A DNA stretch of 63,116 nucleotides, counting the filler, from Craspedostauros australis (Eukaryota): the NCBI GenBank assembly GCA_030167865.1. It is 10 parts of 10 records of this genome, joined end to end, with 100 filler letters (N's around TTAATTAATTAA, not from the genome) between each part and the next. Parts side by side here need not be neighbours in the genome. Positions count along the whole stretch, not along the records: positions 49,242 to 56,508 come from JALAGF010000360.1; 9 more parts are not named here. One strand, 5' to 3'. Shown in pieces: positions 1-63,116 of the stretch (its first letter is position 1; every line of letters begins with the position of its first letter). The translations under genes and the position numbers were made by a program. The notes beneath the pieces are model-generated. The model was given only the letters and a program-made list of their open reading frames with translations. It made no database searches and had not been told where the DNA came from.

Positions 1-1049
1 ATACAATTCATCACCAGGCGATCGCATGCAGCAAGGGTATTGCATGTCTGTCACAACACCCCTTCTCCATTGTATGTAGTATGGCGAGTCTGGTCTCTCG
101 TCCATGTGGCAACAAAGAGAAAACATGCACAGAATATCTGTGACCAACATTCGAAACAGCTCACTTGTCAAATGCCATGAAGCGAATGCAGCACAAGTTG
201 TTCCATATGTGTAGTAGCTTCAATACCATGGTCAATGCTGACCGATCCAGGTGGTGCCTTACAGGTCCAGCATTCGAAGATAGAACTCTGATTGCAAACA
301 TCTTCAATGCTATCGATATCATGAATCGCATAGATGTCTCGATTACTTGTTTCCAACAAATAGCCAACCTTGAAGCAGGCATCTCACAATGACTGACGTG
401 CTTGTTATTCCAGTCAACGATGTCAATTGTTGGAAGAAGTGTGAATGTAGCAACGAGAAGGAGGCCATTGATGCTCTTTGCCATCAAGTATACTCTACAA
501 TAATCAGTTCAGGTGATTTTATGGTGGACGAACATACGATGGAAGTATGCTTTTGACATGGAGCAGTGCAACCGAGTGCGTGCCTAAGTACGATGTGCAC
601 TATTGTGCCAATCAAACTCAGGACTGCGTTTTCAGAAGTCTAACTTTGTGTCTACTTTGGGTAGACATTGGTCGTCTGTCGTGCATACGTCGGATTTTTG
701 TGCGCACCGAAGTCTGCGGTGCGATTTCCAACAATACCGCAACCTCCTGGATCCATTGTGGTGCCCTTGCTTTCGTGGTTCGTCCTGTTCACGCTCTCGA
801 CGTGTTGTGTTGTGGATCGCCGTGGTGGCGAGATGGGCGAGGAGTTCTCACAAGTACCTGTGTGTACCCGAGGCTGCGAGATACACACGAATACCACACA
901 AGTGGACGACGCGCCCACCTTCGACCTCATTAGTAGCGAACTCACTCGGTCGTCGTTGTGATCATCGCCACCTGCACACACTGCACATAGATCGTCCTTC
1001 CATACTCGTATTACTATACTCTTGCCCAAGCACACATTTTTGCGCAATC

Positions 1050-2992
1050 ATGGCTGGCGTTGTCATGGGAAAGATGTTCTTCATGTCGTGGACGTCGGCA
1101 ATCGCCGCGCTCTTCAACGCTGGCATCCATGCGAAGGGCAACAGCCTTGACAGAGAGGCCACAGAGACCAACGAACCAGCAGGTGCAGCTGCAGAAACAG
1201 AGAAGAGAATTCTGGATCCATCATTCTTTCAGAAGCAGAGCGACTTCATCACACACCTACCAGGATTGGGGTACGATCCAGGATTCAATCAGTACTCTGG
1301 CTACCTCAACGTGGATGAAGATCACGGGCGCCGGATCTTCTACTGGTACGTCGAGAGCCAGAGCAGCCCGGAACATGATCCGTTGGTGCTTTGGACCAAC
1401 GGTGGTCCTGGCTGCAGCGGATTGCTGGGCTTTGGCGCGGAGCATGGACCGTTCCTCTTCACCAAGGACGGCCTGCTGTCTCCGAATCCATTCTCATGGA
1501 ACAAGGTGGCCAACATGCTTTACATCGAACAACCCTCAGGCGTCGGATACTCCTACTCTGATACGCTTGACGACTACGTCACCAACGACGCCAACGCAGC
1601 AGCCGACAACTACGCTCTCATCGGCAAGTTCTTGGAACGGTTTCCGGAACGACGCGCAAACGATTTCTACATCTCCAGTGAGAGCTACGGTGGTCACTAC
1701 ATGCCGCAACTCACCAAAGTTATTCTCGAAAACAACGAAGACGGAATGATCAACTTCAAGGGCATGTTGGTGGGCAATCCCTTCGTGGACTGGTTCACGA
1801 ATGACCTCAGTCGCATCGAGACGTTCTACACGCACGGCTTGCTCTCGTGGCCGCACTACAAAAAGTGGATTCACCACTGTCACTCGGAGAAGAAGTTCTT
1901 CTCAAAGGCGAGTACGAGTATGCTTGGACTCATATCGAATGTGGAGTGGTGCTATTCCGCTGTTCTGCTGTTCCGCAATCGCTTTCCATTTCGTGGGTCT
2001 TTGCTGATAGTCCATGCGTGCTGTGTACTCGAAGAGACTGTCGTTGCATGAGGGAAGCTTCGTGTATGATCCAAGAAACGCATCGCCGTTTACTCACACA
2101 CAATGCTTCCAACCTCCTCGTGCTGCTTTCCGATGAACGCAATTACTCTTCACCCTCTCCTCCATCGTCGTGCCAATACTGTTCGGCTCGATCAAACTCC
2201 CCTCTATTTCGTGCTTCTTGACTGTGTTGATAGAAATGTGCAAAGTATGAAGAAGTGTTATGGCAGGAGATGGGCAACGGGATCAATCCGTACGCCGTCG
2301 ACTATCCCATCTGCGTGGAACAGCCATCGGTCCTTCAGTCCTCTCCCATGGCTTCTGCGACGCTTGGAATGGATGGCTCAATGACCACGGTTGCCATGAA
2401 ACACTCCACCAGCATGATTTCGGCACAGTCCAATAACATGTTTCGGCACTCCGTTCGTGCAAAGAGTCGCCAGCTGTCCGGTGAGGCCAATCCGCCATGG
2501 CTGCCACCTCAAGATGTCTATCATGCGTGCGCGGAGGAGTATACCGTGCTCTACCTCAACCGGCCCGATGTCATGGAGGCGTTGCACGTCAAGGCAGGTG
2601 GTGAAATCAAGTGGAAGCCATGCAGCGACAATGTGGAGTACGACTTCGACTCCTTTGCGGAGTCTCAGATTGATCTGTACGAGGATTTGATGGAGATGCT
2701 GGAGGAGCACCCCATCGACATCATGGTGTTCTCAGGCGATGATGATGCCATCTGCTCCACCGCTGGAACCCAGAAGTGGATCTGGGACATCGGAGTGGAT
2801 CCCAAGCCTTCCAAGATGTGGCAGCCATGGATCGTGCAGAACCAAACCGCTGGTTACGTCACGGTCTTCGACGTCGACGGGCCTGGTTCGTTCACCTTTG
2901 TCACGGTGCACGGAGCCGGTCATGAAGTTCCCTGGTACAGGCCAATGGAAGCACTTGAGATGCTCCAACGATACTTGAAAGGTGCTTGGTGA
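1050..2992 (+). CDS. Serine carboxypeptidase (peptidase S10), 2 exons: 1050-1907, 2234-2992
   Basis: Motifs QYSGYLNV, LWTNGGPGCS, WNKVANMLYIEQPSGVGYSY, SESYGGHY (catalytic Ser), SGDDDAIC (Asp), TVHGAGHEVP (His). Two ORFs join in frame through an intron AAG|GCGAGT...TAG|AAA. Confidence 0.92.
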
Positions 2993-3160
2993 AGAATGGC
3001 TCTTGGATATCACCGTGGTAGAGCACGACGGAAAACACAACCTCGTTTGGAAGCTTCACGACTATCTTCTCAATATCTGCCACATCTTGTGAGTCAAAAT
3101 GAAAGTTAGTATTGCACACTGTTATGTGTTCTGCAAAACAGTAGAATACTCAACTTTACG

Positions 3161-4198
3161 TTACCGCGACCCCTTCTTCAATGGACACGCGAGCTTGCTC
3201 CCGTCTTTGGGTGGGAACTGCGGCTTGCCTCGTGCCGCACATCGATGGCATTTTCGTCCATGTGCGATCAGCAGACAGTGGAGATCTAGCTTCACGTGCG
3301 CTGGGATGCGCTCGTTCAGGTACTCGTACGCGGTTTCGCGAGTGTTCATGTTCGATGGCAACCATCCCATCTGCTTTGTTATCCTCAACACGTGCGTGTC
3401 GACAGGGAATTCCGATCGCCCCAACGTAAAGAGCAAAACGCAGGAGATGGTCTTCGGGCCAAGTCCCTTGAATCTGGACAGCTTCTTCTTCACTTCATCG
3501 TCCGGCATGTCCCGCAAATACTCAAAGCTAGCTTCACCGCGCTCCTTCTGCAGGGTCTGGCACATATCCCAAATGCGTTGCGCTCTGGTCTTGGCAAGTC
3601 CTGCGACCTTGATTGGTTCTTCCAGGTCTACCGGCGATGGCAGCGCCACCACCATCTTCCAGTCGGGATACGTTTTCTTGAGGTTCGCGAAGGCTCGGAT
3701 TGTGTTGGCTGCTGTTGTGTTTTGCGACAGCATGGTGGAGACAACGCCATCCAGCAGGGTATCTTGCTTGCCGCAAGAACCGCTGATCTCCTTGCGCCGT
3801 TGGTCGTTCTCCTCCATCACCTCTGGATGTAGTTTCGCCAGCGCTGCTGTGACCAATTCGCATTCTTTGGCCGATGGATAGTCATTCTTCTCCCCTCCGG
3901 ATTTCACATTCGTTGGTTGGCTGACGAGGGCTGATGATTTTGCGGAATCTGGTTCCACCTTCACGCGCTTAGCACTGCTGACGCTTGATGAAGACACTGT
4001 CTCAGGATGCATCGAGTTGGCATTGTCAGGAAGCGTTGCAATGCTGCTGCTGCCACTGCGCTTCGTGCCTCCACTCTTCTTTTCACTCGTGCATGGAAGC
4101 CCCATGGATGTGGATGAAACGCCATCTGGAATCGCAGCATCGTTGTCAATGCGACCGCGCGCGACGACGCACTGTCTCTTCGACCTTCGCAATCCCAT
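3161..4198 (-). CDS. HhH-GPD superfamily DNA glycosylase/AP lyase (endonuclease III-like)
   Basis: LSQNTT, AGLAKTRA, HhH motif FKGLGPKT, FPVDTHVLRI with catalytic Asp, C-terminal HGRKCHRC...CPL; basic NLS-like N-terminus. Confidence 0.9.
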   Translation of the reverse strand: MGLRRSKRQCVVARGRIDNDAAIPDGVSSTSMGLPCTSEKKSGGTKRSGSSSIATLPDNANSMHPETVSSSSVSSAKRVKVEPDSAKSSALVSQPTNVKSGGEKNDYPSAKECELVTAALAKLHPEVMEENDQRRKEISGSCGKQDTLLDGVVSTMLSQNTTAANTIRAFANLKKTYPDWKMVVALPSPVDLEEPIKVAGLAKTRAQRIWDMCQTLQKERGEASFEYLRDMPDDEVKKKLSRFKGLGPKTISCVLLFTLGRSEFPVDTHVLRITKQMGWLPSNMNTRETAYEYLNERIPAHVKLDLHCLLIAHGRKCHRCAARGKPQFPPKDGSKLACPLKKGSR

Positions 4199-4748
4199 CC
4201 TGTCGCTTCTATCGATGTCGTCGTTGTCCTCGTTATCCTCGTTGCTGATGCTGTTGTTGTGGCTGACAAGAGAATGTGGTGCCAGCGTCTACCACACGAT
4301 TCTGTGAGTTTGCGTTTGGCTGTCAAATGTTTCTTCGACGAACACTCACATCAATGCGCACGCACACAAAAACAGTCAGCAACAAAGAAGAAATGCCGCG
4401 AAGCCGCGTTCGGCGATGCTGTCCGACGAATCGAATCAAACAACATCATAACGGTTTTTAACGGTCAATTTCTTTGTCAGCCAGTTGGTCGCTTATCTGC
4501 GTTGACGCAATTCCGCAAGGCAATCTGAAATGGATGCTGGAACAAGCAATAGCTTCGATTTGATTGTCGCCAAATGTATTAGAGGACTCCAATGTACTAT
4601 GCTTTCAATGTTACGGATCCTCCCATTGTGCCTGCGCTGTATGGTATGGTAAATGCTGTTGAATCTGAGTTCCGTTGCGTTTGATTTGTCGGAATCGTAC
4701 GAATACCACCAAAGGTCGCACGTGACCAATCCGGTGCCAGGTGGCTGC

Positions 4749-7684
4749 TCACTTGAAGACTCCCTTCGTTCTGACCTCGTCGAACTCCTTATCGAACTGG
4801 TCGACCACGACGCGACGCTGGAGCTTGTTGGCCGCAGTAAGGCATCCGTTCTCTGGAGTCCATGGCGTGGCCAACAGCGACACGGCGATGAGCTTCTCAA
4901 GATGGCTGAGGTCGCTCTTGGCGTGCTGCTCCTTCATGGACGCCATGACTGCCTCGTAAACCGCCTTGTCGGTGAGGAGCTTGTCGAAGTCGCCCTCAAT
5001 GTTGTGCTTCTTGGCCCACTTCTTGGTGTAGGCTTCGCTGAGCTGCATGAGAGCGACTGGGCGGTCCATCTCTCCGTCTCCGTAACAGCAGATACCTCCG
5101 GTCACGGCATCCACGAAGTCGGAGTTTCCGTACACCATCTCCATCTTCTCGACGGCGATGTACTCGCCACCCTTCAACTTGACAAGGTTCTTCTTGCGGT
5201 CCACGATGCTGATGCTTCCATCTGACATGAATTGACCGATGTCTCCGGTGTGGAACCATCCGCCTTCCTTGTACTCTTCCTTGGTCTTGTCGGGCATCAT
5301 GTAGTATCCGCATGTGATGTGGTTACCGCGGACGCAGATCTCACCTCTTCCGAACACGTCGTTACCTTCGACGTCCTTGCGGTCCGTGGAAAGGTATGGC
5401 AAACCTGCCTTGTCGCGGACATCTGGCGTGGACACGAGCTTGACCTCGGAAGATGGGATGGGGACACCCTGGATTCCTGGTCTCAGATCGTCAAGGGCTT
5501 GGATGGTAAGACCTGCGCATGTCTCGGTGAGTCCGTATCCTTGAATGAGTGGGAAACCGAACGCGACGCGGATGAACTCCTGAACTTCTCCGTTGAGCGG
5601 GCCACCACCAGAAAGGGCCCACTTCATGTTGCCGCCGACGGCCTTCTTGAACTTCTTGAAGACGATGGCATTGAAGAAGGGGGTATCGAATCCGTTTCTG
5701 ACAGCGAAGGTACGCCATTGGAGGGCGGTGTGAACGAGGACTTGTGCGACTGGTGATGAGAGGGCAACCTTGGCCAGGAGTCCCTTCTTGATGGTGTCCC
5801 AGATCTTTGGCACTGCTGCCATGTGCGTTGGGCCATAATGCTCGAGCGCGCCGATTGGGTATGCGCCGGTGGTGGTGAGACTCTTTGGATCAGCGTAACA
5901 GAGCATGCAACCGGACGAAAGCGTGCTGAATTCAACCATGAGCTCCATAATGTGTGCCAAACTGGTATGTTGTCAAAATGGCAGTCGTAGTAGTAGTAGT
6001 AGTAGTAGTCGTGTTGGCAAAGTGCGTTTAGAATGCAATAATCATGGGTAGAAAAGTTGGGAGATGACAAAAGCGCGGTGTGAGATTGATGAAATGAAAA
6101 CATGGGTTGAAGGCCACGCGTATGGCATACATGGATATGAACGAGACCATCCATGACACTTACGGCAAGTACGCCATGTATCTGTCTCCGTCGGTCAAGT
6201 CAACGAGGATGTCAGCAGAAGCGATCGCGGCGACGATACTCTCGTGGGTGATGACAACGCCCTTGGGCTTTCCGGTACTTCCAGATGTGTACATGATGAC
6301 GGCGGTGGTCTGCGGCTTGGGTGGGACAGGTGGGAAGGCCTTGACATCTCCGGACGCGACGAAGTCGTCGAAGCTGATGATGGTGACTCCCTTTGGTGCG
6401 GCCGGCAGCTTGATGTCGTCTTTGGCTGGGACGAGGTCGTTGGTGTAGACGATGGTCTTGAGAGACTTCATCTTGCCGATCTTGTCGACGAGTTTGTCGA
6501 CGTTGGCCTTGTTACATACGATGACGGGGATGATGTTGTCGTTGATGGCTTCGACCACGGCGTCGATTCCCAAGGTGGCGTAAACGGTGGTGGCGCACAC
6601 GGACTGCGTGAAGGCACCGAGGGCGGCGATGAGCCATTCTGGGCAGGTGTTTTCGAAGATGGCGATGCGGCTTGGCTCTTTGATCTTGTCGAGGTTGGTT
6701 GTGTCCTTGGCGGCCACGCAGCCGGCGGCACGAAGGGCAGCACCGAATTTGTGCGCCTTCTCACCGACCTCACCGTAGGTCGTGGTGACCAGGTCCATTT
6801 CGAATTCCTTGACCTTGGGCGACTTCCATCCGATGAACTTGCGCGTCGATGTGCATGTTCGGTCCGCAAACTTCTTGAAAGCATTGGTCGAGATCTCGTA
6901 CAGAGTGGTGGTTCCTCCGCGTCCCAGCCTGGCGAGGTTGCCCTTGTATCCGTTGGCGACACGGTGGCTCTCATCGTCACCGACGGCCACAGAGCGAAGC
7001 TCTTCTCCCTTGAGGGCCTTGGCGACGGCGTTCACCCATCCGAAGGTGACCAAGGTGATCTGTTCGTCGTCCAAGCGTGTTTTGTATGGATTGTTTTGCA
7101 TAGATTGTTTTGCATAGATTGTTTTGCATAGATTGCCGTGCATGCGTTGTTTCAGATTGAGATTGGATGCAAGTTGCGTTTCGCAGCAATGTTCGGAGCG
7201 AATGTGGGAAAGTTTGGAAGCATTCGACATGCGTGTTGCATTTCAATTGCATTTGATTTGACGAGTATTACAACGTTTGTTGATTGCGCACAGGAGTTGG
7301 CGTTCAACGGTTCGTGGTGACGTGGGTTTGTCGAAGATCGTTGGCGGGAGCGAGGGAACGTTGGGCGGGGCAGTAATCATTCGTCATCGATGCGTCCGTG
7401 CATGAGGTGTGCAACGAGTGGTGATTCGCAGTCATGGTGGAAAGAGGGAGAGAGCAATGTGCAGGTGAGACACATGCGTTGCTCATAGTTGCATTGCATG
7501 CCGTCGTGATGTTGGGTCAGATCATGCTGCGAGGCAAGCGCGTTCTCATCGTCTTGCTTTGTTGTGCTTCGCGCGTGCACAGAGACGATCATGGGACGAT
7601 CAAGGACAGGAGAAGATCCAACGAACGTACCGCGAAGTCAATCGCGACCAAGAGGACCTGCAGCGGAAGGAAGACGATGCTCAT
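4749..7684 (-). CDS. LACS: Long-chain acyl-CoA synthetase, 3 exons: 7684-7631, 7059-6164, 5961-4749
   Basis: AMP-binding motif IMYTSGSTGKPKGV, YLP|LAHIMEL across a GTAAGT...CAG intron (5962-6163), QGYGLTET, GWFHTGDIG, DRKKNLVKLKGGEYIA. A short hydrophobic first exon MSIVFLPLQVLLVAIDFA splices GTACGT...CAG (7060-7630) in frame to ITLVTFGW. Confidence 0.93.
7089..7135. repeat. Tandem 14-bp repeat (GATTGTTTTGCATA) x3 plus a partial copy in LACS intron 1
   Basis: Read directly from the sequence, close to the intron acceptor. Confidence 0.9.
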
Positions 7685-8559
7685 GGTGCTGTGTCTCTCT
7701 TTCTGTCTTTGTCTCTGCGTGTATTCTTGCTTGTTGCTCTGGTATTGTCGTTGTGGCTGCCAATACGACCGTCTTTGCTCTCTCTGTTGCTGCAAAGTTC
7801 TCTTCTTCCTTTTGGATTTTATGGCGTCGTGGTAGCGCCCCGTGACGGATCTCACGAACCGCAGCTTTTCCACGTTGACCGGTTCATTAGATTCAGTGTT
7901 GTTGTTGGTCGTGTGTGCCGTTTGGTGTTGTCGTTTCGATGTCGGAGGTTGTTTCTGCTTTCGTCACGACGACCATCATCGTTGTTCTCCATTTCCGCCC
8001 CCTCTTCGCGCAATCTCTTCGCGCGATCTTTCGTGTCGATGACGAGACATGTCATCAAGAATTTTCGTCATGTGTTGTTGATGATGAGGAAGATCGGGTC
8101 CGCAGTCACACTACCACGACTCATTCGAGCACACGAAGATATGGAGTAGTCCCATGAGTCCAAGATCATGAAGGTCGAACCTTCGTTCGTCAAACGAAAC
8201 ACAAAGAGCAATCGGCAAAAATGAAATCGTGGTGGGTCTGCAGCACAGCCACGACGCGGAGAGGAGACGGATGGCGCGCCAAGGCAGGGAGAGACGGACG
8301 ACCAAGATGCCTCTCTTCCATCCTTACACTCCTTGACGAGCAGCTCGCAGACGTCTTGCCCCCTCTTGGTTGGCGGTTGAGTGTCCACCGCGAGCCACAC
8401 ACTTGCGAAACAGAGCACGCGCAGATCTATTGTATTATATAATAGCTCAGATCTGCCTCCGCAACGAGAGGAACACGACCGATCGCAGCAACACCTCCAA
8501 TACCAACAGTCGCAACAGTCGCAACAGTCGCAGGAATAGCAACAAGGCGAGCAACGACC

Positions 8560-11500
8560 ATGCCGACAGATCCACGCAAGAAGGCAGCCGCTGCTCGGCA
8601 GCAGTTGCAGCAGCAGATTCCCAGGCATGCGAGCACCAATGTCGCCGTCAAGCAGGAAGCGCACGTTCCGCCACCACCGCCCGCTGCGGCCATCAAATCG
8701 GATCCCGGCCTCCAAGATCAGCAGCAGCGGACGCCGATCCTGTTTGCAGGCCAAGATGCGATGGAAGAAGATGAGGATGTGGACATGCCGTTGCAGCCGA
8801 TGGCATCCGCGGCCACCGCAATGAAGGATGAGTACCAGCAGCAAGCGCCATTGGCAGCAGCTTCAGCGGTCGGAGATGCTGCCTCGTCTGCGCAAGCTTC
8901 GGCGTACGACCACATACCCGCCGCACCACCAGCTGCCGGCATCCATGGAAACGGCATCATCAATGCCCATGCAAACGCCCATGCAAACGCCGCAGGACGC
9001 AGCACCGACCTCATCCCCAACATCATCACTCCCTCCCCATTCCCGCATCACGAGACAGGCCCGACATCCTCCCGCTTCCGCAATGCCATGAGCCGCATCC
9101 AGGACAGCCCCCTCACGGACGTCGAAGCCTGGCAAGCGCTCATGTCGGAGGTCAACGCCTGCTACCGCACCGTCAAATCATCCATGGAATTGCACTCGCA
9201 GTCGGTCGAGACGCACCAGAAGTTGGATTGGATGGAGAGCTGCTACGGAACCCTCTTCCGTTACTTCCCTTACGCATCGCATTACTATGTCACCATCGCG
9301 GAGATGCTGCTGGCACAGAGCGCGCGCGTGGGGGAAGAGGACGGCCCGGTCAGCGATTACGGATTCGGCGTCTCGCAACGATCGTTGCTGTGTCAGGCCA
9401 AGCTCGAGCGGCTCTTTCAAAAGGTGCTCGGCGTTCACATGGATGGATCACCGGCTGCCGAGTCACCGCCACTGGCGTACAATGACAAAGTCACGATTGT
9501 CGCGACCTCCAACTCCATTCCAGCAGGGGCCGCTGCGACTGCAACCAATGGTGAAAATCAACAACAGCAGCAACAGCAACAACAACAACAGCAGGACGAG
9601 GAGGAACAGGAAGCACAGACCAATGAGAATGCGATGATTGGCGGGATGTGCACTTCGTCTGCAGAACTGTGGTTGCTCTTCGTTAAAACGAGAATGCGCG
9701 AGGCACAGCGACAGGCAAGGAACATGAACCCCACCGATGGCACCGAATTCGTCCGCAAATGGGCCATGGCCGCGTACGAAACCGCGGTCACGCATGCTGC
9801 GTTCGGCGTCAACAACAACCTCGTGTGGAAGGCCTACGTGGCGTACGTCCGGACCTGGGTGGTGCCACCGCCACCCGCAATGCCCGGAGGTCCACCGCCA
9901 CCACCGATCGACAGAGCCCTGCAGCAACGGCAGGAGACGCAGCTGCGCGCCATCTATCAACGTCTCGTCACGCATCCCATGACCGGCCTCGATGCCATCT
10001 GGCAGGAGTACGAAATGTTCGAACGCAAGCTCAGCGAGCAGCTGGCGCAGGCGTTGATCGGGGAATTCACACCCAAGTACCAGCACGCGCGCAGCGTCTA
10101 CCTCGAACGCGATCGATTGTATCCCAAGCAAAGCCTGCAGATGGACCGCTTGGCCACGACGCCCGCCAACGCCGACGAGGAGGACTACTCCTCCAAGCTG
10201 CAGGAGGAGCACAAATTCTTCAAGGTGTGGAAGACCAGAGTGGCCTACGAACGCACGAATCCAGAACGCTTGACGAACACCAAGGAAGCTGCCAGACGCA
10301 TCCGGCAAGTCTACAAGGAGATGGCCTGCGTGCTCACAAGGCACGCCGAGGTCTGGCACATGTGGGCCATGTGGGAGCTGCATTCGAGCAAGGGGGAAGG
10401 CAAGGAGATCGAGCGCGCCCAGCGGGCCCTCAAGGTCCTTGACTTGGCGCTGGAGCAGATACCGGACAGCGTGCTGCTGGGGTACACGCAGGCACAGATT
10501 GTGGAATCCTTCACGGGACGCGCTGCAGATTCCGTCCACGTCATGCAGTACTTTGTCAATCGCATCCCGAACACCCTGGGGTATGTCCTGTACCAGCAGC
10601 TGATGCGGCGTCACAAGGGCATCAAAGAGGCAAGGGCGGTGTTTGCCAAAGCCCGACGCGTGTTGGTGCACAAGGAACCGGCAGAGCCATCGGCTAGCAC
10701 CGCAGAAGCGGGCGCATCAGCGACAGAGGGTGGACAAAAAGATCAGTCCGAAACTGCGGATGGCAGCAGCTCCGAACTGGACAAGGCACGGCGCATGGTC
10801 ACCAATCGGCTAGATCCTGCAGTTGGAACAGCAGCGAGCACACCGCTCGAGTCCGCCGTCGGCAGCACCATGGATGCAGCGAGCCCGGCAGCAAAAGTCA
10901 AGCCGGGACGCATCACGTGGCAACTATACGCATCTCACGCAACGATCGAACATCGCCTCAACCGCGAACCGGAAATCGCGGCGCGGGTGTATGAGCTAGG
11001 TTTGCGCAAGCACGCCTCGTTCCTCACCAAACCAGCCTACGTCATGAAATATGCCCAGCTGCTGTTGGAACTGCACGACTCAGTCAATCTCCGCGCGCTG
11101 CTCACCCGGGCGGTGTCCGCATGCAGCAACCGAGCCAAGTCGTCCTCGTCTGATGTCGCTGCCTTTTGGGACATGACCTTGCGATTCGAATCTTTGTTGA
11201 GCGGCGCAGATCCCACGAATATGGCATCCTTCCACACCATCGAACGCAGACGCCGCGAAGCGTTGATGGGTCCCGATATCGAGGACGTCGCCACCGGTGG
11301 TCTCGTGGGTGCATCCGATGCGCCTGTGATCGGTTCGCAACGCACGACCCTGGCGGAGCATCTGGTGCGTGCGGATGGCTACGACGTCAATTCCAACATC
11401 GTCAGCGGAATGAGCCGTCTGGTGGACGTCCTCGGCGTGATGGGACTTTGGGGTGACACGGGAGGTATCGGCGGCGGTGGCTCCGCGACGGCCAGCTCCA

Positions 11501-12039
11501 CCCTGCGACGCCAGCTGGGGATGGTGATGGACATCGAACCGGATGATGAATTCCCCGGCGGCAAGAGCGACGCGGCATACCAGAGACGATACCAATACTC
11601 GAACCTCATGGCGGCAGGCATCTCCCACGCCGCAGCGTTCGAAGACCCGAACGCTGCCAGCGCTTCCGGTGCAACCAGCAACAGCCGGTTGGTTGCCCGA
11701 TCACAGCAAAACACCGCCATGGCCATGGCCATCCAGCAGATGCCGGATTGGCTGCGCCCCTTGCTCTCCCTGCTGCCAGCGTCTCGCTCCCGCTCCGCTG
11801 TCGTCGGCAAACCGCCCGGGCACATGATCGAGAGAGCCCTCGGCTCGTTGCGACGAAACAACCTCCCGTCCGAACGTCCCATCCCCAAGACGAAAAAGTC
11901 TCAAACCGTCGGTAACAAACATCGGCTGGATCAAGGTGGGGATTCTTCCGACGATGACGACGATGCGGGCAATCGCAACACTGGGTACAGCTCTCAATTC
12001 CGCGCCAGGCAACATGCCAGGCAGCAAACCATGATGTGA
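8560..12039 (+). CDS. CSTF3: Cleavage stimulation factor 77 kDa subunit / RNA14-like (HAT repeats, Suf domain)
   Basis: 1159-aa ORF with HAT-like segments: IYQRLVTHPMTGLDAIWQEYEMFERKL, WKTRVAYERTNP, RRHKGIKEARAVFAKAR, IAARVYELGLRKH; polyQ and low-complexity inserts. Confidence 0.85.
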   Translation: MPTDPRKKAAAARQQLQQQIPRHASTNVAVKQEAHVPPPPPAAAIKSDPGLQDQQQRTPILFAGQDAMEEDEDVDMPLQPMASAATAMKDEYQQQAPLAAASAVGDAASSAQASAYDHIPAAPPAAGIHGNGIINAHANAHANAAGRSTDLIPNIITPSPFPHHETGPTSSRFRNAMSRIQDSPLTDVEAWQALMSEVNACYRTVKSSMELHSQSVETHQKLDWMESCYGTLFRYFPYASHYYVTIAEMLLAQSARVGEEDGPVSDYGFGVSQRSLLCQAKLERLFQKVLGVHMDGSPAAESPPLAYNDKVTIVATSNSIPAGAAATATNGENQQQQQQQQQQQQDEEEQEAQTNENAMIGGMCTSSAELWLLFVKTRMREAQRQARNMNPTDGTEFVRKWAMAAYETAVTHAAFGVNNNLVWKAYVAYVRTWVVPPPPAMPGGPPPPPIDRALQQRQETQLRAIYQRLVTHPMTGLDAIWQEYEMFERKLSEQLAQALIGEFTPKYQHARSVYLERDRLYPKQSLQMDRLATTPANADEEDYSSKLQEEHKFFKVWKTRVAYERTNPERLTNTKEAARRIRQVYKEMACVLTRHAEVWHMWAMWELHSSKGEGKEIERAQRALKVLDLALEQIPDSVLLGYTQAQIVESFTGRAADSVHVMQYFVNRIPNTLGYVLYQQLMRRHKGIKEARAVFAKARRVLVHKEPAEPSASTAEAGASATEGGQKDQSETADGSSSELDKARRMVTNRLDPAVGTAASTPLESAVGSTMDAASPAAKVKPGRITWQLYASHATIEHRLNREPEIAARVYELGLRKHASFLTKPAYVMKYAQLLLELHDSVNLRALLTRAVSACSNRAKSSSSDVAAFWDMTLRFESLLSGADPTNMASFHTIERRRREALMGPDIEDVATGGLVGASDAPVIGSQRTTLAEHLVRADGYDVNSNIVSGMSRLVDVLGVMGLWGDTGGIGGGGSATASSTLRRQLGMVMDIEPDDEFPGGKSDAAYQRRYQYSNLMAAGISHAAAFEDPNAASASGATSNSRLVARSQQNTAMAMAIQQMPDWLRPLLSLLPASRSRSAVVGKPPGHMIERALGSLRRNNLPSERPIPKTKKSQTVGNKHRLDQGGDSSDDDDDAGNRNTGYSSQFRARQHARQQTMM

Positions 12040-12992
12040 TCGAGTTCTCGCAGAACGTTGGTCGTTTGGGTTGGAATACAAGGATCATAGTACTCTAGAG
12101 AGAGTAGTATAGATACCAACGGACTTTTGTTCTGATGTTGCCTACTCCGATTATGTAATACAATATGTGGACACGAGTAAGCGCGCATAGTCTTCGAACA
12201 GATTAGGCTTTGGTGAAGATGGGTCATTCTCATTGCTGGGAGGGGTTCGTTCTGTGTGCAGGAATGGCGACGCGGCGAACTCAACAACTGTCAACTTCCC
12301 GGCGTCCATGCAGGGAAGAGATCTTATCAGCAGTGCATCATTTTCACCGAAGTGGCCTCGACAGGCAGATCCGCCACAATGGGGAAACACCTGAAACTTA
12401 CCGGCCACCAACACCGCCAACAAGCTAACTCGTAACACGTTGAGTAAAAGGGGTCCCAGTTGAAGAGGGCTCAAGGGGTTATGGATTCGCGAAATAGAAC
12501 AGGTCGTCGCCAGTTCATGAGAGAGGATCAAGTGTCACTTCCTTGTGTCCACACACAACGTGAACTGGTTCCGAGGCGGCTTCCTCGGCACGCTATTTTA
12601 CGTACCATGGAGATGCTCTTCCAGTAGAGGACCCCATTCCGCGATCGGCCGTTGGTGCTTTCCTTCCCACCACCTGAGCACGACACCATCACCTCGCAGA
12701 TGGAAGTAAGGACGGAAGGAAGGAGATGGAAGAAGAGACTTGGTCAAACAAATGTATCGCGCGACACTCTCTGCCAACAACGCGCATCCCTGAATGCTCT
12801 CGTTAGGAATCGCCGACTACCATGAAGCCGCTTTCAACGCATCACGACCGCACATCTTTGCAAATCGGCGCCCATAGAGCACTTCATGATACAATAATAG
12901 TCTCAACAGCATCGTCTCATAAATATTGAGCACCGAGGATACGACTTCCAACATAAATACTCCAAGCACCGCCTTGTCAACTTACAGCAACC

Positions 12993-15900
12993 ATGATGAT
13001 CAAGCCCAGGGTGCTCTTCACTGTTGGACTTCTCCTTGTCTCCGTGGAGACGGCCACCGCAATGCTACGAGGCACCAGGAATGCGGCGGCGGCTGCGACC
13101 ACTGCAGTCGATGAATTGCACATCACCATGCGAAGCATCCGCATGCTCAAGGCCACGTATAGTGACGATCCCAATACTGATATCATCGACAATGATGTCA
13201 AGACGTCCAAGCAGACGAAGACCAATGCCTTGGAACCAGAATCGGAACCAAGTTCGGAAGCAAGCGAACCTCCGTCTTTCATTGTATCAACTTCCCCAAC
13301 CTCACCGCCGACCACTCAGCCAACGCATTCTCCCACAACTGGACCGACGAGCCTACCAACTAGTATGCCAACCTCCGAGCCAACTCTCAATCCAGCAGCC
13401 AATCCAACTGCATTCGATTCAGATGTGGCCGTCACCTGCAAGCCTGACGGTAACACTGTTCTCACACAAGAAGAGAGCCGCATCAAGACCATCGCATGCA
13501 ACGCAGCCAAGGCATCGTGCCAAGCTGCTGTCCTTGCCGTGAAGAGATCGCCGGAATTGCAGAACTATTTTGGCTGCGCAGGGAACCTCAGTGAAGGAGC
13601 AGCACGCAAACTTTTCAACAGGTACGCATCGGATAGCACGCTGGCTGCGCAACTCACATTGGTGGCCAACGGTGGGGCAATTCTAGTCACGGAGAGGCAA
13701 GACGTGATCAAGGCGGCCTGCATGGCAATCGGTATGGCCCAGTCACCACCCAACACCAATCCATGCTGCCAAGGAATATCTGGGTGCATCTCGACGACCG
13801 ATCCTGCTTCTGCTGCAACACCGTTCATGACTGTTGCCGTCAGCGCATGCACTGGTGATAGCGCGTGCAAAAACATCGGGCCTAATCCCCTCATCTTGGA
13901 TTCTTCATGCACTGGCGTGAGTGCATGCGAATCCATGAACGAGAACGATCCCGATCCTACCACTGCAGGAATCACCTTCGTTGGTGAAGTCTCATGTACG
14001 AGCGCACTATCCTGCGAGGCAGTCGGATATCGATCCTACGGAGACGTGACCATCCACAATAGCGCATGCACCGGACCAGAAGCGTGCGGTTCAGTTGGGC
14101 ACCGTGTTCCGCAATCAGCGCCATTCTTTCGATTTCGAAGTCATATCGATATTGGGTCGAATGCTTGCGTCGGGAGTCGTGCCTGCAAGGATGCCCATTC
14201 CACTGTGAATCGTGGCTCTGCCGGGAAGCTTTCAGGAAGCTTGACGATTAGCGATGGTGGCTGTGATGGCGAGGGCGCGTGCGAGAAGATGGGCTTCACT
14301 GACAGGATGCGAACGGACATCAATGTTCCTCCTGGTGGATGCAACGGGGTTGACAGGTGCAGGGGATGCATGACGAAGACCGAATGTGGAACTGATGAGG
14401 TGTACATCATTAGTGATGCCAATGGAGCCTGTCCAAAGGGAGGCGTTGAGACCAACTACAACCCAACAGGAGAGAAGGTGGACGAGTATTGTGTTGGCAA
14501 GGCCACCTTGCCCACAGACTGTCCGACCTTCTTCCCGACGCCTCTTCCCACTGTGACGCGCCGGCCCACATCTGCCCCGACCAAATCTTTCGAACCTTCC
14601 TCCATTCCTACCATATCTTCCGAGCCTTCGTTCACTCCGACCATATCCACTGAACCTTCAACTACGCCCACTGCCTCCTCTGAACCTTCATCAACTCCTT
14701 CCATATCCTCTGGACCTTCCTCCAGTCCTACAGTTTCCTCAGAACCTTCGTCCGCTCCAACGATCTCTCTGCAGCCTTCGTCTCTCCCGACCATATCTTC
14801 TGAACCTTCCTCCATTCCTACCATATCCTCTGGCCCTTCCTTCAGTCCTACAGTTTCTTCACAACCTTCATCTACTCCAACCCTTTCTTTGGGACCGTCA
14901 TCCGCTCCAACCGTATCTTCTGAACCTTCATTCGCCCCCACCATATCCTCCGAACCTTCATCGGTTCCTTCCACTGCTCCAACCGTTTTCGCTGGCATAG
15001 GGTGTCTTCAAATTCCAGGCAATGTGACCTCAATGTTCAATCCGGCTGCTGGTGACATCCTTTGTGATAGTGATACGGGCACATGCACAGACTTCGTGGC
15101 TGCAGTGGATGCCCTGTCAGACAACAAAGGGTTGATGATCAAGAGCATTTTTGCATGCGACGATTCGGTGCCTCCAGGGGTTGTGTCACAGGCGGTGGCC
15201 CAGGCACGCTTTGACAAAGTCAAGGATGATGCGGATGTGACAGCGGCCATATTGGAGACAGTGGCAACCAAGAACCTATTCACTGGCAGTGGAGCTGCTG
15301 TAACAGACGCATGTGGTGATGACTGCTGTGTGGGATCTAACGCTTGCTCGACCAGCCCTTCCGCTGGTGTGATGACAGTGAGTGAGGCGTCGTGCGATGG
15401 CGATGAGGCTTGCCTGGACGTGTTCCCTGACACCATCATCCTCAACAGTTGTAATGGAGACCTTGCTTGCAGGATATTTGGCCAGTTCACCTCAACGCAA
15501 CCGAACGCGGCTGTTAAGGTTGGATATAGGGTGATTGGACCAGGTTCATGCAACGAAGGTTCAGGTTGCGGAAGGGCCGTGCGGAACATCTTTGGCAATG
15601 TGAGAGTACAGACAGGGTCTTGCAGCGACGTTAATGCATGTTTGGACCTTGGAGTCCGCGAATCCCAAGGAGATACCACATCACCAGTCGTCGCCAACAT
15701 CTTCATTGGCAAGAATGCATGCACAGGACGCCAAGGTTGCAATGCGGTACATGCAGGAACTGGAAAGGCGCGAGGAAGCTTGACAATCGAAAATGGTGCA
15801 TGTATTGGAGACGCCGCGTGCACAAGTGCAGCCTTCAAGAATGCAGCAATCAATGACCTTGTCATCAAAGCAGGAGTTTGCGATGCCAGTGAAGCCAGCA

Positions 15901-16013
15901 AATGTTTCGGATGTGTTCGGAAAGACATGTGTAATGGAGATCCTACACTCACGTACACCATCGCAGACGCAACGACCGACTGCAGTGGACCAAACCCTCT
16001 CGCCTGCAGTTAA
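12993..16013 (+). CDS. Secreted mucin-like glycoprotein with two paralogous Cys-rich domains and Pro/Thr/Ser repeats
   Basis: Signal peptide, LRG and RML propeptide-like motifs, repeated (S/A)CxGxxAC units in two domains, central P(T/S)ISSEPSS repeats, no C-terminal TM segment. Confidence 0.85.
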   Translation: MMIKPRVLFTVGLLLVSVETATAMLRGTRNAAAAATTAVDELHITMRSIRMLKATYSDDPNTDIIDNDVKTSKQTKTNALEPESEPSSEASEPPSFIVSTSPTSPPTTQPTHSPTTGPTSLPTSMPTSEPTLNPAANPTAFDSDVAVTCKPDGNTVLTQEESRIKTIACNAAKASCQAAVLAVKRSPELQNYFGCAGNLSEGAARKLFNRYASDSTLAAQLTLVANGGAILVTERQDVIKAACMAIGMAQSPPNTNPCCQGISGCISTTDPASAATPFMTVAVSACTGDSACKNIGPNPLILDSSCTGVSACESMNENDPDPTTAGITFVGEVSCTSALSCEAVGYRSYGDVTIHNSACTGPEACGSVGHRVPQSAPFFRFRSHIDIGSNACVGSRACKDAHSTVNRGSAGKLSGSLTISDGGCDGEGACEKMGFTDRMRTDINVPPGGCNGVDRCRGCMTKTECGTDEVYIISDANGACPKGGVETNYNPTGEKVDEYCVGKATLPTDCPTFFPTPLPTVTRRPTSAPTKSFEPSSIPTISSEPSFTPTISTEPSTTPTASSEPSSTPSISSGPSSSPTVSSEPSSAPTISLQPSSLPTISSEPSSIPTISSGPSFSPTVSSQPSSTPTLSLGPSSAPTVSSEPSFAPTISSEPSSVPSTAPTVFAGIGCLQIPGNVTSMFNPAAGDILCDSDTGTCTDFVAAVDALSDNKGLMIKSIFACDDSVPPGVVSQAVAQARFDKVKDDADVTAAILETVATKNLFTGSGAAVTDACGDDCCVGSNACSTSPSAGVMTVSEASCDGDEACLDVFPDTIILNSCNGDLACRIFGQFTSTQPNAAVKVGYRVIGPGSCNEGSGCGRAVRNIFGNVRVQTGSCSDVNACLDLGVRESQGDTTSPVVANIFIGKNACTGRQGCNAVHAGTGKARGSLTIENGACIGDAACTSAAFKNAAINDLVIKAGVCDASEASKCFGCVRKDMCNGDPTLTYTIADATTDCSGPNPLACS
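14592..14970 (+). repeat. Coding 30-bp tandem repeat (~13 copies of an EPSSxPTISS-type decapeptide)
   Basis: Visible in both DNA and translation. Confidence 0.9.
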
Positions 16014-17953
16014 GCATGCTGACAAGTTCATCGAAATACATACAATAAATGATCAGAGCATTGGACTTTACTATGCAACTCTCTGGAGAAGCCGTCAGTC
16101 TCTACTCTCTACTTGTAGAGTGCTTCATCGGTGAACGCAGAGTAGTGTGTCCATTCTGCTCTCCATAACAAGTTATTGTTTGGTACGCACTCGTGCGAAC
16201 TGGTAGAGGACGCGATGCTGCAGTCCATCTTCGGCAGATACTGTCAGCAGAATCTGGATCGTCTCCGTGGTCCAGAGAGTGCTTTGTCCGACGCTTCCGA
16301 TCTCTCTCTCTCTTTCCAGAGGTTTCGATTGAGATTTCCAATTGGAGCTTCGACTGCGATACCACTTCGTATTCTTCGTTCGAGTCCCTCGATACTCGTA
16401 CAATACATAGTTCAGTCAATAGTGCTCGACCATGATTGGAACACTTCCGAGGTCGATCGAGAGAGACCCTTCGCGACATCCTCAAGCGGGCTTGCCGATT
16501 TGGAAACTTCGGATATATTGACCGATCAGATCAGACAAGTACGTGGATGGATTCGATTTGAAAGCCGAGCTGGCATCGATGATGTCCCATCGTACCGATG
16601 CTGCGGGGGTGTTCAATGGTAATATCTCTGTTCGATCTCTTTGGCTCAGATTCTCTGTCTGGCGCGGGTTGAGTGATGGGGGATGTGGTACTTTATGTAA
16701 GCAGTCACTCTGGGTGGAAAGCTTGCGGATGCTTCCTTCTGCGAAGTGTGGGACCATTATCAGCACCATGACCGTCGTTATCGCTGTCGTCGTGGCCATC
16801 ATCCCGTGAAGGAGATCGACCTATCTTTCGATTGATCTGAGATGCATGACCGCTCTCGTCAGCTATGACCCATGGCATAGTATGGTTGAGAAGAGGCTGC
16901 TGCTGAGTCTACCAAATGGCATGCAGTCTTTGCGCGCAGTGCAAGGTGTGATGATGAAATCATATAAATGGTTGAAGCCATTGCCTTTGACCTGCTTGCG
17001 AAGGAGCTTGTGGGATCGTGGAGCACTCGATGCTTTGTTGAAGATGGTCGGACACTATTGTACCAGTTCGATTGGAGGTGGAACCGAATTTCTCATCGTA
17101 TTGGTACATGGCCATCAACATGAAGCCTTAGCAAAGCCATCATCATGTTGTGCAGCAAGAGCCGGCTCCCAGCATGGCACCCTCTCCTTGGATGGAGAAC
17201 GGGCGACAGTGTGTTGGAGATGGTTGATTTGTGATTTGTGGCGCCAGAATCCAGGAACACGAAATGGAGCGTCGTTGAAGATCTTCTGTGACGACTTCCC
17301 AAACGTGCATGAGTGTTTTCGATCTGATTCGCTTGGTCCGCCCGTCCATACGTTGTGGACAATCGCATCACAAGAAAGGAAGGAATTCTGCCATCCTCCA
17401 ATCACAACACAGTCGTGTCAAGGTTGCCATAATTCTCAACAACAAGAGAAGATGCAACGAACAAGGAATCTGTAGGCCATTCGTGGTGGTTGATTCGTGG
17501 GAGGTTTGCACGAGGCGGATGCGTGTTGGGCGAGTGTTCTTTTTATGCGTTGTTCGTTGGTCGTTGGTCATCGCCAGAAAAGAATCGCCACCATTGTGGC
17601 TCTGTGCACAACACGCACAAACACACACACACAGGCGTGAATGTGCCACTTGTGCGAGTATGAGTGTTTGTGTCAACTCTGCATCCAACTGGTTCGTTGC
17701 GGAAGACCACGATCTATCTCATTATCACCTCTCTCTGCCTCTCTTTCTCTTGATTGCCCTCAGGAGTAGATCTCTTCACGATCAGAAGCAATGGTATCAA
17801 CAACGACGCAGACACACATACCAAACTCGTTATAATATATATTGCATAATAACAGTTGACAGCAAGAACGGAAAGCAACAGTTGAACAACAGGAGAGCGA
17901 AGGCAAAGGAAACGAACTGAAGCGAAGCGCGAACTGGAGCACGCAAAAGGAGG

Positions 17954-19296
17954 ATGAATGCGACCGTTGGGTCATCAACGATGTTGCCGCTTCATTTGGA
18001 GGCACAGCTTCGGAAGGGACAAGAGCATCAACAGCATCAACAGCAACATGGCGCTGGAATGGACGAGGGACAACCATCGATGATGGAAGCAGGGGATTCC
18101 GCGGGCAATCCGCAGGATGTGATGGATCAGCCATCCGCAGTTGCGGCCACCACGGCGAATGGCCCACTTGTACATTGTGAGCAGGGACTTGAGCAGCGTC
18201 TCAAACACAACGAGGTCCTTCGCCACAAACTGGCCAAGCTGCGGCAGCAACGCGCGCAGTTGCAGTCACTGGAACATCAGCTGGACACGTCCTCTCAGCA
18301 GCTGCATCACCAACTTTACGTCCGGCAGCAGGAGCAGATGGAGACCTGCCAACGCTACCACAGCGTGGTCAAGCAGCTGCAGCAGCTCCATGGATTCCAG
18401 CAACGCGCAAAGATGTGGAACGTGCTCAACGATTGCTTTCCCATTTGGCATTCCGGTCCCTTTGGCACCATCAATGGCTACCGGTTGGGTCTGGAGGCAC
18501 CTCCCATGCCTGCCATCATTCGTCAGGACTTTCACGGCGGATACGGTGGCGACGGCTTTCACAGCTCTGGTGGGACCATGATGACTGTCAGCAAGTCGAT
18601 CGGCGGCGGTTCTCCAAACGCCAACGCAGATTCCAACGCGAGTGCAAGCGCAAGTGCAAGCGCAAGTGCAAGCAATTCATCTCAGTCGCACCCAAACCAG
18701 CCTCCGACACAGCCGCGCAGGTACCTCTTCTTCTCCTCTTCCTCCGCTTCGGTGGCACCGGAGCCTGCGACACGTGCGGCCATGGACTCGACGACATCGT
18801 CTGCATCGACATCCATGTCACCCTTCTCGATGTTGCAGGGAGGCAACTCGTCGGTGGCGCCCATCAAAACTGTGCCGCAGCTCACCATGGTCACCATATC
18901 TTGGAACGAGATCAACGCGGCGCTGGGACAGGTCGTCTTCCTGCTGCAGATCCTGCAGGAGCGATCCACCATCCGCTACATGCACGACCTGCACCCCATG
19001 GGCAGCACCAGCAGGATCGGCATCCGGTTCCAATCCAACGCCCAGAAGCCATCCGTTTACAACCTCTATTACCAGGACACCTCCTTCTCTCTCTTCGGCA
19101 GACGCAACTTCAATATCGCGCTGCACGCCATGATGCAATGCATCCACGACGCCGCCAGCGTCATCCATCAACGCGATCGCACCATCATACTGCCGCACTC
19201 CGTGCAGAAGGCACCCAGCAACGAATTCCGCGTTGGTGGGTTGTCCGTATCCTACACCGGAAGCAACGGTGTGGAATGGACCCGCGTCATGAAGTA
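17954..19296 (+). CDS. ATG6: Beclin-1/ATG6/VPS30 (3' end lost in assembly gap)
   Basis: Coiled coil followed by APG6/BARA motifs NVLNDCFPIWHSGPFGTINGYRLG, WNEINAALGQ, EWTRVMK. Confidence 0.9.
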
Positions 19297-19396
19297 NNNN
19301 NNNNNNNNNNNNNNNNNNNNNNNNNNNNNNNNNNNNNNNNTTAATTAATTAANNNNNNNNNNNNNNNNNNNNNNNNNNNNNNNNNNNNNNNNNNNN
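19297..19396. other. Artificial contig linker N44-TTAATTAATTAA-N44 (also at 20462-20561, 28418-28517, 34256-34355, 35538-35637, 49142-49241, 56509-56608, 58202-58301, 59401-59500)
   Basis: Nine identical 100-nt spacers with stop codons in all six frames. Confidence 0.98.
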
Positions 19397-20461
19397 GTTC
19401 CTTCCATCGAGGATGAAGTTGTCTCTTTCGGTGTACTGGTCACATTGGGCCAGGTATGCGAGTTGGTTGGCTTCTGTTGCTGTGAGATTGCAGGCAAAAG
19501 AGATGGATGTCGTATCCCATGGGATGTTCGTGTTGCACCCTGGTGGGTTGTGCCTCGGGTTCCCTGGATGGTTTGTTAGGGTGGGTACTCTTTGCGGTGG
19601 CGCGGTGTTCACGCCTGTCGTGACTGGATCCGCTGCGATGGTCTGGATTATGGATCTGATCNNNNNNNNNNNNNNNNNNNNNNNNNNNNNNNNNNNNNNN
19701 NNNNNNNNNNNNNNNNNNNNNNNNNTGTTTTGCTTGGTCCTCTTATTCCCTCCCCTTTCTTCGGGGCCGTCATCCATGCGTTGGTATGATGGTGGTCCCG
19801 ACGAACACGGAAGATACGAAGACCCTGGGTCAGAGTCTCGCCTGTCGGGCGTATCGCGGTCTGTTCGCGGATTGTCCTTCTCGGTGGCACGCGTCGTGGG
19901 TGCCTTCGCTATCCGCTTGGTTAGCGTTTGGGATCGGGTGACGGGTCCTGTGTTCCGTGCCTCCCCTGAGTCAGGGATCCCGGTGGGTCGCGTCAGTTTG
20001 TCGGTCTTGTTCTCCCATGCCCGCGGGTGTGTCGTCTTGGCCGTCGCTGCATACCCTCTTTTCGGTGGGGTCTTGGTCTTCCACCCTTGTGGGTACCGGA
20101 CAGTTCCAGCGGGGTCCGTGTGCTGGGGTTATCCGCCTCGGGGTCCATGTCTTGGTCGAAGGTGACGCACCTGTTGTTGTTTATACCCTTCCGGAAGGGG
20201 CGGACCACGCTCCGTACCAGTACTCGTCTGGATTCATCGTCCAGCACGTGGTAGGTGAGGAAGTTCCCATGGGACTCTGCCACGCCGAGCCAGTATCCTG
20301 ACTTCTCCTTCGAGTTCGGGAAGGCAGCGTTGGGGTCATGGTACAAGATCTTCTCGTAGAATTGGAAGGTCAAGAGAGCAGAGATGTCGACGGTTTCTCC
20401 GTGTCGTACGGTGTATGGGATTGCGTATCGTAGGGACGGGTCTGATGTGTGGTTGTGCACG
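19397..20461 (-). mobile_element. Diatom-type Ty1/copia (CoDi-like) pol fragment, integrase C-terminal region
   Basis: TVDISALLTFQFYEKILY...FPNSKEKSGYWLGVAESHGNFLTYHVL...LVRSVVRP resembles the post-core integrase region of diatom copia elements; isolated small contig. Confidence 0.75.
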
Positions 20462-20561
20462 NNNNNNNNNNNNNNNNNNNNNNNNNNNNNNNNNNNNNNN
20501 NNNNNTTAATTAATTAANNNNNNNNNNNNNNNNNNNNNNNNNNNNNNNNNNNNNNNNNNNN

Positions 20562-20616
20562 ACGACTCATCACGAGTAAAACTCAAAAAAACACTCCACA
20601 ACTAGTGCTATCGCGA
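20562..20616. repeat. Dispersed repeat (probable DNA-transposon terminus), copy 1
   Basis: Near-identical to 35843-35896; lies at a contig edge. Confidence 0.75.
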
Positions 20617-21543
20617 CACCGTTTTACATTGAGTGCAGGTCGTAGCACCACAGAGTATGGAATTACGAGACTTGATCCCATGCAGAATGGGAGATCGCAG
20701 AGCGCAGTATCATCGGCACTTGGTTTGGGAAGAATGAGAGTAACGATGACATCATCGTTTCACAGAGAAGGCGCGTGCATGTTCCCCAGGCAGGATTTGA
20801 TCGTTCAAGATCTCACACATCATGCCGATTTCTCGTTCGGTTTTATCGATGACTTTCTCGCGAACGATGACGGGAAAACTCTTTGGGGGCGTTGTTCTGT
20901 GACAATTTGGCAAGATTGTTAAGTGACTTCGCACGAGCCATTGTAATTGGTGGGAATCGAAGAGGACCCCCCGCAAGAATCGTGCTCGGAACGTAATTCA
21001 GGGGCGGCACAGGGAGACGACAACACAGAACGGTCACGTTTGTCTCGTTCGTGCGAAAATCGGTTGTGCATATCTTTGCCGGTTAACTTCTTCTCTTTTC
21101 GGGTTGTGCACAACCCAGGTTGTTGTGGAGAGGGCACACGAAGTCATGCAAAGGAAGAACGAGACCACGTCGGACCTCCCCTGCCAACGCTGCCTCATTT
21201 GCGTTGCTTCGATCATCTTTGCCGAAAACAAGAACAGCAGCAGCAACGACAAATACACACTCTCTCTCACTCCCTCATCGAACGACCTCTCGAGGAATGC
21301 AGGTGACACAACATCGAAAAAGTGCAAAAGTTGCTTCCTTGAATTCTGAAGTCTGCAGTCTGAAGCCGACGATCCACACTGAACAAGAAAGATCGCGTGG
21401 AGCCAAAGCGAACAATAGGCCGTACCAATTGAGCAGAGCAGAGGTGAGCAGGAAGCAACCAACCCCTCGACGAAAATCAACGAGGGACAGGATCAGAGAA
21501 ACCGCACAGACCAGAGGACTCTGCGATATTTGCAACCAGCAAG

Positions 21544-24142
21544 ATGGACAACACAGTGGCAACCATCTCCACCAACGACAGCATCGCTGGCGATACCTAC
21601 GACCCGGAGCTCAATGCGGGCGATGACCATGATCAGCTTCCTTCCGTGGAGGAGTACAAGGCCAACATGATCCCCGGGGCAATCTCATCGGGCGATTCCG
21701 CCGTTTCCAACTTTGAAATCGGCGACGACGACGATGGCCCAAATGGCAACGACGGCAACCAGCTTCCCTGTGTCGATGAGTACAAAGTGTCCATGGCCGT
21801 CTCCGGCGCGGGCGCAGGTGTTTTTGCTGCCGCTGGCGGCAACGATGATGCTGCTGTTGCTGCTGCAACCGGCGAAGAAAGATCACCGTCTAGGCGCCGC
21901 GGCATGCTTCCTCTCATTTGTCTGGGCGCCGTCTTCCTGGTGGCCGCCATCATCCCGCTGGCCATCATCCTGCCCAAGTCGGATGACAATTCCAGCCGCA
22001 GCAGCGTTGCCGACAGCGACGACGTCGAACAAGTGAAGCTGCGCGAACAACCACTTCCGATAGAAGACGTCTTGTCCCACCTCGTCGAATTTGCCGCGAC
22101 GCCGGAGTCCATTCTGAGAACGGAAGGCACGCCGCAGAACCTGGCCGCCAAATGGATTGCCGAGACGGACCTGTACGACATCGAGATGGACGGCGGCAAC
22201 GAACACAGCTACTTCATCCAACGTTACTCCCTGGCCGTTCTCTACTTTGCCACGGACGGTGCCAACTGGGACTACGGCATGAACTTCCTCAAACCCACCA
22301 GCGTGTGCAACTGGAATCAGCTCTTCCGAAGCGGACTGAATCGCTACCGTCTGGGAGTCTACTCTTGTCGCGAAAATGACAGCATCGTTCGTCTTGGTCT
22401 GCGTAAGTGCTGCCATGCGTGTATTGTATTCACTACATGTAATGATCGCCTCGTTGCGAGTGGGCTCAAAGACACTTGCCTGCAAAATGTGCCTTGCTCT
22501 TGTTCATGCCGCCTGCCTCATCTTCATGCTCACGGTTACCTTCCTACCCTCGCAAATCTCCCAACCATCCCACTCACCATTCCCATCATTGACACCGCGA
22601 CATGCCACTCCACAACACGTCTCCAACTTCGCCTTCTATACATGCATGCTCGTGCGACTGCAGCCCAAAACGGACTCTCTGGTTCGATTCCAGACGAGAT
22701 CATGCACCTCGACCAGATGGACGCATTGATCATGCCATGGAACCTTAACCTCACGAGCACCATCCCAACCACGCTGTCTGCACTCACGGACCTCAAGACC
22801 ATCGACTTGGGATACTGCGGTCTCACTGGAGAGATCCCATCGATGCTTTCGTCACTCACCCAGCTCACGGCTCTCACTCTTGGCAACAATTACATGGACG
22901 GCACAGTCCCGTACGAATCCTTGCCCAAGATGGTTGATCTCAGTCTCGACGACAACGGCTTCACAGGCGATATCAACGAGTTCAACGGCATGATGCCAGA
23001 CCTCAAATACCTCTACCTCGAAGACAACGGCTTCGACGGCAAGCTCAACAACGACCTCATCCAGTACTGGGGAAAGACAGTCATCGAACTCGACATCAGC
23101 GACAACGACTTCGCGGAGGATCTCCCCGCTGATCTCTTCAGTCCGGACAACGCCTTCGTGATCATGGATCTGCACGGCAACCAGTTCTCGGGCGTCATCC
23201 CAACGTTGCAGCAGGAGAACACGAAGTTGAGATTCCTGGCGATGCATGAAAACAAGCTGGATGGATTCGTGCCGGCGTCGCTGAACAAGCTGGTCAAGCT
23301 CGCGCATTTGGACATTTCGAGGAATGAGCTGGAGGGATCGCTGCCTTCGGCGTTGGGCGACCTCTCCTTGCTGCGGTACCTGCACACCTCCGATAACTCC
23401 TTCACGGCCGCCCCCATGCCCGAATTCATTGCCAGGCTCACATCCTTGCGAGAGCTGTCCATGAAGCACAACAAAATCAAGGGCCAGATTCCGACATGGA
23501 TCGGAAACTTGACGTCCGTGCAGTTGTTGGATTTGGATTCGAACGAGTTGGAAGGCCCGATTCCAAGCGAGCTTGGATTGATCTTGGGTCTGGTCCATCT
23601 GCTGTTGAATCGCAATGAGCTCACCGGCGAGATTCCAGACGAAGTGAAGAAGCTGTACGATCTTGGTAAGTGAAGAATGCAGCATGCAACTGAGATGAAA
23701 GTGGCAGCGCAATGCTTAGCTGTGCGGTTGGACTGAGTGCAAAACGCGGGCATGGAACAAACGTTGCCTGGCGAATTTGCCTGTCATTTTCACACGCCAC
23801 GTCGCACCATGCTCACACTCACACTCGCTATGTCTTTGCATCATGATCGCCACACCAACAGACGTCGTCATGCTGGACCACAACGAGATCAATGGAACGC
23901 TCAACTTCTTCTGCGACGATCCCAAATTCGATAAGTTCGCGATCCTCACCAGCGACTGCAAGGGTGCCAACAAGGAGATCACGTGCGATTGCTGCACTCT
24001 TTGCTGCGAGGCATCCGATCTTACTTGCAACCAATACGAATACTTCGTCAATCTGGACCCAATTCGGGAGTACGGCTACAACCGACGTGTGCACTCGTAC
24101 TCCATCAAAGCAACTCCTGTTGGGGGCGGCGGTGGTGTGTAG
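21544..24142 (+). CDS. Type II membrane leucine-rich-repeat protein (diatom LRR family), exons 21544-22402, 22664-23665, 23862-24142
   Basis: Acidic N-tail, one TM helix, PQNLAAKWI...IQRYSLAVLYFATDGANW cap, many LxxLxLxxNxLxGxIP repeats, C-terminal SDC...CDCCTLCC; two GTAAGT...CAG introns. Confidence 0.9.
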
Positions 24143-24642
24143 GCGGTGGAAGCGTACGGTACGCGTCGATCACACAGTTGGCGAGGCATGCACAGCCTCG
24201 TGCCTGGCAGCTGCAGTTAAGTCTGTCCTGCGATTGAATCAATATTACTCATATATATTATACTATACTATTGTTATGCATCTTATCTCATCCGTTCCAT
24301 GTCGCAACCCACTGGGGTGCTCGTAGATGACACAACTGTTGTCACTACGAACACGGAAGCGCGGTGTTCCCGCCAACAGCATGAATCCCGAGATATGGCG
24401 TCCCACCACAACGAGCTTTTTGGAACAAGCGGCAATGTCTTGATCAATAATATTATATATTATAACATATTTGCACGCTTAGGGATGATGTGCCCTACGC
24501 CAGTGCATACAACGACTTCAGGACTGCTGCCATGTGATTGCGATCGTCTTCTTGCTGCTGCTCTCTACACAGAGCATGCATGCATGTCTGCAAAAGACTG
24601 CCTATCTCCGGAGGTAAGAAGCAAGGAGCGCCGAACCCAACT

Positions 24643-25512
24643 TTAGATACCTTTCGATTCGAAGAATTGCAAACAAATCTTTGCGAACGTTTCGGGATCA
24701 TGATTGATCATGTTCAACGTCGAGGACGGACCATCCATGACAGCCACCTCAACGTCGTCGAACAATTTGCATCCTTCCTCAAAACGTGCGTTGCCATGGT
24801 ACCCAATCATGTCAAAGAAATTGGCGTACGCTTCTCCCTTGATGCACAAGGTGGGGCATTTGACGCGCTGCGCGTTGCGAACGAAATCATGCTTGTCCAC
24901 ATCTTCGATGTTGATGCCCTTGGCGTACCGCACGCGGCGATTGAGCTTGTAGGTCAGTTCGGAATGCACGATGCGGGTATTCAATTCGGCTGGCAACCAC
25001 GCCTTGCGCGTGTTGTGAATGGCGAGCAAGTGAGAGCCATCGTCCTCGATCTTCCAGGAATCTTCGATTGGCGCGTCACTCGCGGCTGTCGTCACCGGCG
25101 TGATCTGCGGGAAGTAGTAGAGGTTGGCGGCCACCATCCCCACCACGCGATCGGCGTGCCGATTGGCCAATGATGCGGCGATGAAATTTCCCATGAGATT
25201 GCCCATCACCAAGAATTTCGCGCCATCGAATTCTTGATTGACGATCTTGAGAAATGCATCCGCGATGTCGTCGTACGAACAGGAGCGGTTGGGATTTTGG
25301 CTTATGCCGTATCCCGGATTGTCAAAGGCGAGCACGGTGCGATCATTTGCAGCGAGGAAGGGAAGGACGTCCACGTATTCGTCGAAGGATCGGGGGGAAG
25401 CATGGAAGCACAGCAGAGGTGCTTTGCTGGATGGTTCATCGGGCGTGGAGATCATGTATCCGATGCATCCCAGGGCCGTCTTGGCCATGCGGCGATCGAT
25501 TGTGGAAGACAT
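24643..25512 (-). CDS. Alpha/beta-hydrolase fold protein with atypical nucleophile elbow (start could be 25602 or 25488)
   Basis: LLCFHASPRS, VLAFDNPGYGIS, elbow GNLMG, VKCPTLCIKG; intronless. Confidence 0.8.
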   Translation of the reverse strand: MSSTIDRRMAKTALGCIGYMISTPDEPSSKAPLLCFHASPRSFDEYVDVLPFLAANDRTVLAFDNPGYGISQNPNRSCSYDDIADAFLKIVNQEFDGAKFLVMGNLMGNFIAASLANRHADRVVGMVAANLYYFPQITPVTTAASDAPIEDSWKIEDDGSHLLAIHNTRKAWLPAELNTRIVHSELTYKLNRRVRYAKGINIEDVDKHDFVRNAQRVKCPTLCIKGEAYANFFDMIGYHGNARFEEGCKLFDDVEVAVMDGPSSTLNMINHDPETFAKICLQFFESKGI

Positions 25513-26212
25513 CGTTATCGTTATTGTTATCGTTGTTGCTGTTTCAATTGTTGCTGCAATTGTTTGTGTTTGAGTTAGTGTTAGTGTTGCTGTGGATGTC
25601 ACTTCGGAGGATTAGCCAGTGCAGGAGCAAGTCGGTCGCCGTTTGATTGTGGAAACTCGCACCCACGATGGCGGATGGTGTCCCCATTTGGATTCCTTTT
25701 GGATCTTCGCGACAAGGAGGATCCTGTTGACCAAATCTGATTCTCGTGGTACAGCCTTCGTTCGTCTCCGGGTTGCATCCATGGACGCGTTTTCCTCAAT
25801 TTGGCAGAGCGCCAAACGACAGCGTCCTTCAATAGAGCACCGCGATCCCCTCCCATGAATCCCAACCTCCACAGAAATCGAAATCACAACCAATCTCGAA
25901 CGCAAAGATGGACATGATGATGGCATGAGCAGAAGCACAAATGTGGCCAAACAATCATCCTTGTTGATTTGAATAGCAGAGCAAATTCCATCCGTCCTTC
26001 CCGTCTTCCCAATAATCATCATAGAATATATTATATAATATTCTATAATATTAAAATACTATTATGTTGCAGCGCTCGTACGGAATGTCCAACCAATGAA
26101 CTTCTGCGCAGCACATGTGCGAAATTGCACTGCTCTCGTGAAGGTTCTTGATGGGAACTTGGGAGCGCTGGTTACCATATGAGTACGTACAAGTTTGATG
26201 CACCTCGACCCA

Positions 26213-27724
26213 CTAATCCTGGAACCGTAACTTCCTTGCAAACTCCGCCATATAGATATCGAACGGCTCGCCTGTTGTGATGTCTACACGTCGGGCATTC
26301 GCCTTCACAATGGCCAGCTTCGCGGTGTACGCTTCAAGCGTCAGTTCCAGCAAAGGTCGGATCGTGTCGTGGAATGCTTCTGCAGACGAGACATTCACAA
26401 GGTAGCTCATTTCTCGGAACCTTGCGAAATCTGGCAGTATGCGGAACTGCTCCTCATGCGTGAATACCGGCACGGTCTCGGACGCAACGATATCGAAGGG
26501 CCTGTTGGAGCCATAGTCATCGCCCCGAGCATGGAAGCCGAACCTGGCGTTGGCTAGAGCTGGGCACATCTTCCCAGCGCCGCAGTTGGTGTTGGAGTAG
26601 TTTGCGTCTGCGATCCATTGGCAAATGTGCGCACGGTCATCGAAGTTTCTGTCGTTCGGTTTCATGGAAGCGATGAGTGCGAAGTCCGCAGTCTTCTCGT
26701 TGGGCGGCACGGCCTGGCATCCCTGGTTGGCAACGTAGAGATTCTGCATTGTGATGCGGGGTGGTAGCGTGCTGTCTGGCCAGCGTTGAGGGAAATTCTG
26801 GTAGATGACGCGGTTGGTAGACATTATGTTGGTGAAGTGGCCAAACCGCCGGTAGGCGCGTGATGCTGCGTAGTGTGAAGTGACCACTACATGATCTGCA
26901 CCATTGAAGCGTCGGAAGTACTCTGATCGTCCCAGCATCATGTCCGCCCAGCTGATTTCCACATTGGGGGTGACGGTATGATCGAAGCATGTCATCCCAT
27001 CGTGGATGCAAAGATAGCGATTTCTCCATGCGATACCGTCAGCGAGGGCGTTCATTAAAAATGGCACGAAGAAGAGCTTTGCTTCTGTCGCATTCTTGGT
27101 CCGCATGGGATGAACTAGGGCACTTTGGAGCATCCAGTAGTCATCGGAGTGCTTAAAGAATGCGTAATTCGTCATCCCAAGTGGAACCCCGCACGATGTC
27201 ATGTCTGCCATGCTGAGTTGATCTTCGTATACGTAGAAGGGAACCTTCATTTCAAAGACGTAGGCAGGATCGTACGTGACCACCTGTGGAACATCGAAAT
27301 GAGGCGCAAAACATGATTGCCGTCTCATCCTCTGGGTACGCACGGGCCGTTGCGGCGGTGGTTGGTTTGTGTCATTGGCGATGGCAGGTATTGGAGGAGG
27401 AATATTGCTTCCGTTGATTGCAGCAGCGGCAGGCTCGGTGCTCACGGGGCTCTCGTTGCCTGCGATTGGTGCGCTATGATTTGTGTTGGGAGTGTCCTCG
27501 GCAACGATCGCTGTGGGGGAGGCTTCTTCGTCAGTGCCAGAACCATTGACGGCGACACGCGGATCTGTACTTTGCGAAATGAGGAACTCGGGGAGAGTCT
27601 TTTGATCGACCACCAGCATCGTGCAGACGAGGGCCACCACTGCGGCTATGGTGAGGGCAAAGTTCGTTATCGCCTTGGGTGCCTTGGGCGCCTTCGCTGT
27701 ACGTTTTTGTTCTTTCTTTGCCAT
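26213..27724 (-). CDS. Exostosin-family (GT47) glycosyltransferase, type II membrane
   Basis: N-terminal TM and stem; FYVYE, HPMRTKNATEAKLFFVP, FRRFNGADHVVV, FGFHARGD...SNRPFD...VPVF. Confidence 0.82.
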   Translation of the reverse strand: MAKKEQKRTAKAPKAPKAITNFALTIAAVVALVCTMLVVDQKTLPEFLISQSTDPRVAVNGSGTDEEASPTAIVAEDTPNTNHSAPIAGNESPVSTEPAAAAINGSNIPPPIPAIANDTNQPPPQRPVRTQRMRRQSCFAPHFDVPQVVTYDPAYVFEMKVPFYVYEDQLSMADMTSCGVPLGMTNYAFFKHSDDYWMLQSALVHPMRTKNATEAKLFFVPFLMNALADGIAWRNRYLCIHDGMTCFDHTVTPNVEISWADMMLGRSEYFRRFNGADHVVVTSHYAASRAYRRFGHFTNIMSTNRVIYQNFPQRWPDSTLPPRITMQNLYVANQGCQAVPPNEKTADFALIASMKPNDRNFDDRAHICQWIADANYSNTNCGAGKMCPALANARFGFHARGDDYGSNRPFDIVASETVPVFTHEEQFRILPDFARFREMSYLVNVSSAEAFHDTIRPLLELTLEAYTAKLAIVKANARRVDITTGEPFDIYMAEFARKLRFQD

Positions 27725-27995
27725 TGTTGCCTGGGATATTGGTGTTCCTACTTGTGGGATACAAGTCCTCGACTGGATTCTGCCTTCAATAAAATACAAG
27801 ACCTTGGGTCCGGTGGTTGGTGATTGTGATGATGATGGCGAAGAGTTTGGGTGGTTTGTTTGGGGGCTCGGTGCGTCGGAGTTGTGTGGAGGTTCCAGGT
27901 CGCACACAAACGCCCAAGACTCGCTCGGAACGCATCGGTTCGAAGTGTTCGGTTTCAACAACGCGGTAGCCCGTGAGCTGTACTTGATGTGACTT

Positions 27996-28417
27996 ACTAG
28001 TGCCTCAAACAAACGGACCCCAAAAATTGGCGATTATTGGCGATTATTGGCTACAGTTGGCTACAGATTTTGGATCAGTTTTTCCCAAACTCCGCCTTCG
28101 TTTTATAGACACTCAATCCAACATCTCTTCACATCTACGTAAACTTAAGAGCCAGGGCTATCCAGGCAAGTGTTAACATTATAATGTTGTTACTACCATC
28201 TCATCGATCTTTTTGTGTTTGTTGACCCCCTTGGTGTGGTTTTGCCTTCGGACGAAGGACGGACCGGGTTTTCATTGGCTACATTTGGCTACAAGTAGGA
28301 TTCTACAGGGGTCTGGTAGGATCTGGCCTCTTGTTTCGAGAAATTCGACCCTCCATCTTTGAAGTCTCCGCGCTGAGCATTCTTTGGCTCAATCTGTACA
28401 ATAGATATCATTTCAGA
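27996..28417. mobile_element. Probable DNA-transposon terminal region with 10-bp subterminal repeats
   Basis: TTGGCGATTA x2 and TTGGCTACAG x2 (28027-28066), TTGGCTACA x2 (28275-28293); non-coding, runs into the contig end. Confidence 0.5.
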
Positions 28418-28517
28418 NNNNNNNNNNNNNNNNNNNNNNNNNNNNNNNNNNNNNNNNNNNNTTAATTAATTAANNNNNNNNNNNNNNNNNNNNNNNNNNN
28501 NNNNNNNNNNNNNNNNN

Positions 28518-28783
28518 GAACACGGAGTATCGTGTGCGACGAGTACATGATGTTGAGAGAGAGAGGGAGAGAATACAGAGAAGAGCGAGAGAGCATCTCG
28601 CGTACCGACTCATAGTCGGAGACTGAATCTACGAAACAGATTGAAGCGCCNNNNNNNNNNNNNNNNNNNNNNNNNNNNNNNNNNNNNNNNNNNNNNNNNN
28701 NAGTAATGAAATAGCAAACGAACGACTATCAACCAACACCATCTTCCACGATCGTAGGTTACCGTGCGCGGAACTTGCCAACA
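28518..28783. mobile_element. LTR family A, partial copy (ends ...TTGCCAACA)
   Basis: High identity to 60091-60352; similarity stops exactly at CA. The 51-N gap matches the 51 nt at 60220-60270. Confidence 0.8.
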
Positions 28784-30464
28784 TATGCCGGATCCACCGG
28801 AGCAGCGGACTCAGGGGCGTCAAAGCTCTCTTGCAGAGCGCGAACACGATGAAATGTTTCAGAATCAGGTCGACAAGGTCGATCCAAGTGAACCAGACAT
28901 CACCAGCATCATCGGACACAGCTTCCAAGACGGACATCTACACCTTCACGCGAGGTGGGCAAGCGATGACACACAATGGTTTCGATATGATATCCTACGG
29001 GCAGATCATCCGGAGCTCGTGGCTCGCTACATTGTCGCGAACAAGCCTACTCGACACGGACGGCACAATCGTCAATCGCAAATGATGATGCAATGAGCAA
29101 GCCATGCACTGCAAGCGAACAGACAGCGCATCCAACGAATTGAACGTACGCATCAGTTCTCGATCGACGGCAACGACAACGTGACAATCATACGACGGAT
29201 CAGGCCAGGAATGAAGAAGCAAAAGAAAGACTTCTTCGCAACCGTATTCCAATACGGAGTCGAGGTCCCGCGCAACATGAAATATGCGCTGCAACTAGAT
29301 CAGGCCAACAACAATGACATGTAGAAAGCAGCAGCCAAGAAAGAAATCGATGCTCTCATCGAGCTCGACTGCTTCGAATTCCATCTGTCCACACATCAAC
29401 CATCATCCGAATATCAGAGCACAAAGCTCAGACTCATCTTCGCAGTCAAGCAGGGCCTGCAACACAAGGCACGACTGGTGGCAGGAGGACACCTCATCGA
29501 ACTGGTGGATAACATCCGTGTATACTCATTGCCAGTCAAGTCGACCAGCGTGAGAATCCTCGATGTCATCGCCGACGCGAACAAGCTGGACCAACTCTGC
29601 GGCGATGTCGGCAATGCATTTGTCAATGCATACACCAACAAGAAGATATACGCCAGAGCAGGCAAGGAATTCGATCACAGGGAAGGCCAGGCAATCATGC
29701 TCAAGAAAGCATTGTACGGGCTCAGATCCAGTGCGCAACGATTCCATGCACACTTCGCGAATACACTATCTTCGATGGGATTCATACCGTCACGAAATGA
29801 CCAGGATGTATGGATCAGACTCCGTGATGAATCCAGATATGATTACATTTGCACACATGTGGACGACTTCAAGATTGTGGCAAAGGATCCACAACAATAC
29901 ATGAAATTCATCCAACAGGTCTACACAATCAAGCATATTGGACCTCCCAAGTACTATCTCGGGAACGACTATTCCAGGAATGCCAAGGGCAAATGGAGCG
30001 TGGGATGTGGCAAATACATCGCCAATGCACTGGACAAAGTCGAGCGCCAGCACGGGCCGCTACACAACCAGCACGTTCCTATGCGGAACAAGGATCATCC
30101 GGAGACGGACGATACCGAACTACTCACACCTGACGAGCAACAGCAGTTTCAGCAGCTTTTCGGCATGCTGAACTGGGTTGTTCAACTTGGATGTTTTGAC
30201 GTCGCATTTGCTACTTCTTCACTTTCACGTTTCACTGCTTCACCATGCAAGGGCCATCTCGAGCGAGCACTCAAGATATGGGGCTACCTCAAGCGCAAGG
30301 CCACTCTCCGAACACAAGTCGACTCCAAGCCAATGATATTCGACAACTTCCCATCAACTCCATCCAATCCAAAATTGGTGGCGCAAATGAAGGAGGAATA
30401 CCCAGAAGCTATGGAGGACGTCGACGATGGTGCTCCAGCGGCGATATACCCGGAGCTGCCCATA
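28784..30464 (+). mobile_element. Decayed diatom-type Copia pol (chromo-like module plus reverse transcriptase), truncated at both ends
   Basis: KARLVAGGH, DVGNAFVNA, KKALYGLRSS, YICTHVDDF, GHLERALKIWGYLK; in-frame stops upstream; breaks off at about the RT/RNase H junction. Confidence 0.9.
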
Positions 30465-31151
30465 AGTAAGGATTCGGGCTTAGTCGACGCGAATCGGTGG
30501 AGGATGCCTCGTAAATCTGCCAGCTTCGAGATAGCCGTGTGATGCAGTTTAAGAGAGGTGCACTGGTTGAAGAGTTGTTACTGTAACAATGAGTAGAAGA
30601 GTGCTTTGTAGCTAATCCTTGTCTGTTTATTCTGAGTTAGCTTGTGGTGTTAGTAGGGTGAAGAAACGATGTCACACAGCTTGATGGGACCCTGCACTGA
30701 TGTACTTGGTTCAGTGCGTGAGGGTAGGCGATTATTGCAGTTCCTTGCTCTCCTCACACGTAGATACACTGCAGTGTAGATCATGACACTCAATAGTGAC
30801 AGTCATGAAGCAATGACTGTGGCTGGAGTTGACTCTCAGATTCCATTGCTTGAGTTGAAGCAGGCTGGATACACATGTCAAGACTACAGCAGTAGTGCAG
30901 TAGTCATTGGCATGGAGGGAATGGAGGTATGTTGTAGTGAAAGGATCTGAGGAGCATATAGTTCGCAAGGTGAGATGTGAGTCAGGTTGGTCATGTTTGA
31001 GTCATGAAGGATTCGTGAATGGAGGAGAAAAAGGAGGAAAAAAGATTTGGTGGTCGATCAAGTCAGAAGATTTCGTGCCAAAACAAGAATTTCTCCCATC
31101 GGAGGTGGATACTGTGTCCGGTATTAGTCTGTCCCTCATTGAATCTCAACT
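30465..31151. mobile_element. LTR-like repeat family B (AGT...ACT termini), copy 1
   Basis: Colinear with 53804-54488 over its full length; ends AGTAAGGATTC / GAATCTCAACT are imperfect inverted repeats. Confidence 0.82.
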
Positions 31152-31730
31152 CTGATTCATCATCAGGTCTTCCTACTGATCTGCTCAATGTCATCATGTT
31201 ACATCATGCATATTTTCTACTTTGTTGCCCAAGGATGTTGTCTGCTTTGCACAGTAACTCATGTTATTTCTCCTCTTGGGTCTTTCTACATCTCTGTCTG
31301 ATCTTGTCTAAACTTGTCTGGTCTTGGCTGGTCTTGGATTCTCATGAGGTCCATATATCTCAACCTGCCAATGTCAGCAGATTGCTTGCATCATCCCTGA
31401 CATCATAAGACTATCTCCTAATTGTTGTTGCCATGTGCTCACTGATGCACCTGGCATTGCTAGACATGTCAGAATTCCATTAATATCACATAAACTTGAT
31501 TCCTTGGATCTCAGTATCTGATCCTCTGATGTCATTGCTGATGTCAGTTCCTTCATCAGTTCGGATGACCGTAGAACCCAAACACCATTCACATCACCAA
31601 GGTTCATCCGACTATTCTATCAATCAAGTCAAATCACATTCCAGTCATGTGTTATGTTAGCCTAATTTTTGATCTAGATGTTGACATTGGCAAAAAGCAC
31701 AGGTATATTGGTTGATGTGGAATCGTTTCA
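31152..31730. mobile_element. CpG-depleted TE-derived (LTR-like) sequence
   Basis: No credible ORF, strong TG/CA excess and almost no CpG; adjoins family B. Confidence 0.45.
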
Positions 31731-32514
31731 TGTATTTGCACCTGTTGACAGGATGATACCACCAAAGGTCAACAAGCAGAGGGAGACATGAAAGGTGGTG
31801 AGCCAGACCAACTGGTGATTGTAAAAATGGCCATTGTAGCCAGTACCAAAAGAGAGATGCGCACGTGTCATGATTCTAAAGCGGAAGGGACTTACACTTG
31901 GACGGATTGGTCTTGTGCAAGGACCAGTCCAGTTCACAAAGTTGCCGGAGACTCCAGTGTAGCCATCCTCCAGAGCATCATGGATCTTTTGCATATCGAA
32001 GGAGAGATCGACTAGACGGAGTTCCGCATTCAGGATCTTTCGCAGCGCGGCGTCCCTGTCCATCTTCCTGAATCGCCCACCATGATTTGGATCCTTCGTA
32101 TGGTGCTGCGCATGTGGGGGTCCACTGTTGTGATGAGCAGGGCGTGGCTTGCGTAGATTCCGACCGGACGAAGATCACTGCCCAATCCCCAGCGCCTTCA
32201 ACAACATTATCCGGATTGCGAAGAATGTAACAATGACCACCAGCCAACGCACGAGCTTGCGCCGCGCTGCCTTTCCATTGTTGCCCTTCATGATTGGCCC
32301 AGCTTGATTGGATGCACTGCTCACTGCGGTGATGTGTTCGTTGCTGCGAATTGCAATCAGCCGCCGATCGTCTCTCGTCGCGAAACTCCTTGATCCAGTT
32401 TTGCGATGACACGGAGATCCTCATTTCAGCAATGTCCTCTCTGAGCTGCGTCGTGGCACCGATGCCGTTGCCTGTATGCAAACAACGGACGATGCATCCA
32501 AATTGCGACCAGAT

Positions 32515-32521
32515 CTCTCTC

Positions 32522-32552
<31 letters not shown>

Positions 32553-32553
32553 C
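32515..32553. repeat. (CT)n/(CTAT)n microsatellite
   Basis: Read directly from the sequence. Confidence 0.9.
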
Positions 32554-33395
32554 TGGAGTGTTCGACATTAGGCTTCGCGACTGGCATCGCGGAGATCGTC
32601 ATCGTCGCCGCTCTGTTGGCAACGGATCTCCAGAACCGTGGTGTTGTGTTTGCGACTTGGTCCGTGTTCGCGAAGATTTTGGAGCGTTTGTGAGTATCTT
32701 GACGACGTCACAACATGTGATGAATAATGATTTCTTTGACACTCAATCGACAGTTCGGAAGTGCGGACAGACGCAAATTCGCGTGATTCAGACATGCACC
32801 GCGTCATCTTGGATTGGAGATGTTTCGCTCGTCGATGTTTGCTTCCAACACTCGCTCTTCGTTGTTGTGATTGAATTCCCTTGGCGCTGTGACTGGGAGG
32901 CGGATGTGGCTTTCAACTCCTTTCAGGTCGCTTTCCTTCTCTGTGTGGATGGAAACGATTGGCGGGGGGTGAGCGTCTCTCAAAAGGCTAAGTGAATGGG
33001 ATCATGTCGCGCCAAGAATTGGAATTCCCGTGTCACAACACAGCCGCGCACTCCAACCACGGACATTGACCCAAGAGAGTGAAGTCACCAAAGTGTAGAC
33101 ATCGCGTGCGCAACAGCCTTCCGCCTCCCTCCACACTCAGCGAAGACCGGAGCGTCACCACGGCTCCAAGAATGGCGCCAAGACTGTCAACAACAACATC
33201 GCGAAGGGCATACCTGACTCGTACGTATAGTCGTTCGACTGCTAGCACACCACCGACGAGACCAGCCACCAATCTCAGCGAAGGCAACAAGCGCAGGTCC
33301 CTGACCACAGTCTCAGACGCGGCCACAGCCACAATCACAATTTCACCCACAATTCCACCCACGAACATAAACGCAGACACGTTGAGACTCTCATC

Positions 33396-34255
33396 ATGGC
33401 GGCGCGGATGATCGAACTGAAGGCAAAGCACGCGACGATGTCCCATCGCGACATCGCCCCGCTGTTGCCGACCACAGGCAAGGAGCCACCTGCTTCAACT
33501 CCGGGCGAGGAGATCATGAAGGAGATGATCACGTCGAAGGCCAAGCTAACCAGCACCGTATCTGTGACGGACGACGATTCCTCCTTCGACCTCGCGTCCA
33601 AGCAGTCTCTCAACTTCGACCGCGCGGGCCTCGTGGGACGCGACAAGGAGAAGCGGGTCATGTCCAACGCCATCCGCCAGCTGCTGAAGCAGCAACCTGC
33701 TGACGGCGAGGCTCTCAAGACCCTGTGCCTCATCTCCGGTCCGTCGGGTTCCGGCAAGAGCGAGCTCGCCACGCACTACCGGCAGCACTGCCTGGACAGC
33801 TTCGCGTTCTTCGTCTGCGGCAAGTTCGATCTGCATCAAATGGAGGAGCCCTACGCCGGCATCCGTAGTGCGATGGGGGAGCTCATGGAACAGATCAAGT
33901 TGCTGCCGCCCAACGACGTCGTCGGCGCAACCATGGACGATCCAAGGAGGGTCTCGCGCGTGCATCAGGCGCTGGTCCGCAATCTGTCGTCCAGCGAGCT
34001 GAGGACGCTGCACAAGATCGTCCCTGGTATGTACAAATGGATGACGGGCGAAGATGCCGTCACCGTCGGCACGCGGCAAAGCAAATGTGCGGACCTCACC
34101 AGCAGGGATGCAACCAGCGACGATGTCAACAACAGCAATGTCAACAACAGCAATAATGATGACAATAGCGACACTGCAGCCATCATCACGAATACGGAGC
34201 TGGTTGGCAGTAACTCCATGATCCAGCAGAAGTCGCTTGCAACCCTATCGATAGG
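33396..34255 (+). CDS. STAND-type/AAA_16 ATPase domain protein (3' part lost in gap)
   Basis: LVGRDKE, Walker A ISGPSGSGKS, FVCGKFD...EPYAGI, as in the ATPase module of bacterial kinase/ATPase/sensor proteins. Confidence 0.8.
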
Positions 34256-34355
34256 NNNNNNNNNNNNNNNNNNNNNNNNNNNNNNNNNNNNNNNNNNNNT
34301 TAATTAATTAANNNNNNNNNNNNNNNNNNNNNNNNNNNNNNNNNNNNNNNNNNNN

Positions 34356-35109
34356 CCAGTCTGCTTCTGGACTTGTTGTGGGGTTGGCCGCTTGCCGAGA
34401 TGGGTTTGATGACGACACCTATCGGTTGTTCACCCAACTGAAAGAGCCAGATGGTTCTTTTCGAAATCTAACCCTCATGACAGATCGAGGATACAACTGC
34501 CACAGCACTACTGCCTTCCTCACTACCAGGGGTGCCAATCTGGAGGTTACACACATGCGAGCTGGATACCTACCATTCACCTTCGGCCCATCCATTGGCA
34601 AGGGTGCACTCCAGATGAATATTGGGAGGAAGGAGCCAAGGATGGTGCATAGCGCTGTCACCAACAGCATTGGCAAACGACAATTGACATGCTATGGATA
34701 CCGACTCAACGAACAAACTGTACTTGCACTCTCCACAAGATCGAGTGGCTTCGAGTGGGACCTCACCCTCAGCAACGCCAGTGACCAAAAAAAGTACCAA
34801 GACATGGTGGAGAACAAGCATGGGAACAATCGAAGATCCCCACACTACCCACACTTCTTCCAAACATTCACTGTCAATCCAACACGATCGTCGGCAGTCA
34901 GAGCTGCCATATCCCAAACTCCCCTTGGCACAACTGGTGTTGTGGCTGCTGCATCCAAGAATGTCAAACAGCGTTGGGCAGATATGGTGTGGGATCTGCA
35001 TGTGGATGGACTCACCTGTGGCCAGGGTGACCATCTGTGGTTCGTCCACCGCCGCTTCGCGTTCACGAGCACCTCCACCTATGATAGAACGATAATGAAA
35101 ACGAGGTGA
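34356..35109 (+). mobile_element. Probable DDE transposase fragment
   Basis: LTLMTDRGY motif followed by a helix and LPFTFG; small gap-bounded contig, CpG-poor. Superfamily not assignable by eye. Confidence 0.5.
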
Positions 35110-35637
35110 ACTTACTGAACGCCGAAGGGTGATCAATCCGTGGTAGTGCAGTAGGTTGGTGAGTTTGANNNNNNNNNNNNNNNNNNNNNNNNNNNNNNNN
35201 NNNGAATCCAAATGAGACTTTCAATTGGATTGTGAGCATGTGATGTGCAGCATCCATTATAGTTGGATCTGCAACATCTCTATTAGTAGCAACATAGTGG
35301 AGCGTTGAGTCTCCGTACGTGCAATCATCGCGGTGTCGATGTTGCCATTTCCAAGAGGAGACATCAATTTCGTGACGGTCGGAGAGAGAGTTTGTTGTTC
35401 ACTCTCTTCCGATCAATTTGGGGGAACAAGGTTCACCCAACGGTTTGATCCGGTGTCCGTTCTGGACAGGTCATGTCACGCCCATAAGTGGCGTGGGATG
35501 GCCCGATCGCCCAAACCCAAATTCAGCGGACACGCGANNNNNNNNNNNNNNNNNNNNNNNNNNNNNNNNNNNNNNNNNNNNTTAATTAATTAANNNNNNN
35601 NNNNNNNNNNNNNNNNNNNNNNNNNNNNNNNNNNNNN

Positions 35638-35896
35638 GCACCCACCACCTGACTGACAGCAAGCCAAAACGACATTAAAAATAAAGTTCATACACATTTA
35701 ACTTGGATATTCAGAATCACTTATAGCCAATCGTCCGAATGCACTGTCTATTTTTAATTTTAAACGATATGGTGTTGAGATATAGCATCATAAGCAGTTG
35801 TTTGGATGGTTTTGGGTGTGCTCTATTTTAGTCTACTTTATCACGACTCATCACGAGTAAAACTCAAAAAACACTCCACAACTAGTGTTATCGTGA
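35638..35896. repeat. Dispersed repeat (probable DNA-transposon terminus), copy 2
   Basis: AT-rich contig start ending in the 54-bp segment shared with 20562-20616. Confidence 0.65.
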
Positions 35897-36030
35897 GTGC
35901 ATCAACTGCGATCTGGACCTCGTACCTTCTTGATCGACCTCCACCCATCACATCCTCTCCTCTCTTGGATCGCATCTGCACATCGTTTGCTGCCAAAAGC
36001 AGCATCAAGATCCGAGATTCCGCAGCAACT

Positions 36031-37992
36031 ATGGAACTGCCGACTGCAGCACGCAAGAATCCGTGCGAGGAGAAGCAGCCGAAGCGTCAGAAACAGATGA
36101 GCGTGCGCCATGTCGTCGCGACCGAGCATGTATTGGTCGTGCCGCGTCACATGACGCAGTCATCGTACAAGCTGCTGCTGCAGAACGGCTGTGCCGCGTT
36201 GGGCCGGCATCTCGATGGACGGTTTGGTTCGAGGACGCATTCCGTGACCGTCGACGATCTGCGCAAGTACGGTGCGCTGTCGTCGTCGTCGTCGTTGTTA
36301 CCGGACACGGGTGCAGACGCGGGTGGTACAAGTACGACTGTGACAACGGCAGTTGATGCTGAGACGAAGACAGATGATGCAGCTGATGCAGTTGACTCAG
36401 TTGATCCAGCGGCTGACGATACACAGCAACAGCAACCAACTAGAGAGAAGAAACAACCGCCGAAACAATCACAGACGCCGCCATACCGGGGTTTGCCAAT
36501 TCCCAGCAAGGACGTCGTGCTGGAGGTCGCCAAAACGGTCCCCGAACTGCACAGGCTGATTCATGACACCCCGGACGTGTTCATTGTGGAGAAGCCGTAT
36601 GAACCAGCGCCGAAGCATCGTGCACGCGAACCACCTCTCATTGACGCGCGCGAGGAAGCACACAAGGAACCAGCCGATTTCGACCTTGCATCCTTCCTGC
36701 ACAACACCAAGACGACCACGCGCAAGGACGCAGCATTCACGTACGCCGAGCTCTTCGCCGGCGTGGGTGGATTCGGCGTGGCGTTGGAAGCCTTGGGTGG
36801 AAATTGCGTCTTCTGTTCCGAACTGCTGCCGGAATGCCGCGAGCTGTACAAGATCAACTTCCCCAACACGCTGCCCCAGAATTTGCATGGCGATATCTAC
36901 GAGGTGAAGGATGATCAGTTCCCCAAACAGTGCGATCTGCTGGTGGGCGGATTTCCATGCCAGCCCTTCTCGTCGTTGGGCCAGCAGCCCGGCCTCGAGG
37001 ACTCCAAGGGGGTCCTGTACCTGCAGATCGTGCGATTCCTCAACGTGTCGAAGCCGACCGCGTTCCTTCTGGAGAATGTGCCGGGATTGTTGCAGATGAA
37101 GGAGACGGTCACCGTCATCATCGAAGCCATGGAGGAATGCGGATACACCGTGAAGCACAAGGTCTGCTGGGCACGCGGTGTGACGGCCACACAACGCAAG
37201 CGGTTATTCTTTGCGGGACTGCGTCGCGACAAGATGGCACCCGCCTTCGAATTCCCGTACATCCCCGACCTGCAACTGAAGGCCTGCGACGTGATCGAGT
37301 ACAACATGCCCGACGACACCTGGCTCACCAACATCCTGCGCGTCAACGACAGCATCATGGACCAGCTGCTGACGGGCAAACGCTTCCGCACGGCGCGCTT
37401 GGCATGGCCCAACACCTCGTGCGACACGTTCACGAGCCACTACGGATCGTCGGTGGGACGTGGCGAGACGCAGCTCGTGCCGTCGCCGTATCCGCATCAT
37501 CCACGGCGCTTCTCACCGCGCGAGTGCGCACGGATCATGGGATTTCCGAATTGGTATCGGATCCCGGCCAAACCGCGGCAGCATCAGGGCGACGCGGCCT
37601 ATCTCAAGTCGCTGTACCGCATGTTCGGCAACGCCGTGTGTCCGCCGTTGATCGCGGCGTTGGCCGGTGCCGTGTTGCAGCATTGCGGGTTGGCGCAGCG
37701 CGATTGGGAAGCGTTGGGTCGCAGGACCGCCGTGCAGTTGGCGTACGATTCCACCATCGATCGGCCGTCGAGCAATTTGAACAGCACGTGTTTGTCGCCG
37801 CAGTTTTTGGAGGCGATCGACGGGCTGTTCGAGGAACGGAACCGTTGGAAGACGTGCGATGAGAATGGTGTCATGAAGGTGAAAGATACTCATGCTCAGA
37901 CGAGAACAACAGCAGAAGAGAAAGTGGCTGCGACTACGACCACGACTGCGGCAGTAGTTCAGACTGCAGAGACAGACGGGAAGGAATCATAG
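36031..37992 (+). CDS. C5-cytosine DNA methyltransferase, bacterial-like (DNMT6-like), intronless
   Basis: Motif I ELFAGVGG, IV GGFPCQPFS, VI LLENVPGL, VIII QRKRLF, IX RRFSPRECARIMGFP, X FGNAVCPP, all intact and in order. Confidence 0.93.
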   Translation: MELPTAARKNPCEEKQPKRQKQMSVRHVVATEHVLVVPRHMTQSSYKLLLQNGCAALGRHLDGRFGSRTHSVTVDDLRKYGALSSSSSLLPDTGADAGGTSTTVTTAVDAETKTDDAADAVDSVDPAADDTQQQQPTREKKQPPKQSQTPPYRGLPIPSKDVVLEVAKTVPELHRLIHDTPDVFIVEKPYEPAPKHRAREPPLIDAREEAHKEPADFDLASFLHNTKTTTRKDAAFTYAELFAGVGGFGVALEALGGNCVFCSELLPECRELYKINFPNTLPQNLHGDIYEVKDDQFPKQCDLLVGGFPCQPFSSLGQQPGLEDSKGVLYLQIVRFLNVSKPTAFLLENVPGLLQMKETVTVIIEAMEECGYTVKHKVCWARGVTATQRKRLFFAGLRRDKMAPAFEFPYIPDLQLKACDVIEYNMPDDTWLTNILRVNDSIMDQLLTGKRFRTARLAWPNTSCDTFTSHYGSSVGRGETQLVPSPYPHHPRRFSPRECARIMGFPNWYRIPAKPRQHQGDAAYLKSLYRMFGNAVCPPLIAALAGAVLQHCGLAQRDWEALGRRTAVQLAYDSTIDRPSSNLNSTCLSPQFLEAIDGLFEERNRWKTCDENGVMKVKDTHAQTRTTAEEKVAATTTTTAAVVQTAETDGKES

Positions 37993-38299
37993 CAGTGGCA
38001 ATAGAGTACACACAGACACCACAGCGTAGCAGAGCAGGCTGTCACATGGGAAGCAGTATTCGTATGCGACGAGTATATTCTGTACGAGCCATGCGTGGTA
38101 TAATGCCAGGGATACTACAATACTACTAGTATGTTATGTTCGATGTTCGAGAACACCACGTACGAGCAGTAGTAGTAGTAGTATGGTTCGATGAGAGAGG
38201 AGAAGACGATGGACTGCGATCGCCATGGTCGACCGCGCTTGCGTGAAGTATGGCATCATATCATACCAAATGATGACGATCCATCCATGCATCGCACGC

Positions 38300-38791
38300 T
38301 CACGAGAACTGCCAACTATCCGTCGCATAATAATGCGCCTCTTCATCATTGACATGATACGCGCTGCCGGCCTTGATGCGCAATCTCGCGACGAGATCGA
38401 CCAAATCATGGTCGATGGCGCAGACGCGTTCGCCGGCCAACGTGCCTGCCGCACATCTGGATTGGATGTAGAGGATCTGTCGCAGGTAGGATGCGGCGCG
38501 CTTGTGGTCGTTGTTGTCGTTGTTGTCGTCGCAGTAGGCGAATTCACGCGCCTTGTTGAAGAAGAAGACGGCATTCTCCTCCGTCTCCGACATGCGTGGC
38601 GTGTAGGCCGTGGAGGGGATGACGCCAGGGAAGAAGTGGAGGGCGGAATGGGGGCGATCTCCGATCGATTGGTCGTGCGAAGCAGCCGTTGCGCGTGGAT
38701 GGGTGATGGGTGTCATTGTGAATGCATCCGCAGTCCAGGACATGGACATGGACAGCAGGAGGCCGAGCTTCATTGCGGATGGTTGCTTCAT
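38300..38791 (-). CDS. Small plastid-targeted hypothetical protein
   Basis: Signal peptide ending ADA|F followed by a transit-like segment; compact helical domain with a Cys pair (QSRCAAGTLAGERVC). Confidence 0.65.
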   Translation of the reverse strand: MKQPSAMKLGLLLSMSMSWTADAFTMTPITHPRATAASHDQSIGDRPHSALHFFPGVIPSTAYTPRMSETEENAVFFFNKAREFAYCDDNNDNNDHKRAASYLRQILYIQSRCAAGTLAGERVCAIDHDLVDLVARLRIKAGSAYHVNDEEAHYYATDSWQFS

Positions 38792-38968
38792 CTTTGATTG
38801 TTGAGTTGAGTTGAGTTGAGTTCTATTGACTTGTGCAGTTGGCTTGAGATTATGATCACAATGATGACACTGATGTCGAAATGATGCAGAGCATGTGATG
38901 GATCGCACCACCTTTTCTCCTTGATGTTCCTTTTTCTGTGGTCGTCGCTTCTCTGCGAGATGTCACCT

Positions 38969-39061
38969 TGACGTCAACGGCGATGATTGGCGCACGTCAT
39001 GTTCTCATTCTTCGATTTGGGAGAAGGAGATGTCACGAATCTTCGGAATTCGGTGACGTCA
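38969..39061. promoter_or_regulatory. Cluster of three TGACGT (bZIP-type) motifs and a CCAAT box upstream of the small plastid gene
   Basis: TGACGTCA 38969-38976, GATTGG 38985-38990, CACGTCA 38993-38999, TGACGTCA 39054-39061. Confidence 0.45.
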
Positions 39062-39262
39062 GCTAGACTTCCGTGACACCATGTCTAGACCTGAGACATT
39101 TCTGTTGCATTCGGACGACGAAGGACGTTTCTCTGCGCTTTCATCTCACATTCTTTCTCGTTCCATCTCACATTCTTCGCGATACCATACCGATCGTACA
39201 ACACTACACAACATCTATTCTATTCCACTATACTCGCATTATATTATACGTTTTACATTCCA

Positions 39263-41167
39263 TTACGCGCCCAAAGCAATACGCACCAACAGACGCTGAC
39301 AGAAGGGAATGCTGACCACGGCCGCCGACACGGACGCCACCAACGTCATGGCGACGGCCGCAAAGGGGAAGGCGTCCTTCTCATCGGCAATGGCGGCCGT
39401 GCCGAGACCGTGCGATGCGGCACCGATGGCGAGACCGCGCGCGACGGGGTCGTGCACGCCGCAGGCCGACAGCACGGAGGCACCGAAGTTGGCGCCCAGC
39501 AAGCCCGTCACGATGGCGATGCTGACCGTGAGGGGGATGTTGGCGCCGAGCATAGACCCCGTCACCATGGCAAGGGCCGATGTGATGTTGCGGCTCAGGA
39601 GGGACAGGGCGACGGATTTGGTGGCCGTGGACATGAGGAGACGCACCATGGCGGCGGTGCCGAACAGCCCGGAGATGGTGGAGACGCCGATGGAGGTGGC
39701 GACCTCGGCCATGTTCTCGCGCATCAGCTTGCGGCGGTCGTACATGGAGATGCCGAGGCTGAAGATGGCGGGTCCCAGCAGGAAGAGGAGGAGGTCGGCG
39801 GCGCCTGCCGTGCCTGCGGAGAGGCTGCCCGTCTTGAAGGAGCGCAGCACGCCGCGGAAGGTGTTGCCGGTGACATGCGCCAACGCACCGGCGGACAACC
39901 ACGTCAAGGTGGTGCATGTCACGAGGGGATGCAAGATCTTGGTCACCTTCTTGGGAAAGCGGGCACCGAAGACGAAGTTGTGGATGGTGGAGAAGAGCAT
40001 GAACCCCGTGGCGAAGGGTGTGGCCATGGATTGGAAGAGGGTGGTCTTGGCGGTGACGACGGACAGGAGACCGAACGTGGCCATCAGCGACCGCAGACCC
40101 TTCACGGTTTCATCCGCAAATGGCTTGGCTGGTTTGCTGTCGTTGATCGCCGGTGCGCAATTGGGTCTGTCAGTGCCATCGCAGGATCGATCCATCAAGC
40201 GGCGCACGCCAAGCACCGAGAATGCAGTGAGGAGGAGCGAGGCGAAGAAGCCACCTCCGATGATCGCTGCTGCTTTGGCGGCCTGCAATTGAAGTGCATG
40301 AGGGTGCAATTGTGGGTGCAATTGTGGTTGTGAATTGGTGAGAGAGCGGGATGAATGAAGCAGCAAGGTTGAATGGCATCGCAGAAGGAACCGATACAAT
40401 GGCATGGAAGGGCGACCAAGACACAGCAAGGAAGAGACGCAGAGAGAGACAGGCCCATCTGTTTTCGAACGAATCGGATGAACCGCTTTGGGCTCGTTCG
40501 TGTTCTCTCTGGTGGCCCCAAAAAATGATGCAGTGTTCGCTTCGTGCGCTTCCACGATTCCCACACTTGACATTCTTCCCCTCACTTTTTTGGAGACTGA
40601 CTGCATTCAATCATCCAGCCACTGTATGCAATCATCATCCATCGCGCATCCACCATTCATTCACTCATGCATTCACTTCGCTCCACTTACTTCGCCCGCC
40701 GTCGCAAAGGACGGTGCCAACGGCAACTGAATGAGACTGGGCACCAAAAAGACTTGCAACCATTTGGCCAGAAAGGTGGCACCCGGCTTGAGGGCGCCGT
40801 ACAGCTGCGGCGCCATGAGCATCGTGGCAAATAGGACGCCGCATCCCGCCAACGGACTGGGAAAAGCGACGCCAGCTTGCGCAAAGCCCGTCTTGAACAC
40901 GAGATTGAGAACGACGAAGATGGCCGTCGACGACAGCGATTGCAGCAGGATCTTGCGTTCTTGCGATGCGCCAGCGGCCGTGGACTTCGCGGCCTTGGTT
41001 TCCTCAATGGAAAGGTTCTCGTCGTTGTTCGATACGACGATGGAAGCGTATCGTTGCGTTGTTGGTCGTGCGATTGCACGCTGCGGTGCTGCCAAGGCGA
41101 ACGCCTCGGACGTGCCGGCCAAGACCGCAGCGGCGATCGCGAGTCGCAGAATGTTGCGCGTCCACAT
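39263..41167 (-). CDS. PLGG1: Plastid LrgA/LrgB-family transporter (PLGG1-like glycolate/glycerate translocator), exons 41167-40691, 40282-39263
   Basis: SEA|FAL bipartite presequence; LrgA-like FPSPLAG...LAKWLQVFLVPSL; LrgB-like LLGPAI, RNITSALA, ARGLAIGAASHGLGTAA; GTAAGT...CAG phase-0 intron. Confidence 0.88.
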
Positions 41168-42486
41168 GATGATCAAAGAAGTGGAGAATGGAATGGAATG
41201 GAACGGAAGGCGAGGTTGTCAACGACTCAGATGTAGACGACGAAGACGATGGCGGAGTTGCTGGATGAACTGCGCTTTGCCAATCTCATTTGAATCAGAG
41301 AAGTTCTTTAGTGGTGGTACTGTTGCTGTTGCTCTTTGCTTTCCGCGTTTGTGATGGATGGGCTTTGGAAGAGTATGTATGCCTGTCGAGTGGGTACGAC
41401 TACGCTACTGCTTTTCTATGATCTGATCTGCTCTGTTCTGATGACGAAGAGGAACGATAGCTGTTGGTCCAGCTCAGTTGTGCTTGTGGGTTGTTCTGTG
41501 AAGGCGGACTGTGATCGTCGGTGAATGCTGATCAGCTGTTGGCTGGTTGGTTGGTTGCTTGACTGGTTGGTTGGTTGGTATGATGCTGTTGATTGCAGTT
41601 GTCAATGGACCGTACTAACACTCTTGACAGCACTTCACTCATTCACTCTTGACAACTCTTGGCAACTGGTCTCTGTTGTTTGGTTGAGGAACTTGATGAT
41701 GGAAAGATCAAATGGATCGGCCGTCAACGATGTCAGTTGTCAATGGTTGCTCTTGTGGTGGAGATGGTGCTGGTGGTGTCGACCTCATCCATTCGCAAGT
41801 ACGTCGGCACAAATGTGATGAAGAGCATTGGTTTGAAATTTCGTCGCACGATCAACGAATGGTGGTTGAACGAGCCCAGAATTATCGTTCCATCAATCGC
41901 CGGAAACCTCGCAGAACACAAGGCCTCTTTATCCTTATCTGTAAACTAAGAGAAACGGTGATTTCAGAACAACTATCGTTTCAACTTCATGAGCAACATC
42001 AAAATCACGCCAAGGATAAGCGAACGAGGTCCACAGAAAAACTGCCGACGAACGCAGACACTTGGATGGCCTGACTCGGCAGACGTGGTCTTGTGCGTCA
42101 CATCCACGTCTGCAGCAATAAGTTCCAAGAGCAATCGCGATACGCAACGCACGTTGCAATTGGAAGTACGATCACCAACAATCCAATCTCCGGCTGTTCT
42201 GTGAGTTGTGATACTCAAACGATAACTTCATTGCTTGTTCTCTACATTCGTCATTCCTTACTCGTACGATGCCACGCTACTCCATAACTTCTGCTACCCA
42301 TGTTGGTTCTGGATCTTCGAACGCCAACCACCATCACATTTCTTCCTCCACTTCTGTCGCGCAACTCGATACAACCTCCAACTCGCCATGACTTGCCTCT
42401 GCTCCGCCTTCCTACTTCCCTGCATACAGTACCTATGAACCTCCCACCCCACACTCACTCGCTCACTCACTCACACCCGCTCCACT

Positions 42487-43434
42487 CTACTTCCCTTTAC
42501 GCCTCGGGGACCAAAACGACAATCGCCGGCGCTGCGCCGGCTTGTCGTCGTGCGCTGACCGCAAATGCTCCTTCGACCGCGCATCCAAAGGAGACAGCGC
42601 CGTTTCGACATACTGCGGCGACGCCGCCAGATCTTCGAGGTACACCACCTTGCTGGCACCCGTCGGCGGTTCGTGACGCACGCAGCGGCCCGTGTGGACG
42701 GATCGGTAGTAGAGGATTGGATTTAGGCTCTTGTTCATGTAAAAGCGTTGCACCCACACATCCTGATCGCCGTAGGCTTGGTACTTCTTGTGGTGCGTGG
42801 GGTCCGTCTTGGGATGTGACGCAGAATAGTCGCGAGCATGGCGGCGGCGGCGCGATGGGGGAGTCGCGGGCGCGGTGAAGAAGGCCTCCTCCGGCGGAGT
42901 TGCTGTTGAACCGCTCAGTTGCATCCCTGCTGCCTCTTCATCGCTGCGAACCACAGACTTTGCAGATGATGCCTCCAAACCACCACGACTGGCATGCGAG
43001 GACGCCGTGGATCCTGCCGATGACAACGATGATGACGACGCGGATCGTGCGAGTGCGGTCCGGTATTGGATGTCGGAATGATACCGTGGCACGAATGGCT
43101 TGGCTCGTTTGCTTGTCGCCGCGGTCTTCTTCTTCTTCGCTGTCATGGTGGAAGATGCCGACGTCGATGAGAGGGACGCAGTGGATGTCTGTCGCAGCGA
43201 CATGCTTCGGCGGTGGTTCATCTGTTTGCTGTCGTTTTGCTTTGCGGTTATCGTACTGTTGCTGCGTTGCAAGTGACTTCCGTGTGATGATCCTGTGTCG
43301 TCGTCGTCGTCGTGAACGGAAGTGTGTTGGACGGCGGAAGGAGTGCGAGGCATCACCAGCTGCGGTGGCAAGCGATACATCGTTGATGCGACGGGTGATG
43401 GCGGCGATGTCTCCAGATCGTCGAGCAGTGCCAT
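42487..43434 (-). CDS. Hypothetical Ser-rich protein with a C-terminal WW-like module
   Basis: Long ORF; WVQRFY...LYYRSVHTGRCVRHEPP resembles a degenerate WW domain. Confidence 0.6.
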   Translation of the reverse strand: MALLDDLETSPPSPVASTMYRLPPQLVMPRTPSAVQHTSVHDDDDDTGSSHGSHLQRSNSTITAKQNDSKQMNHRRSMSLRQTSTASLSSTSASSTMTAKKKKTAATSKRAKPFVPRYHSDIQYRTALARSASSSSLSSAGSTASSHASRGGLEASSAKSVVRSDEEAAGMQLSGSTATPPEEAFFTAPATPPSRRRRHARDYSASHPKTDPTHHKKYQAYGDQDVWVQRFYMNKSLNPILYYRSVHTGRCVRHEPPTGASKVVYLEDLAASPQYVETALSPLDARSKEHLRSAHDDKPAQRRRLSFWSPRRKGK

Positions 43435-44420
43435 GCTGGCCTCCGATGACACTGTCACGATGGACGATGAATGAAAGAAAGGAAGAGAGAGAGAAAGAGA
43501 ACAGTGAGCGAAGGCATTTGGTGTCGCATCGCACGACAGCAACATCATGCACTGTGCACATACCTTCATCCACCATCCCGTTGCTTGATACGGATCCGTC
43601 ATCGCCTTGCATACGCTGGCGCTGCACATCCGATTGCACGCGGCGCAGCAGCCGCGGGTGCTTGTACAGCATGGCAACATCCATGGTTCAATTGTTGTTG
43701 CGCTTTGCTGTGTCTTGCGAATTGTGATGCAACGACGTTTCCCTCTGCATCGTTATTACAGCACGGTATTGCATGGTGTGGTCGTACCGCGAGCCATCAT
43801 CATCCTTGCATGCATGCAAACCACCATCATCCACGGTCGCTTGCTTGTTATGGGCGAGCAACAGGACGATCTTGTTTGTTTGCGTCCGTACCTGTTGGCG
43901 GAGCGGTTTCTTCCATCGTGGAGCCTCAGGTCGTGATTGACAGGATTCGTTGAATCACGCATCATAAATAGTCGGATGAGTCAATGATGTATCACGATTC
44001 TGGAAATCTAGAGAACAAGTAGAGAACGATCAAGGCTGCTCATCATGGTACCATGGACTTGAAGACGAGAGCATTGGTCCATCCAGGCTGCGGTAAATGG
44101 AAGTGGCGCCATGGCATAGAGTTGCGGTGGAGTCCCTCAGACACACAGCGCAAGGTTCGTCCATGATCATGTATCCGAACATCGTGATGAGTGAGATCGA
44201 CAGCACGCGCATTCGATCCGGGTAGAGCATGGCGACAGTTGTGTCTGCCCTTGCTTTGCCGTACTGTATGTCTAAGTGATGGTCTAGCAGTGCCTGACCT
44301 GAATCGTTGTGCTGATCTATCGTGCTAATCCTTTGTGTAATGCTATGCTGTGCTATTGTATGCTATGTATAGGAAGTTGCTGTGAGGTACCAATGCTCTA
44401 CTCTAATTGATCCATGCTGT

Positions 44421-45758
44421 CTAGTTGACCAACCCCAAGACCTCATCGACGACCGACAGGGTGCTCTCGGATGTGGTGCTCGTGGTGGCCTTGTGCGGAC
44501 TACTCGTGTCATGCGACGGCGATGATGATGCGCAGCGCCGCATGATGGAATGGCATTTCTGATCCAGCGACAGCTTGGAGCTGAACTGTTTCGTTGCCGC
44601 CAACAGAGTGACGCTGGTGGGAGAACAGTACGATGGCACTGTGGGTTGCGGTTGCTTCTTCATATTGAGGAAGAGTGGTGATGAGACCGGTTCTGTTGGC
44701 GGCGCGCTGCGGATGATATCGATCATCTCACTGGCATCCAAGGACTGGTTCTCTTCGCTCGACATGCTGCTGTGAGCCGTCGTGTGTGACGACGTGCCGC
44801 TGAGATCGGCATCGAGATCCACCTGGACAACGGACCGCGCGCGCGATGGTGGCAGCGGACAATGTTCGCGTTGTTGCAGGCGCTTCATCATGTGACGGCG
44901 GTGGTAGGAGGTCGGGCTCGTTGGTGCGGCCGGAAATACGGCATTTTGCTTCGACGATGATTGCTTCTGGGATGCCAGGTATCGCGGCGGGATTCCGTCC
45001 TGCGGTGTGGAGTCTTTGCGCCGCGGTTTGAGCGGGATCATATCGCCCCTGCTGCCGGCACGGGGCAGCCCGCTGACGGCGGCGTTCGTGGCGAAGGTCT
45101 GGGCGGACGAATTGCGCGACGAGGCCAGCGAACCGAGGTTGCGTCTGGACGATAGGCGGCGTGCCGGTCTGGCGGTGCGTGGCGTAGAAGTGTCGCTGAC
45201 GCTGTCGCCATCGAGGAGGATCTCGCTGCAGTCATCGGCGCTGCGGGCCCTCTGCAGGCGCACGCACCGACGTGTGGGGCTCATGAGTATCTGATCGGCC
45301 TGGTTGGAGGAGTCGAGCACGTTCCATCTGGAGGTGGGCAGCAGCGGTGTGGTGGTGCCGAGAGACTTGGATCGGCGCTGCGAGAGATTGGGCAGGGATG
45401 TGGACTCGCGGACCTTGTGCTTGCACTGTCTCTGTTGCGGAAGCTGTTGCTGGTGATGGCGTTGATGCGATGTGTTGTTGCTGATGAGGGCGTCACATCC
45501 ATCGGACATGTCGTCGAGGGTGATGCTGCTGGTGCTGCTGTCATCTCCATCGTTGTTGTTGTTGTTCATCATGTTGTTGTCGCAGTTGAGGAAGGAGGCG
45601 CTGTTGTTGACATCATTGTTGACATCATTGTTGACATCATTGTTCACATCATTGCTGGAGATGGTTGGGATGAAGATGAAATTGAACGGCAGAAGCTTGT
45701 CTCCGTTTCTGCCCATGCAGCCGACCTGGATGCCGTTCGTGTTGTAGCTGTCGATCAT
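44421..45758 (-). CDS. Hypothetical low-complexity Ser/Arg/Asn-rich protein
   Basis: 445-aa ORF with coding-like GC content and no recognisable domain. Confidence 0.6.
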   Translation of the reverse strand: MIDSYNTNGIQVGCMGRNGDKLLPFNFIFIPTISSNDVNNDVNNDVNNDVNNSASFLNCDNNMMNNNNNDGDDSSTSSITLDDMSDGCDALISNNTSHQRHHQQQLPQQRQCKHKVRESTSLPNLSQRRSKSLGTTTPLLPTSRWNVLDSSNQADQILMSPTRRCVRLQRARSADDCSEILLDGDSVSDTSTPRTARPARRLSSRRNLGSLASSRNSSAQTFATNAAVSGLPRAGSRGDMIPLKPRRKDSTPQDGIPPRYLASQKQSSSKQNAVFPAAPTSPTSYHRRHMMKRLQQREHCPLPPSRARSVVQVDLDADLSGTSSHTTAHSSMSSEENQSLDASEMIDIIRSAPPTEPVSSPLFLNMKKQPQPTVPSYCSPTSVTLLAATKQFSSKLSLDQKCHSIMRRCASSSPSHDTSSPHKATTSTTSESTLSVVDEVLGLVN

Positions 45759-48700
45759 TGTGATTGTGATTGTGATTGTATGAGTACGAGTATGAGTGCG
45801 GATGACTTCTGTTGATGGCGCTGCTGTTGATGGTGGTGGATTGGTTGATGATTCAATTGCGTTTTATGGGATGCATCGACTTCGGAGGGCCGGAACAGGA
45901 TCAGGAACGGTGGAATAGAGAGAGGGTCGGTTGGCGTTCGTCTGCTTTCCACTTTGTGGTTGTGGGTGCGTCTTGTGGAGTGTGAGAACCGGATGTTGTG
46001 TCTCTCTCCCTGTGTGTGCTGAGTGAGGTTTAGTGGAGCTGAGATTTGGATGTGCCAGTTCCTGTTGATGCGTCAGAGTACTCGTATTATGTATTATGTA
46101 CAATGCGATACTCGTAGTTTGTTGCTTTGCATACGTGGACAGACACACTCGCGATGATTGGATGTCGCTTCGGAGTACTTTGCCTTTTGTGTTAGTTTGA
46201 TGTTTGCACGAGTATGGCGACGGAGTACTCGCAGAGGAGAGGAGATCGTAAGTGTTCAGAGTAAGTGTAACTGTGAAGGGGCTTGTTTCAAACGCAGCAG
46301 TTGTGAATACCAACGACGTCTTGGGCGAATCCAGTTGCGTCTGCCAAACAATGTATTCCAACGAGTTATCTGGTTTCGGTTGGACGTGGTTTGCGTTTCT
46401 GCGTTGTGATCTGGTCGTGACTTTCGATGTTAGAGACAATACAGCAATGTATAGCTGCGAAGGAGAGGAATCGCCAAGGGGGTTGGCACACGATGGAGCG
46501 GTATCGATCGTCTAAAGCGTCGTTGCGCTGTTGTGAATGCTGTTGTGGCTCTGCCTTGCGTGTTGCTGACATTGTGCTTGTCGCTGCGAGGAAGGAGGGG
46601 CGGTTCGTCCGTGCCCATGCGCTCTGGTGCTCCTGTTCGTGCAGCGAGTGCGTTTGTTGCCGCCAAGGCTCACGGTCGTACGATCTGCTTCTATCAGGAG
46701 TGCGAGCCGGACAGAGAGAGGATCAGTTGGGCCGAGCAATGCTCTCTCCCTTGTGCTGGGGAGACGACCATGGCGAAAAGAGAAGACAGCGCGACTGACT
46801 GATCCCTTGGCGATGAGCAAACGTCCCGCACTTTGTCGGAACAACACCAACAACAACCGTCAAAGACAAATGTGCGTGTCCAGGTGAAGGAATTTGTGAC
46901 AGCACAGAACAAAGGCAATACTGTTTGCGACTCGGATGTTAAGTGTTCCATTCCTGTACGACGGACACTATAGCCAGACGTCATTCCCGCGTCATCGCCT
47001 TGTTGTTAGGTGACTCATTCATGGGACCATTTCTTTGCCACAAGAAGGCATATTTCTTTCAGGAGTCGGAATCCAAAAACGTCCGTAATAACTAAGGCGC
47101 TCACATTTCTTTTTAACCTCGCAGGCAAACTCACACCGACGTGATTGTAAGAGGACGTGCTTGTCTGTTGTGCGGTGGGAGCGAGTCCGTTTGTATGGCT
47201 GCTATGGATTGTGCAACACAACCAAGCTTTGCCCAGCATGGTGCAATCGCAGACAACACTGCGTGCTGGTGACGAAATGGTGTGAGAGTGATTTGCGTAC
47301 ACCAGCGTGCGCCCACGATTTACTTCATCATTTGCCGGGATGGCAGAGGACAAGCACTCCGACTTCGCACTCTGCGTGCAATTGCATTTACGCAAACGTA
47401 TTTACTCGAACAACACTGCAAGAAATTTCTACTGACGACGAGCACGCCCATGAGGGGTAAAATAGGGTGGAATACTCGACTCCACAAATATTCATGATCA
47501 CGTGGTGTACGTATAGTACTTGTATCACAGCGGCAACGATGCGACGACTCCGCGAATGTGTTCCCAATGGCGCGCCGCTCCAGTTTGGCAGGAACTACTT
47601 CGTCGGTCCCCTTTCGTTATCGGACTTCGTTGGTGTACTATATCCATTTTGTTGCCATCGATGAGGAAGCGCGTTGATGCGTCCTCTTCGGATGAGGCAT
47701 CACCTAAGAACTCCACCTCACGCAGAGCACGAAGGTGGCGATGTAAGAGAAGTATTTTGATTATTGTCTCAGCAACGATACCGGAAGGAAACATGTGTGT
47801 GGTCGGCTATGATTGGACAGCGAGGCTTCGCAGCATTGGATTCGTGCGTGTTGTTGCGAGAAGGGCAGCGATGCCGCGCTTTTGTCATCGTTTCCGCGTT
47901 GTTTGGTTGCCTTGTTGGTCGTCCCATCTTGCTTGGGGAACGGCGAAACGCCGAGTACTTTGGTGGCAACGCGCAGCGCTGATGACGGAGATTTGTGAGG
48001 ACGTGATTGTGTCGCGGTATCAGCCAGGCTCCCAGGAGGTTTCCTTGGTGGGAGTGCGAAGCACGAGTGTCGGCGCTGTGGGGATCTCCGCACCACCAAC
48101 ACCATGATGGCGAGCAACGCATGGGCATCCCGCTGCAGCAGAGTATAAGGTGGTAGAGTTGTGAACTATTCTATTATGGAATGTTAGGAGCAGCAACTGT
48201 GCGAATCTACGAGTACGCTCGGAGTTCCAAGAGGACGAAGGGCGTGCTGCACCCCGTTTTGGTCCGGAGATCTCTTGGAATCCCGGTGAGTACAGATTGC
48301 CGGCGCTGCCGCCCATCCTTCTATCACACAACCGGCGTGCAAGGAACGGATGATAGATGTCCACATCCAGCAACAGATTCCCAGAGTATCATGCGAAGCC
48401 GTTGACACAAAGAGCGTCCCACTGATGCAGCAATACAATGGAGCAGGGGTGCTACGAGTAGGTTGGGGAGAACCCAACTGGCTCACCGTCACCAATTGGA
48501 TTTGATGAGCTCATGCGATCTCCCAAAGCGTTCCGGTACCGTTGCGAAGCGCCCTTTCTCTTTTCGGCGTTACTTCAGCGGAGATGGGTGGGTAGATGAA
48601 TGCACGGATCAACGGAGAAATGGGTGAGGGGATGAGTGAAGAGGCTGGATCCTGGTGAGAGGTTGCCCGCGTGCGTTGGTGTAGGCGTCAAGCACCGAGA

Positions 48701-48874
48701 TTGACCATGCAGCGCTCTCTGGACCCACACCCAACATAACAGGTCGAACATGGGGCACACAACAAGCACCATAAGACGACAGAAGTAGAAGGACCCTGCT
48801 CTACTCCAGAGTACTTTGCAGCCTTGCAGGGAACATATCCATGAGGAAATTCTGTCGCGATAGAGGACCCCTGA

Positions 48875-48929
48875 TGTCTCAGGAGACAAACTTTTTGACC
48901 TTTGTGCGAGGGCCTTGTCTCCTGAGACA
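48875..48929. repeat. Perfect 15-bp inverted repeat with internally palindromic arms
   Basis: TGTCTCAGGAGACAA (48875-48889), 25-nt spacer, TTGTCTCCTGAGACA (48915-48929). Confidence 0.85.
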
Positions 48930-50274
48930 AAACCAAAAATAACACGACGTTTCCTCGCGATGGGAAAAGTGGTCGACCAGTTGGACTAAAACTAGAATTG
49001 GACGCTCGTCTCGTCGTACATTTTCTTCGTGTATTTTCTTCGTACTTTTTGTTGTTATCCACGTTTTCACGTAGTTATGGCAGAGTTTCGGACACTCGCC
49101 AGGTGTTGTTGTTGTTTGCATTGCATATGAAGGTGCTTGCTNNNNNNNNNNNNNNNNNNNNNNNNNNNNNNNNNNNNNNNNNNNNTTAATTAATTAANNN
49201 NNNNNNNNNNNNNNNNNNNNNNNNNNNNNNNNNNNNNNNNNGAATACATATGAAGTCCCAATGGCTGACAAGGTGGATCCTGACAAGGTTCCAAAGCCTC
49301 CACCCCCACTGCCAATGTTGCTGTCACCTGGGACTCGCGATGAAGTGCTGAAGCAATGGCACGCAATCTCAGTGTTTGTTGGAAATCCGGGGTTATAGTG
49401 GTAGACTAATCTGTTATCAGTCTGTACCGTTTTAGAACTGTGAGCACAACATGCTCATCTCCTTTCGATTCCAATTCACAACAAGCNTGATNTGCAGCNG
49501 CCACCCAAGGTTACNCCCTTTAGCTTGGCTCCTTTCGTCTGCATCTCCATCTTGCGTTCATCNTGGTTCATCGCTTGCTTAGCTGAGAGTTGGAGAGTAC
49601 CTACATTCGTCAAGTTCATACTCGTAGACCTGTAGGTACCTCTCCTTTGGTCTCCTGTCACTTCACTGGTCCCACTTCATTTCAGTTCCTCCCTCCGGTC
49701 ATCTCGATGGTTGCCTTTGGATGTTTGGAACTTATTGTCATTTGGATCGTGGTCTTGGGTGAATAGGAATCGCCTCTGTTTCGCTTTCCCACATTAGGTT
49801 CTCAGGGACGCGTCGACTTGTTCAGATATATTGGTTGTCGCGCTCATTCGATTCACTCAGGGCTGGTGTGTTGCCATCNNNNNNNNNNNNNNNNNNNNNN
49901 NNNNNNNNNNNNNNNNNNNNNNNNNNNNNNNNNNNNNNNNNNNNTTGGATGTCGCATAAGACAGGTAAGGCCATTGGGCTGTCCGAGTGCAACTGGTCGA
50001 TTGCTAGGTTGCGGTTTGTCTGGGAGATGCTATTGGGGGTTGCGGCAATCATGGGTATCTTTGCACTTAATACCATTCCGGTTCCAGTCAGTCCTCATGG
50101 GAGCTGCGGTAGAATAGGGTATCTTTGCAAAGTCGTACCCCCGATTCCTGACAAGCGGGGAACAACAGAACGGGTATCTTTGACGAAGATCGCAGCGAAG
50201 GATTAGTAGAAGAAGATCGATTCAATCCAAATGAAGAGGTTGTCTATCCATACGACATTGCATTCGCGCCAATC

Positions 50275-53200
50275 ATGGAATTCACCAGACAGGGCATCAA
50301 CTTCAGAAACGATGCGATTCCACGACCAACGGCAACTGCGGAGATCATGCAACGACAGCTCATCCATGACGCTGTATTGACGGCAGGCATGCGCTTATAC
50401 CCAGACGATGACGACGCAGGAGAGCGACACCTGTGGGTGTGCACGACAGCAACCACGCTGTGCGAGAACTTCTGGTCCATCGAAGAGATTCTCGCCAATG
50501 GATCGGTCATCAACCAATTGTTGGGGGAATACAACAACAATCCAATGCCCAACATGGCGTTGCACTACATCCTGGGAGGATGCATGCATGTGCTCCTGCG
50601 CGAGCGACCACGCGTCACGCCGTACGATCCGGTGACTGGACTTCATCAAGACAGCACGCCCCCCAGCTGTACCCGCAGAACCGTACTACGACAGCATGAC
50701 CTACCACAGACTGGACGACAGGAACGACGATCCCAGCGACGATGACTATGAAGACGACATGACAGCAGCTGCCATGGAACAGCTCCACGAGCTGAACACC
50801 AAGCGCAAGGACAAGGTCAACAAGGACACCTGGCTTGCCAACAGCAGAGCTTTGTGTCACATTGTCAATTCGGACGCCGCCCTCTTCAACATGCGGCACA
50901 TCAAGCCCTTCGTCCAAGTGGGAGACAGCATGAAGCTGGATTCTCCCAAGATGGGATCCATTTGCTTGAAGGTCAAGCAACGAGACAACACTGGCCACAT
51001 CATCTGGCTTGATGATGTGAAGTACACACCCAAGATGGTGGTGAACCTTTTCTCAACGAACAAGGCTCTGTACAACGGTTACCAGCTTGGTAACAACGGC
51101 ATTCTGATGGACATCATCAACGGATCCGGAATGAAGATCATGTTCGATCGAGTCTTCCCCACATCCAACGGATTCATCACGGGAGTGCAGATGCATCCCA
51201 TCATGCCAACTGAGGATAGCAAGGCTTCCACAGCCATCATCAATAATTCATCCAAGGAGACCAGCGCGGTGAACCTGCACCAAATGCTCGGCCACGCGCC
51301 ACTTGAAACCATGAAGCGGACGGCCGCTCAGTACGGATGGAAGATCATCGGCGAGATGCAGGTATGTCGCGACTGCGCGGTCGCGAACGCAAGAGTGAAG
51401 AACATCTCGAAGGCGACGATCCCAAGAGCAACTCGTCGCGGAGAACGTCTCTTCATTGACATTAGTTACACTAAACACATAAGCTTCGGAGATAAACGCT
51501 ACTGGACCCTGATCGTGGACGACTGCACGGATCACTGCTGGAGTTTCTTTCTCAAGAACAAAAGTGACCAACCAGGGTACATCAAACGATTCGTCCAGAC
51601 GATCAAGTCACAGACTGGTGATCAACAAATCATCTTCTGAGGAGACAACAGTGGAGAGAACAAATCCACGCAGGATATTCTCATCGATGCATGACTGAAC
51701 GTGAAATTTGAATTCACGGCATCGAACACGCCGCAACAGAACGGGAGAGTGGAACGCAAGTTCGTGTACCTCTACACCAAGATCCGCTCCATGCTCAATG
51801 GAGCACAGCTCGACGAAGAGTATAGGCATGGCCTGTGGGCAGCAGCTGCGAGCACTACCACCGCCAACATCACCGTAGCGAAGAATCAGAAAGAGTCACC
51901 ACATCGCCAATTCTTCGGCAGCGATCCACCATACGCGGATGCACTCCGCACATTCGGAGAGGTGGGTGTTGTGAAGACTACCTATGACAGAATCACCGCC
52001 AAACTCAAGAATAGAGGAGAAGAGATGGTGTTCATTGGATATGCACACCAACATGCATCAGGAGTATACAGCATGTACAGACCATCAACCAAATCACTGG
52101 TCTGCTCTCGTGACATCAAATGGCTCAACCAATCATACGGACAGTTCCGTGGCTGGGCGCCAGCACCGAACATATCCAACGAAGTGGGAACAACAAACGT
52201 AGACGGCTTCACAACCATTGGATGGAAGGGAGCAATGCCAAGGATGACAATGCGTCGAACATCAGAAGCGAAGAGAGTATCTTTTGCTGACACGAACAAG
52301 TATCACATTCTATCAGACAGCAATGATGAGGATGATGAAGATGATGGAGTAGTAACTCAACAAATCAATGATGACAATGAAGATCGGAGCGAATCCAATC
52401 ATGAGGATGACAAGATCCTACCATCCGGTGACGAAGCCGACGATGATACAGGTGTTACCCCTCCGAACACACCAGCGAGGTCTACACATGACACACCATC
52501 CAGACCTCCACCAAGCAAACCAACCAAGCGTGACGTAGCTAGAAAGGAGAGAATCCGACGTCACAAAGCACGAGGCAGGAAGGGAGACAATCATCGCAAG
52601 TCCACTACAGGGAAGAGTATTCCCAGAGCTCTGCATGAGCTTGCAGACTTCAACGAACGAGGTCGAAAGGAGGAAGGTTACGAGAGCGAGTCATCACCCA
52701 ACGAAGAGAGTGACGAACTCAGCAACGAAATAACCGACGAATCCAACAACGAAACCACAGATGACGAGGAAATTGTAGACGGAGAAGATGAGATCGAAAT
52801 CACTCATCATAGCACAACAGGACTATACAGGATGAATGCAATCATCACCGAGATACCAGCGATCGACATCGGATTGTCGATGCAGGACGAGAACAAGGAA
52901 CCAGAGAAGCACATCGAACCAACAACATTCGATGGAGCCTTCAATCACCCCAGATCCCATCCATCGAAAGGGATATCGAGCAGCCATCAAGAAGGAGTTC
53001 AACTCCATGGATACACGCAAGGTGTATAGCAAGATCAAACGAGATGCCATCCCACGCGGCCGTAGATGCTGCAAATGCAAATGGGTCTTCAAGCTGAAAC
53101 GCGACGGCACACATCGAGCACGGCTCGTTGCATGTGGCTATTCACAAGTCACAGGAGTAGACTTCCAAGAGCATTACTCACCTGTCATCCATGACGTGAC

Positions 53201-53803
53201 CTACCAAGTCATGATGGTGATCATGCTGATCAAGAAGATGGACTGCACACTCGTCGATGTCGTAACGGCATTCCTACATGGAGACCTCGACGAGGAGATC
53301 TACATGAACTGTCCCAACGGGATGGATCATCAAGCAGACGAAGCCCTGACCCTACACAAGCCAATCTACGGACTTGTACAGAGCGCCAGATATGGTTCAA
53401 GATGTTGGTATCGACCCTCAAGAATATCAACTTTGAACAGAGCGCAGCAGACCCGTGCCTGTTCTACAGGAAGACGAACGAAGGAGGCATGATTGTGGCC
53501 ATCTACATGGACGATTGCTTCTGCTGCGGAGACTCCAAGGCATTGGAGACCTTCCTGAAGGACATCCAAGGCAGCAAGTTCAAGGTGACAATTGAACGAG
53601 GACTTGGAGATTACCTCAGCTGCAACATTGAACTGAACCACGACAAGGCAAGAGCAACGCTACGCCAACCGCATCTCATCTGACATCTCATCAAAGAGTT
53701 CGGATCCAAGGTTGAGAAGATGCAACGTTGTGCAACGCTGGGAACCCTGGGTCAAATCATTGTACGACCATCCGAAGAGAACGGACTACAGAAGGTTGGA
53801 GCG
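50275..53803 (+). mobile_element. Decayed Ty1/copia polyprotein (protease, integrase, RT), truncated by LTR family B
   Basis: Degenerate protease WLANSRALCH, HHCC zinc finger (HQMLGH...CRDC), integrase RLFIDIS / TPQQNGRVER, RT CKWVFKLK, RARLVACGYSQ, DVVTAFLHGDL, IYMDD; order PR-IN-RT; stops and frameshifts. Confidence 0.93.
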
Positions 53804-54488
53804 AGTTAGGATTCGGGCGTAGACGGTGCGAATTGGTGGAGGATGCCTCTTGGATCTGCCGGCTTCAAGATAGCCGTGTGATGCAGTTCAAGAGAGGTGT
53901 ACTGTTTGAATAGTTGTTGCTGTAATGATGAGTAGAAGAGTGCTTTTAGCTAATCCTTGTCTGTTTGTTATGAGTTTGCTTGTAGTGTTAGTAGGGTGAA
54001 GAAACAATGCCACACAACTTGGCGAGACCCTGCACTGATGTACTTGGTTCAGTGCTTGAGGGTAGACGATCATTACAGTGCCTTGCTCTCCATACATGTA
54101 GATACACTGCAGTGTAGGTCATGACACCTGATAGTGACGGTCATGAAGCAGTGGCTGTGGCTGGAGCTGACCTTCGGATTCCATTGCTTGAGTTGAAGTT
54201 GGTTTGATACACGTGTCAAGACCATGGCAGTGGTGCAGTAGTCGTCAGCATGGAGGGAATCAAGGTATGTTGTAGTAAAGAGGATCTGAGGAGCATATAG
54301 TTCCCAAGGTGAGGTGTGAGTCAGGTTGGTCATGTTTGAGTCATGATGGATTTGTGAATGGAGGAGAGAAAGGAGGAGAGAAGATTTGGTGGTCAATCAA
54401 GTCAAAGGATTTCGCGCCAAAACAAGAATTTCTCCCATCAGGTTGATACTGTGTCCAGTAATAGTCTGTCCCTCATTGAATCTCAACT
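53804..54488. mobile_element. LTR-like repeat family B (AGT...ACT termini), copy 2
   Basis: Colinear with 30465-31151; begins AGTTAGGATTC and ends GAATCTCAACT. Confidence 0.82.
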
Positions 54489-55550
54489 ATCAGTATGTGT
54501 TCATGCGACAAGGAGCAGCTTGAGTTGTTTTGTGTTGTGCGCCTTCCTTGGTTCCTTCGCAAACATGTCACAATGAACAAAATGCAGGGTCGGAAACATC
54601 ATTCGCGCATCAGCAAAAGAACAAAGGAAGAGTACAGGGTAGTACCTCGTACTCTCACAGGTTTGCATTCTGCCAAGGCGAGAATTGTTTGTTTTGGCGT
54701 TGTGTGTGCCCAAGGAGGCTGGAGAGGCCTCGCGAGCTGGGCTCTGGTCTTGCAACGATGGCACCTTTCTCGAAGAGAGTGCTCTGCCGCGGAGCAGAGT
54801 AGAGCCGAGTGCTTGCCCTACTTCATTTGTAGTTTGTAGCTCGTGCGAGCTATCCTTGTGCAAGAGGGGGAGCCAAAAATTGGTTCTGAGGCATTGCAGC
54901 GTACGCAAGAAGAGCGAGCTTGGAGCGCGCGCACAGCAGAGCAAGAGCTGGTGGGAGACTTACACGAGAGTGCGGCGATTGATTTCCGTGAAGTTGTGTG
55001 ATGATTTGTATTATATCACAGTGTGCCTTGCTGTGAAACTTCGCCTGCGTGGCTCAACGATGGCAGAATGTTCATGTTCTTTGCTGTTGGAGGCTTCCTC
55101 CTTGATCTTATGGCAAGGGAATGAGAATTCGAATGCTCTTCCCAGAGACGGGGAATCATCCCGGCCCGGTTGCTGGCCGCGACGATTGGCGGAGACGAAA
55201 TGAGTGGAGCGGTTCATCGGCGTCCACCCTTTGTGCCGATTCCGCCCTTGCTTTTCCTTCGCGGAGGGGAACAGACTCCCTGAGATTCGGAGGAACATGC
55301 CGGCTCCCTGACACCCCCGACGGACAACGATCCCATGCGGTAAGCAGCTTCCACGTCCCTTCCTCGCACACTCGTCCATCCTCGCACCCATGACGGACGC
55401 ATGACTCCATGACAGTGGCCACAAGAGAGGACGAGCACACATGCGCTCTTGTACGGGTACACGGACGACCTACTCGCACAAGTTTCCTGCTCCTTTGGGG
55501 TGCTGTTTCTTGCCTCGCTGTGGCCGCGGAAGTTGCCTTGAGGACGGATC

Positions 55551-55831
55551 TGTTGGTGCATCAGGCCAAATTGTGAGAGGCGAAGGCACGAAACCGCCAA
55601 TGACCCGTGACGTCACCCAACGGTGCGAAACAACAGCAGGCAGCCACCACCAGCACCATGCAAGCAAACCCAAGGAAAACAACAGAGACAGCAACAGCAA
55701 CAGCAAAACAGACATAAAACCAATTCAAAGTATCTGATTATACACACCCACACCAATCTCACTGTACNACATCTGGATTGACCTTCGGTTGATAGCCGGG
55801 TAGCATCCGGTGTTGAGCAGTTGCCTCAACA
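55551..55831 (+). mobile_element. Putative 5' LTR (TGTTG...CAACA) of a diatom Copia-like element
   Basis: TG...CA ends with a 5-bp terminal inverted repeat, directly upstream of gag. The left boundary is inferred because no second LTR is in the window. Confidence 0.6.
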
Positions 55832-55863
55832 TACTTTGAATTGGTTTGCGCTTCGTCGTCACG

Positions 55864-56508
55864 ATGAGCACAGACACAAAGGTCAAGCCGACGAAGCCGA
55901 AGGGCGAAGGAGGCAAGACAAACAACAACAACAACAACAAAAATCGATCGCCGTTCGTCAAGGCGGTCAAGTTCGAAGGAGCATGCACCGACCTAAAGGG
56001 CATGGTGTTTGACTGTGTGACATCACGCACCAAACAAGCCGAGGACTTCAAACAGACGCTGGAGGCCGTCAAGGTCTACGCCGGCACCACCTACGGTCCA
56101 CGAGTCGCACACGCCGTCGAGTCGCTCACCACACCAGTCATCGACGAGCCAGAGGACTACCCTGATGACGCCACCCCCATCATGAAGAAGAAATGGGAGA
56201 AGAAGTACAGCAAGTATGAAGACAGGGTGGAACGGATGAACGAGGACATGCAAAAGCTGTACTCTGTCGTATGGGGCCAATGCTCGGACTCCATGCGGGC
56301 CTGAATACAGGAGACCAACGGGTACGAGGAGATCAAGGAAGAAATGGATGTGATCGAGCTGATCAAGCTGATCAAGAACATCACTTTCAACTACAACACG
56401 CACAAACACCCCATCGTCGCCTCCCACGAAATGCAGAAAGCATACTTCACCATCAAGCAAGGAAAGCGACAGAGCGTGCAGGATTACCATGAGGCGTTCA
56501 CCGCCATC
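55864..56508 (+). pseudogene. Retrotransposon gag (diatom CoDi-like), one in-frame TGA at 56302-56304, cut by a gap
   Basis: KFEGACTDLKGMVFD...LYSVVWGQCSDSM...DVIELIKLIK...KQGKRQSVQDYHEAF resembles diatom copia gag. Confidence 0.75.
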
Positions 56509-58301
56509 NNNNNNNNNNNNNNNNNNNNNNNNNNNNNNNNNNNNNNNNNNNNTTAATTAATTAANNNNNNNNNNNNNNNNNNNNNNNNNNNNNNNNNNNN
56601 NNNNNNNNGCAAGGCAAGACCTGCCAACATGATCCATTCCCACTGAATGGTTCATGTGGAATGAATGCAGCAGTACGAAAACACCGGTGGCACATAGTTT
56701 TGGAATACAGTCTATATGGTACAACAATAACAGAAAAATATCTGTACACAGCATGCATGGGGAGGAAGAGAGAAGCAACTTGCATTGTTCGTATGGTAGG
56801 CTGGACCACTATTAGTTGTTACAGGGTGGTGGTAAAGTGTGGATGCAAGTTATGGACGAAGTTGCAATGGAGGATGGGCTTGTTCTCCCAAACCCAAAGC
56901 AAGTCACAAATACACGAGGAAAGCAACAGCAGAACCTGTGAAATGGCTGATTCCAACGAAGACCAAGAAAATGTGGAAAATAGCAACAATGGACCCACTT
57001 TCTATTCTTTCTGAGTCGCATTTACAAAAAAACGCCGTTTTCCCTTCCCCTCCGCAGCATGAGGTTCGTCGAAGACTGCTTAAATCTCGTACCACTAGTA
57101 CGGCTGCGTTGGTATCACCGAATTAAATCTGTGCGTCCGTGTGGATTGGCGCTGCTGTTGGATACCACAACACGACAAATTCTCCGACACCCGCAGTTCC
57201 CAAAAGGACTGCTGAAAGGCCCTATGCTGGCTTTCCGCCGTTAGTTGTTGCGAGATGGCGTAATACAACGAGTCGCGAACGATCAGTTGTGACTGGCTGA
57301 AAACGCGGGACGAGATTGGCACGCGCCGTGGTTTGGAAACCAAGAATGATTGTGTCGCATGTCATCGCAATCATCATAATTGTTGTGATGGAAGGCGGCA
57401 AGGAAATGTCACAGGACGCTTAATGAAAATGGTATCATCGAAGCATCAGTCACTCCCACCGCGACACCACGAAACCCGTTGTTTTCTCATTCACAGTTGT
57501 TCGGCGATACCAGTCATAGCGTGGAGGTTGAGTCGTGACGAGATCCATGGATGTTGATCACGATTTGACTCGGTCGTATGAATCGAACGTCCTGGTGTTG
57601 TTGTTGACTTGTCTGTTTGAAATTGTAAGTCAGTACACATATGTCTGTTTGAAGTAAAACCGGGTCACTTCTGGACATAATTGACTGGTTGATACAGCCG
57701 ACCCATACGACTCCAGGGCACCATCCGAAGGAAGACGGGAACGCAACGGAAATGAAAGGCACGCACACGACTCCGCAACGGAAACCCGAACCAAAGGTTT
57801 AACGGCCACACATGGGCCAAATACCTAAGTAAGAGTAATTCAAACGAGGTGCGACAACGGCCAATTGATGATAACGCGGAGCTCACAAAATGAGCAACTG
57901 CGACAACAAAAATCGAACAACAAAAATCGGGAACGCAAAACGCACCATCTTGGGTCGCGTCGCAAGGCCATCAAAAGGAGCACGACCTGAGAGCAACGCC
58001 CGGCCAAGACCCGATTCAACAATGAGAAACGAAGAGGATCTAACACGAGAGATAGAGGAACCTGCAAGAGAAAGAGAGCAGAAGAGAGAATAAACAACAA
58101 GCAGAGAAGCGATGGAACAGCAGCAATCGAAGCACCCACAATTTGGAAAAGACAACAGAATTGTCAACTCCCCGCTTCGATTAACGCTTCCTGCAACGCT
58201 TNNNNNNNNNNNNNNNNNNNNNNNNNNNNNNNNNNNNNNNNNNNNTTAATTAATTAANNNNNNNNNNNNNNNNNNNNNNNNNNNNNNNNNNNNNNNNNNN
58301 N

Positions 58302-59398
58302 GCTCCACTTGCGATCTCTGCTTCCACGTCAATCACACTTCCTGGGTCCTGCGATTCTTGGTCTCCATCGCGGTACGCCTCTGATTCAGACTCCTGATGG
58401 CTGGCTTCTTCTGCGGTCATCTTCTCGTCGAAGAATCCGTCCGGGATCTCATCCAGGAACCTGCCTTCTGTTGTCTCTCCCTCTTCGAGACTGGGACGGG
58501 TGTCTTCGAGGGATGGTATTCCGTCGACCATGTCATCCTCATCGGTAGGGGGAAAAGGCTCGTTCGCGAGTGCTTTCTTCTCTCGTGCGAGGTTGACGGC
58601 GAGGGTGTCGCTTTGTTTCCGGACCATTCGTGCCTTCCTTGCGCGTGCGAGGATGATTGGGATCCGGTTCTTCCTCACCTTGAAGAAGTGGCATATGGAT
58701 GGCTTCCGCATGGTTGCGCGGTACTCGTCGGGTGGTTCGCCCCATGCGCCGTCCTGAGCGGAGTAGAAGCACTGGCCATCGGTTATGGCGATACTGAGGA
58801 CCTCGGTGGTTTGGAGGTTGTCATCCAGGTATTCGGAGAGGGTGAGAGGGTAGATGGATTGTTTCTCTACGTGGGAAACACGGTCGGCTTCTGTGATCTC
58901 GTTTCCCTTCGTGCAGAAAATTCGGACTCTGCGGCCACTGTATCCGACGACGATTCCTTGGAAGGGTCCCTTCTTTCCTGCGGGATACAGCACCCTGCAT
59001 CCGGGGACGGGGCAATGAATGCCCTGGTAGAACGGGGTGTACTTTGGGAATGTCATCTTGCGTGTCCTCGTCTGGAATGGGGAGAGGTTGTGTCCGGGGT
59101 CCTGGTTGTGGCGGCTCCGTTTTTGTGGTGAAAGCATGTTCATGTCGCGGAATGCAATGGAGGGTGCGGTCGTGTTCCGTGCCAGGTCTTCCTGGAGATC
59201 AGCAATCAGCATGTCACACCTGTACGTTTCGTGCTCAGGTGTGACGAAAACCCGAGGTGCCAGGCCCGTGTGGAAGGAAGTTTCACAGTTACCTTCTTTG
59301 ATGGCTGGCATGGTGGCTCCAGGTGGCGGTTTCCGGAACTTGGTCGATGTGGCGACGTGTGATTGGTTCCTTGGCATGATGGGCCCTGTCTCCAGCAT
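58302..59398 (-). CDS. Partial hypothetical ORF filling a small contig (possibly TE-encoded)
   Basis: More than 360 open codons bounded by gaps; CPVPGC motif, beta-rich segment and acidic tail; family not recognised. Confidence 0.4.
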
Positions 59399-59500
59399 GT
59401 NNNNNNNNNNNNNNNNNNNNNNNNNNNNNNNNNNNNNNNNNNNNTTAATTAATTAANNNNNNNNNNNNNNNNNNNNNNNNNNNNNNNNNNNNNNNNNNNN

Positions 59501-60352
59501 GAAGTCGTACCTTGACACATCGAGAACATTCGAATGACCGAATGCACACAGGAAGGGTGTCGAGATGTACATGTGAGTATATGTTGAGATGTACGAGTAT
59601 ATGTGCATCATTCACCCGTTTTTCTCTCATACGCACTTAGACGGTATAACTACAATCGTGTAGATAGTATGCTGTGATTCGTCAGAATTACAGTGGAAAT
59701 GGAACACACGAAAATGAGCAAGATTTCTGGAGGAAATTTGCAATCGACGATTTCTGAGAGAATTAGAANATCGTCCGTCCATCCATCAATGGTACCAAGA
59801 GAATCTCAAGGTACTTCCCAACTAAACCTCAGATGACGATATCATCTGACAGACTGCTGCATCACCAATGGAATGTGACATCTGGAGAGCAGAAGGACGC
59901 CTACTGACGTTGACAGGATGTCATTGTGTCACCATGTCGACATCTGTCTCCAAGTCAGAGCAGGAGGCAAAGATCTGATGACCAAAGGGCATCAAGATCA
60001 TGGATACGGGAGGTGAAGTTCAAATGGTAAGTACTCATGGAGTAGGAGCCAGTAAGGAACAAACGGAGTGTTGAATGCGGAGTATGCATTGAACACGGAG
60101 TATCGTGTAGCACGAGCACACGATGTTGAGAGAGAGAGAGAATACAGAGAGGAGCAAGAGAGCATCTTGCGTACCGACTCATAGTCGGAGACTGAATCTA
60201 CGAAACAGATTGAAGCACCGAGAGCATCGGGCAAGAGAATTGGTATACACCAAGAGGATCGGAGTAACCAAGTAATGAAATAGCAAACGAACGACTATCA
60301 ACCAACACCATCTTCCACGATCGTAGGTTACCGTGAGCGGAACTTGCCAACA
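59501..60352. mobile_element. LTR family A, longer copy (ends ...TTGCCAACA)
   Basis: 60091-60352 matches 28518-28783; upstream non-coding sequence runs to the contig edge, so the left extent is inferred. Confidence 0.7.
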
Positions 60353-60661
60353 ATAGAAGACTGTCATCTGTGTGCCTGAGAGTGCTTCACTTCACGTCCT
60401 GAGCACGCAAGCAAGCCAGAATCATTCGGATCGATGTAGTCGTCGCCAAAAGGCTGAAACCCGAAAGAGATAAAAATAGGCACATCCATCGGTCCATAAA
60501 ACTTAAAATATGGTCTAACTCAAAATTGTAACGGTTAATTATTCGTATTAGATCTACAAGGATTACGAATATGTGCTTGGTTTGGATGTAGGAGATATAT
60601 TTTCTGGGGGTCCATTTCAAAGTGTTGGTGGACTCGCTCGAGGGGCTCGTATGCACACTTT

Positions 60662-62086
60662 TCACGCAAATCCGCAACAACTCTTCCAGTTGTTGATCTC
60701 AGTCGTCACAGCCTTCAACAGTTCCTTCATGGGCACGCAAAGCTTCCCCTTACGCGCCTCCAAACTAACGATATGTACACTTTCCGCAGGGGTCTCTGCC
60801 TCTATGTCCACCCCAAGGTACACATGCGAATGATTGATGCCTGAAAGACTCGAAAGCGTCCCGAAGAAATTTGGAATACCATATCCACGTGGGAATATCT
60901 CAATCAGCGATCCGCATCGTGGCATCAGGAACAAGCCAGCACACTGGGCACCGTGAGGTGTGACCAAGATATCGACATTCGCAAATGCCTCTGCTTGCTG
61001 CTCGAATGATGCCCGCTCGAAGAATATCACCGGTGGCTGGTACGTCAGATCGAAGTGTTCCTTCAGAAGTGTAGATACGATTGTCGCATTTATAAGTCTT
61101 CGATGCCTCTTTCGACTGAGGATCACGATACGTGGCTGTAGATCTGTCGCCAGGAGTGAGAGCTGGGCTCTCTTTGATTGCGTTGAATTTGCGTTTGTGT
61201 AGGCATCGAGATCGTCGACAATCAGGGCCTTCGAACAGGAGGTGGCAGGGGCTGCGTAGCCCAGAATGGAGTCTATGACTTTTTGTTTGAAGTGCTGCAT
61301 ATCGTTCGTGTTGGCCATCCTGTAATGGTCGAGGTTCGATGTTCCGGAAAGTAGTAGTTTTGATTGATCAGATGGATAGTCCCTGACGAAATCTTGGGGC
61401 CCACTGTGGATGATTGTGATGTTGTTTTGGTGCAGCATGTGGATGATCGCTCTGTTGAAGGCCGAGTTCTTCCGCATTTGGCTGAATCGGTACTCACCAA
61501 CCATCATGATGTGGGTTGCATTTGGAAAGTGGTTCCACAACGACCAGCACTGGAGGATATGCTGCATGGAATGGGGGAAATGATTGGCGACTTTGTGCTG
61601 CTTGAGACTGCATACCACTGTGTCAAACTTCATGCTTGGAGGTGCCTCGCTGGACGCCCAGACTTCTCGGAAGTCACCGTGCATTTGTGTGATGAATTCA
61701 GTTGGAGGGTAGGATTTGGGGAAGTTGCTGACCTCAAAGAATCCTGGTAGAGATGGGTCCGTCACATCGCAAGTACGTTTGTTTAGGTGAGAGGGTTCCA
61801 CGAATATGGTCTCTGGTGTCATGAGATCTGGGAATGATGTGATGGGATGCGAGATGGAATCCGGCTGCGTAGTTAAAGCGCGTGGATCTGGTCCTGCAAA
61901 TCCAATATCGAAGAGCACCTGTTGTGTATGTGTACTCGTCGTGGAGTAGATGCGACTGCTTTGCCAGATAGTATTCAAAGTCATCAACCCCGCCACTGTC
62001 ATGGTTGCGATGATGGCCTGCTTTATGTTTCGCTTCCTTCCGACGGTTGTGACGATCACATGCTTTGCGCGTCGCTTCCTTGCCAT
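60662..62086 (-). CDS. Glycosyltransferase family 61-like, type II membrane
   Basis: N-terminal TM; NHFPH, PRIVILSR...RRL, SFEQQ...DILVTPHGAQ...LIEIFP. Confidence 0.85.
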   Translation of the reverse strand: MARKRRAKHVIVTTVGRKRNIKQAIIATMTVAGLMTLNTIWQSSRIYSTTSTHTQQVLFDIGFAGPDPRALTTQPDSISHPITSFPDLMTPETIFVEPSHLNKRTCDVTDPSLPGFFEVSNFPKSYPPTEFITQMHGDFREVWASSEAPPSMKFDTVVCSLKQHKVANHFPHSMQHILQCWSLWNHFPNATHIMMVGEYRFSQMRKNSAFNRAIIHMLHQNNITIIHSGPQDFVRDYPSDQSKLLLSGTSNLDHYRMANTNDMQHFKQKVIDSILGYAAPATSCSKALIVDDLDAYTNANSTQSKRAQLSLLATDLQPRIVILSRKRHRRLINATIVSTLLKEHFDLTYQPPVIFFERASFEQQAEAFANVDILVTPHGAQCAGLFLMPRCGSLIEIFPRGYGIPNFFGTLSSLSGINHSHVYLGVDIEAETPAESVHIVSLEARKGKLCVPMKELLKAVTTEINNWKSCCGFA

Positions 62087-63116
62087 GGTGAGGGTGCGAA
62101 TGCTTTCAGCACAAAGAGACGAGACGAGCGAGGTTGGAGCAGACTTGTGAACGCATGCGCTCCGTTGGCTTTGTGGTTGAGGGTGTTGTCATCGAAGCGA
62201 GCAGTTTTTCTGCTGTTTTACGGTGTTTGTGGCGATGTCCGTGTGTTGTGTTGCCACACCAGTCGTGAAGATAGTGGGTACATGGTTCGCCGTGTTGGCC
62301 TGTTTTTGGGTATGGTGGTCATCTTGGCATTTCCTGCACAGATTTGTTCCATTGATGTGCTGCGCGACAATTGGATGTTCGGAGGAGGTATTACCAAACC
62401 AAGATACCTGTGAAACCGTTTAATTGGCGTTGAGCGTGAACACAAGTGTCAACCAATCAGATAGCAGCAGCAGCGTAGCCGAGCGCACGTGTTGCACTCA
62501 GTAAGACTCAGAATCTGCGTTCTTACGCTATTACAACTCATTTTGGGTTTCATGCGTGCAATAACTTGGTTCGTCGCCCTGTCCGAGGAAGTGACAACGT
62601 GCCAGGCTTCCTGGGCGAAGGGGGCCAACTTAAATTGCCGCGGCTCCCAAACACCGAACGGGAAGCCAACGAACTGCGGGCCGCCAAGGTGTCACAAACT
62701 CGAACGAACGAAGGAGTACGAACGGAGGAGTATTGGATCTGGCGTCGTGTTTGTGTATCGAATGGATGGCTCGAAACTTTTACAAGCGGAACGGAAGAGA
62801 ACGGTATGTTTGAAGTTCAGACATCAAGATGGGACGGATGGATCAGGTCGCCAAACAGCAAGCCAGTCAGCCAACCAGTCAGAGTCATCCATTCACCAAG
62901 TCGCTGATGGGGCTTGGGTAATGGCGACAGTAGAGGGATATCGCATTTCACATTCACACCCCTCCATTCATGTCACATGTGGCACTCACGTTCGGATTTC
63001 ACATTGGTACTCGTGACTCGTTCGTGACCTAAACAGAAAGACGACCAATATGACTGAATCGGCTTCTCTTCTGTAGAATATAGTTCGAGTTTAGACTGAT
63101 ATGATCTGAATGCTTC

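Follow-up and report, generated by a model that had tools for sequence, protein, structure and literature searches.

To our knowledge, self-priming of reverse transcription has been established experimentally for the long terminal repeat (LTR) retrotransposon Tf1 only and inferred for a few other groups, including Tf1/sushi. In Tf1, the RNA's first 11 bases are described as pairing with the primer binding site (PBS), and an RNase H cut between bases 11 and 12 makes the primer (PMC7175516, available text). For the TAR lineage of plant Ty1/copia elements (Houba, Osr-1) self-priming is likewise a prediction, and the self-primer criterion that Neumann et al. apply requires 10 bp or more of the 5′ LTR to complement a region that begins 0–5 bp past the LTR (PMC6317226, available text). 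Here we follow up a sequence-only reading of one locus in a 63,116-nt stretch of Craspedostauros australis DNA (the window, to which all coordinates refer). In our judgement, the element found there is likely to be one of a large and probably diatom clade whose minus-strand DNA synthesis is primed, in a Tf1-like manner, by the element's own RNA and not by a tRNA.

The locus is built around two segments on the plus strand, AAACCAATTCAAAGTAT (55717–55733) and ATACTTTGAATTGGTTT (55831–55847), which are perfect reverse complements of 17 nt with 97 nt between them. A pattern search tolerating up to three mismatches recovered the 17-nt pair and one unrelated three-mismatch site, a yield equalled in none of 100 shuffles. 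Throughout the 63-kb window there are two perfect inverted repeats of at least 12 nt with a gap of 60–170 nt, and the 17-nt pair alone exceeds 12 nt; the longest inverted repeat in 30 mononucleotide shuffles of the window was 13 nt. A 12-nt repeat at 44596/44692 was rejected as G+C-rich, devoid of the YCA- and CAACA-type motifs described below and of a length that shuffles also reach. We take 55717–55733 as the 5′ arm, which would serve as self-primer and lie at the start of R or close to it, and 55831–55847 as the 3′ arm, a putative PBS that starts at the terminal A of the LTR. The plus-strand interval between them (55734–55830) would form the 97-nt R-U5 interior, which in relatives measures 86–123 nt. 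When 55717–55847 was folded with ViennaRNA, the prediction was a 17-bp closing stem around three small local hairpins, among them TGTTGAG/CTCAACA (−41 kcal/mol); a single N, at 55768, lies in the loop between the arms.

The sequence-only reading had claimed the perfect 17-nt complement, which the repeat and pattern searches and the shuffles bear out, and a local hairpin at the LTR end, which is present as described: TGTTGAG (55811–55817), a 7-nt loop and CTCAACA (55825–55831), spanning 55811–55831. It had further placed the start of gag 17 nt past the stem, and we find the gag ATG at 55864, with 16 nt intervening between stem end and ATG. Its remark that the candidate PBS does not start with TGG is correct for the window and extends to the relatives, whose PBS blocks are likewise never TGG-led. 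A search of Rfam with 55400–56000 returned nothing at E ≤ 1, and an exact search of viral contigs with the 23-mer covering the window's LTR end and PBS gave 0 matches.

What survives in the window is probably the 5′ end of a Copia-type LTR retrotransposon, a fragment that is likely dead and was cut short by the assembly. The probable 5′ LTR occupies 55551–55831 (281 bp, plus strand). It closes with CTCAACA, an end supported by analogy with relatives in which the paired LTRs finish in ...CAACA, and its start is one that we infer: we put it at the TGTTGG at 55551 because the LTRs of relatives begin with TGTTGAG or TGTTGG. This start places the 5′ arm 166 nt into the LTR, compared with 161–163 nt in three relatives (L055, L051 and L079), and another TGTTGG near 55085 is an alternative candidate. 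As regards the TG...CA termini of an LTR, the CA end alone is seen in the window, at 55830–55831. Neither a second LTR copy nor a 3′ LTR is present in the window, and its self-comparison finds no repeat of 54489–55863; the limits of the LTR are therefore not readable from the window and rest on analogy. Downstream, translation of 55864–56508 (plus strand) gives the N-terminal 215 codons of gag, interrupted by an in-frame TGA at 56302–56304 and ended by a scaffold gap at 56509–56608, where N runs surrounding a TTAATTAATTAA linker terminate the element copy. Searches with tblastn using two long full-length relatives identified this gag fragment as the family's sole piece in the window, together with a weak reverse transcriptase (RT) match to a different element upstream.

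Several other features of the window deserve record. A second, degenerate Copia element lies upstream at 50150–54488 (plus strand), where Pol_BBD, SH3_retrovirus and RVT_2 occupy shifted frames; no gag, 5′ LTR or PBS belonging to it was located in the window, which has gaps at 49142–49944. The last 685 bp of this element (53804–54488) recur at 30465–31151 with 88% identity, and both copies finish in ...GAATCTCAAC, which resembles the LTR ends of the putatively self-priming clade. Fourteen scaffold joins consist of 44 N, TTAATTAATTAA and another 44 N (for example 19297–19396, 49142–49241, 56509–56608, 58202–58301 and 59401–59500); the window is thus a chain of short contigs, and features that span joins are untrustworthy. 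Neighbouring the element, at 60665–62188 on the minus strand, is an intact 508-aa ORF with a Glyco_transf_61 match (E 2e-13), a GT61 gene whose nearest Atlas clusters come from Chlorophyta, Bacillariophyta and Oomycota. Self-comparison of the window also revealed a dispersed 266-bp repeat (28518–28783 versus 60091–60352, 76% identity) and an internally repetitive stretch at 14576–14973.

The gag fragment connects the window copy to a large family. Searched as a query (215 residues, with X at the stop) against 1.84 billion representatives, it retrieved 2347 relatives at E ≤ 0.001, with 43% identity in the best case. One relative of 1681 aa (P0066) carries a window-type gag at its N terminus, together with a CCHC knuckle (residue 364) and an RVT_2 domain (1140–1364, E 9e-16), and in the locus L055 an RVT_2 match (11025–12068, E 2e-21) sits near the 3′ end of a 5.5-kb element. 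The zf-CCHC domain was found in P0066, P0103, P0014, L001 and L044; the window gag ends before that position. Residues 585–800 of the L001 gag-pol ORF, between protease and RT, are predicted to adopt a retroviral integrase-like fold comprising the N-terminal domain and the catalytic core. This model, built from an 8-sequence alignment with a mean pLDDT of 67.6, retrieved integrases from the PDB with Foldseek (E 1e-5, probability 1.00), and in P0066 the block homologous to L001 585–800 aligns ahead of RVT_2. By sequence, no integrase was detected in relatives with Pfam (E ≤ 1), NCBIfam, a PDB sequence search or motif regexes, nor by BLASTP and hhalign against the window's other Copia element. 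The RVT_2 matches and the predicted integrase fold ahead of RT in relatives therefore give the clade a Copia-type RT and Copia gene order. The PR-IN-RT order that the sequence-only reading had looked to thus finds agreement in relatives, the window copy itself ending inside gag. As to the host, the Atlas clusters nearest the gag part of P0066 are eukaryotic and, where a phylum is labelled, Bacillariophyta (1–2 members each); on these taxon labels, assignment of the clade to diatoms is plausible but weakly supported.

An alignment of 27 gag sequences, used to scan metagenome contigs, retrieved 79 loci, several of which proved on self-comparison to carry true LTR pairs or long direct repeats. 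In L044, L055, L051 and L079 the LTRs start with TGTTGAG or TGTTGG and finish in ...CAACA, and the flanks past the 5′ and 3′ LTR ends differ at once. In all eight elements with a definable LTR end (the window, L044, L055, L051, L079, L052, L065 and L037), a block of 12–17 nt at that end has a perfect complement inside the LTR. The block begins at offsets of −2 to +3 from the LTR end (offset 0 for the 17 nt of the window), 97–121 nt separate the arms, and the arm sequences differ between families. The earlier placement of the LTR end at ...CAACA, beside the complementary block, thereby holds in seven related loci with paired or directly repeated LTRs. Five of these loci (L044, L051, L052, L065 and L079) carry the 5′ arm in each of their two LTRs and have a single 3′ arm, which follows the 5′ LTR only; in L055 an exact 12-mer of the 5′ arm is present in the 5′ LTR only.

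The same arrangement emerged from a systematic scan of 80 sources, the 79 loci plus the window, from which 11 without an ATG call and 10 with less than 200 nt upstream were dropped. Among the 59 evaluated, a perfect repeat of at least 10 nt with a gap of 86–129 nt was found in 49 and one of at least 12 nt in 46; in dinucleotide shuffles of the scanned regions, these lengths were reached in 29 and 1 of 1180, respectively. Widening the region and allowing one mismatch or G-U brought out a 15–19-nt pair in seven of the ten misses (L007, L020, L037, L039, L041, L042 and L045), and no pair even under these settings in L038, L050 and L069. The arms are sharply bounded, at 12–18 nt with a median of 15: the 4+4 positions flanking them pair at a low level and without structure (53 Watson-Crick, 11 G-U and 192 mismatches, n = 256). 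From stem end to gag ATG the distance is 1–27 nt in many relatives. Sequences past the 3′ arm differ between families, and no other conserved block that is PBS-like or led by TGG occurs there.

From the 49 loci with perfect repeats we aligned 32 non-redundant segments (below 85% mutual similarity). Run on these, RNAalifold predicted the long-range 14-bp stem alone, with compensatory changes at all 14 pairs, and pair counting found 93.2% of stem cells paired, a percentage that, like the near absence of G-U in the arms, is partly a matter of construction because the segments were chosen for a perfect Watson-Crick repeat. This selection does not touch the dinucleotide-shuffle test or the sequence differences between families. 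An inner R-U5 hairpin of the CUGUUG..CACAG type, added by eye, was 83.5% paired with changes on both sides at 8 of 8 pairs. It occupies alignment columns 101–135 (CUGUUGyy-UUAUAG-rCACAG type), and at approximately 55778–55802 the window has ATTGACC-TTC-GGTTGAT. When stem and inner hairpin were counted jointly, the observed values were reached in 0 of 500 shuffles, and slid controls gave 35–45%. Covariation of the arms across related families, to which the sequence-only reading had also looked, is accordingly present, every one of the stem pairs changing on both sides. By eye, CTGGTTTAC...GATAAAGCC, located after the 5′ arm in relatives, looks like a second covarying hairpin.

A covariance model built without the window found the motif in 61 of the 79 loci at E ≤ 0.01 (65 matches), always on the gag strand. 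Applied to the window under default filters, it gave no match; a run over 5 kb with the filters off had its best match in register (55721–55843) at 14.2 bits and E = 0.31. This weak score marks the window R-U5 as a sequence outlier, and its membership therefore rests on gag homology and the shared layout.

Two landmarks flank the duplex across the 32 elements. The first base of the 3′ arm coincides with the terminal A of the CAACA-type LTR end in 24 elements, and the arm begins one base past this A in six and three bases past it in two. At the start of the 5′ arm, 29 of the 32 carry a YCA trinucleotide, which ends at −1 (24), 0 (4) or +2 (1); the exceptions are L001, L065 and the window, where the bases before the arm are GACATA and YCA has not been preserved. 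In oomycetes the initiator reads YCAYTYY, with transcription usually starting at the A, and it is apparently the sole such motif present in the diatom Thalassiosira pseudonana (PMC3599244, available text). The position of YCA and its likeness to the oomycete initiator suggest that transcription starts at that A, which would place the arm at or beside the RNA 5′ end. One contig, L008 (5260 nt), begins at the first base of its 5′ arm and finishes at the last base of its 3′ arm, with a 123-nt terminal repeat (1–123 and 5138–5260) that equals the entire stem-loop. It is the sole contig to behave in this way; an assembly effect and a real molecule end are both possible. None of the loci includes a poly(A)-ended contig.

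Complementarity, its fixed position at the LTR end, covariation in relatives and Copia-type gene order in relatives are what we observed. The layout is the same as that of Tf1, and we therefore rate Tf1-like self-priming as the best reading; the sequence-only interpretation of a self-priming Copia element is supported by the LTR-end position, the covariation and the Copia order in relatives, and we regard it as probably correct. Under this reading, transcription would begin inside the LTR, at the 5′ arm or immediately ahead of it. The ~15 nt at or just past the RNA 5′ end (17 in the window copy) would fold back over ~100 nt of R-U5 and pair with a site whose first position is the final LTR base. 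RNase H of the element would then cut the duplex at its inner end, on the assumption, taken from Tf1, that the clade's enzyme cleaves RNA-RNA duplexes, and the freed 3′-OH would be extended through U5 and R, as in Tf1. Plus-strand synthesis would copy the primer, and the PBS would be rewritten from the 5′ arm in each cycle; such rewriting would explain why the arms stay perfectly complementary yet drift between lineages.

A pairing this well conserved could serve other ends. We consider it rather unlikely that the long-range stem has been conserved as an RNA structure for some other role, for instance in packaging, dimerisation, leader circularisation or control of gag translation, with a different primer in use. 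Covariation proves pairing, not priming; in many relatives the stem lies 1–27 nt ahead of the gag ATG and could affect translation; and the second covarying inner hairpin shows that the leader is structured generally. Against this reading, the 3′ arm sits exactly at the required PBS position, beginning with the final base of the LTR in 24 of 32 elements; no other conserved PBS-like block follows it; and the duplex has a fixed, primer-like length with sharp ends. The same pairing might instead be made in trans, the primer being the 5′ end of the co-packaged RNA, the copy of R found at the 3′ end of the RNA, or some short RNA derived from the LTR. With the 5′ arm in both LTRs, every transcript has the sequence twice, and cis and trans pairing are inseparable by sequence alone; yet the spacing, constant at 86–129 nt, and the conserved hairpin within R-U5 suggest a fold inside one molecule, and Tf1 is described as using the RNA 5′ end (PMC7175516, available text), and we hold a primer in trans to be quite improbable.

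Priming by a host tRNA, through its 3′ end or as a tRNA half, would make the LTR complementarity incidental; one candidate site is TGGTTTGCGC at 55842, and half-tRNA priming is known in Copia lineages (PMC6317226, available text). Searches of the window and of 16 loci out of the 79, for the most part the longest ones, brought up no tRNA genes. The PBS blocks nevertheless vary between families, are A+T-rich and are never led by TGG, and recurrence in 49 of 59 loci is not something that an incidental repeat would show. For its sequence to be the complement of TGGTTTGCGCTTCG, a tRNA would moreover have to begin with UU, which is unusual. Altogether, we see very little likelihood of tRNA priming here. 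A chance repeat or an assembly artefact might be entertained for a fragmented scaffold with a single N at 55768 in the loop, but 17 nt was never reached by shuffles and the same architecture recurs in independent metagenome contigs; this explanation is effectively refuted by the shuffle tests, pair counting and scan.

Returning to Tf1-like self-priming, we also advance a wider proposal, more tentatively and with slightly less confidence than doubt. It holds that a widespread protist (probably diatom) Copia clade gave up tRNA priming for a ~15-nt self-primer whose first base comes next to an initiator-type start, one position downstream, and that this change arose separately from Tf1/sushi and from the plant TAR lineage. 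Because the PBS would be rewritten from the primer in each cycle, each lineage would come to own a drifting primer/PBS 'barcode'. If this is true, the clade offers a natural system for the evolution of primer choice, and the loss of tRNA priming would appear as a repeated event. LTR annotation tools keyed to tRNA-type PBSs would gain a rule for diatoms: a YCA start, an arm of ~15 nt, then CAACA followed by the complement. Because the sequence itself gives the primer, the PBS and the likely start site, the clade would furthermore make a simple test system.

Among known systems, Tf1 and Tf2 of Schizosaccharomyces pombe and the Tf1/sushi group of Ty3/gypsy chromoviruses are likewise without a tRNA-type PBS, and RNase H is described as making their primer (PMC7175516, available text). 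In contrast to Tf1/sushi elements, the RT of the window clade is of the RVT_2 Copia type and, in relatives, follows a predicted integrase-fold domain; a gypsy-type RT with integrase behind it is not what the relatives have. The duplex is 12–18 nt in the window clade, compared with 11 in Tf1, and ~100 nt lie between the clade's arms. The clade is thus like Tf1 in layout without being a member of the Tf1 group, and is known here through its sequence.

Within Copia, the fungal GalEa elements also lack a tRNA-type PBS and have a conserved structure, the Conserved Hairpin Site, at the PBS position (PMC5445492, available text). That structure is a short local palindrome for which the available text reports no LTR complement found by the authors, whereas the partner in the window clade lies ~100–120 nt upstream, inside the LTR (PMC5445492). 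The CoDi groups (Maumus et al. 2009) are diatom Copia-type elements, and the Bacillariophyta labels on the gag-like Atlas clusters nearest to a relative of the window gag are a weak hint in their direction. A term search of the CoDi paper's main text (PMC2806351) turned up no mention of tRNA, priming or PPT, and 'PBS' for the buffer only. A full-text literature search, whose coverage leaves most subscription journals outside, returned no paper tying self-priming to diatom or CoDi Copia elements.

TAR is a parallel both in superfamily and in prediction. Both it and the window clade are Copia elements predicted to self-prime, and the window copy falls within the criterion of Neumann et al. (PMC6317226, available text); the host of TAR is a land plant, whereas that of the window clade is a protist, probably a diatom. 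The sequence-only reading had called the strategy convergent. The word needs qualifying because the plant TAR lineage of Ty1/copia had already been predicted to self-prime (PMC6317226, available text). Self-priming in Copia is itself already a prediction in plants, and the window clade, as read from its sequence features, is a further predicted case.
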